Shown one piece after another: positions 1 through 64,000 of a stretch of DNA of 64,000 nucleotides. How positions within the stretch are numbered: the stretch's first letter is position 1; every line of letters starts with the position of its first letter. A program made the translations under genes and the position numbers. The notes beneath the pieces were generated by a model. That model saw only the letters and a program-made list of their open reading frames with translations. It did not search any database and had not been told where the DNA came from. This DNA comes from Sphyrna mokarran (lineage: Eukaryota). The stretch is taken from NCBI GenBank assembly GCA_024679065.1, contig JAGIQG010000011.1, forward strand, positions 39,432,001 through 39,496,000, read 5' to 3'.

Positions 1-335
1 CAGAAACATGAAGAACTAATTGATGTGTATCCCTCCAGGTGGGTGGGTCTGCATCAATTTCATTGGCAGAATGGCAGGGTTTTCCAATCCCTGTGAAGCC
101 AGTGGACTTGTTATTTTTACGGCACTGCCTCCATCACCACAGGGCAGTAAAATTCTGTCTTATGTTTTCTTCTGTTTGCTAAACACAATAAGATTTTGTT
201 TGGAAAAAAGAAAATAATAATTTCTGAGTGTGCAATGATCAAAGGCAGCTTTGCCACTTTGACAGCGAGAATTGTACCATTGAGTCACCATTGCAGGAAT
301 TATTACATTTAAATGCTACATTTTTTAAAATACAG

Positions 336-1224
336 ATCTGTGTCTCCGGCTGGAAGGCTCTCAACATCACCTATCAGATCTGTCAAATCTCCAGTTCTTA
401 CTCGAAAAGTTCAGACAACAGTTGTTGCTGCAGAAGTTATACCTCCTTGGAAGCAGGAAGGCTATGTTTCAGCAGCTGAAGCACAAAAGAGACAAAGCAA
501 ATTAATCACAAGTACCACACAGGTTCATAGAGAAGAAAAATGGGAAAAGAGATATGGACAGATGACAGTCGCCGGAGCTGCTGGAGCTGCTCAAATGACC
601 ACAGTTGGACATGGTGTCAGTGCTGCTGGAGCTGCTGGAACGATGACCATTGAACAAGATGTCAGTGCTGCCGGAGCTGCCAGAGCTGCTGGAATGGTGA
701 CCATTGAACAAGATGTCAGTGCCGCCAGAGCTGCCGGAGCTGCCAGAGCTGCTGGAATGGTGACCATTGAACAAGATGTCAGTGCTGCCAGAGTTGCCGG
801 AGCTGCCAGAGCTGCCAGAGGTGCTGGAATGATGACCATTGAACAAGATGTCAGTGCTGCCAGAGTTGCCGGAGCTGCCGGAGCTGCCAGAGGTGCTGGA
901 ATGATGACCATTGAACAAGATGTCAGTGCCGCCAGAGCTGCCGGAGCTGCCAGAGCTGCAGGAGCTGCTAGAGTTATTACTGCTGAACGAGGTGTCAGTG
1001 CTGCTGGAGTTACCACAGTTGAAAGTGAAGCTGGTGCTGCTGGTACTGCTAGAATAACCACAATTGAACAATCTATTAGTGCTCCCCGAATTAGCACAGT
1101 TGAGCGAGTGACCAGAGTCAGCACAGCGGAAGGAGCTGCTGGTGCTGTTGGTGCTGCTCGAGTTACCACAATTGAAGGAAGTGCTGCAGCTGTTGGAATG
1201 ACTGGTGTTGCTGCTGGCAAAGAG
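336..1224 (+). CDS. ttn: Titin exon, Z-disk insertion Zis1 (human exon 7 equivalent) with expanded Ala/Gly repeat
   Basis: tacag acceptor ends 335; (R)[19 protein letters not shown]...PPWKQEGYV...AGKE; donor GAG|gtaaga. Confidence 0.93.
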
Positions 1225-4200
1225 GTAAGACAAATTTACTATTTCATAAAGCATGATCAGCTTCTGAGAGGAATAAAGCATTGTTAATAATTCAAATCAA
1301 ATCTGTGTGAAAATCTAGGACATAAATGTATTAGGGGCAATAAGTTTTAAACACAGTAAAAGTTGATTAAAATAGATTGATGTAAAATAGCCAACTTCCT
1401 GCTTGGATGTATGGAACAAGTACTCTATGTCTGTAAAGATCTAATAATCAAATTTGTTTTCTTTATGCTTTACAAATGTATGGATTTGCAATATGCATTT
1501 TGAATATTAATTACTCCAATACAGATTCATGTTGAAACCATTTTTTAAATTGCATTTAATTTATTACATGGCATATATAACATAATCCATCTATTTTTTG
1601 CTGCAACAAATTCAGACAGAGCATGCCGTAGGAAAAACAGCAGCTGTTGCTACTGTAATAGCTGCTGTTGACCAAGCCAGAGTACGCGAACCAGTTACTG
1701 TAACCACAGAAAGAAGCACATCAGAGAAACATGTATTCACAGTACAAGCAGAACTGGTTGAGGATCAGGTAGTTTGAAGCACAATGAAAAATAACTTCAC
1801 ACATTTGTTATAAACATGTAACCTTTTTCTCTCATAATAAATTTCACTGTGGAATTCTCATATAACAATTAAATATTGTTATATATCCTTTAGTTTTGCC
1901 ATGTCTCCCTGTAGTGGTATCACTTAATTTCACTAGAATTTCTTTCTACTCATACCCTTTTGGGTTTTCCACTTCTCATTGGTCCCTTAGTTTCACCCTT
2001 ACTTTCCTTTTTTGATATCTTTTAGTTTCATCACTACTCCTCTGTGAAGTGTGCACCACCTTGCATGTACATGTCATGTAATTTTAGATGGTTTGCTTAA
2101 AATGTATTGGTTATAAATGCATTAATGTGTAGTGTGCATTTTTATTGTCAAAAGCAATGCCAATTTATTTTGTAACTTAAATCTTTACACATTGACTTTT
2201 AAAGTTGGAAATTAAAAATTTCCTTTTTTAAACTTTCTGGAACAGAATCAGAGCAGACGAAGGTCCGACAAAAGAAATTTCCATTGATTGCTGGAATTTC
2301 CGGTCTTGTCCGAGCAAGGCCGTAAAATCCTACCCGAACCCCTTATGTTTGCCTTGATTAACAAATTGACCAGCTTTTGAAAATAACAGTATCTTTAAAA
2401 CAAAATAAACTTCCAGGAAATTGTAAAGAAGAAAAATGTTTTCAGATCTCAATGTGATAAATCAAAATGCAAGATGGTATTGCTTTTGAAGGTCATAGTT
2501 AATCTTGTGAAATTTAAGATTAGACTATGAATGCCCTCGCAGACTTAGCCCTTGTTGTCTGCAGATTGAAGTTGGCAAAAAGGCTGAAGCTGTGGCTAAA
2601 GTGTTGGCTGCTGTGGATCAAGCACGTACTAGACATCCTTTGTATGCTGAAGGAGTGCACACAGAAGAGACATCAATGGAGTATGAATATGCACAGCGTG
2701 GTGTATGTCAAAGTGCCACTGAGTTTTCTGCTGAAAAACGAAAAGCACCTGCTGAACAACAAGTTGTCACCACAACTGTCAGAAAAGGGACAGTTATTGT
2801 GCCAACTGAAACACAAATTTCCTATGGCGAGCAAGCTGAAAAACACATTTCACAGGTTAGACATTTAACTCATGAAACAATGAGCTAACATTAACAAAGA
2901 TTCTGTTATTCATGATAATTGTGAAGAACATCATACCAGATTTAAAAAAAATTTTATTGGTACATTCTGAATTGAACATGATAATAAAGATTTTGTTGGT
3001 TGCTATAGATTGAAAGAACATCAGAATCTGCAGTACATCTGGACCACAAACTTGCCAGTACAATTCCTCACTTCACTGTTTCAAAAATCACTGTAGCCAA
3101 ACCAGAACCGACCCAAGAGGTAAGGGTGAAAATTCTATGTGGCAGGCAAATATAACATTTATAACATTAACCTTAAATAGACAGGACTATAAAATGAGGT
3201 ACTTGATCATAAAAGAAAATGATAGATACAGAAATTAGGTAAGAAAAATCCATGGACTTTGTTTAATAAGACCGTTAGCAATTTTAGGGAAATACTTTTG
3301 TAATTCCCAACATGCAAACAAGGTCTGTAGATGTACCATGCAAGCAAATGAGACAAATGTATAAGTAAATACAAATACCTTCTAATGGAATAAATCATGA
3401 GGATATTGATATTGGTAATGATTGACACACAGACTAAACACACTGAAGTGGAAATTTCTTAAATGAACGCCCCCAACTAGGAGGTCCCAGTTTAGATCTT
3501 AGAAATTAGTAATGCTATTTAGGTAAATTGTTGGATCTTAGCATGCCTCTACAGATAACTTACCCTATTTCAAAAAAGAATAGTCAGTTTTGACAGGGGA
3601 GGAGGAGGGTGGCTGGGAAAGAAGGGTTAGAATGACAATAGAAGATTACTTACAGTGTGGAGTCAGAAGGGTACTCCTGCTCCTCTTTGCTCAACAGGAA
3701 CTCATTTCATACTTCACATTTTATTTGAAAATAAATCTTTTGTTGGTGACCAGAGTCCAGTATGGTGCTGGCTTAGCTTCAGCTTCACACAATTTCCCTG
3801 ACAGGCCTAAAACAGATGTTTGACTCCTCATTTAAATGTTTATGGGACCTAATTATTGTCTTAGGTATCATCCTAATGATTAAGACCCAACCAAATATTA
3901 TCACATACATCTTTCAGGCATATCTTGGGTGCTAGATTTCTTCCTTGAAATTAGCTCTTTTGCTTGTTTTCAGCTCTAATGTTTACCCCACTACTCTTAC
4001 AGGACATGTCACTGTAAAACATACAAACAAAGCATAAATAGTGGATATTGCTATCATTTATATTATGGAAAACATTTTTATACTTAAGTCATTTGAAATA
4101 TTATAGAAATCAGATACATATACTGTAATTAATGAGGAAGCATGTGGAGTCTGATTTAACTGAGATGGCAGATACCATATCTCAGAGTACTTTTGACATG

Positions 4201-7200
4201 TATGGAACAACTTGCATTTGTGATCCTATTACTTTGCCATACAGTATAATCATTTTTTAAAGTTTATGAATGATTTAAAAAGCTTTTTCTATAAATGGCC
4301 CAGAATTTGCTTGAAAAGTAATGGCAATGTTAATGTGCTTGCAGTTATTAGTGTAATCTATTATTTATGGCGGGGAAGAGATAGCAAGTTGTGAATCACT
4401 ACAAATTGTTGAACAATTTGCACTGCTCAACCAATAGCCTTGTGAAAATGGGATCTATCCCATCAGTCTCCCTGTGAGTTTCAGAAAGTGCTGCATTTGC
4501 ACCGTCAAATGAATTAAATTCATACAGGAAGTTAGGACTGACACAGAATGATGTAAGAACCCTTTTCATTTCAATGTTTAATTTCCTGCAATGCCACTCA
4601 ACCATTCCAGGCCAGAAAAGTACCGATTGAGACAGATTATAAATTGCTCCTGGAGATTTTTAAAACATTAAGTGTTACATTTTAAAAATTATTCTTGTTT
4701 TCCCTTTCCATTCCTTTCAATCTCTGTCAGTCTAATTTTTATCTCCATTTTGTATTTAATTTGGTGTAATTCACACCATTTCTTTTTCCACCATGACCTC
4801 TGTTTCCTTCTGTCCTTGATTAAGGAAATAGAGTGTTGGTTCTGATGTCCAGTAAGCTCTCAGATACCTGTCGATTTGGTGTCTTAACGTTATCAATTTG
4901 CATTTCCAGCACTTTGTAAGGCAAAATATTTTTGGGCTGAAGGGTTGGAAAAAATATATAATAATGGTCATACCATGAGATGTTATGCACCAGCAAATTC
5001 TGGGCCAAATTGGAATTTAGTTTTATTTGTTTGTCATTCATTTTACATTCTCACAAGTACAGTTTTTTATCTTCATCATTTATACTAATAGTTTAATTTT
5101 TTAACAGTTGTAGAGAATTAACTGAAGACCTTGGAACCTAACACTTCATGTTGTAGGAGGCTGTTTGGTCGTACCTTTCACCTTACCTCAATGTTTTCTA
5201 AACCATGAGTTCCTTTCTTCCTATTGACCATTTTGTTTTCATTCTCACACAACATTTTCCAAAAAAATCATCTAATTTAGCTAACCTAATAATCAATCCA
5301 TCCCTGCCTGTCATGTGACCAATCATTAAAACAATTAAAGTAATTTGTAAAAAATGTAACTTTATTCTTCTTGGCCTGGTTAGGTTTCTATAGCAGGAAC
5401 TGCTATTGTTACTCTGGAAAAAGAGTTGTCTGCGTCTTCTGCTGTGAAGGTTACCAAGCCGGTGAAACCTCCCGTGTTAAAAGAGGCCAGAATTGTGACA
5501 GAGGAGAGTGTCTCTCCCCAGCCTCGTTTTAGAGAAAGAACAGATGTGTATGAAACACGCTTTGATACTGAGGTGCACAGGCATCTAGGTTTAAGTGTTT
5601 CAGGCTCACTTGAAGCTGATTTTGATGTTGAACACGAGGAAGATCAATATGAAGCAGAAGATGAGCAGGTTTGTTAATTACCCAATAGTGTGCCCTAAAT
5701 ACGCTAACTTTGTGTGTTCCCTACAAATTAACAGCAGTAAATAGTGCAAAACATTTTGTTCCTGATCAAAAGCACAGCTAACGTTTTTAGCTTGTCCCTC
5801 TCTCAGCTGAAACTGTTCAGTTCAATGTAACACCTTAACTCCTTTTGTCGTGAGAATGAGAACTCAGTGGTGTGACAGCTTGACAGTCTTCTGCAGGAAG
5901 CTCGTTCCCATATTTTTGTTTGATGTGTGACACTCTCCAAAACCTAATACAAAAGCATAATACCATGGTTGCTGGAAATCTGAAATAAAAACAGACACTG
6001 CTGGAAATTAGCAGATAGGGCAACAGTCAGAGGGACAGAACAGAATTAATGTTTCAGGATGATGGCTTTTAGTCAGAACCAGAAAAGTTAACGATGTAAC
6101 AGATGAAGAGGTAAAGAAAGGGGGTAAATGGAAGAACAAAGTGGGAGAACATAATCATGTAGATGGCATGCAGATTAAATGCCAAAAGCAAAAGTGAATT
6201 CCCCTAAATTTATTTGACTAGTTGTTAAATATGATATCATTTGTTGCTCACTATACTTTGTTTTTTCAGATCACAGAACCTGTTGCTCCAATTCCAACAG
6301 TAGTTCCACTTACTGCACCAAGTTTTGTGTCAGTAAGTAAATTAATTCACATGAAACCACATTTTAATGGACCATTCGTACATTGTGGTCTTTACATTTG
6401 CTTCATTTCCAGCAATTTAATTTTACTGTATTTTTTTGTAGGGCTTGAAAAATGTCACTGTAATAGAAGGCGAATCTGTAACCTTGTCATGTGAAATCGC
6501 AGGACATCCAACTCCAACCGTGAAGTGGTTTAGAGAAGATTATCACATTGAAAGTTCCATTGATTTCCATATAACATTTGAAAAAGGCATTGCTAGTATA
6601 ACAATTAGGGAAGCCTTCGCAGAGGACAGCGGTCGCTTTACGTGTACTGCTACCAATGATGCTGGTACTGCTAGCAGTTCATGTTATCTTCTTGTTCAAG
6701 GTGCGTATTTTAGCAGCATTAACAAAGGTGATTAAAATTTGAGAAACAATTATTGTAAGGTACCATTAAAATAATTTATTATTTGTACTTCTTTAGTATC
6801 AGAAGAGATTGAGAGCAGAGAGGAAGCCATTGCAGTATCAGAGCCAGCTGTCACTGAAAAGAAACGGTATTTAAAATCTTTAGATATTACTGTTAGAAAC
6901 AATTAATCAAACTTATTGATTTTTTATTTCTGACATTTTGCTTTTTATTTTTGGATTAGGATATTTTTTGACCTTTGCTCTGTGCATTATATGAAGAGTA
7001 GCATAAATAATATAAAGATATATGACAACACATGTTAAAAAGAAGTTATTCATGATGATCTGTCAATCAAAACCAGTCTCATTATTTGTTTCTTACTAGA
7101 GTTGAAATGAAAGTTGAAACTTTATCAGGAGCAAGTACTACCCCAGAGTCAGTGGAAGATGGAGCAGGAATTGCTCCTTTCTTCATTAGGAAGCCAATTG

Positions 7201-10200
7201 TACAGAAACTAATTGAAGGTGGAAGTGTCGTTTTTGATTGTCAGATTGGAGGCACACCTAAACCTCATGTTTACTGGAGAAAAGCTGGAATTCCATTAAC
7301 AACTGGATACAGGTATAATATTCTACTAAAAGATAGTTGAATCCTCGTGTTAAGGCAATTAAGACAGCCAACTAAAATCACTTTCCACTGTTTTATTGAA
7401 ATATTGATTGAACTTAAAATAACACAGCTGCGTAACAAAAAGCTATTGCGTTTAATAATTAAAAATGATTCTGTGTTTGGGAAAGTGTAACTTAGAGTTA
7501 GGATTATAATAATGTCACCTCTGAATTGTGCTCACTTTGAGTGCGAATTTGAAAATTTGGTGTTTACGCAGCCCTGTACATGTTCCTTAGGAACCACACA
7601 CAATTAATGAATGAAAGGCATGTTGGTGTCAGGCTAATTATGTACTGGGATAGATTTTAGAAAGCCAACAGGTTATTCTAACATAAAAGTACAAACACAC
7701 TGTCCTACTGTACTGTTCGATCAACATGGTGAGTCTGGAAGAGGCAAAAAGCTGAACACTATCTTCCTGACCCTGTTTTGCCAGTGGGATTGCCTTCGCA
7801 TCCAGAAAAGGTGGCATAGTGGCAGAGTGGTTAATACTGTTACCTCACAGTGCCATGGATCCGGGTTCAATTCTGGGTCTGGGTGACTGTCTATCTGGAG
7901 TTTGCAAATTCTCCCCATGTCTGTGTGACTTTCCTCTGGGTGCTCCAGTTTCCACCCATAGTCCCAAGGTGTATGGGTTAGGTGGATTGGCTATGGGGAA
8001 TGTATGGGGTTACAGTGGTAGATAACTAAGATATTCTGTCAGAGAGTACTGCAGGGGATGAGGCAAGCCAGCCAAAAGTCCATTGATTTTTGATGGGACA
8101 AGATCCCAGCAGATGGCAGGGCTGGAAAACCCCTTTAAAAAATATAGCTTTTATATTGGCAATGGAAATAATGTCTTGATGTGTTTATGTTGTTCAAGTA
8201 TAGTTAATGCTGCACCCAGAAGGGTAGCACGGTGGCACAGTGATTAGCACTGCTGCCTCACTGCACCAACAACCAGGGTTCAATTCCAGCCTTGGGTGGA
8301 TTTTGCTCATTATCTCATGTCTGTGGGGGCTTTCCTTCCACATTACAAAGATGTGCAGGTTAGGTAGAGTGGCCATGATAAATGGTCCCTTACCATCAGG
8401 GGATTAACAGGATAAATACATGGGGTTACAGGAATAGGGATTGGGTGGTATTGTTGTCAGCGCAGGCTTGATCCACTGAATGATCCCTTCTGCACTGCAA
8501 TGATTCTAACCACACGTTTGAGTGTAAGTTAAATATTGCATGGGACATGATGCTTCCTGCTAACTTTCAGCATTTACAGTTTTGTGCTTCATTCTCACTT
8601 GGGTTCCTGCATTCTTGGGATCAGTGAAGGTTAGGTCAAGAGGGCAAAGTTAGATGCAGTACTTTGTAAAGTAAAATTAATCTTCTGGGATTTCACCAGA
8701 TTTACCTTTTAAAGGCAGGGGGTCCTTATGTAGAATACAAAAATAAAATACTGCAGATGTTGGAAATGAGGAATAAAAACAGAAAATGTTGGAAATATTC
8801 AGCATATCTGTTAGTGTCTGTAAAAAGAATTATAGAATGTTGCGAGTCACTGAATATTCCTCAGTACCAGGTGACTGACTGGGCTGGGTACACTGTTTGG
8901 AAGGAATGCGTGAGACAGTCTTTTCTTGTTTCATGTTTCTTGCATGTTCATCAAGATTTTTCTTTCTTCTAATTTTTTGAGGTTTTGTTCTTTATGAATT
9001 TCTTTCTTCTCTAGGTACAAGGTGAGCTATGACAAGGAAATGGGAGAATGCAAACTGGTGATTTCCATGACTTTCGCAGATGATGCAGGTGAATACTCCA
9101 TTGTTGCTCGGAACCAACACGGAGAAACTTCTGCATCAACTCAACTGCTGGAGGAAGGTATGGAGCCTTTAAAATAATAGTTAAAATAACTTAATTTTCT
9201 GCAACAATTAAATCTGCCTTATTGAGGTACTGTGATAAAATTATTTTTGAAATTAAAACCTCTTTGTTTAGGTAATGATTAAATAATTCGCGTTAGTTGA
9301 AGTAGCTTTCAAATTTTGGTTACTGTCTGTGGTTATAATTGTAATATGTACATAGGATAATATTTTACAGCATAGAAAGAGAGTATTTATCTGCAATATC
9401 TATCTAATTTCCATGCCCTTACTCATTATTTTCCTTTTTGGATGCTTATCCCTTATCATTTCAAAAGTCTATTATCCGTTCTGGTGATATCACTATTTCT
9501 ACTTGAAACTTCCAGAGGCTAACAACCCTCTGTCAAAAAAATTTGTAACCTCTCGTTACATGTTTTGTTCTTTCAAAGAGCTAGCACAGGAGTGAAGGGG
9601 CAAGTGGCTTCTTTCTGTGCACCAAGATTCTATTGCCATAAAAATTGGACCAGTATTACCCTGTATTTTGGTGCTATGGGTACTCTTGGGGTACAAAAAA
9701 GTACTTGTGACACAACTGCCTAGTTTTAGGGTGAGTCACACCAGATACCATAGCGGAGATTCGGTGAATAGTTTCTGGAAGTAAGCCAGCGGTGCCTTTT
9801 TGAAGCTCAACACTCCAGCTAACGCACACACATTGCTTTGTATGTGCCACATGCCAATTATGCCCTACACCATAACTGAAAAGGATTTCACTTTGTCAAT
9901 GTCCAACTGGTGTAAGAGCAGAGGCAGAGAATCATGCAAGTCGATGTCTGTGTTGTGGCAGCAGTAATCATGCCTTCATTCTGAACAGCTCACTTTGCCA
10001 GCTACATTTGAGACAACACAATAAATCAAAAAGTGGCAACTAGATAACAAGGGTTATCTGCTGACCACGTGGCTGATGTCACTGGTGCACAAGCCACATG
10101 TGCAGTGTACATACAATGAAAGTCATGCTGCCACTCTAAACGTGATACAGCAAATGATTGGTGTGCAGGAGCAACACTTCTGCTGCCTCACCACAATAGA

Positions 10201-13200
10201 GGAACCGGCAGTAATAGACAGAGCTTTGTCATGATCTGTTGCTTGCCGCACAATAACAAAATCAAGAGGAATCAGTCCTTGACATCGACTATATAACAAA
10301 CAGATCAGGAAGAGCAGAAACAGAGGAGAAAACAGAGATAGCATTTTTCCTGCTGGGCTGTATGTGATGAATCCATCTTTATGCAATATCAGTACACAAC
10401 CCCAATTATCTGTTCATCAACAATTTCTCTTCTCTCTGAGATAGTCCCACTGACTATCACAGCATCTACTTAGTGGCAATGTAAAAATGAAAGCCCACAG
10501 AAAATAAACATTCCGAGCCAAATGTACAAATCACATTACTTCATGTAACAAACAGAGGTCAGTTAATCATTCTTGGTCATTCTCTTGGAGCCTGTTTTCA
10601 GTGTTCCTTTGCCCCTGTGAGCGTTCCTGTGTAGTGTTATCCCAGCGACTGCTGAATGCTGTTGGAGAAGATTGCAGGTGGCTTCCAGCAGCTGTTAGCC
10701 TGGAAGGCGCAGATGCGGATAGCACAATCTCAGCACGGGTGGCAGCAGTCTTGGCTGGTTGCCATAGGAAGTAGTTTGGCTACTAGGATAAGTGTGAGAA
10801 TCAGTGCTGATCTCTTGAATGAGGATAGCAGTTTTGGATTTTGTGGAACATTTCAACTTCTTTCAACATTTTATCTTATTTAGTGTAGTATTTCATCCTC
10901 TCAATTATCTCACATTAAATGTCATTCAGTAACTATTTGCTTAAATTGCAGTCTGAAATTGTTGTGTCCTTTTTCATAGTTAAGCATAGGAAGAAGTCTC
11001 ATACTAGCAGATTAAAATCCAAGAGATTAATTTGGAATCACTCACTTATGAGGGAGCAGCTGTCCAAAAACACATGATTCCAAATAAACCTGTTGGACTT
11101 TAATGTGGTGTTGTGAGATTCTTACTGCGCTCACCCCAGTCCAATGCCAGCATCTCCACATCATTGCTGAGCATGATTCTTACTTTGCTGTTTGCAAATT
11201 TTTGTGTGCCTTTTTCATGCAAGTCTGTCTGGTTGAGATGAGAGCAATGATCTTAATACTGATTTCAGAGGGACACCACAGTTCATATCACTCCAGTCTG
11301 ATAGAAGATAATGTTAAGTGCCATATTTGTTTAACTTTTTGTATTGATTTGTCATTTTAATAACTCAGAGCTTGTTGTTCTAATTCTGATGCAATTTCTT
11401 CTTAGCTGATTATGAGCTTTACATGAAGGAACACCAGGTGGTGACAGAGCAAACAGAATTAATAACAGAATATGTCCAAGAACCCAAAGCTGCAGATGTA
11501 GCACCAATGTTTTTAATGACTGAGTATGAAAAAGAACAAGCACTAATCAGGAAGAAAATGGGTAAAAGCGAAGCCATGATGAAAACCATGATGGAAGAAC
11601 ATGTAAGATTCCTTTTAAAATTTGTTAACATTTCTTAAGAAATATTAGAAATGCATTGTGAAATTATAAAATTTGTTTTAGAATGTGCAGAGGTAATGGG
11701 TTTTAAGTGTATGGCTTAATTAAGCAGTTTTGCAAATACAGTGGAACATAATTTGCATGATTATTGTTCACCTTGGGATAAAATCAATATTCTATCCATG
11801 CAGAGATTTTGTAAACTTTGCTAAAGTGCAAAAGAAATGGATGCATGAATAGAACAATAACTGATATTTACATATCACCTTTGATATGGCTCCTTCATAG
11901 GAGCATTATAAACAAAATATAAGGTAAAAAAGATATTTGGTCAAAAAATAAAAGCATGGTCGAAGAGAAGCATCTTCAAAGTACCATCTGGAACTGAATA
12001 GCATTGAACAGAGATTGAGATAGTCAATATCATAATATTCTCATTTTTCCATATGAAATAAGTTTGATCATAAATGCAGAATTTTCACACATAGTAATGC
12101 ACATTATTCATTTTTGAATGTTAATTGTGTGAGGAAAGGGGTATGCACAAGTCTGAAGGTTTACATAGGGCATGTAATATCCACACCAGCTCTGAAAATG
12201 ATAGGGGATGATCTTACTGGCTTGTTCCACCAGTTGACCAAGCCAGTAAGATCAGGCAAAAAGCAAAAATCGGGTCCACACCCAGTTTCTTGCTTCTTGC
12301 AATGTTACTAGCATTGAATTGCTGATGAAATCAGCTTCGTACCCTCATTGTGCCCATCAATGAGGACCTGATGTGATGGTCTTGCTGGTGGGACTGACAC
12401 CTCCAGGATGGTTGAGCAGGACCAAGCTGTATCCTTTGGGCAGTGCCAGCCTGGCACCTTGGCACTGCTAGCATCTAGGCAATGCCAAAGGGCTGGATCT
12501 GAGGGAAGGTGGGCAAGGTCTGAAGGGAGCAGGTCCACGTAGGGGGGAGGCAAGATGGGGTCAGTTCCATAGGGGTGGAGGGAAGTGTGGGGATTGGCAT
12601 CAACTGGATTGGATTGGCTAGGGCAATGATCAGGGAGGAGTTAGATTTGGGATTGGGATGGGGTTTGGCATTACCCAGGGTGGCGATAGGTAGGAAGCTG
12701 GAGTCTGGATTAATTGCATGGTGACTGGGAGGGGATTGGCATCAGCAAGAGCAGCAATTGCGGGTTATATTGAGTCAGCATTGGCTGGGGTGATGCTCAT
12801 CAGGGGAAGGGGTGGTGCACTGGGAGATCAGTGTGCCTGTGTACTGGTACCCCTAGAGCTCAGCAGCCAAGTTCCTGGTAAAAATAGGCCCTGCTCTGAG
12901 AATCAGATTTGGGCTTTTTCTCCCCCAGAGTGCCATACAATTGCATCTGGGAACTCCCCACAAAAATGGGCACGATTTTCTCTCAATGTCCGGTTAAAGA
13001 ATGCTGCAAACATTGTGCTGTATTCCATTAGTAAGGGGAATTCCCCATTAACTGCATTTCTTATTAACTGGCATCACCCTGCATGTAAAAATTTTGCTGT
13101 ATTTTGATCTATTGCTCATTGCCATATAACATCTGTTTTCTTTCTTCAGGAATACCATATTTCTTCATTTGAAGAAAGACTTATAAAAGAAATTGAATTG

Positions 13201-28200: not shown

Positions 28201-31200
28201 AGCAACAATAACTACATGCTATGTTGTGGCATCTTTGAAATAACAAAAAGCATCCCCTGTGTTTCACAGAATTGATTAAACAAAAGTGGATATGAACCAA
28301 AGCCAGAGATATTAGGAGAATTGAGAAAAAGCTATGTTGAAAAGATGAGATTTAAGGAGTGTGTAAAAGAAGAAGCAAATGGAGAGTTTTGAAAGAAAAT
28401 TCCAAAACTTGGGACTGAGATGGCTGAAGGTTCAGCCATCATTGGTGGTATGAATAAAGGGGAGGTGACACAAGTGACCTGAGACAGAAGAACACTTCGG
28501 TTCAGGATATGGAATGGTGGTGGAAGTGTTGTAGAGGATTACAGAGAAAGGATATAGGTTATGAAGAAAATAAATTAAGAGAATGAGAATGTTAAACTGG
28601 AGTCTCTAGGAGAACACTACAGGAGTGACGAATGAACTGCACTTCTTGTAAGAGAAGGTGCAAGTAAGGGAGTTTTGAATGAATTGGTTCACAGTGGAGA
28701 AAAAGAAAACTTTGAGATAGTTAAGTCTGAAGGTGACAAAGATATGGAGAAAGATTTCAGCAGAAAGTAGGTTAATGCAAGGGCAACTGCAGAGGCAGGC
28801 AATATTGTGGAGACTGTAGTAGATGATTTTAGTGTTAGAGAGGATATAGGATTGTATGCACAGCTTCTGGTTGAATAATGTGCTGAGGTTATAAACAGAT
28901 TGGTTTAACTTAGGTCAGTGGCTAGCATAAAAAGTGTAATCAGTGGCAAGGATAGAGAGCTATGACTTTGGTTGAAGATGATGATTTCAGTATAACTAAT
29001 TTTAACAGGAGAAATTGTAGCTCAGCCAAGGCTGGGTATTGAAGAAACAGTTTGGTAGCAGAAATGCGGTTCAGTGGTTAAGAAAAGTGATTGAAAGTTG
29101 GAGCTAGGTATCATTATTGTGCATAAAGATGCTGTGTCATGTTTTCAATGATGTTGCCAGGGAAAAAGCAAATGGGAGAACAGAACCGATCATGGATTGA
29201 TGCTTTTGTAACTCAGGCAATGTGTGAGGCCAGGAGGAGAAGCATTTGCTGGAGGAGATTAAATAGATAGGAATGGACTCAAATAAAGGCAAATCCACTG
29301 AGCTGGCCAAAAGATTGGAAGCGTTGGAGGAAAATAGGTATGGTCAACAATGTTAAAGCCAGCAGAGAGGTCAAGGAACACTGGAACCGATAGAGCATGG
29401 TCAGAAAGAATGTGGCTTTAGAGCTGTTATAGTGTTCTAGCAGGAGACAAGAACTTGATTCAAACATGGATTAGTAGAAGGAATAGATGTCGATTTAAGA
29501 GATGAAAGCACCTTCATTACTTTGGAAGGAAAATAAATATTGTAAAAGCAGTAGTTTGCATGGACAAATTAATTCAAACTGGATTTTTGATGTGGGAGTG
29601 GGGATAATGTTGGTAATTTTTAAAAGTATGATAGTAATTGATGGAAGTCTAAATTGGTGTCATGAATGGATTAAGTTCAGAGAGCGCATGAGAAAATATA
29701 GATGAGAAATAAAAAAGAATAGCTGCTCAGATTTAGGGTGGGGGAACTATATGTTATTTAGTTACCATGCAATGAAAAGAGACAGAAGCAACAGGTGAAA
29801 TTGAGCAAACATTCTCAATCTCAATAGCAAAGAAGTTCATGATCTCTTCATATCTTTTGTAGATAATATTGATGAGAATGGGAGGAGAAGTTTAAGGTTA
29901 CCTTTGTTCCAGGGAATATATTTTTAATACAGGAGAGTGAGGCCAATAGCATTTGTTGTGGTTGTCCAACAACCACCAATCGATGGCTAAAGCAGATGTG
30001 TGCCAGGTATGCTCAAGCCCTTTGGAATCAAGAAAATAAAATTAGCGGCTTGTCAAGGAGGATGATCAAGATAGAGCAAATTTGTTTGGCTGTGCCAACA
30101 TTTACTGCCCATTAAGGAGGATATTTTGGTAAGAAACGAGAGGTGGGGCTTAGGTAGGAGGTAGAAAGCCCACTCTTTAAAAGAGGAAAGGGGTTTGGAA
30201 AAAGTTGAGGTGGGAAAAGGAGAAGATACTATGAGATAACGGATCAGTGTGAGATTGGAGAATGTGGACAATGTGGGGGTGGTAAATGGTAGAACTTATA
30301 TCTTTGCAAAGGATGATGTTACCATCTGAAACCCAAGTTTCTGTTATTAGCAGGTTGTCAATATTATCAACATTAACATATTGTCAAGTTTATAGATGAC
30401 AAGGACCTTTTCACAAGTGAATGGAAATTCTGATGGTTGTTCAACAAGCTGCTGTGATTGTTGACTATCTGTGTCTGGGGGCATTGGTGGGTAAAGTGAG
30501 TGGGAAGAGAAGGACATTGGCAAAATTATTTCTGAGTATTGAGAGAGCAATGGGAAAAGGTGATGAAACAGTTGTAATTGTTGCTTATAATGAGCCAGAG
30601 GTCAGTGCCTAATATTTAATATTAGTATTATATAAAAAAAACCGGGGCAGAGATGAAAATGTTGTTAATTGGTTCATTCATTTTGGTGCAAGGACATGGG
30701 AGCATAATGAGAGGTATTGAATCAGATGCTCATTTAACTTGTGCTCTAATTGCCTTGGGTGGGATGCATACTAAGCTCCTATCCACTAATACCTGTTTAG
30801 CCCTCTTGGCTGACTTTCAAGCAGAGCTTGTAAAATAGAAACGTGAGTTAGTTCCAGTTCTTGACCCTGCATGGCACACACCTATGGAGATGTTCAATGC
30901 TTGAATCAGTTGAAGGGTAAACAGTGGGCTCACCATCTAATGAAGGATGGCAGACTTGCATCCAATGATGGAAGGCAGACTTGCTCCCAATGCTGGAGAG
31001 TGAATGTGAAGTTCTTCCAGCACTCAATGATTGGTTACTCCATCAGTTGAGGCAGTAACTGCTAATCTGAAGATGGCAACAAGTAAAGATAAGTTTATTA
31101 GTCTGGTGTGTGGGGCTTCACTCCGTGATCCTTGAATAAGCCTCATGATTAACAATAATTGGCCTCAGTTGAGCAGCTGACAGCAATATGTTCCTAAGAC

Positions 31201-34200
31201 TGCAACATTCAAAATAGCTTTGGGTCAGACTCATGGCAACTGTCAGAAGCACAAAACTGCATGCCTGTCTGCCTTTAATCTGCAACGCAAACTGATTTAA
31301 AAATTCCTCCCTCTGTCAAAGTTGAATTTCAGTCCACTTTTTCCAACAAGAAACAGTAGACAGGAAAATCTTAATTTTTTCAAACAGCTGTTCAGAAAGT
31401 GGAATACATTGATGTGGTCAACTAAAATTAAGTGTTCAGTAGCTTTTTTGTATATTTATTTAAAACTCCTTCAATTCTTTCTCTCTCTCAGATTTTTTTT
31501 AAAATGAAAGTCATGCAATTTTCTAGTGCTATGATAAAAGAATAAATGGCTATTCAACCATTTTATAATAAATATTAGTTTATTGGAAATGAAAAGCTAA
31601 TGTTTGGCCTTCTTTTCTGTCATTACTTCAGTTGCCGAGCCTCCTTCCTTCAAGGTGGAGCTGGAACCTTGTGCTGTGAAAGCTGGAGAACCTGCTCGAT
31701 TCTGTGGTGTAATAGTTGGCACACCAAAATTAGAAGTATCTTGGTTCAAAGATAGCCAAAAGCTTTCCTCAGGATTTAAGCGCAAGTTACTTCATGACGA
31801 GAACCAGTACACTTTGTTACTGATTGAAGCACTCCCTGAAGATGCTGGCACCTACACTTGTGAAGCAAAAAATGAAATTGGGGTAGCTGTTAGTAGTGCT
31901 TCACTTGATGTTGAAGGTACAACTGATTGAGTTAATTTATTTGCATGTTAAGTGCTTTGATATATAATCTTTATGTAATATAGACTGTCTGCTGTTAGTT
32001 ATATACAGGTATGGGGGAAATAAAATTACTCTTTGGTAATGGTGTGATATGAGCAATAGCAAATCGCCAGTCTGTTTTGAAAGCAATGGAAAAGAAAATT
32101 GGACACTGTGTTAAATGTACACTTGATGCCTTTTTTGTTATTGCTCATTTTGTCCTACCGTTTCTATAAATAACAGTTGACTTGAGGTTCTGTGCAATTT
32201 AATCAGCGATGAGCTTCTGCCATCTATTAAAATCTTCAAACTTATGTTGGTGCAGCAATGGATTTTCCTTTACTTTGCATAGTTTTCAAATCTTCATTCT
32301 GATAAGCTAAGATGTGCACACAACATTTTATGAATTATTTATTATTTACAGTTCCAGAAGTTGTTTCTCCTGAGGTAGAGGTACCTGTTTATCCACCAAC
32401 CATCGTAAGCCCGATACAGGACACTTCAACCACTGAAGGAAAATCTGCTCAATTTCAGTGCCGCGTCACTGGAACAGGTATGTTCAATATTTATGTTTCA
32501 GTTTCATCTTTCTTATTTCAGTTTCCAACTTCCACCCCTGAAAAGTTGACTTCTGCTAAGGTTTCACAATGCACTTATAATTTAGCCATTGTCTATATTT
32601 ATGAATTCAGCCACTCACCACAGATGGCATCGCAATTAGCTCCCTGTGCCACCTGTCATTTGTACAATGGAAACATTTTATTTTCAAAATTATAACTCAG
32701 GAAGTGGAAAAAGTTAAGGATAATATCCCATACCCAAGGCTCCTAAAAGAGTTATCTGCAGAGATTTGCGGTTATGATTTTGCAAAATCCCCTAGGTTCC
32801 AGTCAACTGGAAGTTGACAAATGTAATTCCATTATTCAAGGAAGGACGAGGAGAAATTAAGGAACTGCAGGCCAGTTGACTTGACATTTATTGTTGGAAA
32901 AATACTGGAATCTATTATTAAGGAAGTCTTAACAATGACTAGACAAAGTCATTAAAGTTTTGCAAAATTGTGCTTGAAATTTTTTTCAGAAGAGCATAGG
33001 TAACAGGAAACCCAGTTGATGTAATATAGTTGGATTTCCAAAAATAATTTGGTAATGTGCCATGCAAAGGTTTAATGTACAAGCTAAAGATTCTTAGAGT
33101 TGAGAGTAATATGTTAGTATAGATAGAGGATAGGTTAGTGGACAGCAAGCAGAGAGTAGGGTTAAAGGAGACATTTTCAAGTTGACTAGCTGTGACTAGT
33201 GGAGTACCACAAGCGCTGGGGCTCAACTATTTACAATCTATATTAATGAATTATACAAATAGATCAAGGGCACGATTCACGCCACACTCCTGCTGTAGCG
33301 AGGTCAGAGAAGGTGAAATAGTTGACCTTGCCACTGCTGGAATGGGGATTTTGTGGCTGGTCTGTCCTTCTAACCCTGGCACACCTGAATATTGCCCTGG
33401 CATAGTGATTTCAGTCAGCCCTGTGATCAAAACCTGGATTCTTGTCTGTCAGCTGTGAAAATTCTGAAGTGGCCAGTTCGCTTTCATCTCCATGTCTCCC
33501 CTGGTCACCTGGCAGGATTTTAAGTCGTTACAGCATTTCATTCGGCAGCCGAGATTTTCCTTTTACTCTGATCAAAGCTGCAGGTGTGAAGTCCTCTGAC
33601 AAAAAGGAAATGTCAATTTCATCTTGGGCATGCGGGGGCTCCATTCTGTACAGTCATGCACTCAGCCCCAATGTGTGCGCACAATTTTGATTTTCTGAGG
33701 TTTCCTAACAAGATGAAATCTTGAAACCTGTCCATTGCACTTGAAGCCTTTGACCTGCAACAAATTCACTCTGCAGTGCCTCATAAAAGGTTCACCTGAC
33801 AACTCAGTGAACTTCTATCTCCCTCCAACCACCTGTGTTTATTTTTATTTGCCTTCACAGTTAAACACCTCAAGTACCTCATTAATCCTGACCACAATGT
33901 TGACAGAATCTAAGCTTGACTGATAGTTTGTGGTTTAGCTTCCTCTTTTGCAAGCCACTTGAAACAGGAAGTTAGACTACAAACTGTAAATCTGGCTTAG
34001 ACTCTGCCGACATTGTGGTCAGGATCAGTGAGGTGCATTCAACCATCTCAGGTGGTTGGATGATGACAGAGACCCATTGAGCTGGCAGCTGAATTTTTTA
34101 CTGGCACTACCCATTGAATTTATTGCAGATCAAGACTTCAAGTGCAATTGAGAGGGTTTCAACAATTTCAGCTTATTGGAAAGTGTCAGCAATTTCAAAT

Positions 34201-37200
34201 TGAAGTTGTGTGCATACATTGAGGCTTAATGCATATGGAGCAGACTGGACTCCCCAGCCCCAGGTGAAATTGACATCTCCTCTCTGTCAGGGAACTTCAA
34301 ATGGGTCTACTCTCACCTGCAGCTTCTGACAGAGAGAAATGAAAACCTCAGTTGCAGAATGGAATGCTGCAATGACTTAAAATCCTCTTAGGTTACCAGG
34401 CAGTATGGAGGTTAAAGTGACATGGTCACTTCAAAGTTTGCACAGCTGACAACCAGAAATGCAGATATTGATAACAGGGTTGCCTAAAATCATCATGCTA
34501 GGGGTGATCTTCATGTCTGCCACAGTCAGAAGGGGCAGTCCAGTCAAGACCATACCACAACAACCCCCCCCCCCCCGCTTACTGATGGAGAGTGGCGAGA
34601 TCAACCATTTGCATCAGCCTTAATTAACCTAAACTCGAGGACCCTTGAGCGATGTATCCTCTGCAGCCTAGCAGCAGCAGAGTGGCAAATGGCCTCCTCG
34701 TGCCCCTTAGAGCCTAAAGCACTAGGTCAGAGTGCCAAGGTGCCAAGGAACAGTTCATTGTGGCACTTCCAAGGTGCATAGCCTGAAGGAAGACTGAGGG
34801 GGAGCTCTGAGGGGGGAGGAGGGCTGTGTGGGGGGAAGGATCTCAGGTGGAAGACACTGAATGTAAGGTCTGAGAGGAGGTGGGTCAGGTCACCTTATGT
34901 CTGCATGGTATTTTGGGGGGAGGAGTTACCCATTAATTGTGGCTAGAGGGAAGGATGCCCCACTTTGTTAGTGCTGCACTGGTCAGTTGCTGAGCAGGGT
35001 GGCGGGGGGTGAGGATTCTATTCAGGGTTTTTTTAATCTGGGATGGGGATCAGGTGGCTGTCTCCTCGCATGGGGATTGGGGAACCCTTTAAAAATATTA
35101 GCCCAGTCTCTGAACAGCGGGGATGATCGGTGGGATGATCAAAATAAATTTATTAGCATCTTTCAGGTAGCATTGTGATGTCGCTTTTTATCTGAAGCGT
35201 TATTCAAATGTACTGTCAGGGATTGGGTTGCTCTTTTGTAGGAAGGCACATACTTGTGCTCAGAAGAAGACCAGATGAATAACATTAGCCTTTGTTAAGG
35301 GCACTTATCATCAGCACAGAGCTGCCAATATTCCCCATTTCCAAGGTTAACGGACTATTCCTATTTAGTCATAAAAACAGAAGGTGAAAAAATTCCTTTT
35401 ATTCAAAAGCAAAAATAAAGTGATTTCATGGCAATACTTGTTCGTCTCTCAGGATAGAAAATGTAACAAAATGGTGACTTTGAAAATCGAAACACCAGGT
35501 TTTACATCAAATGCTAATGGGAAATTTAAGTCTCTGACATTTTAATACCATTTATTTTCCTGTGCCCTTTTTAAGTGGAAACACCATGGAACCCTAATAA
35601 TCTAAGTGTAGATATAAAAACGTTTTGTATATTCTAGGTTAGTATCTAAACCCCCTCTTTGCTATCTAACTGTCTCTAACTGGTTGCACAATTTTAAGGA
35701 GTTTTCAACAAGTCCTTTTCAACCTTTTTTCTTGGCTTGAAATTTATTAATTAAATTTGATCATTCTACATTCGTTGCAGAAGAATTTTCATTTTACAGA
35801 TTTAAAATACATATTAGCACATTGTATTTGCGATTGAAAAGTCTTTCTCATGTGTGAGGATATTTTGGCAAAATGGTTGTTGGAAATGTCAAACTTTTCT
35901 TGTTGGACGTAATACTGAAACAGTTCTATCCTTAATCTAGCCCTGACTGATATTAAAGCTAGCATTATATTGCTTCCAAAAACCCAACTTTTGTATGTGC
36001 CTGTCTCTATCTCTCTTTACTCTTCAAGACATTCTATGAAATCAATCACATTGATCAAACTTTTGGTCATCTGCTTTGATACTTCACAATGCAGAAAGAT
36101 GTTATTCAGTGCATTATATCCTCACTGCTTTTCTACAAGAGCAACTCCACCATTCCAGTCCTTGCCTTTTTGCTGTAGTTTAGTAGTTTTGTTCTTTTCA
36201 GATAATTATCCAATCCCTTTTCAAAGTCATGATCCGCCTCTAAGGGAATGGATTCATTGCGTGGGGGAAAAAAAGCTTTCCTTCATATCACCTTTGCTTC
36301 TTTTATCATTCATCTTAAATCATTGTTTTGTTTCTACCACTAAGGAAACGGTTTCTCCTTATCCACTATGTGCAGTCCACTCATGATTTTAAACAGCTCT
36401 ATCAAATCCAATATAAGCTGTGCCTTCTTGAAAGAGAGCGGCAAGTGCCTCAACCCTGGAAACACTTTGTGCAAATCTTTTCCTGTGCCCTTTCTAAGGC
36501 ATTCACATCCTTAAGTGTAGTGCCCAGAAATGGACACAAAACTCAAACTGAGCTTGAACCAACATTGAAAAAAAATCACCATAAGTTTCTTCATTTTGCT
36601 CTTCATGCCTCTATTTATAAAGATAATTCCAAATATCTTATTAACAGTGTTCTCAACCTACCCTATCATCTTCAACACCTATATCCAGGTGTCTCTTTTC
36701 CTGCACTCACAATTGTAGTATACTCTTTATATTACCTTTCCTTATTCTTCCTACTAAAATGTATCACTTCATACTTCCCTGCAATAAATTTAATCTGTCA
36801 TCTGCCTGTTTTATCATGTCCTCCTGAAGTCTATCACTATCCCCCTCACGGTTTGCAATATTTCCAATTTTGTATCATTTATAAATTTTGAAATATTGTC
36901 CCTCATATCCAAGCCAAGTTCATCAATATAGATCAAGAAAGCAATGGTTGTAATACTGATCCTTGGGGAAGTTCAGTATATACCTTCCTTCAATCTAAAA
37001 AAAACAATTGTTTGCCACTGCTCTTGTTTCCTGTCACTCACTGAACTTCAAATTCATGCTGTCACTGTTCCTTTTATTCTCTGGACTTTAACTTTGCCGA
37101 CAACTCATACATGTTTCACTTGATCAATCATCTTTTGAAAGTCCATGTACATCACATCAACCCTATTACCCAATCAACTCTTTCTGTTACACCATCAAAC

Positions 37201-40200
37201 ATCTCAAATCAAGCTAAGTAAACACGTTTAATTTTTAACAAATCCATACTTGTTTTTCTTTAATCTAAGTGACTATTAATTTTGTCCCAGGTTATTGTCT
37301 CCAAAACCTTTCCCACCATCAAAGTTAAACCAACTGGCCTGTATTTGTTGGGACTATCTTTAAACTCTTTTTAAATCCTGAATGCAGCATTTGCGATTCT
37401 GCAATTCTTTGGCATCTACATCTAAAGCGGATGGGAAGATTATGACCAATACCTCCATGATTGCCACGCTTGGTATCATCAGATGCATTTGATGGAGTTG
37501 GAGTGACTTGTATAGCACAAGGTCAAATCTTCTTTACTGTTGCTTGTGTGCAGCACCTTGGGAAGTTTTACCAAACTAATGATACTATATATAAATAACA
37601 GGGCTGCAGAGTTTGATTATGTAGTACTAGTGATTTTAGAACTCTGAATTCTAGTTTTATTAGCAAATTACATTCATGGCATTTCTGCACACAGCCAGTG
37701 TGATGTGTATAAAATTCCAATTTAAGAACAATAGGGAGTGTAAGTAAGACAGAAATATGCAGACTAGACAGATTATGATGTTAGCCAGCATCTGACACTG
37801 ATTTGTCAATAAGTGTGCCATTTTAGACCTTGCTTTTCTTATTAATGCCCTCTTTGAAACACACAAAGCTGAACATATGTTCAGCAGCATGAGGGATACC
37901 CCATCAATGTAATTTATAGATCATTTATGTCTTACAGTCAATTGCTGCTGGCTGATCGAATTTTTGGAAGTGCTAAGTGGTATTGCACATGGGACAAATA
38001 TTACTTTTAACTGCAAGGGCTCTGAGTACACCACATCATGGGTAATAATAGCAGTTTCCTTGGGCTGGAGCACGAAGGGAGATGATGCAGAAGCAACAAC
38101 TAAGAAGATGGAGAGGGAGGATGAAGGGAAAGAAGCAAGAGGTATTTACACACCCGCAATCCTCCCCAGCCCTCATCCTAATTCTAGTTATGATGTGGAG
38201 ATGCCGGCATGGGACTGGGGTGGACGCTGTAAGAAGTCTCACAACTCCAGTCTATCTCTCCACTCACCTGATGAAGAAGCAGTGCTCCGAAAGCTTGTGA
38301 TTCCAGATAAACTTGTTGGACTTTAACCTGGTGTTTTGATACTTCTTACTGTAATTCTAGCTAAATCTGGATCAAGTGTCTACAATTTACCAAGGAAATG
38401 GCCAAAGAGCCCTATTTTTTCTTGGGAACTAGACCTGAAGTTTTTGAGCAGGATGAAGACAACGTTGCCAGTGTCTATAATGGTGACTGTGGCACTTAGG
38501 TTTTTCACAACCAGCTCTTTCCAAGCTGGAAAAAGAATGACATGTCTAACACCTGATTCACCTTCCAGTGATAAATGGAAGAAGTGATAGTGCTTCTGTC
38601 CGCCAGAAAATGGGACTTCATTGTGAGAAGCAGGAGGAGCATGCATCTTGCTTTGGAAGGAAAGTGGGCTTCTCTATGGTGCCGGCTGCCATCCGCTGCA
38701 TACATGTGGCTTTAGGGACATTATGTCTGGATTTTCATCATCAGGCAGGCAGTGGGAGTTGAAGAAATTCCTGGCTTGGTTCACCTAGGAGAAATTGCCC
38801 AAAAAGATGGGTTTTAATTGTGGAAGTGTAACTGTGGTTGAGCTGTCATCAGACCAGCTGACCTGGGAATGTTTGAAGGCAGCCCAGGTGATCCAACAGC
38901 CAAATGGATTTTGAGGTTTTTAACCAAGCACTCATAATAAAAGCTTGACTGAGAGCCTAGCAATCTTATTAGACTGTTAAAGCACCTGCTCTTTCAAAGA
39001 AAACATTGCCATAATTCATTGAAGACCTGGTCTGACTCCATGAAATTTTCCCACGATTCATTAAAAACCTGGTCTGACTCCATGAAATAGGCATGGTCTG
39101 ACTCCATGCTTATTCTCGCAGTGGAATTGGCCAAGTCAGAAGTACAGGAAGTAGACTTTGAAACCCTAGGAATGGATCTGGAATTCCTGAATCTGGTCTG
39201 GCCACCATTTGTAAAGGACTTCTACAGCATCCTGACTGGGTGAAAATCCAGGCCTACATTTCAACTGTGAGCTATTCCAAAACCATAAACTCAGGGGTTG
39301 TGTGCCATGCTCAGCACATCATGCCATTGAATGCCTACTGTCCTAGAAGTAGTCATGATGCATTTATTCTATGCCAGTTACAACTGTCTTTCAGCCATCA
39401 GATCAAAACATAGGTGGGCAATGAGATATCTAATTTATATCTGTCTAATGAAATCTCTTTACAAACTAACCACATATGGCAAGCATGCTAGCGTGGGAAA
39501 CATCATTGGGCAGAAGATGGAGTGCTGCAGCATTAGTTATGCTTTCTAGATTATTGTGAAGGAGCCTCCCACTATTGACCAGAGCGGGTATCCATTTTGT
39601 AACGGATGATTACATACCTTATAACCTGGTCATTATGATAGCACAACTCTTGCCACGAGGGATATGGCAGAAAGACTTCAGAAAGAAAAGCAAGAGGACA
39701 GGATGGACTGTATATGAACATGTAATTCAACTTCAGTTCTTGTGAATAATGCCACAAATCTTCATTTTTATAACAAGACACCCAAATACTCCATAAAATA
39801 TTCAGCTAATTACTCTCGTGCATTTCCTTTATGTCTGCCTTCAATGTCCCCATGACTATCCTAGTGCTTCAAGGTGTTAGCTCAGTGATGGCTGCATGAG
39901 CGATGAAAGGTAGGAAATTGCAAACAGCCTTTGAGGGCAGTTTTGAGCAGCTCTGGGCCATGATTCAAACTGCACTGCCTCAGCAGTCTGGGCTGACTGG
40001 CTTACAAGGCAGCAGCAAAAGCACTGGCAAGATGACAGCAATGGAAGTATAAATGCTGTCATCCCGAAAGAGTATAGCACTTGTATGCTCCCAAACTATC
40101 ATTGCTACATCACTTCAGCAATCAAGTAAGCTTCTGGAGGACATATTGCCAGACAGTGAGACCCTGCAACCCCCTTGAACACTGCTGTCTGCAGCCATGT

Positions 40201-43200
40201 TGGCAGCACTCTGAGCCTGTTTGGCAATAAGCTGAGATTTCATAACTTCAGTTTGAATTTCTACTGTTGTACTGATATGTTGGGGGCCTCTGTTTTGCTA
40301 CAATGGAAGTCAAAGCATCAGACATTGGGCTATGGTTGGGTCCAGAATGTTCTCATGGAATTTGCCACTACTTCCACACTGTAAAGAATGGGCTTCTAGC
40401 TCTGCACAAAACTCATGCCAACTTGGAGTCATACTTCTGCATATTTCTTAATAAGGAGAGGCAGCCTTCCTGGCAAGTCTGGTAATGCTTCAAGCATTTC
40501 TTTCTGCTTGGAAGCTAGACTTGTTGGATGAGGGTAAAGCACGACTTGAGAAGATGGGTGATCAGGAGGAACATAATGTCATCCTCAGTGGATTAAGCCC
40601 TGCCACAGGTCCCTGCTTCAGGAACAACTCTTACACTGCTGGCAAGCACTGTCTCCTCCATGGACATCAGCACATGCAGTTTCCCACACTCCCTTCTCAC
40701 CCCATCCTGGCAGGTGCCAGCTTGTCCTAGGAAGAGAGTAGGAAGTGTGTCTTCGAGTGTAGTGCAAAGTGTTTGAATATTGCGCATGCCACAGTTGAAC
40801 AGCTGGCAGAATGTACAAGTTGTGAGGTGCAAGTGTGCATCTGCAAGCTGCACAGTCACTTGGAAATATTTAGCTGTAACTCTCAGGCTGTGCTGCACTT
40901 CAATCTGTGCTATGCTGAAAATTTGCAGTTCTTTCTCTTGATTGGCTAGCACTTAACCTGTGGATTTCTGCTGTCTTTACAGTGTGGTTCTCTCTCACAC
41001 CACTTCTTTTGTCATTTTTGCTGCTGGGTGTTCCCATTGTTTGTACAGATTACCACTTTCTGACCTTCCTTCTTTTACATAATCAGTTCGTAACCTTAAA
41101 CAATTTTTCTATGTATATTTCAGCTGCATTATTTCAAATTATAAGCACTGCACAGTTATATTATTTGAATTTAATTGTGTTACTTTTAAGTTAATGCTGT
41201 AGCTTATTAAGTTGAAGTTTGTTTGCGAGATTACAGCCAATTCAGAACATTTTGGTGAAACTGCATTTTTTTAAAAATACATTTAGATGTGAAGGTTACA
41301 TGGTATAGTAAGCAGAAGGAGATCAAACAATCGCGATTCTTCAAGATGGTTCAGTTTGAAGATACCTATCAACTGGAAATTGCTGAAGTGTACCCGGAGG
41401 ATGAAGGAATGTATAAATGTGTAGCATCCAACTCTGCTGGAGAGGTGTCGTGCACTGCTAACTTAAAACTGGAAGGTAAATTAATGCATTCTTTATTTTG
41501 GCTTTATATGCTACACATTACATTATTTTTACATTTCTGTTTTCCTGGTCTGAATTTTGAAGCATATTCCTGCCTGTGGTTATTTTCATTGTTGGTAATG
41601 GTTAACATTGCCTGTGGCATTCATTTTTACACTTTAGCACCATTGGGCCAGCAAGCATATTCACTTTTTATGAAAGCATGTGCATTTTGTGCTTGTATTG
41701 CTGAACACCATTCCACCTTGTCTCTGTATCTCCATTGGTTGAAGCATTTCATCCATAATAGATTTCATCAAGCAACTCATCTAGTCTACATTTGTTTCCA
41801 AACCTGTAATAACTCATGACCAGTTCTTTCATCCGCCTCTAAGGTAAACAACTGAGGCTACCAGCTGTGCACTGTGGAATGCCACTATAACACGATTATA
41901 CTTACTAAATAAATTTCTTTTGTAAACAACATTAATATGTTACAACTGTAAATTTATTCAGCAATAAAGCATTGTACTTCATCATTTTGTTTGGATTTTT
42001 TTGTTAGATCTCCTCTTGCAGTGGCTTCAATTTTAAGATTTTTTTCAGTAAACTATAAAATAAGATGAAAGTTTTCATCAAATGCACCCAACTACCTCAA
42101 CCATACAAAGGCACACTAATTTTTAAATGACAAGTATGTGCCTTGACTTTTAATTTACAATGCCAGTCATACAGTGCAAAACCTGATTTCCTTTCCAGGA
42201 TATAGAAAGGTTGATTACATCAAATACATCATATGTCTACGTTTGGCTCTTCTGAAGAAGCAACATGAGTCTAAGTGCTTATCTTTAGTGTCTGCATTTT
42301 AAGTAGGCAAGTGCACATTGGGCTGGCAAGCATATTATATGCAATAGTGTCTGTTGGTCCCAAACCAAAGATCCAAGGATTGCATAGTGGACAGTTAATC
42401 AAGCCAAGTTCTGGTGCTTCATTTTGATAGTCTAAGAACAACAGTATACTTATTACTGATGCAAGAATACAATTAGGATTTCCTTGGTATAGTTCTTGTT
42501 AACTGACTTAGCAATTTCAGCAAAGTACAGCCCACATTGGGCAATATAAATATGCAAAGCATAAATAAACTGTGCTGGCAAAAAAATCTAATAGTGCTAC
42601 ACTTACAGTAAACAATTTACCCTCTGACTAGATATTTGCTGTAATTCTTCCAAATAGTATATTTTTTTTGACTTTGCATTTCATATCACCTCATGTTTCT
42701 AAAACCTGATTCCGTTAACACACAATTTAGAAGCCTTTCATCTTCATCTTCATCTGGAACATTTGCAAGAGAAGAACTAAATCTTCATTTTGTTCAATGA
42801 ATGCCATTTTCTCCCATGGAATTTTGCAGATTTTGTTGAGGAAAAGGAATTGGGAGTTTTCCTCAATCAAGTGAATTGCACCTCTTTAGCATGTGGTTAG
42901 CATGCTGGGTTGCCCTTTGGACAACATGAGCTGTTGCTTTGATTATTTTGTCAGTCATGATTTAATATCATGATTAATACTTTGTCTTTTGTTACTCAGA
43001 TTACAAAGTGCAAAGCATAGATAGTCAGAGCATAACAACTTCTGGAAAAGCTGTAGAGGAATCCATCGCTTCAAAGACTTTTGAAGTATCAGAAATGCAT
43101 GTGGAGTCCCCTGTGACCTTAACGCATACAAAGAACTATACCGAGGAAATCTGTTTGCAGCAAGAACATACATACAGTGTTCAGACATTTGAAAGTATTT

Positions 43201-46200
43201 CCATGAGTTCATCAAGCAAGACAGTTTCCTCTGGAAGTTGGGAAGAATGCCAAAAAATTGCCAAGACGGAAACAGTTAGAAGTGGCTGTCAAAATTCACC
43301 AAAAATCTTGCAAGATCTGAATGATGTCACAGTTTTGTTAGGTCAAACTGCATCTCTAAAATGTCAAATTCTAGCATTGCCTAGACCAGAAATAAAATGG
43401 TATAAAGAAGATCAAGAACTTATGGAAGTTAAGAGAATTAAAATTGTTACTATAACAGAAGATGAAGTTTTGACATCATCTGAATTAATTATACAGCAGA
43501 TCCAAGAAGAAGACACAGGAATTTATAGATGTAAAGCTACAAATCCTTTTGGCGAAGTTAAATGCAAAGCCAAAATAATTGTTACAGCAGCCAAACCTGC
43601 CCTTGAGGTTCCCCTGATTCTCCTTGAACTTAGTGATCTAACAGTGAAGGCTGGTCAGATGGCACAGTTCATCTGTTCTTTTAGCGGGGAATCTTTTACA
43701 GAGGTCATATGGAGTCACGGAAGCAGAAGACTAGAAGAATCAGGAAGACTGAAGATTTCTCAGAATGGAAATGTTATGTCTCTCACTATCCTAAATGTGC
43801 ACTTAGAAGATCAGGGACAGTACAGCTGTACTACAAGAAATGAAAGTGGTGAAAAGAAGACTACTGCTGTACTAATTGTAGAAGGTGGTTGTTTATTATT
43901 TTATTTTCAAACAGCATCCTGATCCATCCACTTCATGTATCTGTTCCAAAATAAGTTTAGTACCTTTTTAAGAAGATCCTAAGTTTACTTATTAATAGTA
44001 AAATGTTCAATTTAAAATGTTTAGCTAGTGACTTATACAAACCTTAACACTTGACACACCAAGTCTGCATGAATTATTGCAAACATTGCCTCTTGCTGTT
44101 ATAATTTTTTCAAGTATTTACTTTGCTGAAATTATTAAATCAGTTAACATTTATCCTAATTTTATTCTTGCATAGCTGAAGAATCAAAACCCAAAACAGG
44201 TGCAAAAATTCCCACTGATAGCAGCTCAGATAGCACAATAACTGAACAAAGACCACATATCACATCTGATAGCACACCAGAAGTACAAAAGAAACCGTCA
44301 AGTCCACCACCATCTTCAACCAAACGGCCAAATGGAAAAGAGAAGCTACGAAGCCGTGACTATTATCCTGACGTTGTGCCCTTTGACGAATTGATAGACA
44401 CTGGAGCCATAGCACCGATGTTCTTAGAAAAGCTGCCTCCAGAAATCATTGTTCAAGATGGAGAAGATGTGTTGTTGTTTTGCATCGTAAAAGGTGTACC
44501 ATCACCTTGTGTACTTTGGCTGTGCAACCAACGCATAGTTGAAGAATCTTCATTGTGTTCCATTAAACATGATGGGTTACTATGCAGTTTAAAAATGCAA
44601 AAAGTCTGCCAAAGGCACAGTGGCACTTATTCATGCAAAGCGGTTAACTCTGCTGGAGAAACAGCGTGCAACACTCTACTTAGAGTGACAGGTTGGCAAT
44701 TGCATGCTTTGGTCCTTCCCAATGTGACTTTATCATGCATCTCAGCACATCCTATGGAAAGATTCTTTGCAGAAAGTCATCTTGTTGACCTGCGGATTAT
44801 TGCATTCATTTTCCTGAAATCAGATTAGGCATGTTGAGGCATGTTTGTTGTTTCAATACACAGCAAATCAGAGAATGATTTTTTTTACAAAATCCTGGAT
44901 TGCCTGAATTATCTTTGTGATTCAGTCAACCAGTTGCTTGGTAAATCCTTCTAGAAATCACAATTAGCGAATATATTTAATTTTTTGGCATGTATGTTTT
45001 GTATGTCTTTGCATATTAAATGTATTTTGAGTTTCATTTTCCTTTTTGCATATTTTATTTTGTGGGAAAAATAGTGATACGTTCTTATAATTATATTCAA
45101 TATTCATTTCCATGCAGAAAAGATTCAAGACAAGATTGAACAACAGATAGAAATGGAAGTGAGAGGTAATACTTTTATCATTATTCAATAAACAATTATT
45201 TAACTTTGCATTTAATGCTAGGTTCGAACAACTGCTATCAACTTTGGTATTTTGCTTATCATGATAAGTTGTGCTGTGTTACAAAGTGTAAAAAAAATTA
45301 CAGGTTGTCTATGCCAATCTGATTTACAAACCCAACTTCTTGTTGTCATTCTCATTTTGACCTAAACAAAAAACCCTTTAACAACAAAAATATTTACTTT
45401 GCAGGAAATGTTATTTTTTAACCAGTATTAATTCCTCATATTTCAGCTGAATTTTAATTTGAAATTGCTCATTGTCATAACTGATACACTGCAAAAGGGA
45501 TAGATAGAGTTACATTCAGTAAGTTGTATTCTAACATGAATTATATAATGAGAAGTGTTTAAATGAACTCTCAAGTATCTGTCATTCAATGATTGAATGC
45601 TGAAAATATATATTTTAGTGGTGATTACTTGAATCAGTACTTTTGTTGTTCTCATTTACTTCTGATTTTCCAATAAATTTTTGATAAAGAACTCACAGGC
45701 AATATGTCATAAAGAAACTTTGACTAGATTCTTTTCCATTTTTAGCATTCATTTTCTTCCATTTTCATGACATCAACCTATCCTCATGTATTTACACTGC
45801 CTTGCAGATAGCAGTATGTGTTCATGTACGCTGGCATTTTTTTGCATAATATTGTGAATCTAGCAACTATATTAGTTCGAATAAACACCTTCTCATGCAA
45901 ATTGGAAGGATTACAGTTGTGGATGAATTTATTTCCATTTATTGATTCCAATTCTAAAAACTATCTCTGTCAAACTGGCTGAAAAATTTACCTGTTGTTG
46001 AAAAAGGATCAGAAAGGGCATTTATTCTGCTGTCTGCAAGTCAGGTAAGATTTGTAATAACCTAGATATCCCCAAATCACAGGGACAGATTTTACATTCA
46101 AAAATAACAAAATTCTGTCATGAGATCACGTTATGCTTTTTTCAAAACATACATTCTAATATGATTTTTGAGAAGAAATTGCAACAGTCTGAAGAAGGAA

Positions 46201-49200
46201 CAAAGAACGAGCGATTTTCCTGCTCAGAATCTTTAAAAAGAAAATGGTCTTGCGTTTATTCGAACAAATATGGTGAGTGAATTTTTTACAATATTTGTGA
46301 AAAAGCTGATCCATTAAGTTCATCATTTCATCATATTATAGATTTGTTCTAAATTTAATTCTTATAATGTTTTGAACTGCCTTTTAAGAAACTTCATACA
46401 AATTATTTCTTTTTTTTACAGAGTTGTTTTTTGATGCTGGGACAGAATATTTGGAAAATCGAGAAAACATGCGTGATGCATTTTCGGATGCCGAAGATTA
46501 TTTAGATCAGGGAATGGTTTCTGCTGATCGTTGTGCAAGCAGAACATCTTCTATAAGTTCTTGGTCTGAGAATTTCAGGCCATCTTTCACTGAAAAGCTC
46601 AAATTCAAATCCGTAATGGAAGGAGAACAAGCTGTTTTTAAATGCAAGTTGGTTGCCAGTCCAGCACCAAAAATTGCATGGTTTCATAACAACAGACCTA
46701 TATGTAAAGATTCAAGAAGGATTATTAAAATAGAAAGCATAATGCACATTCACAACTCAAGTTTGGAAATCAATAATGTAGAAGAGAAAGATTCAGGGAG
46801 TTACAAAATATTTGCAATAAACTCTGAGGGCTCAACAGAGGCAACTGCATCTTTACTCATTGCACTTAAAGAAGAGCAAAATGCAAATTATCTGAGCTTT
46901 GTGAAAAGATCAGAGATGGTTCACGAAAGTATAGACTCTTTAGTTAAGAAGCGGGATGCAAGACTTAGAGTTGATCTCAGACATGTTGGATCACCCTTTG
47001 ATAAGAAATATCAGGTTCAAGGAGCTTTGCGTAAACATTCAAATTCTAAAAGCAAACTGATGCGTACAATGTATTTTGAAAGAACACCAATAAGGCATTA
47101 TCTATATAAGGATAGATCTGCAGAAATACAGTCATCTAAATTATCAGGGAGGGTTTTCGATAAGGATAGCTTAATTGATGAAGATATTAAAATTAAATTG
47201 CAGCTTTTACGTGAAGCTAAAAGGAAAAAAAGATTTTCTCTTGCATTCTCTGAAGCTTCATTTGATCTGGGCACTGCATCGGTTGAAGACAATCTGAAGT
47301 ATAATTATGCATATTTAGACAGGGAGCGCAGCAGAAGTATGGGAGATATTGATCACATCGATTTTGAACCTAGTAAGTCTTATTTTGTGCAAGGACAGGA
47401 GCTGTCTTCTGGTAACTATTTCCAGAGAGAGTCTCCTGAATTTCAGTGTCAAATGGAGCGGGTATCAGGACTTTCTCTACAGGAAGTAGAGCCACAAAGA
47501 GACCTGAAAGAAAATTTTACTGAAGAATCTTCCAAAACAAAAGTCATAAAGTCATTACCAGAGCAATTTCTGAAAGGTAGTTTAATTCAAGAAGCAGAAC
47601 AAGAACAGGAAAGTCAATACAGATTGGAAGAAGAGGAAACCGATAAATGCTATTTTCAAAAGCAAGTTGATGAAAGAGAAGAACCACAGAGTGAACCTTG
47701 TGAAGAACCACAGACATTCTCTAACCAGTGGCTTGAAGGCTTTATTAATATGCAAAGGGATATAATAACAAAGGGGCCTGGAGAGTTGTTTGAGCCTCCC
47801 ACATCAGCAGTTAACGAAACACCAATAATTCAAGAAGCAGCACAGCCTGCAGCCAGTGTTGAATATCCAGAGATTTTACTGAAGGAAAAAGAATCCCCTC
47901 TGTTTGACAGAACACCAATAAAGCAAACTCCAGTGGAATTAAAAGAATGTCCAAGTAAATCTGAGTTGAAGGAAGACCATGAGATATTTTATGACCAGTG
48001 GTCTGAAAGTTTGATTAGTGTGCAGAACTCATTAGTGAAGGAAACTGAAAATAACCAGTCAATATTTGACTATTCCAGAGCAATTGAGATAAGTGGATCC
48101 AGATTTGGTGAACAAGATGACATGGTGAGAGAATCTTCACAAAAACAAATGCCTTCTCCTTTAATAGAAGAAAAAGAAGCCTCTACTCTGTTCAGAACAT
48201 CATTTGATGATAACACTACGGAAATAAGCACAATTTCATGCAGAGTTGAAGACAAAGAAGACCCTAGTGCATCTTTTGACACATGGTCTGGGAATGTCTT
48301 AGTAAAACAGGAGCCTGGATTTGACCACACAATCATTGATCCAACAAAATCCACTTCTGAGGAAAGTGAGATCAACCAAAAAGCAGCACAATTTGAGAAT
48401 GAAGATTATACCCAGATGATAACATCCTCTACTTTGCCAGAGAAAATAGAAACCTCAGAATTTGTCAGCTGCTTGGTGAAAGAAATACCAAAAGAAGTGA
48501 AGCATATTCCATTTAAATCTGATAAGGTGAACTATGGGACAACTGTGGAACATTGGCCTGAGAGATTCATTAGTGTACCTAGTGACTTACTAACTCAAAA
48601 ACCTGGAGATGGTCATAAAATATCTGACCAACCTGCATCAGCAGTCAGGCAGACAGAGGTAGTTAGTATGTCCAAAATCAGGCATAAAACCCTAGAAGAT
48701 GAAGCACAGTTTACAGATTCCAACCATGTTGTGAGACATTCTCCTCTGATAGCAAAAACAAAAGAAACATCAACTTTTACTAGAACAGTGAAAAAACAAA
48801 TTCCAGACGATATAAAAGAACCTCCGTATAAATCTGATATTGAAGAAGAATACGAGTCATCTTTTGATAAAAAGCATGGAAGATTTATTTGTGTGGAGAA
48901 AGACTTTCCAGCAGCAAAATATGAAGATAATCACAAAATCCCACTGACTGATCAAGCCAGATCAGCAATAGATCATGCAGAGGTGATTGATTTATCTAAA
49001 CTCAGTGAAAAAGAGCAGCATAAAGGCAAGGTTGAAGAATTCACTACAATACCAACAATTTGCATACCAGAAAAGAAAGAAACTTCAATATTTGTCAGTT
49101 CACCCATAAGTAAAAGAGCAACAGAAATAAGAGAACCTCCATATAAATCTGAAGTGAAGGATAGTCACCAGATGCCTTCAGAGCAATTTGTCGGAGGTTC

Positions 49201-52200
49201 TGTTGGTCTGATCAGGGGTTTTGTAACTGAAAAGTGTGAAGATACTAATGGAACAACCAATAGGCCCATACCATTACTCGAACAAATAGAGACAACAAGC
49301 AGATCTAAAATAAGTCAAAAAGAGTCACACCCCGAAGGTATGGTTACAAGCACCACCCAGATAATACACACAGAACCAGAGAGCAAAATTGAATCAAGCT
49401 TTTTCATTTCATTGAAGAAAGAAACAGCAATGGATTTCCCAAAAGAACCTGCATATGAATTTGGACATATGGAAGATCATGGAACAGCAGATGACCAGCA
49501 GGCTAGCTTTCTAACTGAGAAATCTGAAGAGAGTCATGAAATGTATAACCAACCTAAATTTACAGAAACACAGACTGAGATGATTAGTGTAGCTAAAATC
49601 AAACAAAAAGAGCCACAATATGAAGCAAAGATTGTGCATTCGACATGGATGGTGAAGCTGCCTTCTTTATCAGACGAAATGGAAACTTCAACTTATTTAA
49701 GTTCATTGAAAAAGCCAACTCCAATAGACAAAATAGAATCTCTTGAAAAACCAGAAATTAAGGAAGACCCTGAGACAGCCCTTGAAAGTTTTGCCATTAT
49801 GCACAGAGACTTCCAGACAGAGAACCTGGAAGGTGACCATGGAATACTTGATCAATCAGCAGATAGAGATATAGCAAAGATTAGCACATCTGAAATTAGT
49901 CAGAAAGAATCACAACAAGAGTGGAAAATTAAATGTTCTACCCAAATAGTGAGACCTTCTCCTTCAACAGAGGAAAATAAAACTTCAAATTTCTTCAGTT
50001 CATTAGTGGATGAGACACCAATAGAAGTACAAGAACATCAAAATAATTTTTTAGCTACCAAAGAATTTCCAAAAGAAGAGCCTCCTACAATTAAACATTG
50101 CCCACCTGAATTTCTCCATCATATTGCATCCACTAAAATTAAGCAAGGAGACTTGTGTGTGCTTGAGTGCCAATTTCAAGGACATCCACAACCTACTGTA
50201 ACTTGGTACAAGGATGAACGCCCAATTCAACAAAATATGGGCTATACTATTCACTCCATGGAAAACCAATCTACATTGAGTATTGGATGCACATGCAAAG
50301 AAAATGAAGGAGTATATACATGTGTAATATTCAACCAATATGGAACTGCAAGTACATCTGGCAGCCTTACGATACAAGGTAAGATTCTTAATGCTTTATT
50401 TATGAAATTATTTTCTTAAATATGTTTTTACAACATATTTTATGAATGATGACTTCAAACTAATGAAAAATATTTTTATTTTCCAGAACCAGAACTGTTT
50501 GAAGAATCTTTGAAAAGGTTTGACATACATGTTATTGAAGCACCAGAGAACTATACTGAAGAAGATGATGTTGATCAGTTGCTTGAAAATGAGATGGAGT
50601 CTTATGTTCCACCATTTACTGTAACAAAATCCACCTTGCAATTACCAAAGATTGCAGGACCGCGACCTTGTCCTGTAAATTTATCTTTGCTTTCTTCTCC
50701 TGTTGAGATTAAAATAACGGCTCCAACTCCAACACCAGAGCAAGATGAAGATCGGAAAGAGTTACTTCAAGAAGATGAATCTGATTCCAAGCATTCATCT
50801 CCAGAACTGTCCTCTCAGACCTCAAAGCACAAATTTACATTTTCTTTTGATGTAATTTCTGAACCCCCCCGTGTTTTGAAAGAATTAGATAAGATTTGTT
50901 GTGCAGAAGGGGAATCAGTGATGTTTGAATGTCTAATTTCTGGAGAGCCAACACCTATTGTTACATGGACACAAAATGACAGAGTTTTAACTGATGATAA
51001 TAGCAAGCACCGATTTGAAGAGAGTGGAGGAATGTATAGGTTATACATTGATGATGTTTCAGAATCTGATGTGGGGAACTATAAGTGTGTGGCTAAAAAT
51101 AAAGCTGGACAAGTACAGAGCACATCTAGTCTTAGAATAGAGCCCACAATGCATAGTTTTGTTTGCCATTTGAAGGATATTGAGCCACATTTTGAGGAAG
51201 TAGAGCCATCTGTCAGCCGTTTTCTCCTCAATTTAAGTAAAATGGGACAAGAAGGTATTGAGCAACAAAAACAATTATCACTACAGGAAGGGCATGTGGA
51301 CACTTCTCCTTTATATAGCAGAAAAGAACAAACGTTAGGGCTAATTTCTGAATCTGGAGACTCTTTTATTTCCACTGCTGATAAATTTTCGAGTAAAGTT
51401 TCATCTTTAAAGGAAGAGGGCATTGAAGCAATTATACGTTCAAATACTTCCTTTTCTGATGAAATTTCATCTTTGCAGGAGGAAAGCAATAAAACAGTCT
51501 CAGATTCAACAACTTCCTTTCCTGACGAATGTTTAAGTAAATGTTCGTCTTTAACAGAAATTAGTAAAAACATAGATCAAAAAATGCCAGATACAGCAGC
51601 AGAACAAACACATTCTATTAGCGAGTATCTGCGTTCTCTTGAGGAAAACCAGAAGGTGCCTGAAGCTTGGAAGATGGAAGAGGAAACAGAACCAAAAGAG
51701 GACAGATGTGACTCTGTGAGCGAAACGTATGAGGACAGTATATTCCCAGAAAGTGTATTTAAGCAAGTTGCAAGAAGTCCCAGAGCAGAAGCAGAAGGGA
51801 ATGGATCAGAGATTAAGTTAAGTGGTAACTCCATTTCCCCTGAATCCATCTGTGAAATAAATGTCAATCTAGCAGAAACAGTTTCTAGGAAAGATGAGGA
51901 AGATGAAAATGTTTCCATAGTACAGTATCTTCTTACTGCAAGACAGGAAGAAGCACCAATTAATGAAGAGGCAAATAATGATGCATTTGGGTATGATGAA
52001 TCTGGCATAACTTCGATGGAGATTGAGGAAGTAACATTCGGTGCTGTTTATGACTATTATAATCAAAATGAAGAGTGGGTACGCTCTCTGTCCCCTGAAT
52101 CTGAAATGTCAATTGAAATTAGCAGTACAATTAGTGATGATGTAGCAGAGAATGGAAGATTTTATACACCACCCTTGGCTTCTGATAATTTCAAATCTGC

Positions 52201-55200
52201 TGTGTCTGCAGAGTCATTCCATACCCCACCTCAATCTCCTGGCTATGTCACTCCTCCAGAGAGATTGCCTCCACTTAATGCTGTGGGTAGGTCTCCTTCT
52301 GGCACTTTGCTGGAGAGATTTTATACACCACCTGAATATTTCAGATCCCCAGTAGATGAGGGTATTGAAACAACACCTCTTGAATATATAAGTCTAGCCG
52401 CTGAGGAGCAAAGATCAGAGTTATTTTCAACTCCCGCACAGGAAGCTGAAGCAAAAGGAAATGAAACACCGCCAGCATTTATCAAACCTCTTGTCAGAAA
52501 AAAGATCTATGAAGGAGGCACACTTACATTTATCACTGAGGTAATTGGTTGCCCAGTTCCAAATGTTAAGTGGTATAGAAGGAAGTCATTACTGGAACCA
52601 GACCATAGAACTAGACTTGAAAGAGAAGGAAGTTTGTGTATATTGGTAATTCATAGCATCCAGAGAGAGGATGAGGGAGAGTACATTTGCAATGCTGTCA
52701 ACATCATAGGAGAAGCAAAAACTATTACTCAAGTGGATGTTTTACCACAAAATGGAAGGTCAATTGCATTGCCACCCCCAGTGACTCATCAACATGTTAT
52801 AGAATTTGATGTGCAGCAAGGCCAAACATCAAGAACTCCTTCACCTCAGGAAATTCTTCTGGAAGTTGAACTTGATGAACATGAAGTGAAGGAATTTGAA
52901 AAACAGATAAAGATTATTACAATTCCAGAATTCACCCCTGACAATAAAAACATGATTATCTCCTTGGATGTCCTTCCTATGATGATTGCTGAAGAACAAA
53001 ACGTTGATTTTGTAACAAAAGAAAATGAAGATGTGAAAATTAATTTTGAAGTCACTGAAACACCCCCACGATTTATTAGTCATATTTTTGACCTGGAAAT
53101 TCCAGAAAATACTGATGCAGTTTTTGAATGCTCAGTGACAGGTATTCCTACTCCTGAAATAATGTGGTTCAGAGATGATTCACTCATAACTTCAGATGGC
53201 AAGAAGTATATCCGAACAGATAATCCTAGTCACAGTCTCAAAATAACCAATGTTTGTCCTTCTGACAGTGGCATATACAGTTGCAAGGCAGTGAATAATG
53301 TTGGAGAAACAACATGTAGAGGTTATCTTGCAGTGACAAATTCAAATGTGACACTTACAAAATCTGGTGTTAGAGCAGTGGTAGTACAATTGGATAGTGC
53401 CCAAAAAGGACCTCAGCAATTAGATGTTGATGTTGGTAATTCTTTACTGCAAAACAATCAGAGTTCAGAAATTGAGGTTGAGTTTGATTTTGAGCAAGGC
53501 ACCGATGATTCTCAGAAATTGTTGAAACTCATAGCAGTAACCGAGACTGGAAATGAAGAAAAGGGAGAGAAATGTGTAAACATCAATTTTGATGTATTTG
53601 GTGAGCCTGCCAAGGAGGAAACTATTCAGTTTAAAGCAGAGGCTTCTGAAAACTGTTCATTTGAATTTCAAATGACAGAAACTCCACCAAAGTTTGAAGT
53701 AGCCCTCGTAGACTGTACCGCAACTGTAGGGAACTCAGCATCTTTTCAATGCCTTGTGACTGGTACTCCAAAACCTAATGTAATATGGTATATGAATGAC
53801 AGAATGATTGAAGGTGCTAACTACATCATTGAGGAGAAAGAATCTGGTCACCATTATTTGAACATTGCAAATGTTCAAGAAAGCGATGCTGGAGTATACA
53901 AGTCCAAAGCTGTTAACAAAGCTGGGAATGCAATCTCAGGAGCTATTTTAAAAGTACTTAATTTGTAAAATAGTACTTTTCTTCTGAATATCTTTGAATA
54001 ATGATGCATTTTGTTTTGGATTTATGGTGCATTTATGAATTTGCTAAATACAAACTTAAAAATTTACTACTAAAAATAATCATATTTTATTTGTAGTTGT
54101 TGAAAAGGTGGTTCATTTTTAGAGTTGATTTATAATAATTGTACCCTGCAATGGTTTATTAGCAGTGGAACTTTAATTTGTGGCTTTCAAAATATTAGCT
54201 GAAAAGTAACTATTACACAAATACTCATGGTTTTAGACTAGAAGTATAAAAAAACCTAGATGAGGTCAAAGGTGTTGAAAAATATTGATAACAAGCTATT
54301 CTAGATCAAACAAGATGGCCATTAATGGCTTGGTTGGCATCTTTAAACATGAGATTTTCCGATCCCTGTGGCACATTTTGCAATGGTAGAGGCAGTCTAG
54401 CATTGCCAAGCAGCAGGATTTTCCAGTCTCACTGCTGTCAACAAGGTTTCCCATTGTCTGCGCAGTCTGTCACTGGAATACCACAGTGAAAATCACTGCA
54501 AGATCCTGCAGTCGGGAATAGCTGGGAAATGCATTGAAGGACTGTCCTGTTGAATTTGAGGTAAACCCAACATGTAAACAAATAACATATACTTATTTGT
54601 TTTGCTATTCCTTCGTAGTATGTTATCACACTGGTTAGCATTACTATCTCACAGTGCCAGATACCTGGGTTCAATTCCTGGGGGGGGGGGTGACTGTCTG
54701 TGCAGAATCTGTATGTTCTCCCCGTGTCTGCATGGTTTTTTTCCAGGTGTTATGGTTTCCTCTCACAGTCTGAAAAAACGCACTGGTTAGGTAGCCAAGC
54801 TAAATTTTCCCTCAGTGTACCCGAACAGATGCCAGAGTGTGGCGACAAGGGGATTTTCACAATAACGTGTAAGTCTACTTGTGACACTAATAACTAAACT
54901 TAAAGTTATCATTGGCAATGACCTTCCCTGATTTTTTGGGTGATCTACTTTCAAAGACACTATCCAAACTACTTTGAAAATGCTGTAGCGCTGCAGGAAA
55001 ATTCTGTCATTCTGAATTCTTTGGCCCAACACCTTACTTCTGCATGAAGCTGTGACTGACAAATCAATTGAGTTCCACAATTCTCTCATGCAGAGGCCAA
55101 GGTGCTCATCTCATCAGAGGTTTGCATTCAAACACACGTCCTTCAGTGATAGGTGCTGCTCTTAATGTGCTTTCTGGAAATATTCAGTTCAAAGTGCATG

Positions 55201-58200
55201 CTTGTGGTTCATTGAAAGATTAGTTAAGATATTGAAATCTTATTAAGTGAGCATTTATCCTATTTGATATACAATAGCTGAATACTTTTGTTAACATTTA
55301 TTATAATTAAAGATGTAAACTAAGATGTGATTCATTGTTAATTCTTTGAAGACTATCATTTTCCACAGCAGAAAACATTTCATACAGCATGTTAGGGTAA
55401 AAAAATTAAATAAGGAAAAAAGTATCAGAAGAATGTTTTTAAAATTTTATATTTTAATAGACAGAAATAAATGTCCAGTTTGGCGATAATGTTTAATACA
55501 TTCTGTTTGATACAAATAGCATTTGACTGAATAACATTCAATCCCTAAAGCAGAGATTAAGTTATGAGGCCATGTTACCTGAACAGTCTGAAGTTGTTTC
55601 TATCTGGATTCTACTCTGTTTCCTGCGAGCACTACCATAGATTTAGACTTACGTGTGGTTTAGAAGGTACTTTAATTTAAAGGCTTGAAATTCATGTTAA
55701 TGATACTAGAGGAAAATCACTAACCATGCTGATTTGACATATCTCTGCCCAACATGTTAAGAGGATCATTAATCCCATTTATTTTAGCTGGTCTAATGCC
55801 ACAATTAAAATGCCCAGAGCAATGTCAGATCAACATGCTAAAGATTTATTTGCTAATATTACCAACAGCAATTTCTTGTCCAATATTTTATTATTGGGAA
55901 ATTAGTACCTGATAACTTTGGGCATTGTGGAATTGCCATTTCATGAAACTGTTTGACACTATGGAGATCAAGGCAAAGGATTATGATAGAAAGAACTGAA
56001 AGTGATGCCAATTGTCATGTGAAGGACAAGGATGGATATGCTTATCACTATGGACCACAGTTCTTGAAGGAATTTATGCACCAGGACAGAGCTACTCCAG
56101 GGATATGACAGGATAGTTTCTGTTGGCTATAATTTAGAGAGATTCTTGAAGCTTCGGTAAGTATGATTTCAATTATGGTATACCTCTGCTTTTACTCATT
56201 GTTATAATTTCCATTTAGATCTCATGTGTGCAGTACTTTGCAGCTAAGGTAGAGAAGAGTTTGCTTTATCCCAGCTGTTTTTGGTTATATAGGGCACAAA
56301 GTCCATGTGACTCTTTACCTAGATTTCTTATCCTGTCAATCAGAAAATATTTGGCACTCCTACCTTTCCTTTTTTCTGCCTTTATTGTTTCAGAAATCCC
56401 ATGTATAACCACTGTTATGCTAAAATATAGCAGTTTATTGGCATACTGGTGTAGTACGTCGCCACGTTGGCCAGATGTTCAACATTTGGTTTATTCTGTG
56501 TTTTACTTGTCATTCTGTTGTTGCTAACTTTAAGGCCAATGTCTAGAGAGGAGGGGGGTGGCCAGAAGAGCTTCAGAGATGGTTCAGAGCTGTAAGTGCA
56601 ATGTGTAGAATTAAGAATTCATTTTATGGAGTTGCAAAACTTACTGATTGTATTACCACATTTGCTTTTGGAGGGAGTAAGCTCTGTGCCCCAATGTATT
56701 TTAATGTGCCCTAAGAATTGTTATCAAATATGTCAGTTAAATCTTTTAAGCAGTTTCCATAATAGTAAAAGTAGAGCAGTAAACATGTATATTCAGTAAG
56801 CCTAAAGATTATGACCTTATCATAATACTGATAATTTCAGTGTTATTGCAAAGTTACAGTGAGATTGAGTCTTCAATGAGTTGACAGATAATCATATTGT
56901 ATCTATATGTGAGTCACATCTTTGAGTATCATTTTAATATTTACTTTTAACTTGTTATTTTTAATGTTAGAATTAAACTTTTCTATTGTAATCAATGTTT
57001 AATATTTGTGCAAAACTTGTAAATTGTTTAATAGTGAAGACGAAGCTTTGGTGGTTTGATTTGTACAAACGTCAAAATAAAAAAAATTGTACCTTTCACA
57101 ACATAAACATAGATCAACATTTTGGTCAACATATTTATCAGTTATGTTCTTGCAGTGCAACAGTTTATTTGTGAAAGCATGTATTGTTTATTGTCATTTA
57201 TCTGCCCCATTTACATGATTTATTATTTGATGAATGAAAAAAGTTAATCTTCCATCTTGGGTGACAAGTCCTTTAATACAGACATCATTCATTCCTTGTA
57301 CAGGTTTCTGTTGCTGTATATCGTAATTGTATCACGTGCTCTATGGGTGGTTAGTTGATAATAGTTTGGTTTTGGTATAGTAATAATGTGATTAATATGT
57401 ATGGCATATTTCCTTTAGCTTAACCTGTCCTGTCCTGAGACAGCTGCTCATGCTATGATGCAGTTCCACAGGCCCCCTAGTACCTTGCCCAACTGAATGT
57501 TTAATGATGGTCTGTGAATTTTGGTAAATTATTTGAGTGTTGACCAACATGGTGAATGTTATTCTGCATTTAACTGATGGCCACACATATACGACTGAAT
57601 ATCCTGGTTCCTGGGTTTTGGCAACAGGAGCAGTGGTATAGCTGGTAAACTAGCAGAAACAATGTTGAGATGCCTCCCCTTCGCTGACCCATTGCAGGAC
57701 ACGTTTTCTAATGATGGGCAGCAAGACAGTTAGCTACCTGCTCCATGGAGGCCAGCAACTAAGTTCCATACACAGGGCCCAATTAAAGGCCATTTTACAG
57801 ATCCATCATCATTTACTAGTGGCAGGTAGGCCCCCATTGAATGGAGAGTCTGCCAATTTCCAGGAGCTCTTCTGCTTTGCCTGAAGGGGCCTTCAGAGCC
57901 AGAAGCTTCATGCTCCACAAAGAGGCCACAAGTACAAAAGGCAGCCCAAACACCCCTAACAATCCTCTGGAGTAGTTTTGTTTTGTAATTGGTGTGGCCA
58001 ATTGCTGTCATCCCTTCCAAAGTTTAATTTTACTTACCTCTGTGAGGCTCCTTCACTTTCAATCACCTCAACAGCTATGTCCTGCCTCAGCAGTGCCCTA
58101 CTTTCCTGGTGACAAGGCCCAAGTTTCAGATCTGTCAGTCTTCTGATTGGGCCAGCAACATCAGGAGCCAGAGTTCATAATTGGATGGTGGGTTCTCAGG

Positions 58201-61200
58201 TGGCTAATTAGGGCAAAAGATGTGCTGGTTAGATGCATTGGCCATGCTAAATTCTCCGTCAGTGTATCCAAACAGGTGCAGATATGTGGCAACTAGGGGA
58301 TTTTCGCAGTAAATTCGTTGCAGTGTTAATGTAAGCCTACTTGTAACACTAATAAATAAACATAAAGGAAATCAGCTGCGGTAAAATCATTGAGCCAGTC
58401 CTTCTGACAGCAAATATGGGCTCAGGATCTGCTTTTCACCCTAAAGACAGATCCTGAAGCCCACAGTGAAAAAATGGCCCCACATTCATTTTGGATTGCT
58501 GGATAGTAATTAGGAAAATAATCTTTTTTAGATTTTATGTTGCCATAGCCTGGAGATGCTGAAGTCAATTTTAGCATTTCATTGCTCCCTAGTTAAGAGA
58601 GGTTCAGCATAAATCAGGTTTTGTGTGGCATAGGATTAGACAAATGTTATACTTGTTTCCTGAACTACTGGACCAGATCCTGGCTTAGTAAATTGTTATC
58701 ATGTAAACCAGCATGGGTTTGACAACATTGAGTTATCAGATGATTGGCAAGGTTTACAAATGAAAACTGTTATTTTTCATTCTGAAACTTGGCAGACTAT
58801 GAAATTATCAGACAGATAGTATTATTATTAAGGTAAAAGTAAGAATGCATTTTTCTCTTAGTTTGCTTGTGATATGACTTACTGCTCAAATGTGATTTAT
58901 TTGATTGAAACATTTGTATTTCTGTGATGGAATAAAATTTATATTAGAAATTACTCAAGCCTTTAGAACATTTCTAGCATGCAAAACAATTTTGTATACT
59001 GATAATTAATACCAACATGACTACCTTGTAATGGAATTTTGTAAAATTCTTATGGCAAGATGGTTACTGAGTTAGTTTTTACTCATTTTGATTCAGAAAT
59101 GGAGAATATTGATGTGACATAAAATCATTTTTATCTGTAAGTAGTTACTCTGGCTTTTCAGAAGATATGTAATATCTACAAATCTCAGTAAGTTTTAAGT
59201 TAAATGGTTTGATTTTGACTTGAGAAATGAAGGCAAGTTTTTTTTTATTTTGCTTGTAAGCTGTTCAAAATAGCTTGAGGCAAAATTTTTCTCTTGCTTT
59301 GGACTAATTCTATTCACAATTAATGGATCTGATTGTATGTTTTAGTTAAAGATAAATCTTTGAGATAAACTATTACAGAATTGTATTCTTTTGAGGCAAT
59401 TTGAACTTAGCATGCAAAGTTATGTGATTAATTTTTGTGATTATTTTCAGTTTCCAGTACTAAGAAACGTCACTCACCATCAACGCGCATTCTAAATTTA
59501 AGCATCTTATTTCTTATACAGAATTTTCTAGCTCTGTTACCGTCGCTGCTGAAGATAAGAGGGAAGATTTCTACAGTAGTGACCTCCATGTGTCAGATCA
59601 AACATTTGAACTCAAACCTGAAACAGCACCGCTTTCCAGCATTTTAGACATAGAAGCTAAGCCTTTAAAAGCAATACCAGCATTTGTTAAAAGCATTTCC
59701 AGTATAGAGGTAGTTGTGGAAGATGTAGCTAAATTCACTGTGACAATAACTGGATTCCCCAAACCCTCTATTCATTGGTTTCATAATAGTAAAAAATTGA
59801 CTCCTTCATCAAATTGCAAATTTATTTATGATAGGGATGAATATAGTCTAATTATACCTTATGCAAAATTTACAGATGAGGGAGAATATACTTGCTCAGC
59901 TGCTAATATGCTTGGAACAACTTCATGTAGTGCATATCTGAAGATCAAACCAAAAGAAGGTATGGCAGGGTTTAGGACATCAGCTTCAAAACCTCCAGTT
60001 GCAAAACCGACAGATAAAAAAATAAGCAAAGAGACATTCTCAAAGGAAATTATGTCAACTATTCCAACAGAAACCATACATACCCTTAGAGGTCAGCCAC
60101 CACATTTTTTCAAAGAACTTAAATCTTTGCAGTGCCCAGAAGGTCTGCCTGCTAAATTTGACTATATAGTGAAAGGTGAGCCAATGCCAGAAGTGCTTTG
60201 GTATAAGGAAAACGATCAGATTCACCAGAGTGTGCAATGCAATCTTAGATCCAATCCTGATGGCTCTGGTTCATTAACTATCAATAATGCACAAAAAGAG
60301 GACAGTGGTTTATATTCCTGCAAAGCTTTTAACTCACTTGGTGAAACAACTTGCACTGCAGAGCTAATTGTATTCAGTGGCACTTTTGCTACTGTTGAAC
60401 ATAAGAAACAGGAAGTAGCTCAAAAGCACCATACTAAGTCATACACAAAGACTGTTGGTGACCACGCCACAGAATCACGTTTATTCATGGTAAAGTTACC
60501 TGGTGAGGCTCAGGCTGAATTACAAGACAAAGATCAACTGGTGTACACAATAGCTTCTGAAGGTAAACATTCGGTTCACAGTGAGCAGACAGGCACATTG
60601 CATGATGTGACTGTTTCTGCTGCAGAAACAGCAATTGCAGGAAAGAAACAGATAATAATGCATTCACAAACTACACAAGAAAGTCTGGGTTATATAGAGC
60701 AACATTATGAACCAATTAAAAGTCCACCAGTATTTGAATTATCAAGCACTGAAGTACAATTAGATTCTACCCTTTGTTTGCCCACAATTGAGGAGAAAAC
60801 TTTAATTCCAAAGGAAGGCAGTTTTAGTGTCAGAGATTCATCTACTATAGATACTAAGACAAAGACAAAAGAAACAAGCATCTTGTCTGTGGAAAAGCAT
60901 CTAATTCCCAGCTCCAGGACTGTTGTAGAGAAAGGAATATCAAAAACAGAGCCAGCATACTCTTTGCACAGCTATAAGGTTGAGGGAGATCAAGGACCAC
61001 CCAAAGAGACATTGCTTGGTTTTGAAATTCCTGCATTACAGAAATGTGAAATACAAAAAGAAAGAAAAATGGAGGTTCATACAGCTGTAGCAATGGAACA
61101 GAACAAAATAAAGCATGAAATGGCAGAAGACATACAAATGTTAGATGAAACAAGAGAAGCAAAATCATTTAAAGAAAAACCAGAACCATTCTTGATGACT

Positions 61201-63433
61201 GTCACTGAAAGCCAGAAACCATTAGCAAAGGAATCTCTGTTCAAATTACCTAAAGCTGACACACAACAAGCTTCAGTTATGAAAGATAAACTTGTGAAAA
61301 CTGCTTTAACTGCAGAAGAAAAACAACAGCTCACGAGTGAACATACCAAAGCAATATTTGGGTTAGACAGTGCAATCTCATTAACAGCAAAAAAAGAAGA
61401 AAAGACACCTTTGCATTTACAGATTGTTAAGGGACAAAACACTCTGCCCAAAGAAATAACATTTACTTTTGAAGTATTGGCAGATGAGAAAGCTGACCTC
61501 AGAAAGAGCCCAATATTGCTGCATTCATTACTATCAGAAGAACAGCACCTTTTACCTCATGAATACACAACTCCGTTATCTGATGTAAAATATGCCACCA
61601 GAACTAAACCTATGAAAGAGCATATGCCTATTTTATCTCCTCATTATATGGAGACTACATGCATTTTTGATAAAGAAAGGATGCGATCTGATGAGAAACC
61701 AACATCTCATGTTGCAGCACACAAACTTGAGAAAGCATACAGCTATACTGCTGTTGTGGAAGAGAAAGCAGAATTGTTAGCTGAACAAACTAAAACACTT
61801 GAAAAGGAAATTCCAAGTGTACAGACTGAAGTTAAAAGTGAGCATTCAGCAGAAGAATATCTCCCAGCTGTAACTGTACCAATGCACCTATCAAAAGAGA
61901 AATGTTTTACTGTTGAAGAGAAAGAACAACGTGCAGTAATAAATAAGTCGGATGACACAGTTCAACAGTTTGGTACTATAACAGAGATTAAGATTGTGGA
62001 AGATGGTTCACTTGCCATTTCTGAAGCTGTAAGTGCAGCAACCTGTGAAGGTAAATATGAAGCAAAGCTCCCTTCAGTTTCTGTACAGGTTAAAGATAAG
62101 GCAATGCCTATAGAAAGCATCAGAACTTTAGAGGCTGCAGAAGAGGACTTTGCAGCAAGAATCCAAGAGGGTCAGTCAGTAAGATTTCCATTGCTGCATG
62201 AAGAAAAACAGCTCATTGAAGAGGAACATTCTTCAGGAATCAAGAGATCAGAGCAAAAAATTCTGAAGGTGGAGAAACAACCACAAGAAACACAATTTGC
62301 TCAAGTAATACAAGAAAGTAATGCACTCCATAAAGAAACAGTATTCAAGGCTGAAGTTCCTAAAGCAGTCACCTTAGATGTTAGTACACAGATTAAGAAA
62401 GCATTGCAGTCAGCTTTAGCAAGTGAACATTGCGTCCTTTCTTCTATTTTACTAGGTAGCATAGAACCAGTCAAGATTAAAGAATTAAAAGTTGAAAAAG
62501 AACCTAACTATAATTTATATACATACCAGATTACTAATATCTATCCCCCCATAGACATAACTCTGTCATTTGAGGGAGAATACCCTCAGAAAGCTGACTT
62601 AAGAAAGGAATTAATAGCTGCCTTCCATGCCATTACTCATGAACAACAGCAGGCTTTGCTAGCTGAGGAATTGAATATCATTCAACTGCCAACTGATAGG
62701 TTAGAAAAATTGTGCATCAGCATAGCTCCTGCAAAAGAGATGATCTCACCTGAGGCTGTCAACATTGCTGAAAGCACCTCTGAAGTGGCTAGGTATGGAA
62801 TGCATATGACTGAACAGAAAATGCAGACAGCAGATTTAGTACAAGCTTCAGTTACCCAAGAACTCCCTGCAGTCCCAAAGAAGACAGTTGTTCAAGAAAT
62901 GATAGTAACCACTGAATCAGAGGATTTTATTCAAAAGTTCAAATCTGTAGAGACAATTAAAAAAGGCACAGTCATTAGTCACATAAGAGATGTTGGTGGT
63001 GCAATAATTACTAAAGATGCCCTTTCAGCACCTGTTCCAGTAGAGCAACCAACAGAAATTCTTAAAAAAGAGAAGAAAATTGAGGAGCTTATAGTTACTA
63101 GCATTCCTAAACCGAAAGAGCCGGGTGAAACACCAATAACAGTCACCAAAGACATTCCAGTAATTATTAAAGGGCTTTCAGATATCATTGTAGATGAAGA
63201 TAGTAACGTAAAATTAAGCACAGTCATTACAAAAGTTAACAAGGTAAATTGGTATATCAATGGGAAGAAAATAATTTCAAAAAATGAGTTCAAATGTTTA
63301 CAAGAACTTGACACTTACTCACTTATAATCAACAATGTACAGAAAGAGGACCATCAAGGAGAATATGTCTGTGAGGCACTGAATGAAGCTGGAAAAGCAA
63401 CTACTTCTGCAAAACTCACAGTTATTATAAGAG
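336..63433 (+). CDS. ttn: Titin (connectin), partial multi-exon gene: Z-disk to N2B region; continues beyond both window edges
   Basis: Spliced translation gives characteristic titin segments ([18 protein letters not shown]-repeats, [23 protein letters not shown]1 domain [14 protein letters not shown]...HAFLLVQ, Novex-3, N2B). GT-AG boundaries keep phase across all exons listed below. Confidence 0.99.
562..1210 (+). repeat. Coding minisatellite: (M/T)(M/V)TIEQDVS-(AAG/AAR)n, 5 near-identical core units of 54-72 bp (~640-972) plus degenerate flanking units
   Basis: accattgaacaagatgtcagtgc occurs five times, separated by 9-bp gctgcc(a/g)ga-type subunits. Confidence 0.95.
1616..1768 (+). CDS. 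ttn: Titin exon, Z-repeat 1 (alpha-actinin binding)
   Basis: ttcag|[27 protein letters not shown]...VEDQ|gt; 153 bp, phase 0-0; not in the ORF track. Confidence 0.92.
2565..2855 (+). CDS. ttn: Titin exon, last Z-repeat (Zr7-type) and start of Zq
   Basis: gcag|[23 protein letters not shown]...KHISQ|gttaga; 291 bp. Confidence 0.92.
3009..3119 (+). CDS. ttn: Titin exon, Zq/Zis2 (human exon 15 equivalent)
   Basis: tatag|[37 protein letters not shown]|gtaagg. Confidence 0.9.
4296..5007. mobile_element. MITE / non-autonomous DNA transposon
   Basis: Perfect 16-bp terminal inverted repeats tggcccagaatttgct (4296-4311) and agcaaattctgggcca (4992-5007); no coding capacity inside. Confidence 0.7.
5384..5668 (+). 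CDS. ttn: Titin exon (human exon 16 equivalent)
   Basis: ttag|[30 protein letters not shown]...EDEQ|gt; 285 bp. Confidence 0.9.
5950..6120 (-). mobile_element. Decayed Penelope-like retroelement terminal fragment (similar partial copy at ~8740-8830)
   Basis: gctggaaatctgaaataaaacaga...ctggaaa pattern; the minus strand carries a decayed hammerhead-like core gttctgactaaaagccatcatcctgaaacattaa. Confidence 0.45.
6270..6332 (+). CDS. ttn: Titin exon (human exon 17 equivalent)
   Basis: ttcag|[21 protein letters not shown]|gtaagt; 63 bp. Confidence 0.9.
6442..6700 (+). CDS. ttn: Titin exon, Ig Z3
   Basis: [17 protein letters not shown]...[15 protein letters not shown]; ag/gt boundaries. Confidence 0.95.
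6797..6866 (+). CDS. ttn: Titin short linker exon (human exon 19 equivalent)
   Basis: ctttag|(V)[23 protein letters not shown]|gtatt; phase 1-2. Confidence 0.88.
7100..7312 (+). CDS. ttn: Titin exon, Ig Z4 N-terminal half
   Basis: [47 protein letters not shown]|gt. Confidence 0.94.
7810..8045 (+). mobile_element. tRNA-derived SINE (V-SINE/HE1-like)
   Basis: A box tggcagagtgg, B box ggttcaattc, V-domain-like ggagtttgca..ttctcccc..gtctg..tttcctctgggtgctccagtttcc. Confidence 0.8.
8222..8508 (+). mobile_element. tRNA-derived SINE (V-SINE/HE1-like)
   Basis: ggtagcacggtggcacagtg..ggttcaattcc head, same family as 7810, with a CR1-like 3' tail. Confidence 0.8.
9015..9157 (+). CDS. ttn: Titin exon, Ig Z4 C-terminal half
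   Basis: ctag|[47 protein letters not shown]|gt; not in the ORF track. Confidence 0.94.
9870..10800 (+). mobile_element. Fossil PIF/Harbinger DNA transposon (DDE transposase remnant)
   Basis: Broken translation [12 protein letters not shown]...[15 protein letters not shown]...[26 protein letters not shown] matches HARBI1-type motifs; stops and frameshifts present. Confidence 0.75.
11040..11165 (+). mobile_element. Penelope-like terminal repeat fragment
   Basis: ccaaataaacctgttggactttaatgtggtgttgtgagattcttact...ccccagtccaatgccagcatctccacatcat, homologous to 38190-38350. Confidence 0.6.
11406..11602 (+). CDS. ttn: Titin exon (human exon 22 equivalent)
   Basis: cttag|(A)[10 protein letters not shown]...[16 protein letters not shown]...EEH|gtaaga. 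Confidence 0.92.
13150..13380 (+). CDS. ttn: Titin exon, Zis and Ig Z5 N-terminal half
   Basis: cag|[20 protein letters not shown]...[17 protein letters not shown]|gtaacc. Confidence 0.94.
13581..13825 (+). CDS. ttn: Titin exon, Ig Z5 C-terminal half
   Basis: catag|[12 protein letters not shown]...[28 protein letters not shown]...RRMR|gt. Confidence 0.94.
13980..14176 (+). CDS. ttn: Titin exon, SP-rich insertion and Ig Z6 N-terminal half
   Basis: [35 protein letters not shown]...WFHN|gtaaga. Confidence 0.94.
14270..14434 (+). CDS. ttn: Titin exon, Ig Z6 C-terminal half
   Basis: [16 protein letters not shown]...[14 protein letters not shown]. Confidence 0.94.
15422..15620 (+). pseudogene. 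Intronic 199-bp duplicate of titin exon sequence 16301-16499
   Basis: Manual alignment: 196 of 199 bases identical; no splice sites at the copy edges. Confidence 0.9.
15814..15982 (+). CDS. ttn: Titin exon, Ig Z7 N-terminal half
   Basis: cag|(A)[21 protein letters not shown]...[19 protein letters not shown]|gtaagt. Confidence 0.94.
16076..17769 (+). CDS. ttn: Titin large exon: Z7 C-terminal half, Z8, Z9, Z/I junction and Ig I1 (human exon 28 equivalent)
   Basis: ORF 16065-17777; acceptor cttag ends 16075; donor AAG|gtaatt. Confidence 0.97.
17865..18146 (+). CDS. ttn: Titin exon, Ig I2
   Basis: [27 protein letters not shown]...[12 protein letters not shown]; phase 1-1. Confidence 0.95.
18499..19430 (-). 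mobile_element. CR1-type LINE 3' fragment, interrupted by a younger insertion at 18681-19206
   Basis: cataagaaattggagaagaagtaggtcatttggccc... is the reverse complement of a CR1 3' end; the homology resumes after 19207. Confidence 0.6.
18681..19206 (+). mobile_element. Young composite retroposon: CR1-like 3' sequence, V-SINE domain, CR1 tail and oligo(A)
   Basis: CpG-rich V domain (ggagtttgcgcgttctccccgtgg...ccggtttcctcccaca); tail gggccgaagggcctgtttcc..gctctaaaaaaaaa; flanked by aacct on both sides. Confidence 0.7.
19440..19690 (-). mobile_element. HE1-like tRNA-derived SINE
   Basis: Reverse complement reads gctgcctcatagcaccagggacccaggtttaattcc...ggagttcgcatattctc. Confidence 0.8.
20010..20276 (+). 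CDS. ttn: Titin exon, Ig I3
   Basis: [17 protein letters not shown]...[19 protein letters not shown]; phase 1-1. Confidence 0.95.
20434..20706 (+). CDS. ttn: Titin exon, Ig I4
   Basis: [31 protein letters not shown]; phase 1-1. Confidence 0.95.
20816..21079 (+). CDS. ttn: Titin exon, Ig I5
   Basis: [21 protein letters not shown]...KGAKQRLVI; phase 1-1. Confidence 0.95.
21177..21437 (+). CDS. ttn: Titin exon, Ig I6
   Basis: [24 protein letters not shown]; phase 1-1. Confidence 0.95.
22764..23024 (+). CDS. ttn: Titin exon, Ig I7
   Basis: [17 protein letters not shown]...[15 protein letters not shown]; phase 1-1. Confidence 0.95.
24375..24728 (+). mobile_element. tRNA-derived SINE of a second family (SacSINE1/Deu-like; family name tentative)
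   Basis: B box ggttcaaatccc, conserved body ttcactaatgtccttcagggaaggaaatct, A-rich tail. Confidence 0.65.
24810..25073 (+). CDS. ttn: Titin exon, Ig I8
   Basis: [24 protein letters not shown]; phase 1-1. Confidence 0.95.
25619..25879 (+). CDS. ttn: Titin exon, Ig I9
   Basis: [24 protein letters not shown]...[12 protein letters not shown]; phase 1-1. Confidence 0.95.
26616..26876 (+). CDS. ttn: Titin exon, Ig I10
   Basis: [29 protein letters not shown]; phase 1-1. Confidence 0.95.
27039..27299 (+). CDS. ttn: Titin exon, Ig I11
   Basis: [27 protein letters not shown]; phase 1-1. Confidence 0.95.
27393..27534 (+). CDS. ttn: Titin exon, Ig I12 N-terminal half
   Basis: (A)[39 protein letters not shown]; not in the ORF track on + strand. 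Confidence 0.93.
27643..27811 (+). CDS. ttn: Titin exon, Ig I12 C-terminal half and I13 start
   Basis: [22 protein letters not shown]...SDIQ|gt. Confidence 0.93.
27958..28189 (+). CDS. ttn: Titin exon, Ig I13
   Basis: [18 protein letters not shown]...[13 protein letters not shown]|gt. Confidence 0.94.
28240..30620 (-). mobile_element. Old, heavily decayed L2-type LINE fragment
   Basis: Long purine-rich tract on + strand with an L2-like 3' end in reverse near 28240; no intact ORF; family call by pattern only. Confidence 0.55.
31632..31916 (+). CDS. ttn: Titin exon, Ig I14
   Basis: [11 protein letters not shown]...[22 protein letters not shown]; phase 1-1. Confidence 0.95.
32352..32477 (+). 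CDS. ttn: Titin exon, Ig I15 N-terminal half
   Basis: [24 protein letters not shown]...FQCRVTGT|gtatgt. Confidence 0.94.
32750..33260 (+). mobile_element. CR1 LINE reverse-transcriptase fragment
   Basis: Decayed [46 protein letters not shown] motifs. Confidence 0.8.
33310..34615. repeat. Long foldback palindrome, arms ~650 bp, 3-nt loop centred at 33956
   Basis: caag-cca-cttg centre; arms are reverse complements (for example tcctgaccacaatgt / acattgtggtcagga, ttgcacttgaag / cttcaagtgcaa, ggattttaagtc / gacttaaaatcc). Confidence 0.9.
36090..37510 (-). mobile_element. CR1 LINE 3' portion, decayed
   Basis: Pyrimidine-rich + strand; reverse complement carries RT-region remnants (cttttgaaagtccatgtacatcacatcaac = [10 protein letters not shown]; aaagttaaaccaactggcctg = RPVGLT). 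Confidence 0.7.
37930..41000 (+). mobile_element. Fossil PIF/Harbinger transposon with nested insertions
   Basis: [23 protein letters not shown] (~38460-38530) and [14 protein letters not shown] (~39330-39370) match HARBI1-type transposase motifs; possible convergent Myb/SANT remnant near 40950; boundaries approximate. Confidence 0.65.
38190..38350 (+). mobile_element. Penelope-like terminal repeat with minimal hammerhead-like motif (38264-38300)
   Basis: tcac CTGATGA a gaagc agt gctcc GAAA gc tt gtga, followed by ataaacttgttggactttaacctggtg. Confidence 0.65.
41287..41475 (+). CDS. ttn: Titin exon, Ig I15 C-terminal half (human exon 44 equivalent)
   Basis: (D)[40 protein letters not shown]...LKLE|gtaaat. 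Confidence 0.95.
42199..42613 (+). pseudogene. Decayed Novex-1 (Ig I16) pseudo-exon
   Basis: Acceptor tttcctttccag; fragments [34 protein letters not shown] / VLHFD / ILITDA / AHIGQYK / CKA*INCAG / SATLTV in shifting frames, colinear with Novex-1. Confidence 0.75.
43000..43884 (+). CDS. ttn: Titin Novex-2-like cassette exon (unique sequence plus two Ig domains)
   Basis: 885 bp, phase 1-1; [13 protein letters not shown] and C-terminal Ig ...[38 protein letters not shown] resemble Novex-2; donor gtggtt. Confidence 0.88.
44176..44691 (+). CDS. ttn: Additional titin cassette exon (Ser/Pro/Thr-rich linker plus one Ig domain)
   Basis: catag acceptor, 516 bp open frame, phase 1-1; I-set Ig APMFLEKLP...[15 protein letters not shown]...[14 protein letters not shown]; donor gttggc. 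Confidence 0.82.
45118..45165 (+). CDS. ttn: Titin short exon (human exon 47 equivalent)
   Basis: catgcag|[15 protein letters not shown]|gtaat resembles the human ERIEQEIEMEMK; 48 bp, phase 1-1. Confidence 0.88.
46422..50378 (+). CDS. ttn: Titin Novex-3, 5' exon (two Ig domains flanking a long repeat-containing region)
   Basis: ELFFDAG...RDAFSDAED...[25 protein letters not shown]; 3957 bp, phase 1-1; donor AAG|gtaaga. Confidence 0.93.
50487..53968 (+). CDS. ttn: Titin Novex-3, terminal exon (four Ig domains, stop codon)
   Basis: ttccag acceptor ends 50486; [45 protein letters not shown]; ends VLNL-TAA. Confidence 0.93.
54630..54900 (+). mobile_element. HE1-like tRNA-derived SINE
   Basis: ggttcaattcc B box, V domain, tail gtaagtctacttgtgacactaataactaaact. 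Confidence 0.8.
57076..57081 (+). terminator. Candidate Novex-3 polyadenylation signal (AATAAA); alternatives at 55306 (ATTAAA) and 55466 (AATAAA)
   Basis: AATAAA preceded by U-rich, TGTA-containing sequence; motif only, no transcript data. Confidence 0.3.
58218..58365 (+). mobile_element. HE1-like SINE, 3' half
   Basis: aagatgtgctggttagatgcattggccatgctaaattctcc...gtaagcctacttgtaacactaataaataaac. Confidence 0.75.
59522..63433 (+). CDS. ttn: Titin cardiac N2B exon (Ig I24, I25, N2B unique sequence, I26)
   Basis: atacag|EFSSS...; two Ig domains; [27 protein letters not shown]; final Ig ...[24 protein letters not shown]; 3912 bp, phase 1-1; donor gttgga. Confidence 0.95.
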
Positions 63434-64000
63434 GTTGGATTATGGGGATAAAATCTTTGTTAATACGAACTTCAAAAACTAATATATTGAACTAACTATA
63501 TAGTTACTTTTGATATTAGTTTCTCAAAACTCAATTTAGTTTATGCCAATAAATTAACATGACTAAATATTTCCTTCCTTCCTTCCATTCCTGTCTTCCT
63601 ATTTTACCTTCCTTCTTTTAAAAGTAAAAGCATTATCTAGTTATCATTCTCTATACTGTGCAGTCAAAACTTGATCAGACTGCATCAGTTGATTTCACAG
63701 ATATTTTGCATCAAAAATTTCAAAACTTAACATCATTAATTTAGGCAACCTAATCTGGTTTTGTATTAATATAAATAAAAATTGCATTCTGGCTTGATGC
63801 AATCTTCAGGTGCTTTCACTGCCGGTAATAAGTAACTTTTAAAGCTTAAAGTTAAGTTTAAACTTTACTGTGACTATATTATTATTTTTTGGTCTCTTAT
63901 ACTTTAACATTAACTTTTGATTAACATCAGCCATGGTACTTTAAGTTTTTACTAACAGAATTAATATTGCTTTCATCCCCATATCCACATTTGAAGAGTT

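Follow-up and report, generated by a model that had tools for sequence, protein, structure and literature searches.

Exon 45 of titin (Novex-1) is, according to the accessible text of PMC5852582, the most conserved Novex exon of bony vertebrates; it has been amplified from heart RNA of several species and measures 375 nt in chicken, 372 nt in the lizard, and 390 nt in zebrafish, and the function of the Novex variants is left open in the same text. For a cartilaginous fish, the accessible sections of PMC12241362 report Novex-I, -II, and -III in the connectin of the elephant shark (cDNA LC422595), with Novex-I included in skeletal muscle cDNA and a variant without Novex-I also described. A term search of the accessible part of PMC12198301 gave no mention of Novex, and the literature searched, which covered few subscription papers, contained neither a report of Novex-1 loss in sharks nor a paper on “novex-4”. 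A second kind of described system concerns templated insertions, i.e., short inverted copies of template DNA close by, joined through short overlaps (PMC8421209, in the part accessible); template switching and insertions of this type are also treated in the accessible parts of PMC5453318 and PMC7954356.

In the present work, we analysed a window of 64,000 nucleotides from Sphyrna mokarran, which holds the 5' part of the shark titin gene, from the Z-disc region to N2B. Four of the 23 listed runs were compared with it: X2 (same species, other sample) and X4, X12, and X13 (relatives). No run was recorded as RNA, and X2 and X13 were judged to be RNA by their GT..AG joints. The exon order is exon 44, Novex-1 remnant, Novex-2, an extra Ig exon, exon 47, and Novex-3, and the features of the region are the following (Table 1 is that of PMC5852582):

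32352..32477, forward strand: titin exon 43; 126 nt, the length in Table 1; in X2, the loose end joined to exon 44 coincides with the end of this exon
41287..41475, forward strand: titin exon 44; 189 nt, as in 8/8 species of Table 1; donor used in X2 and X13
41963..41984, forward strand: putative poly(A) signal and cleavage site of intron 44, lying before the remnant; AATAAA at 41963-41968
42160..42198, forward strand: surviving 3' splice site of the putative Novex-1; pyrimidine tract and AG in the sequence, unjoined in X2 and X13
42199..42295, forward strand: decayed N-terminal part of the putative Novex-1 (weak); starts with GYRKVD, against GFKNVE in finch
42296..42610, forward strand: decayed Ig domain of the putative Novex-1, from the profile alignment; frame broken several times, TAA in frame, core Trp gone
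42405..42406, forward strand: site of a 5-base deletion found in this species only; X13, X4, and X12 all have five extra bases
42459..42527, forward strand: composite inverted insertion, apparently templated, in three pieces; matches downstream DNA
43000..43884, forward strand: Novex-2 exon, a unique stretch plus two Ig domains, intact; two I-set hits, both joints in X2 and X13
43131..43151, reverse strand: apparent source of the second insertion piece, within Novex-2; inverted match
44119..44173, reverse strand: apparent template of the outer pieces, in the 3' splice region preceding 44176; inverted match
44176..44691, forward strand: extra Ig exon after Novex-2, intact; I-set hit, acceptor used in X2 and X13
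45118..45165, forward strand: exon 47; 48 nt, within the range of 45-57 nt in Table 1
46422..46800, forward strand: start of the Novex-3 exon, which continues beyond; 54% identity with the bat Novex-3 titin P0043

The flanking exons are well recognizable. Exon 44 encodes the second half of an Ig domain and shares 66-77% identity with amniote titins, and exon 47 resembles the short linker that follows exon 44 in amniote titins. Novex-2 (43000-43884) shares 83% identity with the Heptranchias perlo model and 57-61% with elephant shark fragments, its second Ig domain grouping with the bird Novex-2 Ig in both alignment and tree; the extra Ig exon (44176..44691) shares about 51% identity with the bird models P0125 and P0280. 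The remnant thus lies, as the first-pass annotation had proposed, in the place of Novex-1, between the 189-nt exon 44 upstream and Novex-2 at 43000.

Like the bony-vertebrate exon 45 as far as PMC5852582 describes it, the shark sequence lies between exon 44 and Novex-2, appears to start in phase 1, and carries the same Ig motifs; the bony-vertebrate exon, however, is open over 372-390 nt, whereas the shark remnant is broken, lacks the core Trp and the donor, and is skipped. The elephant shark, too, has Novex exons, but its Novex-I is reported as expressed in the accessible text of PMC12241362. The antiquity previously suggested for Novex-1, i.e., an origin before the split between cartilaginous and bony fish, is already in print there, provided that this Novex-I corresponds to exon 45; from what that text provides, it may be either the true exon 45 or the orthologue of Novex-2.

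Concerning the state of the remnant, all the fragments quoted in the first-pass annotation were found in place. QVHIG...GQLIKP, ILITDA, HIGQYK, and SATLTV belong to one frame, VLHFD to a second, and CKA*INCAG to a third, with a further one-base slip between HFD and ILITDA. The profile alignment located frame breaks near 42405-42413, 42548, 42562-42564 (TAA), and 42589, and an insertion of 56-64 bases. The acceptor is indeed good, being intact with its AG at 42197-42198, and the phase-1 reading from it runs into a stop (TAA 42300) after about 34 codons. The loss of the core Trp, the stops, and the frameshifts were all confirmed: the Trp position reads GGA (42377-42379), an in-frame TAA lies at 42562, and the frame is broken several times. 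The splice donor consensus spans nine positions; no GT occurs at the position where a donor is expected (about 42621), in agreement with the earlier impression that a convincing donor is absent, and the GTs between 42594 and 42714 match at most five of the nine positions, against eight for the donor of exon 44 and seven for that of Novex-2. The remnant has an acceptor but neither the 372-390 nt of open frame nor the core Trp and the donor, and cannot be classed as a functional exon.

Probing Pfam with the single frames of the remnant retrieved no family in any of the three (3/3 frames); for this reason, segments from bony vertebrates were used as references. These were seven complete segments lying directly after exon 44, from finch (P0255), lizard (P0264), and five teleosts including eel (P0267), obtained from a search with the bird titin exons 43-44 (120 of its 146 matches being listed). 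Their lengths, counted by hand, are 125 residues in finch, 124 in lizard, and 130 in eel; these lengths, equal to those published for exon 45, and the position directly after exon 44 identify the seven segments as Novex-1.

The frameshift-aware alignment of positions 42199-42620 gave a mean score of 69.9 with the seven bony-vertebrate Novex-1 segments, compared to 26.6 (±2.4) for dinucleotide shuffles, none of which (0/500) reached that value (maximum 38.7), in line with the first-pass assignment. The N-terminal part alone (42198-42295) is not significant, since 42/500 shuffles reach its score. The best of 302 minus-strand tiles scored 36.1, and the remnant tile ranked 33rd of 604, all the higher ones being plus-strand tiles, where the intact Ig exons lie. 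When 196 of 280 proteins were scored (near-duplicate mammals and birds having been dropped), Novex-1 occupied ranks 1, 2, 3, 5, 6, 8, and 26. At a frameshift cost of 15, and with the insertion retained, the Novex-1 hits (56-76) were interspersed with two unrelated Ig stretches scoring 71 and 70. With the insertion taken out and a cost of 10, all eight whole Novex-1 segments were the top eight of 2327 peaks in 202 sequences, scoring 82-106 against 76 for the best other peak; at a cost of 15, one non-Novex-1 peak (76) outscored two of the eight. The best match is therefore Novex-1 and not a different Ig domain, with a narrower margin at the higher cost.

Moreover, a read-through of the remnant, with X at the breaks, shares 37-47% identity with the seven references and gave 45.8-60.1 bits with all of them (7/7), compared to 37.4 for the best other sequence and 26.2 for the N2B Ig of the window. 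In a tree from a quick IQ-TREE search (73 of 209 Ig rows), the remnant and the seven Novex-1 segments form one group (SH-aLRT 99), the remnant having a branch of 1.55 versus 0.04-0.24 for the intact Novex-1 tips. A Novex-1 profile guided the framing of the read-through that entered both tree and BLAST, and the placement of long branches such as this one is unreliable; the peak ranking therefore represents the fairer test. Finch and lizard Novex-1 carry motifs similar to those quoted in the first-pass annotation. Overall, position, best match, and tree support the orthology of the remnant with titin exon 45, as judged from sequence comparison.

Other searches were less informative. In the PDB sequence search with a single-frame reading, the best titin match was another titin Ig, weak (E 0.1); in all, two weak hits to titin and one to a lectin repeat (E 0.0036) were obtained and taken as chance. 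The word-based protein search with the main frame of the remnant returned four candidates, none of which was scored, and the search of representative proteins with the Heptranchias model P0002 gave no Novex-1 among the 150 matches listed. No intact exon 45 sequence of a cartilaginous fish was found in the protein searches and the metagenome scan, the latter, directed at host DNA with Novex-2, yielding 177 pattern matches, none confirmed.

The comparison with the relatives revealed that X4, X12, and X13, which differ from the window by about 3%, harbor the same broken sequence, with the insertion present in 3/3. All of them have five extra bases after 42405, which bring VLHFD into frame with the preceding strand and give PRKVLVLHFD, in register with PTKNVVFHFD of Novex-1; since all three keep these bases, the 5-base deletion is private to this species, and it is the youngest frame break. 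In X4, all 43 gap letters are explained by the listed indels, and only the 5-base site falls inside the remnant; therefore, the other frame breaks predate the split from X4. In X12 and X13, the gap letters (15, and 25 in the X13 contig) are too few for the insertion to be missing. Relative to X13, 16 listed differences fall in the 415 bases of the remnant and 15 in 500 bases of the flanking intron, so the former is no less divergent. Lesions common to species and no sign of constraint are what a fossil exon displays.

Some alleles of the relatives, read by hand, are nearer to the Novex-1 consensus (Gln in place of the stop at 42272, Pro at about 42278-42279, and Asn at 42386), Gln (42272) and Pro (about 42279) being the consensus of the first strand; those at 42324 and 42572 are not nearer. 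Consensus-like alleles in relatives are as expected from continued decay. No difference from the relatives was seen at the Trp codon in the 40 of 147 substitution rows listed. The inactivation proposed for this lineage thus holds insofar as the exon is dead here; it is not private, however, as most lesions are common to the relatives and the Heptranchias model looks broken. Novex-1 was lost before several shark species split.

As for the transcripts, X2 and X13 both show the joints 41475-43000 and 43884-44176, bounded by GT..AG, and no joint to 42199 exists in the assembled contigs of either run. The exclusion from RNA that had been predicted was observed in 2/2 spliced runs, in assembled contigs of unknown tissue from which rare forms are dropped. 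X13 includes one unspliced contig over the remnant, at a depth of 13.9, whereas the joined form and Novex-2 stand at 693-957; the depth of contigs is, however, a poor measure of expression. X2 has no cover at 41992-42945, and skipping rests on the joint across this interval, not on the missing cover.

The insertion of about 60 bp had been correctly noticed in the first-pass annotation, which missed its apparent origin as a locally templated inverted copy. Its first piece matches the reverse complement of 44173-44153 at 20/21 positions, the middle one that of 43151-43131, inside Novex-2, at 20/21, and the last one that of 44149-44119 at 28/31, with E values of 3.5e-6 and 0.002 within the window. 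The pieces overlap by 3-5 bases at the joins, and the templates lie 0.7 and 1.7 kb downstream on the opposite strand. Inverted matches within 2.5 kb are frequent, being found for 22/927 tiles (12 from one foldback and three from the insertion); this one is nevertheless telling because it fills a gap found independently by protein alignment. A nearby inverted match together with microhomology at the joins points to template switching at microhomology, and the repair pathways behind such an event are indistinguishable from sequence. The insertion shares with the described cases (PMC8421209, in the part accessible) the short inverted copy of a nearby template and the short overlaps; unlike them, it would be an old case fixed in the shark germline, built of three pieces from two templates about 1 kb apart. 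Five of 73 positions differ from the templates, and this species differs from its relatives by about 3%, which would make the insertion, very roughly and with a wide margin, about twice as old as the split from the relatives. We discarded a transposon fragment as the source, since the local templates explain the length of the insertion. Elsewhere in the remnant, 42316-42336 matches 41641-41661 of intron 44 directly over 21 bases (19/21, E 0.02); this is perhaps a second templated patch, or chance.

On the basis of these data, we consider it very probable that the remnant is an exon 45 orthologue inherited from the jawed-vertebrate ancestor, which ceased to be needed in this shark lineage and decayed as an intron, the insertion having arisen by template switching. 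Novex-1 would be an optional, frame-preserving cassette, the loss of whose inclusion leaves the rest of titin intact, and as such it would have been free to drift. Donor loss is the likeliest reason for the observed skipping, though not necessarily the first lesion. Later, as we infer for the order of events, the polymerase would have switched template to the opposite strand downstream and left the insertion, probably after the death of the exon, because the remnant branch is far longer than the insertion divergence.

In principle, the remnant might derive from another titin Ig exon, e.g., as a decayed copy of the first N2B Ig or of the Ig exon at 31.6 kb: the tiles at 59503 and 31651 are the most Novex-1-like in the window, and the remnant scores 61-62 with the N2B Ig domains of fish. 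However, the remnant DNA matches no other exon of the window beyond the insertion templates, the read-through prefers all seven Novex-1 segments (45.8-60.1 bits) to the N2B Ig of the window (26.2), from which the tree also separates it, and PRKVLVLHFD of the relatives is in register with Novex-1; this derivation is highly improbable and largely ruled out. A functional exon, with breaks due to misassembly or confined to a single animal, could be argued for on the grounds that X2, the independent sample of the species, does not cover the remnant and that the comparison was made on contigs instead of raw reads; we give this next to no weight, as it is refuted by the lesions common to relatives, given that X4, X12, and X13 hold the same broken sequence and insertion at about 3% difference, and the spliced contigs skip the remnant. 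An RNA element might also have been kept where the protein code is dead: either the insertion would pair with the 3' splice region preceding 44176 and so tune the use of Novex-2 and of the exon that starts there, or the surviving acceptor would serve as a decoy or poison exon. The predicted duplex between the insertion and 44119-44173 reaches -55.5 kcal/mol and covers the pyrimidine tract to the AG; among 6395 window segments, the best duplexes fall at the template, compared to -37.7 elsewhere (second template aside) and a mean of -17.3 (±4.3). Furthermore, the base of the relatives at 42470 improves the match to the template, and in the Heptranchias model a splice leads from within the remnant to Novex-2. 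Nonetheless, complementarity follows from the inverted-copy origin itself, both spliced runs use the 44176 acceptor, divergence from X13 is no lower in the remnant than in the flanking intron, and no compensatory change appears in the 40 of 147 substitution rows listed, so that we infer the absence of an RNA role and regard a kept element as improbable. A fuller version, in which sharks lost Novex-1 and chimaeras and bony vertebrates kept it, while the pairing of the insertion, with a 3' splice site 1.6 kb downstream of it, tunes the use of Novex-2 and the next Ig exon, would likewise be a long shot.

Under the preferred reading, the decay of an exon 45 orthologue, the loss may have occurred once, in the ancestor of all sharks, or separately here and in Heptranchias. 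The first 18 residues of the Heptranchias model P0002 (XP_067843003.1) follow the remnant in the Ig frame, nine being identical to the window, and the next 11 follow it in a shifted frame, with six identical. Read in the Ig frame, the shifted part must continue with Trp, whatever synonymous codons are used, and the strand after this Trp is compatible with finch and lizard Novex-1; judging from this model, Heptranchias appears to keep the Trp codon with one extra base before it. The implied extra base speaks for a single shark-wide loss, as does the match of only 9/18 residues, compared to 83-87% identity in the next two exons. Yet P0002 reveals no lesion common to the window and Heptranchias; the latter keeps the Trp codon, Phe, and Ser-Gly and looks less decayed; and the basis is one predicted protein, in which an assembly or model error is possible. 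We thus put a single loss at slightly under an even chance.

The fossil exon represents a fresh case of a familiar process, exon decay, the new aspects being the loss in sharks and the templated insertion. These sharks would be natural knock-outs of a conserved titin segment kept by bony fish, lizards, and birds, and Novex-1 would be dispensable for working heart and skeletal muscle in the fish group that lost it; a natural comparison is offered by the elephant shark, which uses Novex-I in skeletal muscle according to the accessible text of PMC12241362. The insertion would also provide a datable record of template switching in the shark germline. One exon and a familiar decay process limit the reach of these findings to specialists of titin and genome evolution. 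For annotation, the Novex region of Heptranchias (P0002) has been entered as a gene of its own, “myosin light chain kinase-like”, which starts inside the remnant, and the bird equivalents of P0002 are named “myopalladin-like” or “VSIG10-like”.

A different observation concerns intron 44, where RNA contigs of X2 (at a depth of 39.6, compared to 16.2 for Novex-2) and of X13 extend over positions 41476-41984. In X13, a loose end of 20 A follows 41984, 16 bases after AATAAA, at a point where the window has no A run. This looks like an alternative 3' end; the resulting titin would stop after exon 44 and be shorter than Novex-3. In the window, the read-on frame spans 113 codons, and a one-base insertion at 41591 shifts it in 3/3 relatives. 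Intron-44 retention is reported in pig, chicken, and mouse in the accessible text of PMC5852582; the literature searched, covering few subscription papers, included no paper on intronic polyadenylation with Novex.

Further observations concern the neighboring exons. Novex-2 has two Ig domains in the window, in Heptranchias, and in the elephant shark fragments, versus one in the bird models compared. The Ig exon between Novex-2 and exon 47 (44176-44828) does not appear in the standard exon table; this shark, Heptranchias, and birds all have it intact, with a similar read-on tail, and it may act as a terminal exon, reading on to a stop near 44828. The human protein A0A0U1RRH3 (P0257) ends, directly after exon 44, in a short stretch resembling the start of this exon. 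Between exon 47 and Novex-3, a short open stretch ending at a good donor (46169-46273) may correspond to exon 48' as described in the accessible part of PMC5852582. Finally, intron 43 contains a foldback inverted repeat of about 1.1 kb (33397-34501), with arms 73-81% alike, and a stretch of 66 codons at 15423-15620 repeats part of the large exon just downstream, which is 88% identical to human titin where repeated, and then breaks off; it looks like a partial intronic duplicate.

Follow-up and report, generated by a model that had tools for sequence, protein, structure and literature searches.

Exon X, as we term the candidate titin exon at 44176–44691 between the Novex-2 and exon-47 equivalents of Sphyrna mokarran, is quite probably an ancient, alternatively spliced cassette exon that existed in the ancestor of sharks and bony vertebrates and was probably lost toward mammals, judging from comparisons of sequence. 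It is a real, ancient titin exon of the Novex type that has apparently gone unrecognised as such. Its anatomy, a linker followed by an Ig domain and located between exons 44 and 47, is that of an optional exon. A sequence-only reading of this DNA had proposed such an extra in-frame module, and the proposal stands: the module appears to be under selection and is followed by a conserved RBFOX motif.

Anatomy of exon X and its neighbours

The window, meaning the whole stretch of 64,000 nt analysed, holds the 5′ portion of a titin gene and spans Z-disc exons to the N2B exon. Exon X lies inside the gene on the sense strand, in a conserved order between known exons that is seen both in the window map and in L001, a bird-like contig described below (Table 1). 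The earlier description of an intact 172-codon, phase 1-1 exon with a clean acceptor proved accurate, as the frame is free of stops, phase 1 is found at either end, and the acceptor is pyrimidine-rich and terminates in ag. The borders are AG/GT, the exon is in frame with both neighbours, and its length is divisible by three (516 nt in the shark, 519 in the bird). A stop-free frame of 171 codons was obtained in 0 of 5000 simulated sequences with the composition of intron 43.

Table 1. Features of the exon X region, in window coordinates
Feature	Position	Strand	Description
Exon 44 equivalent	41287..41475	+	189 nt, phase 1; upstream constitutive exon
Novex-1 (exon 45) remnant	42194..42611	+	Decayed, with stops and frameshifts
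Novex-2 (exon 46) equivalent	43000..43884	+	885 nt, phase 1; two Ig domains in sharks
Exon X	44176..44691	+	Putative 516-nt phase 1-1 titin cassette exon; same-border orthologue in L001
Exon X linker	44178..44411	+	78 aa, Ser/Pro/Thr/Lys-rich, predicted disordered
Exon X I-set Ig domain	44412..44690	+	8 Cys including B/F/G-strand triad; Pfam, model and fold search
Donor and adjacent element	44692..44735	+	gttggc, TGCATG at +10, plus another element with DNA-level conservation across a 5-nt indel
Intron from X to exon 47	44692..45117	+	426 nt; GCATG at +11, +138, +148 and +297
Exon 47 equivalent	45118..45165	+	48 nt, phase 1; downstream partner

The linker is of low complexity, as had been noted, with Ser, Pro, Thr and Lys making up 50% of its 78 residues. 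In the structure model its pLDDT is <50 at residues 1–74, and in alignments it terminates in a conserved YPDVVP-type motif immediately before the Ig. Assignment as a PEVK exon is ruled out by composition, since Pro, Glu, Val and Lys account for 36% of the linker, compared with about 70% in a PEVK exon (PMC12241362).

The Ig domain matches Pfam I-set with an E value of 3e-16, scoring 59.6 bits where the cut-off is 23.7. Its modelled strands form a beta-sandwich, and Foldseek matches comprise Igs of titin, palladin and MYLK, with titin I67–I69 among the best. The domain is indeed Cys-rich, carrying 8 cysteines in 93 residues against 2–5 in the 12 other window Igs sampled. Seven occur in the sevengill shark and three birds, and 3–6 in the others tested. 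With strand letters inferred from the structure model, the cysteines on strands B, E, F and G are conserved in 63, 70, 69 and 66 of 71 distinct sequences, respectively; one cysteine of the window's domain is common to only one of the 71. A B/F/G triad supports disulfide isomerisation in titin I69 and is present in 21% of human I-band Igs (PMC5766482). By analogy, the redox-sensitive mechanics that the first reading had floated are plausible for the X Ig; given how common the triad is in human I-band Igs, such tuning would be ordinary.

The exon 44 equivalent is 73–76% identical to bat and bird titin, and its size agrees with the entry in Table 1 of PMC5852582. Upstream of Novex-2 lies a remnant of Novex-1 that matches bird Novex-1 at 245 of 352 aligned bases (z 12). 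Its frameshift-tolerant protein score was 64, against a maximum of 39 among 60 simulated introns, and the first Ig of N2B scored 51 in the same comparison. The earlier reading that exon X was retained while Novex-1 decayed in this shark is upheld. Novex-1 is a pseudo-exon here, and an expressed “Novex-I” is reported in elephant shark (PMC12241362); either Novex-1 was lost later or the names are used differently. The shark Novex-2 exon also has a second Ig domain, at 43296–43586, that precedes the usual one. This extra domain is found in Heptranchias as well and forms its own group in the tree, and neither the bird exon (582 nt) nor the gar and Chaetodon models contain it.

Orthologues, distribution and selection

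Orthology was assessed with a bird-like contig, L001, and a tree of Ig domains. The contig is of metagenomic origin, was one of 145 pattern matches, and is 90–91% like bird proteins in exon X. It carries exon 44, Novex-1, Novex-2, X, exon 47 and Novex-3 in that order, with exon X at 4570–5088 (519 nt) and with borders as in the shark. Its exons 44, Novex-1, Novex-2 and 47 measure 189, 375, 582 and 57 nt (the two Novex sizes by eye), and these values equal those of chicken exons 44–47 in PMC5852582 (Table 1). In L001, 2043 nt separate Novex-2 from exon 47, including the 519 nt of X. The corresponding stretch is listed as “intron 46” in that table, at 1898 nt in chicken and 3044 nt in human. For zebrafish, the table leaves 2350 nt between exon 44 and a 390-nt “exon 45”, and only 357 nt between the latter and exon 47, which is the position of X in the shark and bird; this exon may be X, or X may have been lost from that gene copy.

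The tree contained 47 Ig domains over 93 columns, few for that many rows, and its 19 relatives of X were picked from a stored set, passing over near-copies, incomplete models and the three copies with the most decay. All 20 X Ig domains tested formed one clade with support of 100/99, which excluded the Igs of Novex-1, Novex-2, I14 and N2B and all six of Novex-3. In local alignments the X Ig is 25–45% identical to other window Igs, and only 26–35% identical to those of Novex-1 and Novex-2. Exon X is consequently neither a Novex-1 nor a Novex-2 orthologue, given its separate clade and the co-occurrence of all three exons in birds, and the same two lines of evidence contradict a moved or duplicated Novex-1. 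Nor does X replace Novex-1, since birds have Novex-1, Novex-2 and X side by side.

Three homologue searches, one search of representatives at 50% identity and three cluster look-ups recovered exon X, whole or in part, from 21 named species, together with many further matches lacking names. The carriers comprise a sevengill shark (Heptranchias), a gar (Lepisosteus), a reedfish (Erpetoichthys), one teleost (Chaetodon), one frog (Staurois), two turtles (Gopherus and Pelusios) and 14 birds, including Gallus. The closest named relative is that of Heptranchias perlo, at 87% identity over all 171 residues. A shark-specific novelty is thereby excluded, as orthologues occur in fish, a frog, turtles and birds among the bony vertebrates. 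Searches differed in yield: the first homologue search returned one orthologue among five matches, and among the 150 listed representatives, one (P0135) was an orthologue and multi-Ig giants crowded the list. The ESM Atlas gave generic I-set clusters alone. Exon X was reached in proteins of 53–2000 residues, and the representatives listed were <8000 aa, below the size of full-length titin models, which might include X.

None of the protein matches carrying exon X in these searches came from a named mammal. In two titin models from bats, exon 44 is followed by 47 and then 48, with no exon X; these models are silent on the bat genome itself. In line with the sequence-only reading of human TTN, the human exon table of PMC5852582 has no exon between 46 and 47. 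Since that table lacks X and no named mammalian match was found, exon X probably disappeared on the line leading to mammals. Decay is seen in certain teleost-like copies without names, with 29–36 identities over 82–91 columns in three of these. In the teleost-like copies P0190, P0191 and P0192, the frame and donor word are intact and the Ig core is decaying.

The possibility, raised at the outset, that X is an already annotated conserved exon of fish and birds turned out half true. It is conserved in those groups and automatic gene models do contain it, but each named model found presents it as a separate, non-titin gene. The names given are MYLK-like, myopalladin-like, MyBP-H-like, twitchin-like, SPEG-like, VSIG10-like, Ig-like or none, and never titin. 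In most automatic models, that of chicken in RefSeq among them, the frame reads through the donor to its end and is not spliced to exon 47. A predicted frog model (Staurois, P0246) splices X to exon 47 at exactly the shark donor position and is the sole exact case. Novex-1, Novex-2 and X are strung together in two predicted models from birds (P0194 and P0212); classically, Novex exons are used as mutually exclusive alternatives.

Selection was estimated by simple counting on one pair, the shark and L001, near saturation. The X Ig gave a dN of 0.23, a dS of 1.17 and a pN/pS of 0.33 over 93 codons, for a dN/dS of about 0.2. Elsewhere, pN/pS was 0.82 in the X linker, 0.15 in exon 44 and 0.41 in the Novex-2 Ig. 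Shark and chicken share 68% identity in the X Ig, compared with 60% in I14 and 56% in the Novex-2 Ig. On these codon counts, the encoded X Ig is under purifying selection.

Splicing signals and alternative readings

The donor of exon X, gttggc, had been called weak, and this was only partly upheld. It has T at +3, shared among the 17 window donors scored only with the N2B donor, but its match to the donor consensus (6 of 9 positions) falls inside the range of 5–7 for those 17 donors. The N2B donor itself reads gttgga, at 63434–63439. The TGCATG reported 10 nt downstream is confirmed, starting at intron position +10 (44701). Such a motif lies within 150 nt of the donor at 3 of the 17 window donors scored. 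For GCATG, the shark intron has four copies against 0.5 expected (Poisson P 0.002, post hoc), and the 422-nt bird intron of L001 has GCATG at +11, +150, +161 and +295. The donor and first 20 intron bases are the same in the shark and L001 save one base, after which comes the 5-nt indel. Alignment of the two introns gave a z of 8.0, against 0.9, −1.5 and 1.0 for three control intron stretches. GCAUG downstream of an exon usually enhances its inclusion (PMC11874969), Rbfox1/2 act by way of U1 recruitment to promote a muscle-specific exon (PMC10514471), and Novex exons in rat are not under RBM20 control (PMC5852582).

The donor and motif are also visible in protein databases, where the read-through word G[WL][QH][LM]H[VA] occurs in 94 of 104 candidate proteins, many of them near-copies from birds. 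The other ten are seven models spliced elsewhere, one short frame and two non-X proteins. Fish read-through tails fit the shark 0 frame. Compared with the shark +2 frame, four of seven tetrapod-like tails scored at ≤6 of 2000 shuffles, two more matched weakly and one did not. As the 5-nt indel of L001 shifts the read-through frame and the homology crosses that frameshift, a conserved coding tail past the donor was rejected and the tail looks intronic.

These findings bear directly on the strongest rival, that X is an alternative last exon like Novex-3, joined at its acceptor, its donor ignored, and a stop a few codons into the intron yielding a mini-titin shorter than that of Novex-3. Most gene models do read through to a stop, and the shark intron has one ATTAAA, at 45015. 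Against this, the tails vary in length from 13 to 66 residues, with homology that crosses the frameshift, neither AATAAA nor ATTAAA is present in the bird (L001) intron, and a perfect phase-1 donor is conserved. We regard a terminal exon as unlikely.

Conservation of the intron also invites the proposal that X is hardly translated and is kept mainly as RNA that tunes the nearby choice between Novex-3 and N2B splicing. In keeping with it, pS within X (0.55–0.59) is lower than in exon 44 (0.85) or the Novex-2 Ig (0.70), conservation extends into the intron that follows, the motif survives longer than the Ig in some teleost-like copies, and X is missing from the reported heart RT-PCR (PMC5852582, in the parts consulted). 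The frame, however, is open from shark to bird, pN/pS is lower in the Ig than in the linker (0.33 vs. 0.82), and core residues are conserved, which fits selection at the protein level; we consider a role confined to RNA very unlikely. Finally, the non-titin or missing names of all X-bearing models would suit a separate small nested gene (MYLK-like, myopalladin-like or MyBP-H-like) made of Novex-2 and X, plus Novex-1 in birds, but this is highly improbable, as model starts vary within Novex-1 or Novex-2 (known titin exons 45 and 46), three models (P0165, P0246 and P0164) connect X with pieces of titin I14, exon 47 or Novex-3, and no kinase domain is listed for the models.

Under the preferred reading of X as a titin cassette exon, the atypical donor would make skipping the default, and RBFOX acting at the four downstream (U)GCAUG sites would turn on inclusion in a certain striated muscle or at a certain stage. 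Because exon 44, Novex-2, X and exon 47 share phase 1 and have lengths divisible by three, every combination is in frame and X could join alone or with Novex-2. Inclusion would extend the proximal tandem-Ig segment at its end, immediately ahead of Novex-3 or N2B, by ~78 flexible residues and one Cys-rich Ig. The likely job of X would be that of a small optional spring plus docking module, and its Ig could form a buried B–G disulfide as described for titin I69.

In the accessible parts of PMC5852582 (results and Table S1), no X-sized extra exon is reported from RT-PCR of chicken and frog heart with primers spanning the place of X (44–48, 45–49 and 46–49), and cardiac inclusion is, for this reason, probably low in both animals. 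The same source reports “intron 46 retention” for chicken and frog. A fuller version of the proposal makes X a fourth Novex exon, ~450 million years old, switched by RBFOX in non-mammalian striated muscle, with an unusually Cys-rich, redox-tunable Ig, a short conserved docking motif and loss in mammals, and has part of the chicken and frog “intron 46 retention” perhaps represent X. As a package, this falls somewhat short of probable in our judgement.

Relation to known titin modules

Exon X is most similar to Novex-1 and Novex-2 (exons 45 and 46). These also lie between exons 44 and 47, are phase 1-1, consist of a unique linker followed by an I-set Ig, and are patchily retained across vertebrates (PMC5852582, Table 1 as consulted). 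In contrast, X is a third exon with its own clade that co-occurs with both in birds, is absent from the human exon table, and is followed by a conserved GCAUG cluster. Novex-3 (exon 48, an alternative terminal exon) is a neighbouring module that X resembles in having models that read to a stop; X differs in its conserved in-frame donor and in having neither a conserved tail nor a shared poly(A) hexamer. The I-band Igs I67 and I69, with their Cys triad, share modelled cysteines on strands B, F and G with X, which has further cysteines, chiefly the E-strand residue kept in 70 of 71 sequences.

In elephant shark, two cassettes, “Novex-I” and “Novex-II” (LC422594 and LC422595), have been described between I15 and N2B, and the text seen of that paper names Novex-I, II and III only (PMC12241362). 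“Novex-I” is included in skeletal muscle there, and one of these exons could be X under another name. Term searches of the available portions of PMC4720518, PMC5874998, PMC12198301 and bioRxiv 2020.01.08.898627 gave no mention of exon X. Literature searches, with subscription papers on chicken and zebrafish outside their scope, returned no description of an exon at this place and no titin “novex-4”. It is possible, if rather doubtful, that exon X has already been described somewhere.

As the titin exon map is taken from human, modules lost in mammals are invisible on it. Recognition of X would correct that map for birds, reptiles, amphibians and fish, and would explain misnamed MYLK-like and myopalladin-like genes, e.g., chicken XP_046777693.1. 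It would also help to date gains and losses in the Novex cluster, where this shark lost Novex-1 and mammals seem to have lost X; if true, the latter loss would count among the steps by which the titin spring was remodelled in mammals. Being compact and deeply conserved, exon X would further lend itself to tests of how RBFOX controls titin splicing in a region that is not regulated by RBM20 (PMC5852582). The accepted view of titin function is left unchanged.

Several minor features of the window were recorded. The intron between exon 47 and Novex-3 (45166–46421) is 1256 nt long; that between exons 47 and 48 is given as 1021–1105 nt in Table 1 of PMC5852582, which places an exon 48′ there. Novex-3 seems, by eye, to be split by a ~108-nt GT-AG intron with in-frame stops (50379–50486), and exon 48 is a single exon in the eight species of that table. 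A segment with a KH-like look at 37913–38584 had no Pfam match. At 15422–15620 is a 199-nt copy, 98.5% identical, of 16301–16499, part of an exon of the Z-disc region. It sits just upstream of the original with broken flanks, which would fit a recent local duplication or an assembly artefact. Within intron 43, 1.2 kb at 33354–34546 is 70% identical to its own reverse complement and is possibly an old fold-back transposon. Imperfect tandem repeats occur at 560–1014, within a long Ala/Gly-rich frame (313–1284) of the Z-disc region.

Follow-up and report, generated by a model that had tools for sequence, protein, structure and literature searches.

The window, by which we mean the whole 64,000-nucleotide (nt) stretch of DNA that was analyzed, carries on its forward strand a run of titin exons that includes the equivalent of exon 47 (45118–45165; 48 nt, phase 1-1), the Novex-3 unit and, as read from the sequence, the N2B exon, the equivalent of exon 49 (59522–63433; 3912 nt, phase 1-1). 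Exon 47 has an alternative donor that serves either Novex-3 or the downstream exons, and assembled contigs from two sequencing runs (X1 and X7) join it to position 46422. Novex-3 begins there with a 5′ exon (46422–50378; 3957 nt or 1319 codons, phase 1-1) in which, based on Pfam matches and the contigs, an Ig domain is followed by a long insertion sequence and another Ig domain, the two domains being I18 and I19 by position. The coding part of the 3′ exon (50487–53968; 3482 nt) specifies four further Ig domains (Pfam) and a TAA stop ending at 53968, beyond which RNA-type contigs continue as 3′ UTR to about 54400. Downstream of the stop, the first poly(A)-signal hexamers (ATTAAA at 55306 and 55405, AATAAA at 55466; 55306–55471) are candidates that lie beyond the region covered by the contigs. 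The 2.77-Gb genome has a single Novex-3 locus, with no further titin Novex-3 copy. The named sequences most closely related to the 3′ half are from sharks: Cetorhinus (84%), Stegostoma (77%) and Pristiophorus (77%).

The Novex-3 (Nx3) terminal exon, TTN exon 48, reportedly goes back to Bang and colleagues in 2001. The shark unit is like it in lying between exon 47 and the N2B exon, in being spliced from exon 47, and in having six Ig domains with long insertion sequences, its own stop and a transcript that runs into the 3′ UTR. Its coding size is 7439 nt, compared with 6077–8039 nt in eight bony vertebrates (PMC5852582), and human exon 48 likewise has six Ig domains, I18–I23 (PMC13649281). The preliminary description of this DNA stated that human Novex-3 is one large terminal exon and that mammals lack an intron in it; both statements agree with Table 1 of PMC5852582, in which TTN exon 48 is a single exon from human to zebrafish. 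Unlike that exon, shark Novex-3 consists of two exons, split after the second Ig domain.

The split is made by a phase-1 GT-AG intron of 108 nt (50379–50486), which begins with GTAAG, ends with TTCCAG and contains an in-frame TAA at 50417–50419. Two long open reading frames (ORFs), 46388–50419 and 50453–53968, abut around it, and its G+C content is 18.5%, against 37–38% in the flanking exons. The intron lies directly 3′ of the second I-set domain (Pfam, residues 1240–1329 of ORF 46388–50419), as had been described, and its coordinates, phase and arithmetic were likewise correct in the preliminary description. Once it is excised, 46422–50378 and 50487–53968 form one open frame of 2478 residues with two plus four I-set domains (Pfam). 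The donor (AAG|GTAAGA) matches eight of nine consensus positions, a score reached by 18 of 60 other titin donors and exceeded by none of them. With a matrix derived from 55 titin acceptors downstream (donors were likewise scored by counts from this gene), the acceptor scores 11.1, the median being 10.9, with 12.8 for the N2B acceptor and 14.7 for that of the Novex-3 5′ exon. There is a branch-point-like CTAAT at 50460, 23 nt upstream of the acceptor, and the splice joint has a 2-nt AG ambiguity. Donor and acceptor are both strong, and just 108 nt separate them. A search of the genome, which ignores common words and in which old copies would have decayed, returned no copy of the intron other than its self match and hence, within that scope, none of the related copies that a transposon-made (introner-type) intron would have; there were no tandem repeats within 40000–64000.

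Of 13 sequencing runs listed, none of them recorded as RNA, the assembled contigs of four were compared over 46400–54400. We classed X1, X7 and X2 as RNA-type based on their spliced contigs and X8 as DNA-type based on its unspliced contigs and size. X1 has no letters differing from the window; X7 and X8 come from one and the same other organism (X7 is about 96% alike to the window), and X2 from a third. X1 (depth 42) and X7 (depth 65.5) each yield one contig, about 8.3 kb long, that extends from exon 47 across 46422–50378 to 50487–54400, and in X2 a 364-nt contig of depth 5 crosses the junction. All three spliced assemblies omit exactly 108 nt with GT..AG ends, which makes the segment a real intron, beyond chance, and the transcript composed of exon 47, the 5′ exon, the 3′ exon and UTR, coding for the usual six-Ig Novex-3 tail, is present. 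The X8 contig (49901–53547) retains the intron and is gap-free, so the intron is 108 nt long in that related species too.

We looked for other forms in the same contigs. No graph break or loose end was listed at 50378 or 50487 in any of the three RNA-type runs, nor was there a contig with the intron retained. The depths computed from the spliced contigs for the bins on either side of the intron (37.6/29.4 in X1, 58.6/45.9 in X7 and 4.87/3.99 in X2) fully account for the reported values (37.6/29.4, 58.6/45.9 and 4.87/3.98), which leaves no depth in either bin for a further contig with the intron retained or with exon 47 joined to 50487. Exon 47 provides an internal positive control: the contigs of both X1 and X7 start about 30 nt into it, as is typical where the assembly graph forks, here at an alternative donor that is already known. 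When such assemblies are cleaned, a form can disappear if its level is below about one-tenth to one-quarter that of the main one. With three RNA-type runs, their tissue not on record, and with assembled contigs that drop rare variants, "constitutive" is an upper bound on the alternatives, and minor or tissue-restricted forms are compatible with the contigs.

The preliminary description had proposed that the intron turns the 5′ half of Novex-3 into a symmetric cassette, from which full-length titin with about 1319 additional residues, a mini Novex-3 and, by intron retention, a truncated form could be made, an isoform repertoire absent from mammals. Sharks might make such forms in some tissue or at a low level, and all three are possible on paper. 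The 5′ half preserves the frame (3957 nt, matching phases 1-1); exon 47, the 5′ half and N2B are open together over 2638 residues, exon 47 spliced directly to 50487 stays in frame for 1175 residues to the normal stop, and retention would bring a stop after 1347 residues. The neighboring Novex-1 and Novex-2 undergo alternative splicing in vertebrates, and their products include intron-retained forms (PMC5852582), and Novex-I inclusion is variable in elephant shark muscle (PMC12241362). In X2, moreover, the depth is 12 on the 3′ half and 3–5 on the 5′ half. However, this step lies near 50660 rather than at 50487, and the depth climbs to 20.9 in the UTR, as 3′ bias would give. Phase 1-1 is the rule among titin I-band exons, nearly all of which have it, so the symmetry says little for a cassette and has no predictive value. 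While the frames hold, the forms themselves did not appear: in the three spliced assemblies there was no fork at 50378 toward N2B, no contig joining exon 47 to 50487 and no retained intron. Of the junctions named in the preliminary description (50378–50487, 50378–59522 and 45165–50487), only 50378–50487 was observed, as far as contigs can show over 46400–54400, a stretch outside which N2B lies and from which joins to N2B or to upstream exons are visible only as contig breaks or loose ends. This is the outcome that the description itself had set against its proposal, and the repertoire it claimed is not borne out at this resolution; no junction competing for the 5′ half was seen in the three assemblies, minor forms being below contig resolution. 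Heart and muscle PCR contigs of the elephant shark vary in Novex-I and N2B, and no part of Novex-III is mentioned for them in the sections of PMC12241362 that describe them. Among the small sample of stored shark and ray proteins, none combines the 5′ half with an N2B-like Ig domain. Counts of TGCATG and TCTT motifs, which we take to be RBFOX and RBM20 sites, respectively, showed nothing specific. We therefore regard regulated use of the 5′ half as improbable. A bolder version, to which we give slightly less credence still, takes the 5′ half to be an ancient cassette internal to titin, on a par with Novex-1, Novex-2 and N2B, that enters full-length titin of sharks in some tissue or stage and there joins the Z-disc-binding N-terminal segment of Novex-3 to the full spring, an option that bony vertebrates would have lost through intron loss and exon fusion.

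The reading that we hold to be likely is that shark Novex-3 contains a 108-nt spliceosomal intron that has been spliced out in each of the three RNA-type assemblies, is probably constitutive, and was probably present in ancestral jawed vertebrates and lost in bony vertebrates. Isoform choice would then take place at the donor of exon 47, as in mammals, and the small intron would be removed by default. Once the acceptor at 46422 had been used, the strong donor at 50379 would pair with the acceptor 108 nt away, well before the N2B acceptor 9.1 kb downstream came into play. The giant exon of bony vertebrates probably arose through fusion of two exons at an Ig boundary by intron loss.

For the distribution of the intron we used 45 matched proteins, of which 40 were kept as Novex-3 orthologs with both flanking Ig domains and five (P0001, P0003, P0005, P0011, and P0036) were left out as non-orthologous or partial. 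The orthologs span chimaera to mammals. The linker between the second and third Ig domains is 125 residues long in the spliced window sequence and 161 residues plus a stop in the unspliced one; in the orthologs it measures 86–143 residues (113–129 in 37 of the 40, and 122–124 in gar, turtles, and lizards) and is 161 in none. The spliced junction sequence is present in automatic NCBI or UniRef proteins of Cetorhinus, Carcharodon, Stegostoma, Chiloscyllium, Pristiophorus, Mobula, Amblyraja, and Callorhinchus. These automatic cartilaginous-fish models share the junction and are labeled "titin-like" or "unc-89-like," and the split itself is shown only for a skate cluster. In that cluster the Logan ORF P0051 opens in intron-like sequence 5′ of the exon and, like the unspliced frame of the window, terminates with Q-GK ten residues beyond the second Ig domain. 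The cluster holds two 5′ ORFs of 1299 residues, two 3′ ORFs of 1119 residues whose contigs have the same two lengths as those of the 5′ ORFs, and a spliced Amblyraja radiata model; the second ORF begins just downstream of the end of the 5′ ORF, and the Amblyraja model is spliced at the same spot. The occurrence of split ORFs and a spliced model in one cluster indicates that the intron is shared by skates. The related species of X8 and skates carry the intron at the position that it occupies in the window, and for any genome that contains it the public gene models already reflect it implicitly.

Among proteins without the split, P0035, which belongs to a cluster of 140, starts within intron-like sequence, as do the four cluster members inspected, and continues across the junction uninterrupted; since its junction resembles that of the Cottoperca model, we have taken P0035 as presumably teleost. 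The Callorhinchus model has a spliced-type junction with a linker eight residues shorter and is compatible with the intron being present or absent. A search for split chimaera ORFs gave 12 matches, the sole relevant one being the skate ORF. No recognizable jawless-fish ortholog was among the 26 matches of a linker search of cluster representatives (two were unrelated repeats and most carried no taxon name), and the 22 matches of a search with the 5′ half were two Novex-3 orthologs and generic Ig proteins. The preliminary description had looked to a mapping of the intron across vertebrates to decide between gain and loss. Such a mapping does separate sharks and skates, which have the intron, from bony vertebrates, which do not; however, the tree sampled with these groups cannot root the change.

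The donor of the intron falls 19 codons after the second Cys of the Ig domain, in phase 1. In the 50 kb of tandem-Ig titin downstream, a GT occurs at this same register in 55 of 63 Ig matches (55 of the 57 with an anchor), the eight not scored as standard comprising six without a Cys anchor, one mis-anchored, and one first Ig domain of a two-Ig exon. Five upstream exons in the window share both the register and the phase. The AAG|GT context is also that of the titin tandem-Ig I-band introns, and the length of 108 nt lies within the range of 82–4481 nt of the downstream introns; unlike those introns, this one is located in an alternative terminal unit and is lacking in bony vertebrates. Because the donor sits exactly at the standard boundary of titin Ig exons, we favor, with some reserve, an intron that was ancestral in jawed vertebrates and lost in bony vertebrates over one that was gained. 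Of the four other internal Novex-3 Ig ends, the three that could be anchored have no donor at the standard position, so that it is normal here for several Ig domains to share an exon with no intron between them.

A constitutive intron gained at a proto-splice site in the elasmobranch or chondrichthyan stem, with the single exon being ancestral, would cost the same as one loss on the sampled tree. The site is indeed MAG|R, and a figure legend for the elephant shark refers to "the Novex-III exon" in the singular (PMC12241362), though the human gene served as the template for that structure, which was drawn by eye. Gain is nevertheless unlikely in our view, based on the requirement that it strike an internal Ig end, which at random would concern about 5 of 7439 positions or about one of 271 MAG|R sites. 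Both estimates are rough, and there is some circularity in them, as the MAG|R may be due to the intron. The intron also has no other genomic copy (one match), and C. milii, a chimaera and not a shark, is reported to have undergone fewer intron changes than any bony vertebrate (PMC3964593). Its length, a multiple of three, and its location inside what is one exon elsewhere would also suit coding sequence carved out of an old exon (an exitron). The segment, however, contains a stop, has a G+C content of only 18.5% and was not seen retained in the three RNA-type runs, and the spliced linker of 125 residues already equals that of gar, turtles, and lizards, so that no 36 residues are missing. As the linkers of the 40 orthologs fit the spliced length and none the unspliced one, and as the retained form is not open, we rejected an intronized exon, an origin that is very unlikely. 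An assembly artefact or an exon broken in this genome alone is scarcely credible and is refuted by the splicing in X1, X7, and X2 and by the X8 contig from another species; the skate ORFs carry the intron as well.

The elephant shark connectin gene likewise has Novex-I, II, and III and N2B exons (Hanashima et al., 2025, PMC12241362), although Novex-III was omitted from the cDNA work of that study, the searched text and supplement of which do not mention an intron in Novex-III. A split Novex-3 is not mentioned in the literature that we searched (titin/connectin, sharks, and novex), a coverage outside which subscription journals mostly fall, and as far as searched the split exon is new as a described fact. 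The picture of Novex-3 as an always single giant exon shifts to one in which sharks and skates have two exons, and the intron is a clean marker for how the Novex-3 exon was built. If the intron is ancestral, its loss would date to the stem of bony vertebrates. It also marks a natural module boundary after the second Ig domain for dissecting Novex-3, the N-terminal part of which was recently reported to bind the Z/I junction of titin (PMC13649281). A constitutive intron changes no protein, and the functional payoff is small unless minor isoforms appear.

The preliminary description also had all exons from 43000 to the N2B exon in phase 1. This is correct for the coding exons (43000–43884, 44176–44691, 45118–45165, 46422–50378, and 59522–63433, all phase 1-1) and fails for a candidate frame-shifting exon between exon 47 and Novex-3, which has two acceptors 15 nt apart and one donor (46173/46188–46272) and hence measures 100 or 85 nt. 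Joined to exon 47, it leads to a stop within one to six codons. Exon 48′ of PMC5852582 has the same two sizes, 85 and 100 nt, and the candidate has the look of a poison exon whose conservation would reach from sharks to humans. Four cartilaginous-fish models (P0002, P0007, P0009, and P0010) have an N-terminal 38-residue peptide from the exon 48′ region in frame with the Novex-3 exon. The peptide may reflect the way in which annotation worked around the poison exon, or else an internal start, from which a Novex-3-only protein would be made.

Elsewhere in the window, the Novex-1-like exon (43000–43884) is 885 nt long with two Ig domains, the Novex-1 exons of eight bony vertebrates measuring 372–390 nt (PMC5852582, Table 1). 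Only its second Ig domain matches turtle and Xenopus titin well (57%), which indicates that the shark exon has an extra Ig domain. Within the N2B exon, a good phase-1 donor (AAG|GTATGG) at 59960 after the first Ig domain would permit a 438-nt in-frame mini-N2B exon (59522–59959), and a weak GT occurs at the standard register after the second Ig domain (60377). Two related repeat-like stretches, at 54600–54900 and 58255–58345, are presumably SINE-like; the first is within the likely Novex-3 3′ UTR, near the end of the X1 contig. The long insertion sequence has in-frame indels at 48370 and 49625, with 15 nt inserted in X7, X8, and X2 and 9 nt missing in X2, and its length differs greatly among shark models (proteins of 2371–3234 residues). 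ORF 313–1287, in the Z-disc part of titin, contains imperfect Ala/Gly/Arg-rich repeats, possibly a lineage-specific expansion. On the 3′ side of the window, the contig at 39496001–39546000 has about 60 exons of one Ig domain each, arranged in a pattern that recurs every six exons, which agrees with the expanded 6-Ig super-repeats reported for cartilaginous fishes (PMC12241362).

Follow-up and report, generated by a model that had tools for sequence, protein, structure and literature searches.

A degenerate 74-residue tandem repeat in the N2B unique sequence of titin from the shark Sphyrna mokarran

The unique sequence of the N2B element (N2B-us) is a cardiac spring and signaling hub of titin, and its deletion leads to diastolic dysfunction in mice and to sarcomere failure in zebrafish (PMC8553726). 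Descriptions of it as mostly unstructured persist (PMC13031707), and an initial annotation of the shark DNA analyzed here likewise gave a disordered spring as the established view. The view that it is wholly disordered is outdated: Sun et al. (2024, PMC11530556) report a folded domain of 115 aa in human N2B-us (N2B-us-S, residues 354-468) that is thermally stable and unfolds at a few pN. The same study describes FHL2 binding to N2B-us multivalently and in a force-dependent manner by β-strand addition, with predicted sites of 3-5 residues throughout N2B-us, separated by linkers of variable length; the FHL2 sites were, according to its authors, unknown before these predictions.

Titin has other sequence repeats outside its Ig parts, namely PPAK repeats of 26-28 aa (PMC8553726) and Z-repeats, which bind partners (PMC6098106). 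The shark array described below differs from both in length and sequence, and it lies inside a single exon, whereas their copy number is set by splicing. It does not fit the PEVK/PPAK class, having a PEVK content of 35% versus ~70% and a period of 74 aa versus units of 26-28 aa. Compared with N2B-us-S, the shark locus offers an orthologous exon and the same predicted helix/three-strand/helix domain in the matching place, but the text of Sun et al. that was examined mentions no internal repeat and does not treat the domain as a unit of an array. We found no description of an internal repeat of N2B-us in the titin literature searched or in Pfam, although older papers and the figures of Sun et al. 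could mention one. The N2B protein, the exon, and the folded domain are thus already known, and the repeat within the segment is apparently undescribed.

The N2B exon of shark titin

The window, a stretch of 64,000 nucleotides of contig JAGIQG010000011.1, contains an open frame of 1343 codons that, by Pfam, encodes three Ig I-set domains flanking a long stretch without Pfam family. Splice signals (AG at 59520-21 and GT at 63434-35) bound within it an exon of 1304 codons, a single large exon that encodes I24 and I25, then a long unique sequence and I26; it lies downstream of the novex exons and is orthologous to annotated vertebrate titins. Its N2B-us is 92% identical to that of a titin-like protein of Mustelus asterias, 59% to that of Rhinoraja (skate), and 54% to that of Callorhinchus (elephant shark), the ventricle of which expresses N2BA (PMC12241362). 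Given its Ig layout, splice signals, and orthology, we identify this exon as the N2B exon of shark titin (Table 1). A contig of 6090 bases from run X1, which is RNA by the guess of its record, matches positions 59520-63433 with zero differences and in step with the AG and GT, and it runs on elsewhere past the exon, as expected of a spliced exon. The exon is no assembly artefact. The segment between I25 and I26 measures 927-928 aa, in agreement with the ~925 aa first estimated. In run X2, the exon was covered only as short, divergent pieces, and this run was excluded from the evidence.

Table 1. Features of the N2B exon, in positions of the window
Feature	Coordinates	Strand	Evidence
Titin N2B exon, human exon 49 homologue (I24, I25, N2B-us, I26)	59522..63433	+	Splice signals, Pfam, contig, orthology
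Ig domain I24	59677..59946	+	Pfam I-set, residues 53-142 of P0001
Ig domain I25	60091..60372	+	Pfam Ig
N2B unique sequence (N2Bus3, N2B-us), 927 aa	60373..63153	+	No Pfam family
Possible first-half unit remnant (weak, tentative)	60505..60621	+	~4 bits to unit HMM, under shuffle maxima
Upstream degenerate unit -1, contains IPKE	60622..60828	+	23.7 bits in shark
Upstream degenerate unit 0, contains PPKE	60829..61038	+	36/46 bony-fish-type pass; shark 3.8 bits, not significant
Unit 1	61039..61260	+	HMM 30.7 bits in shark; 46/46 bony-fish-type
Unit 2	61261..61482	+	HMM 61.3 bits in shark; 46/46 bony-fish-type
Counterpart of human FHL2 pull-down region (79-308)	61345..62205	+	Mapped via P0075
Unit 3	61483..61704	+	HMM 27.7 bits in shark; 46/46 bony-fish-type
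Unit 4	61705..61926	+	HMM 29.4 bits in shark; 46/46 bony-fish-type
Unit 5, divergent, 73 aa	61927..62145	+	35/46 bony-fish-type; shark 1.1 bits, not significant
Unit 6	62146..62367	+	HMM 35.8 bits in shark; 46/46 bony-fish-type; 3/3 mammal-type
Counterpart of human folded N2B-us domain (354-468 of 572)	62338..62682	+	Mapped via P0075; AlphaFold
Unit 7, 73 aa, predicted helix-helix-three-strand core of folded domain	62368..62586	+	HMM, AlphaFold
Unit 8 first half (8N), predicted closing helix of folded domain	62587..62682	+	HMM, AlphaFold
Non-repetitive, length-variable tail of N2B-us	62683..63153	+	46-184 aa in 51 fish; 76 distinct indels/157 aa
Ig domain I26	63154..63432	+	Pfam Ig

The 74-residue repeat and its units

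The initial annotation had proposed an array of ~74-aa units with eight starts in N2B-us. All eight are in frame with the translations given for them, and the spacings measure 222, 222, 222, 222, 219, 222, and 219 nt, as claimed; the eighth listed unit is a first half only. Autocorrelation of the translation, one of the checks proposed at that stage, gave a 74-aa period that exceeds shuffled controls. Identity autocorrelation of the 927-aa N2B-us has its top lag at 74 with a z of 5.2, a value matched at any lag from 10 to 250 by none of 3000 residue shuffles and by none of 2000 shuffles of 20-aa blocks; BLOSUM autocorrelation is weaker (z 4.07, ~99th percentile of shuffle maxima). At the DNA level, identity at lag 222 is 0.370 versus 0.296 ± 0.014 at other in-frame lags and peaks at codon position 2, and TRF run on the DNA did not detect the array. 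The codon-position signal together with the blank TRF result therefore marks an old, protein-level repeat. Shark units compared in register share a mean of 13% identity (range 5-26%) versus 7% expected by composition. The repeat in shark N2B-us is real.

Units 2-3 had no match in the shark’s own genome outside the N2B exon, and the unit HMM gave nothing above 5 bits in the other frames of the 64-kb window. No Pfam repeat family matched, 0 families being assigned to N2B-us; a PDB sequence search returned one chance match only (E 0.27), and the ESM Atlas gave no usable match to units 1-4.

We trained the unit HMM on units 1-4 and 6 of fish, with the unit under test withheld, and passed units that scored above the 99th shuffle percentile; the best score among 510 shuffles was 9.4 bits. 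The unit phase used in Table 1 begins 18 aa ahead of the EEK-type motif, and the group labels (bony-fish-type, cartilaginous-fish-type, mammal-type, and frog-type) were assigned by likeness to named sequences. Homology was strong in units 1-4 and 6 and weaker in units -1, 0, 5, 7, and 8N. Partial units had also been claimed upstream: the one with IPKE is supported in the shark and lies above threshold in 5/5 cartilaginous-fish-type versus 0/46 bony-fish-type sequences, whereas the one with PPKE fails in the shark alone and passes only through its bony-fish-type orthologues. Unit 7 scores 2.1 bits in the shark, which is not significant, but passes in 42/46 bony-fish-type and 3/3 mammal-type sequences, and 8N scores 9.6 bits in the shark and passes in 35/46 bony-fish-type sequences. 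Since units 5 and 7 fail in the shark alone, their membership rests on orthologues and spacing.

In profile-profile comparison, 144 reversed controls reached 22.5 at best. This value is exceeded by 9 of the 10 pairs among units 1-4 and 6, and also by the pairs 1-5 (26.4, in register), 6-8, and 7-8 (28.0 for 8N). Unit 7 scores 8-20 against units 1-6, under the reversed maximum, and its membership in the repeat is therefore probable rather than certain. Although 25 of 28 unit pairs align best at most one residue off register, one of them on a single column, this count carries little weight because cuts of equal length favor an offset of 0. By HMM and profile scores, units 1-4 and 6 are clearly mutually homologous, and units -1, 0, 5, 7, and 8N appear to be weaker members that would bring the array to about ten units.

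Columns common across units are mostly E, K, L, and P; the first half has E19-E20, L24, and E27, the second E46, L53, L62, K64, and E65. The L/F-x-K-E motif singled out earlier occurs in five of the eight listed units (1-4 and 6), not in all of them. Each unit resembles two halves of 36-38 residues, with K/E, a hydrophobic stretch, E, and then L-x-x-E. The alignment of N-half with C-half, at an offset of 38, is weak (score 10.25 versus a maximum of 8.64 in 60 permutations); in a lag-corrected permutation test, p was 0.04 when seven units were used and 0.48 when five were. Deletions in unit 2 remove 41-42 residues in two mammal-type sequences, and one fish has a 36-residue deletion. We take a 36/38 sub-repeat within the unit to be likely, though short of established. 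An 18.5-residue quarter period was not significant after correction.

Unit length and unit number among vertebrates

We collected 57 orthologous proteins and kept 51, the other six being without one of the bounding Ig domains. In 44 of the 51 fish orthologues the top peak falls at lag 74, and in the other seven at the multiples 147, 148, or 222, counts that are not independent because the orthologues are related and mostly teleost-like; in the orthologue profile, the autocorrelation peak reaches a z of 8.9. In nearly all fish, successive anchors lie 73-75 residues apart, the distance being exactly 74 in 50/50 for units 2-3 and 3-4, and units 1-8N span 548-550 aa in 48/51. Among the same 51 fish, the N-flank varies from 149 to 248 aa and the tail from 46 to 184 aa.

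For the comparison of indels, the chimaera protein was also dropped (n = 50 fish). Over its 548 aa the array carries 9 distinct indels, and the Ig domains carry 4 over 263 aa, whereas the four flanks have 10-48 per 100 aa. The contrast is to be read with two cautions: the array itself was the search query, which biases toward indel-poor arrays, and poorly aligned flanks raise indel counts. Unit 1 and the tail are equally diverged from the shark (25% identity), but unit 1 has 2 indels in 74 aa (2.7 per 100 aa) and the tail 48 per 100 aa. Indels did not cluster significantly at unit or half-unit borders after correction. Unit length is held as tightly as that of titin’s Ig domains, and the constraint on unit length anticipated by the initial annotation is thereby borne out. 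Its suggestion that copy number tunes cardiac compliance is doubtful, as array length is near-fixed in fish and the flanks hold the length variation.

The contrast in indels bears on whether the period matters at all. It could be a functionless remnant of intragenic duplications in an entropic spring, with only the unit-7 domain of consequence, as might be suspected from a unit-to-unit identity of merely 13%, from tetrapods (P0065 and P0078) in which five units or even more can be missing without harm to the lineage, and from mammal-type sequences in which, taken singly, the period is not significant (3/3, z 2.1 at lag 74). Neighboring spring sequence of similar identity, however, gains indels 6-30 times faster, and the 73-75 spacing persists across sharks, bony fish, and frogs. 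The relic reading is already strained by the indel contrast, and we hold it to be highly improbable.

The shark array had been called enlarged, but ~920 aa is ordinary for a fish: N2B-us measures 846-951 aa in 46 bony-fish-type sequences, 801-823 aa in skate-type sequences, and 730 aa in the chimaera. A shark-specific expansion was rejected, fish orthologues being of similar length. Human N2B-us has 572 aa versus 927 aa in the shark, and the whole N2B element has 1302 aa in turtle and 876 aa in rat (PMC11033294). With fish and turtle lengths near the shark’s and the rat’s shorter, the mammalian form is therefore the shortened one.

Unit loss is seen in the chimaera and in tetrapod lineages, where it proceeds from the N-terminal side. 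Two frog-type sequences retain the period (z 4.7-4.9). In the mammal-type set, which comprises beaver and proteins assigned by likeness and excludes human titin itself, deletions in units 2-5 leave the period without significance, but units 6 and 7 still pass the fish HMM in 3/3 sequences and units 3 and 4 in 2/2. The period and homologous units are thus found across sharks, bony fish, and frogs, in accord with the first proposal of an ancient modular repeat, and at the level of sequence the repeat is shown to be conserved across jawed vertebrates. Mammals appear to have lost or damaged several units; units 6-8 were kept in exact register while units 2-5 eroded, and such erosion would account for the difficulty of seeing the repeat in mammals.

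Outside vertebrates, the SEK repeats of invertebrate I-connectin/Sallimus are a parallel in kind. They are ~68 aa long, E/K-rich, and degenerate and belong to the elastic part of a titin-like protein, and they resemble the shark array in these respects as commonly described. A scan of 1.84 billion representatives gave 30 matches, including a named frog and a cluster with beaver; all fit the fish N2B-us profile and none was named as invertebrate, and the ESM Atlas again provided no usable match.

The folded end and possible roles of the units

To place the human domain in the shark, we transferred human coordinates through the mammal-type protein P0075 (575 aa), with an uncertainty of a few residues. 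On this transfer, the folded domain begins at position 65 of unit 6 and ends at position 32 of unit 8. In an AlphaFold model of 60760-62730 (57 rows, mean pLDDT 43), only units 7/8N fold, as helix-helix-three strands-helix, and isolated helices appear in the first halves of units 1, 2, 4, and 6. A model of units 6-8 (55 rows, pTM 0.50) gave the domain again at pLDDT 60-84, along with a short strand in which unit 6 ends (pLDDT ~50-60), the remainder of unit 6 lying below 50. With these shallow alignments, pLDDT in units 1-6 is mostly below 50. The hydrophobic fraction is 0.26-0.30 in units 1-6 versus 0.36 in unit 7. The predicted domain thus has the hallmarks of N2B-us-S: ~115 aa, three strands between helical regions, and a place near the C-terminal end.

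Fold searches with the unit-7 domain returned no Foldseek match at E <= 0.001 and no clear relative in VIA (best Z 4.1, rmsd 3.5, 80 aligned); with the long model, the best hit likewise indicated no clear relative (Z 6.0, rmsd 2.4, 62 aligned), and the ESM Atlas gave only leads below 0.9 for the domain. The absence of a clear fold relative does not imply a new fold. On these models, the force-sensitive domain of human titin likely has its shark counterpart in unit 7 and 8N, and units 1-6 are predicted to be without an autonomous fold. The human domain of 2024 would then probably be the best-preserved member of a repeat family.

A different reading of the same models is that N2B-us of non-mammals is a chain of marginally stable α/β modules that unfold serially under a few pN and of which mammals kept the last one folded. 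The Ig-like indel rate of units 1-8 fits such a chain, as do the in-register alignment of the folding unit 7 with the HMM of the other units, the AlphaFold helices that open units 1, 2, 4, 6, 7, and 8 within their first half, the strand at the end of unit 6 where unit 7 has its third strand, and the hydropathy of unit 7, which correlates best with that of the other units at shift 0 (r 0.30). However, the same alignments that let AlphaFold fold unit 7 leave units 1-6 unfolded, and units 1-6 are less hydrophobic and frequently carry proline in the strand-equivalent segments. In the human protein, N2B-us shows a single unfolding step, which is abolished when the domain is deleted (PMC11530556). 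A covariation test for shared hairpins had no power, even for unit 7. We regard a folded chain as rather unlikely. The fuller scenario to which it would lead warrants similarly low confidence: a jawed-vertebrate ancestor with ~seven force-gated α/β modules that belong to an undescribed repeat family and each conceal FHL-binding strands may have supplied a graded mechanosensor that persists in fish, amphibian, and reptile hearts, whereas mammals kept one module and let the rest decay to an entropic spring.

Our preferred reading, to which we give about an even chance, is that units 1-6 are stretch-exposed docking modules in a length-held array, with unit 7/8N as its folded, force-gated member. 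Because a purely entropic spring has no reason to bar indels, units 1-6 probably take on structure at some stage. These units would become ordered only upon binding a partner as the spring stretches, and that partner would most likely be an FHL LIM-domain protein, with the units, once extended, adding strands to FHL-type LIM arrays. The LIM-interaction domain of LDB1 is a tandem β-zipper ligand of LIM arrays. The docking proposed here would follow the same principle of an extended peptide that adds strands to successive LIM domains, as Sun et al. predict for FHL2 (PMC11530556). In human N2B-us, the region that pulls down FHL2 comprises residues 79-308 (cited in PMC11530556) and maps in the shark to the stretch between position 29 of unit 2 and position 20 of unit 6 (2C-6N).

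An extended peptide covers ~0.35 nm per residue. At the LIM-to-LIM spacing of ~3 nm given by Sun et al. (PMC11530556), four LIM domains plus a half would cover ~13.5 nm, or ~38 residues; by arithmetic this is the size of one half unit, and one extended half would be about as long as one FHL molecule. Several points weigh against docking. Short FHL2 sites with variable linkers do not by themselves call for a period fixed at 74 aa, FHL2 still binds in human despite the deletions in mammalian units 2-5, an Ig-like indel rate would fit an autonomous fold equally well, and the half-unit signal used in the argument is weak.

The half unit also invites comparison with nebulin, whose repeats of ~35 residues each cover one filament subunit. 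The period could match actin/tropomyosin or another sarcomere filament, with a 37-residue half per subunit, and spacing that is strict between as well as within units would suit a continuous track of this kind; the half-unit length is near nebulin’s. Against a filament track, mammalian N2Bus3 showed no direct binding to actin (Yamasaki 2001, cited in PMC8553726), and thin filaments were undisturbed when the middle N2B region was overexpressed (PMC2150553). With a net charge of -21 in 553 aa, the array is acidic, and it matches no Pfam repeat family. The actin and thin-filament experiments used the eroded mammalian form, so the question is not closed for fish; we nonetheless consider filament tracking quite improbable.

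Whichever role the units have, the 74-residue register provides a coordinate system. Sites for FHL1/FHL2, chaperones, and kinases, as well as patient variants, can be assigned to positions within a unit, and the exact FHL2 sites become testable one unit at a time. The direction of change is also reversed: the long array is ancestral and mammals shortened it. As a correlation only, an ancestral long array may bear on why non-mammalian ventricles are more compliant (PMC11033294).

A second degenerate array in the novex-3-like frame

We found another degenerate array in the open reading frame at 46388-50416 (+), which we take to be the novex-3-like giant exon. Its unit anchors lie at 48176, 48449, 48764, 49079, 49385, 49682, and 49979, giving anchor-to-anchor distances of 91-105 aa. 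When the seven units were compared pairwise, 16 of the 21 pairs outscored all 200 shuffles. Autocorrelation over the array was not significant, probably because the unit spacing varies. The N2B unit HMM, a profile trained on fish units of the N2B unique sequence (N2B-us), did not match the array, and a Pfam search of the frame returned Ig domains and no other family. Judged by sequence comparison, this is a second array, unrelated to the N2B-us repeat. Elsewhere in the window, two long open frames overlap on opposite strands, and neither had a Pfam match.

Features in the window
Feature	Position	Strand	Remark
Degenerate array, 7 units of ~100 aa	48000-50100	+	Within ORF 46388-50416
Long open frame	313-1284	+	Overlaps 505-1296 (-)
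Long open frame	505-1296	-	Overlaps 313-1284 (+)

Exon structure and transcription of the novex-3-like region

The human novex-3 exon is a single exon. In the shark, a short candidate GT-AG intron of ~105 nt (~50379-50484) appears to interrupt the novex-3-like coding sequence between ORFs 46388-50416 and 50453-53965. Contigs of sequencing run X1 (presumed to be RNA) cover noncoding 54000-58930 near-continuously and end at ~58930, short of the N2B exon; this coverage would be consistent with the novex-3-like isoform having a long 3′ UTR.

Variation of N2B-us among fish and tetrapods

The nonrepetitive start of N2B-us (~60450-60700, residues ~25-100) is as conserved among fish as the N2B-us array, with 38% identity to shark among fish sequences over residues 1-83; residues ~25-100 are missing in mammal-type and some other tetrapod sequences. 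In the titin-like protein of Leptodactylus fuscus (P0062), the N2B exon product has no Ig domain I25 and I24 is directly joined to N2B-us, which may reflect a true loss or else an annotation effect. Two tetrapod-type proteins have a very short N2B-us: that of P0078 is only 351 aa, with about units 5-8 left, and that of P0065 is 513 aa, beginning at unit 3. Both retain the folded end (unit 7 and the first half of unit 8); P0076 instead carries deletions within units 7-8.
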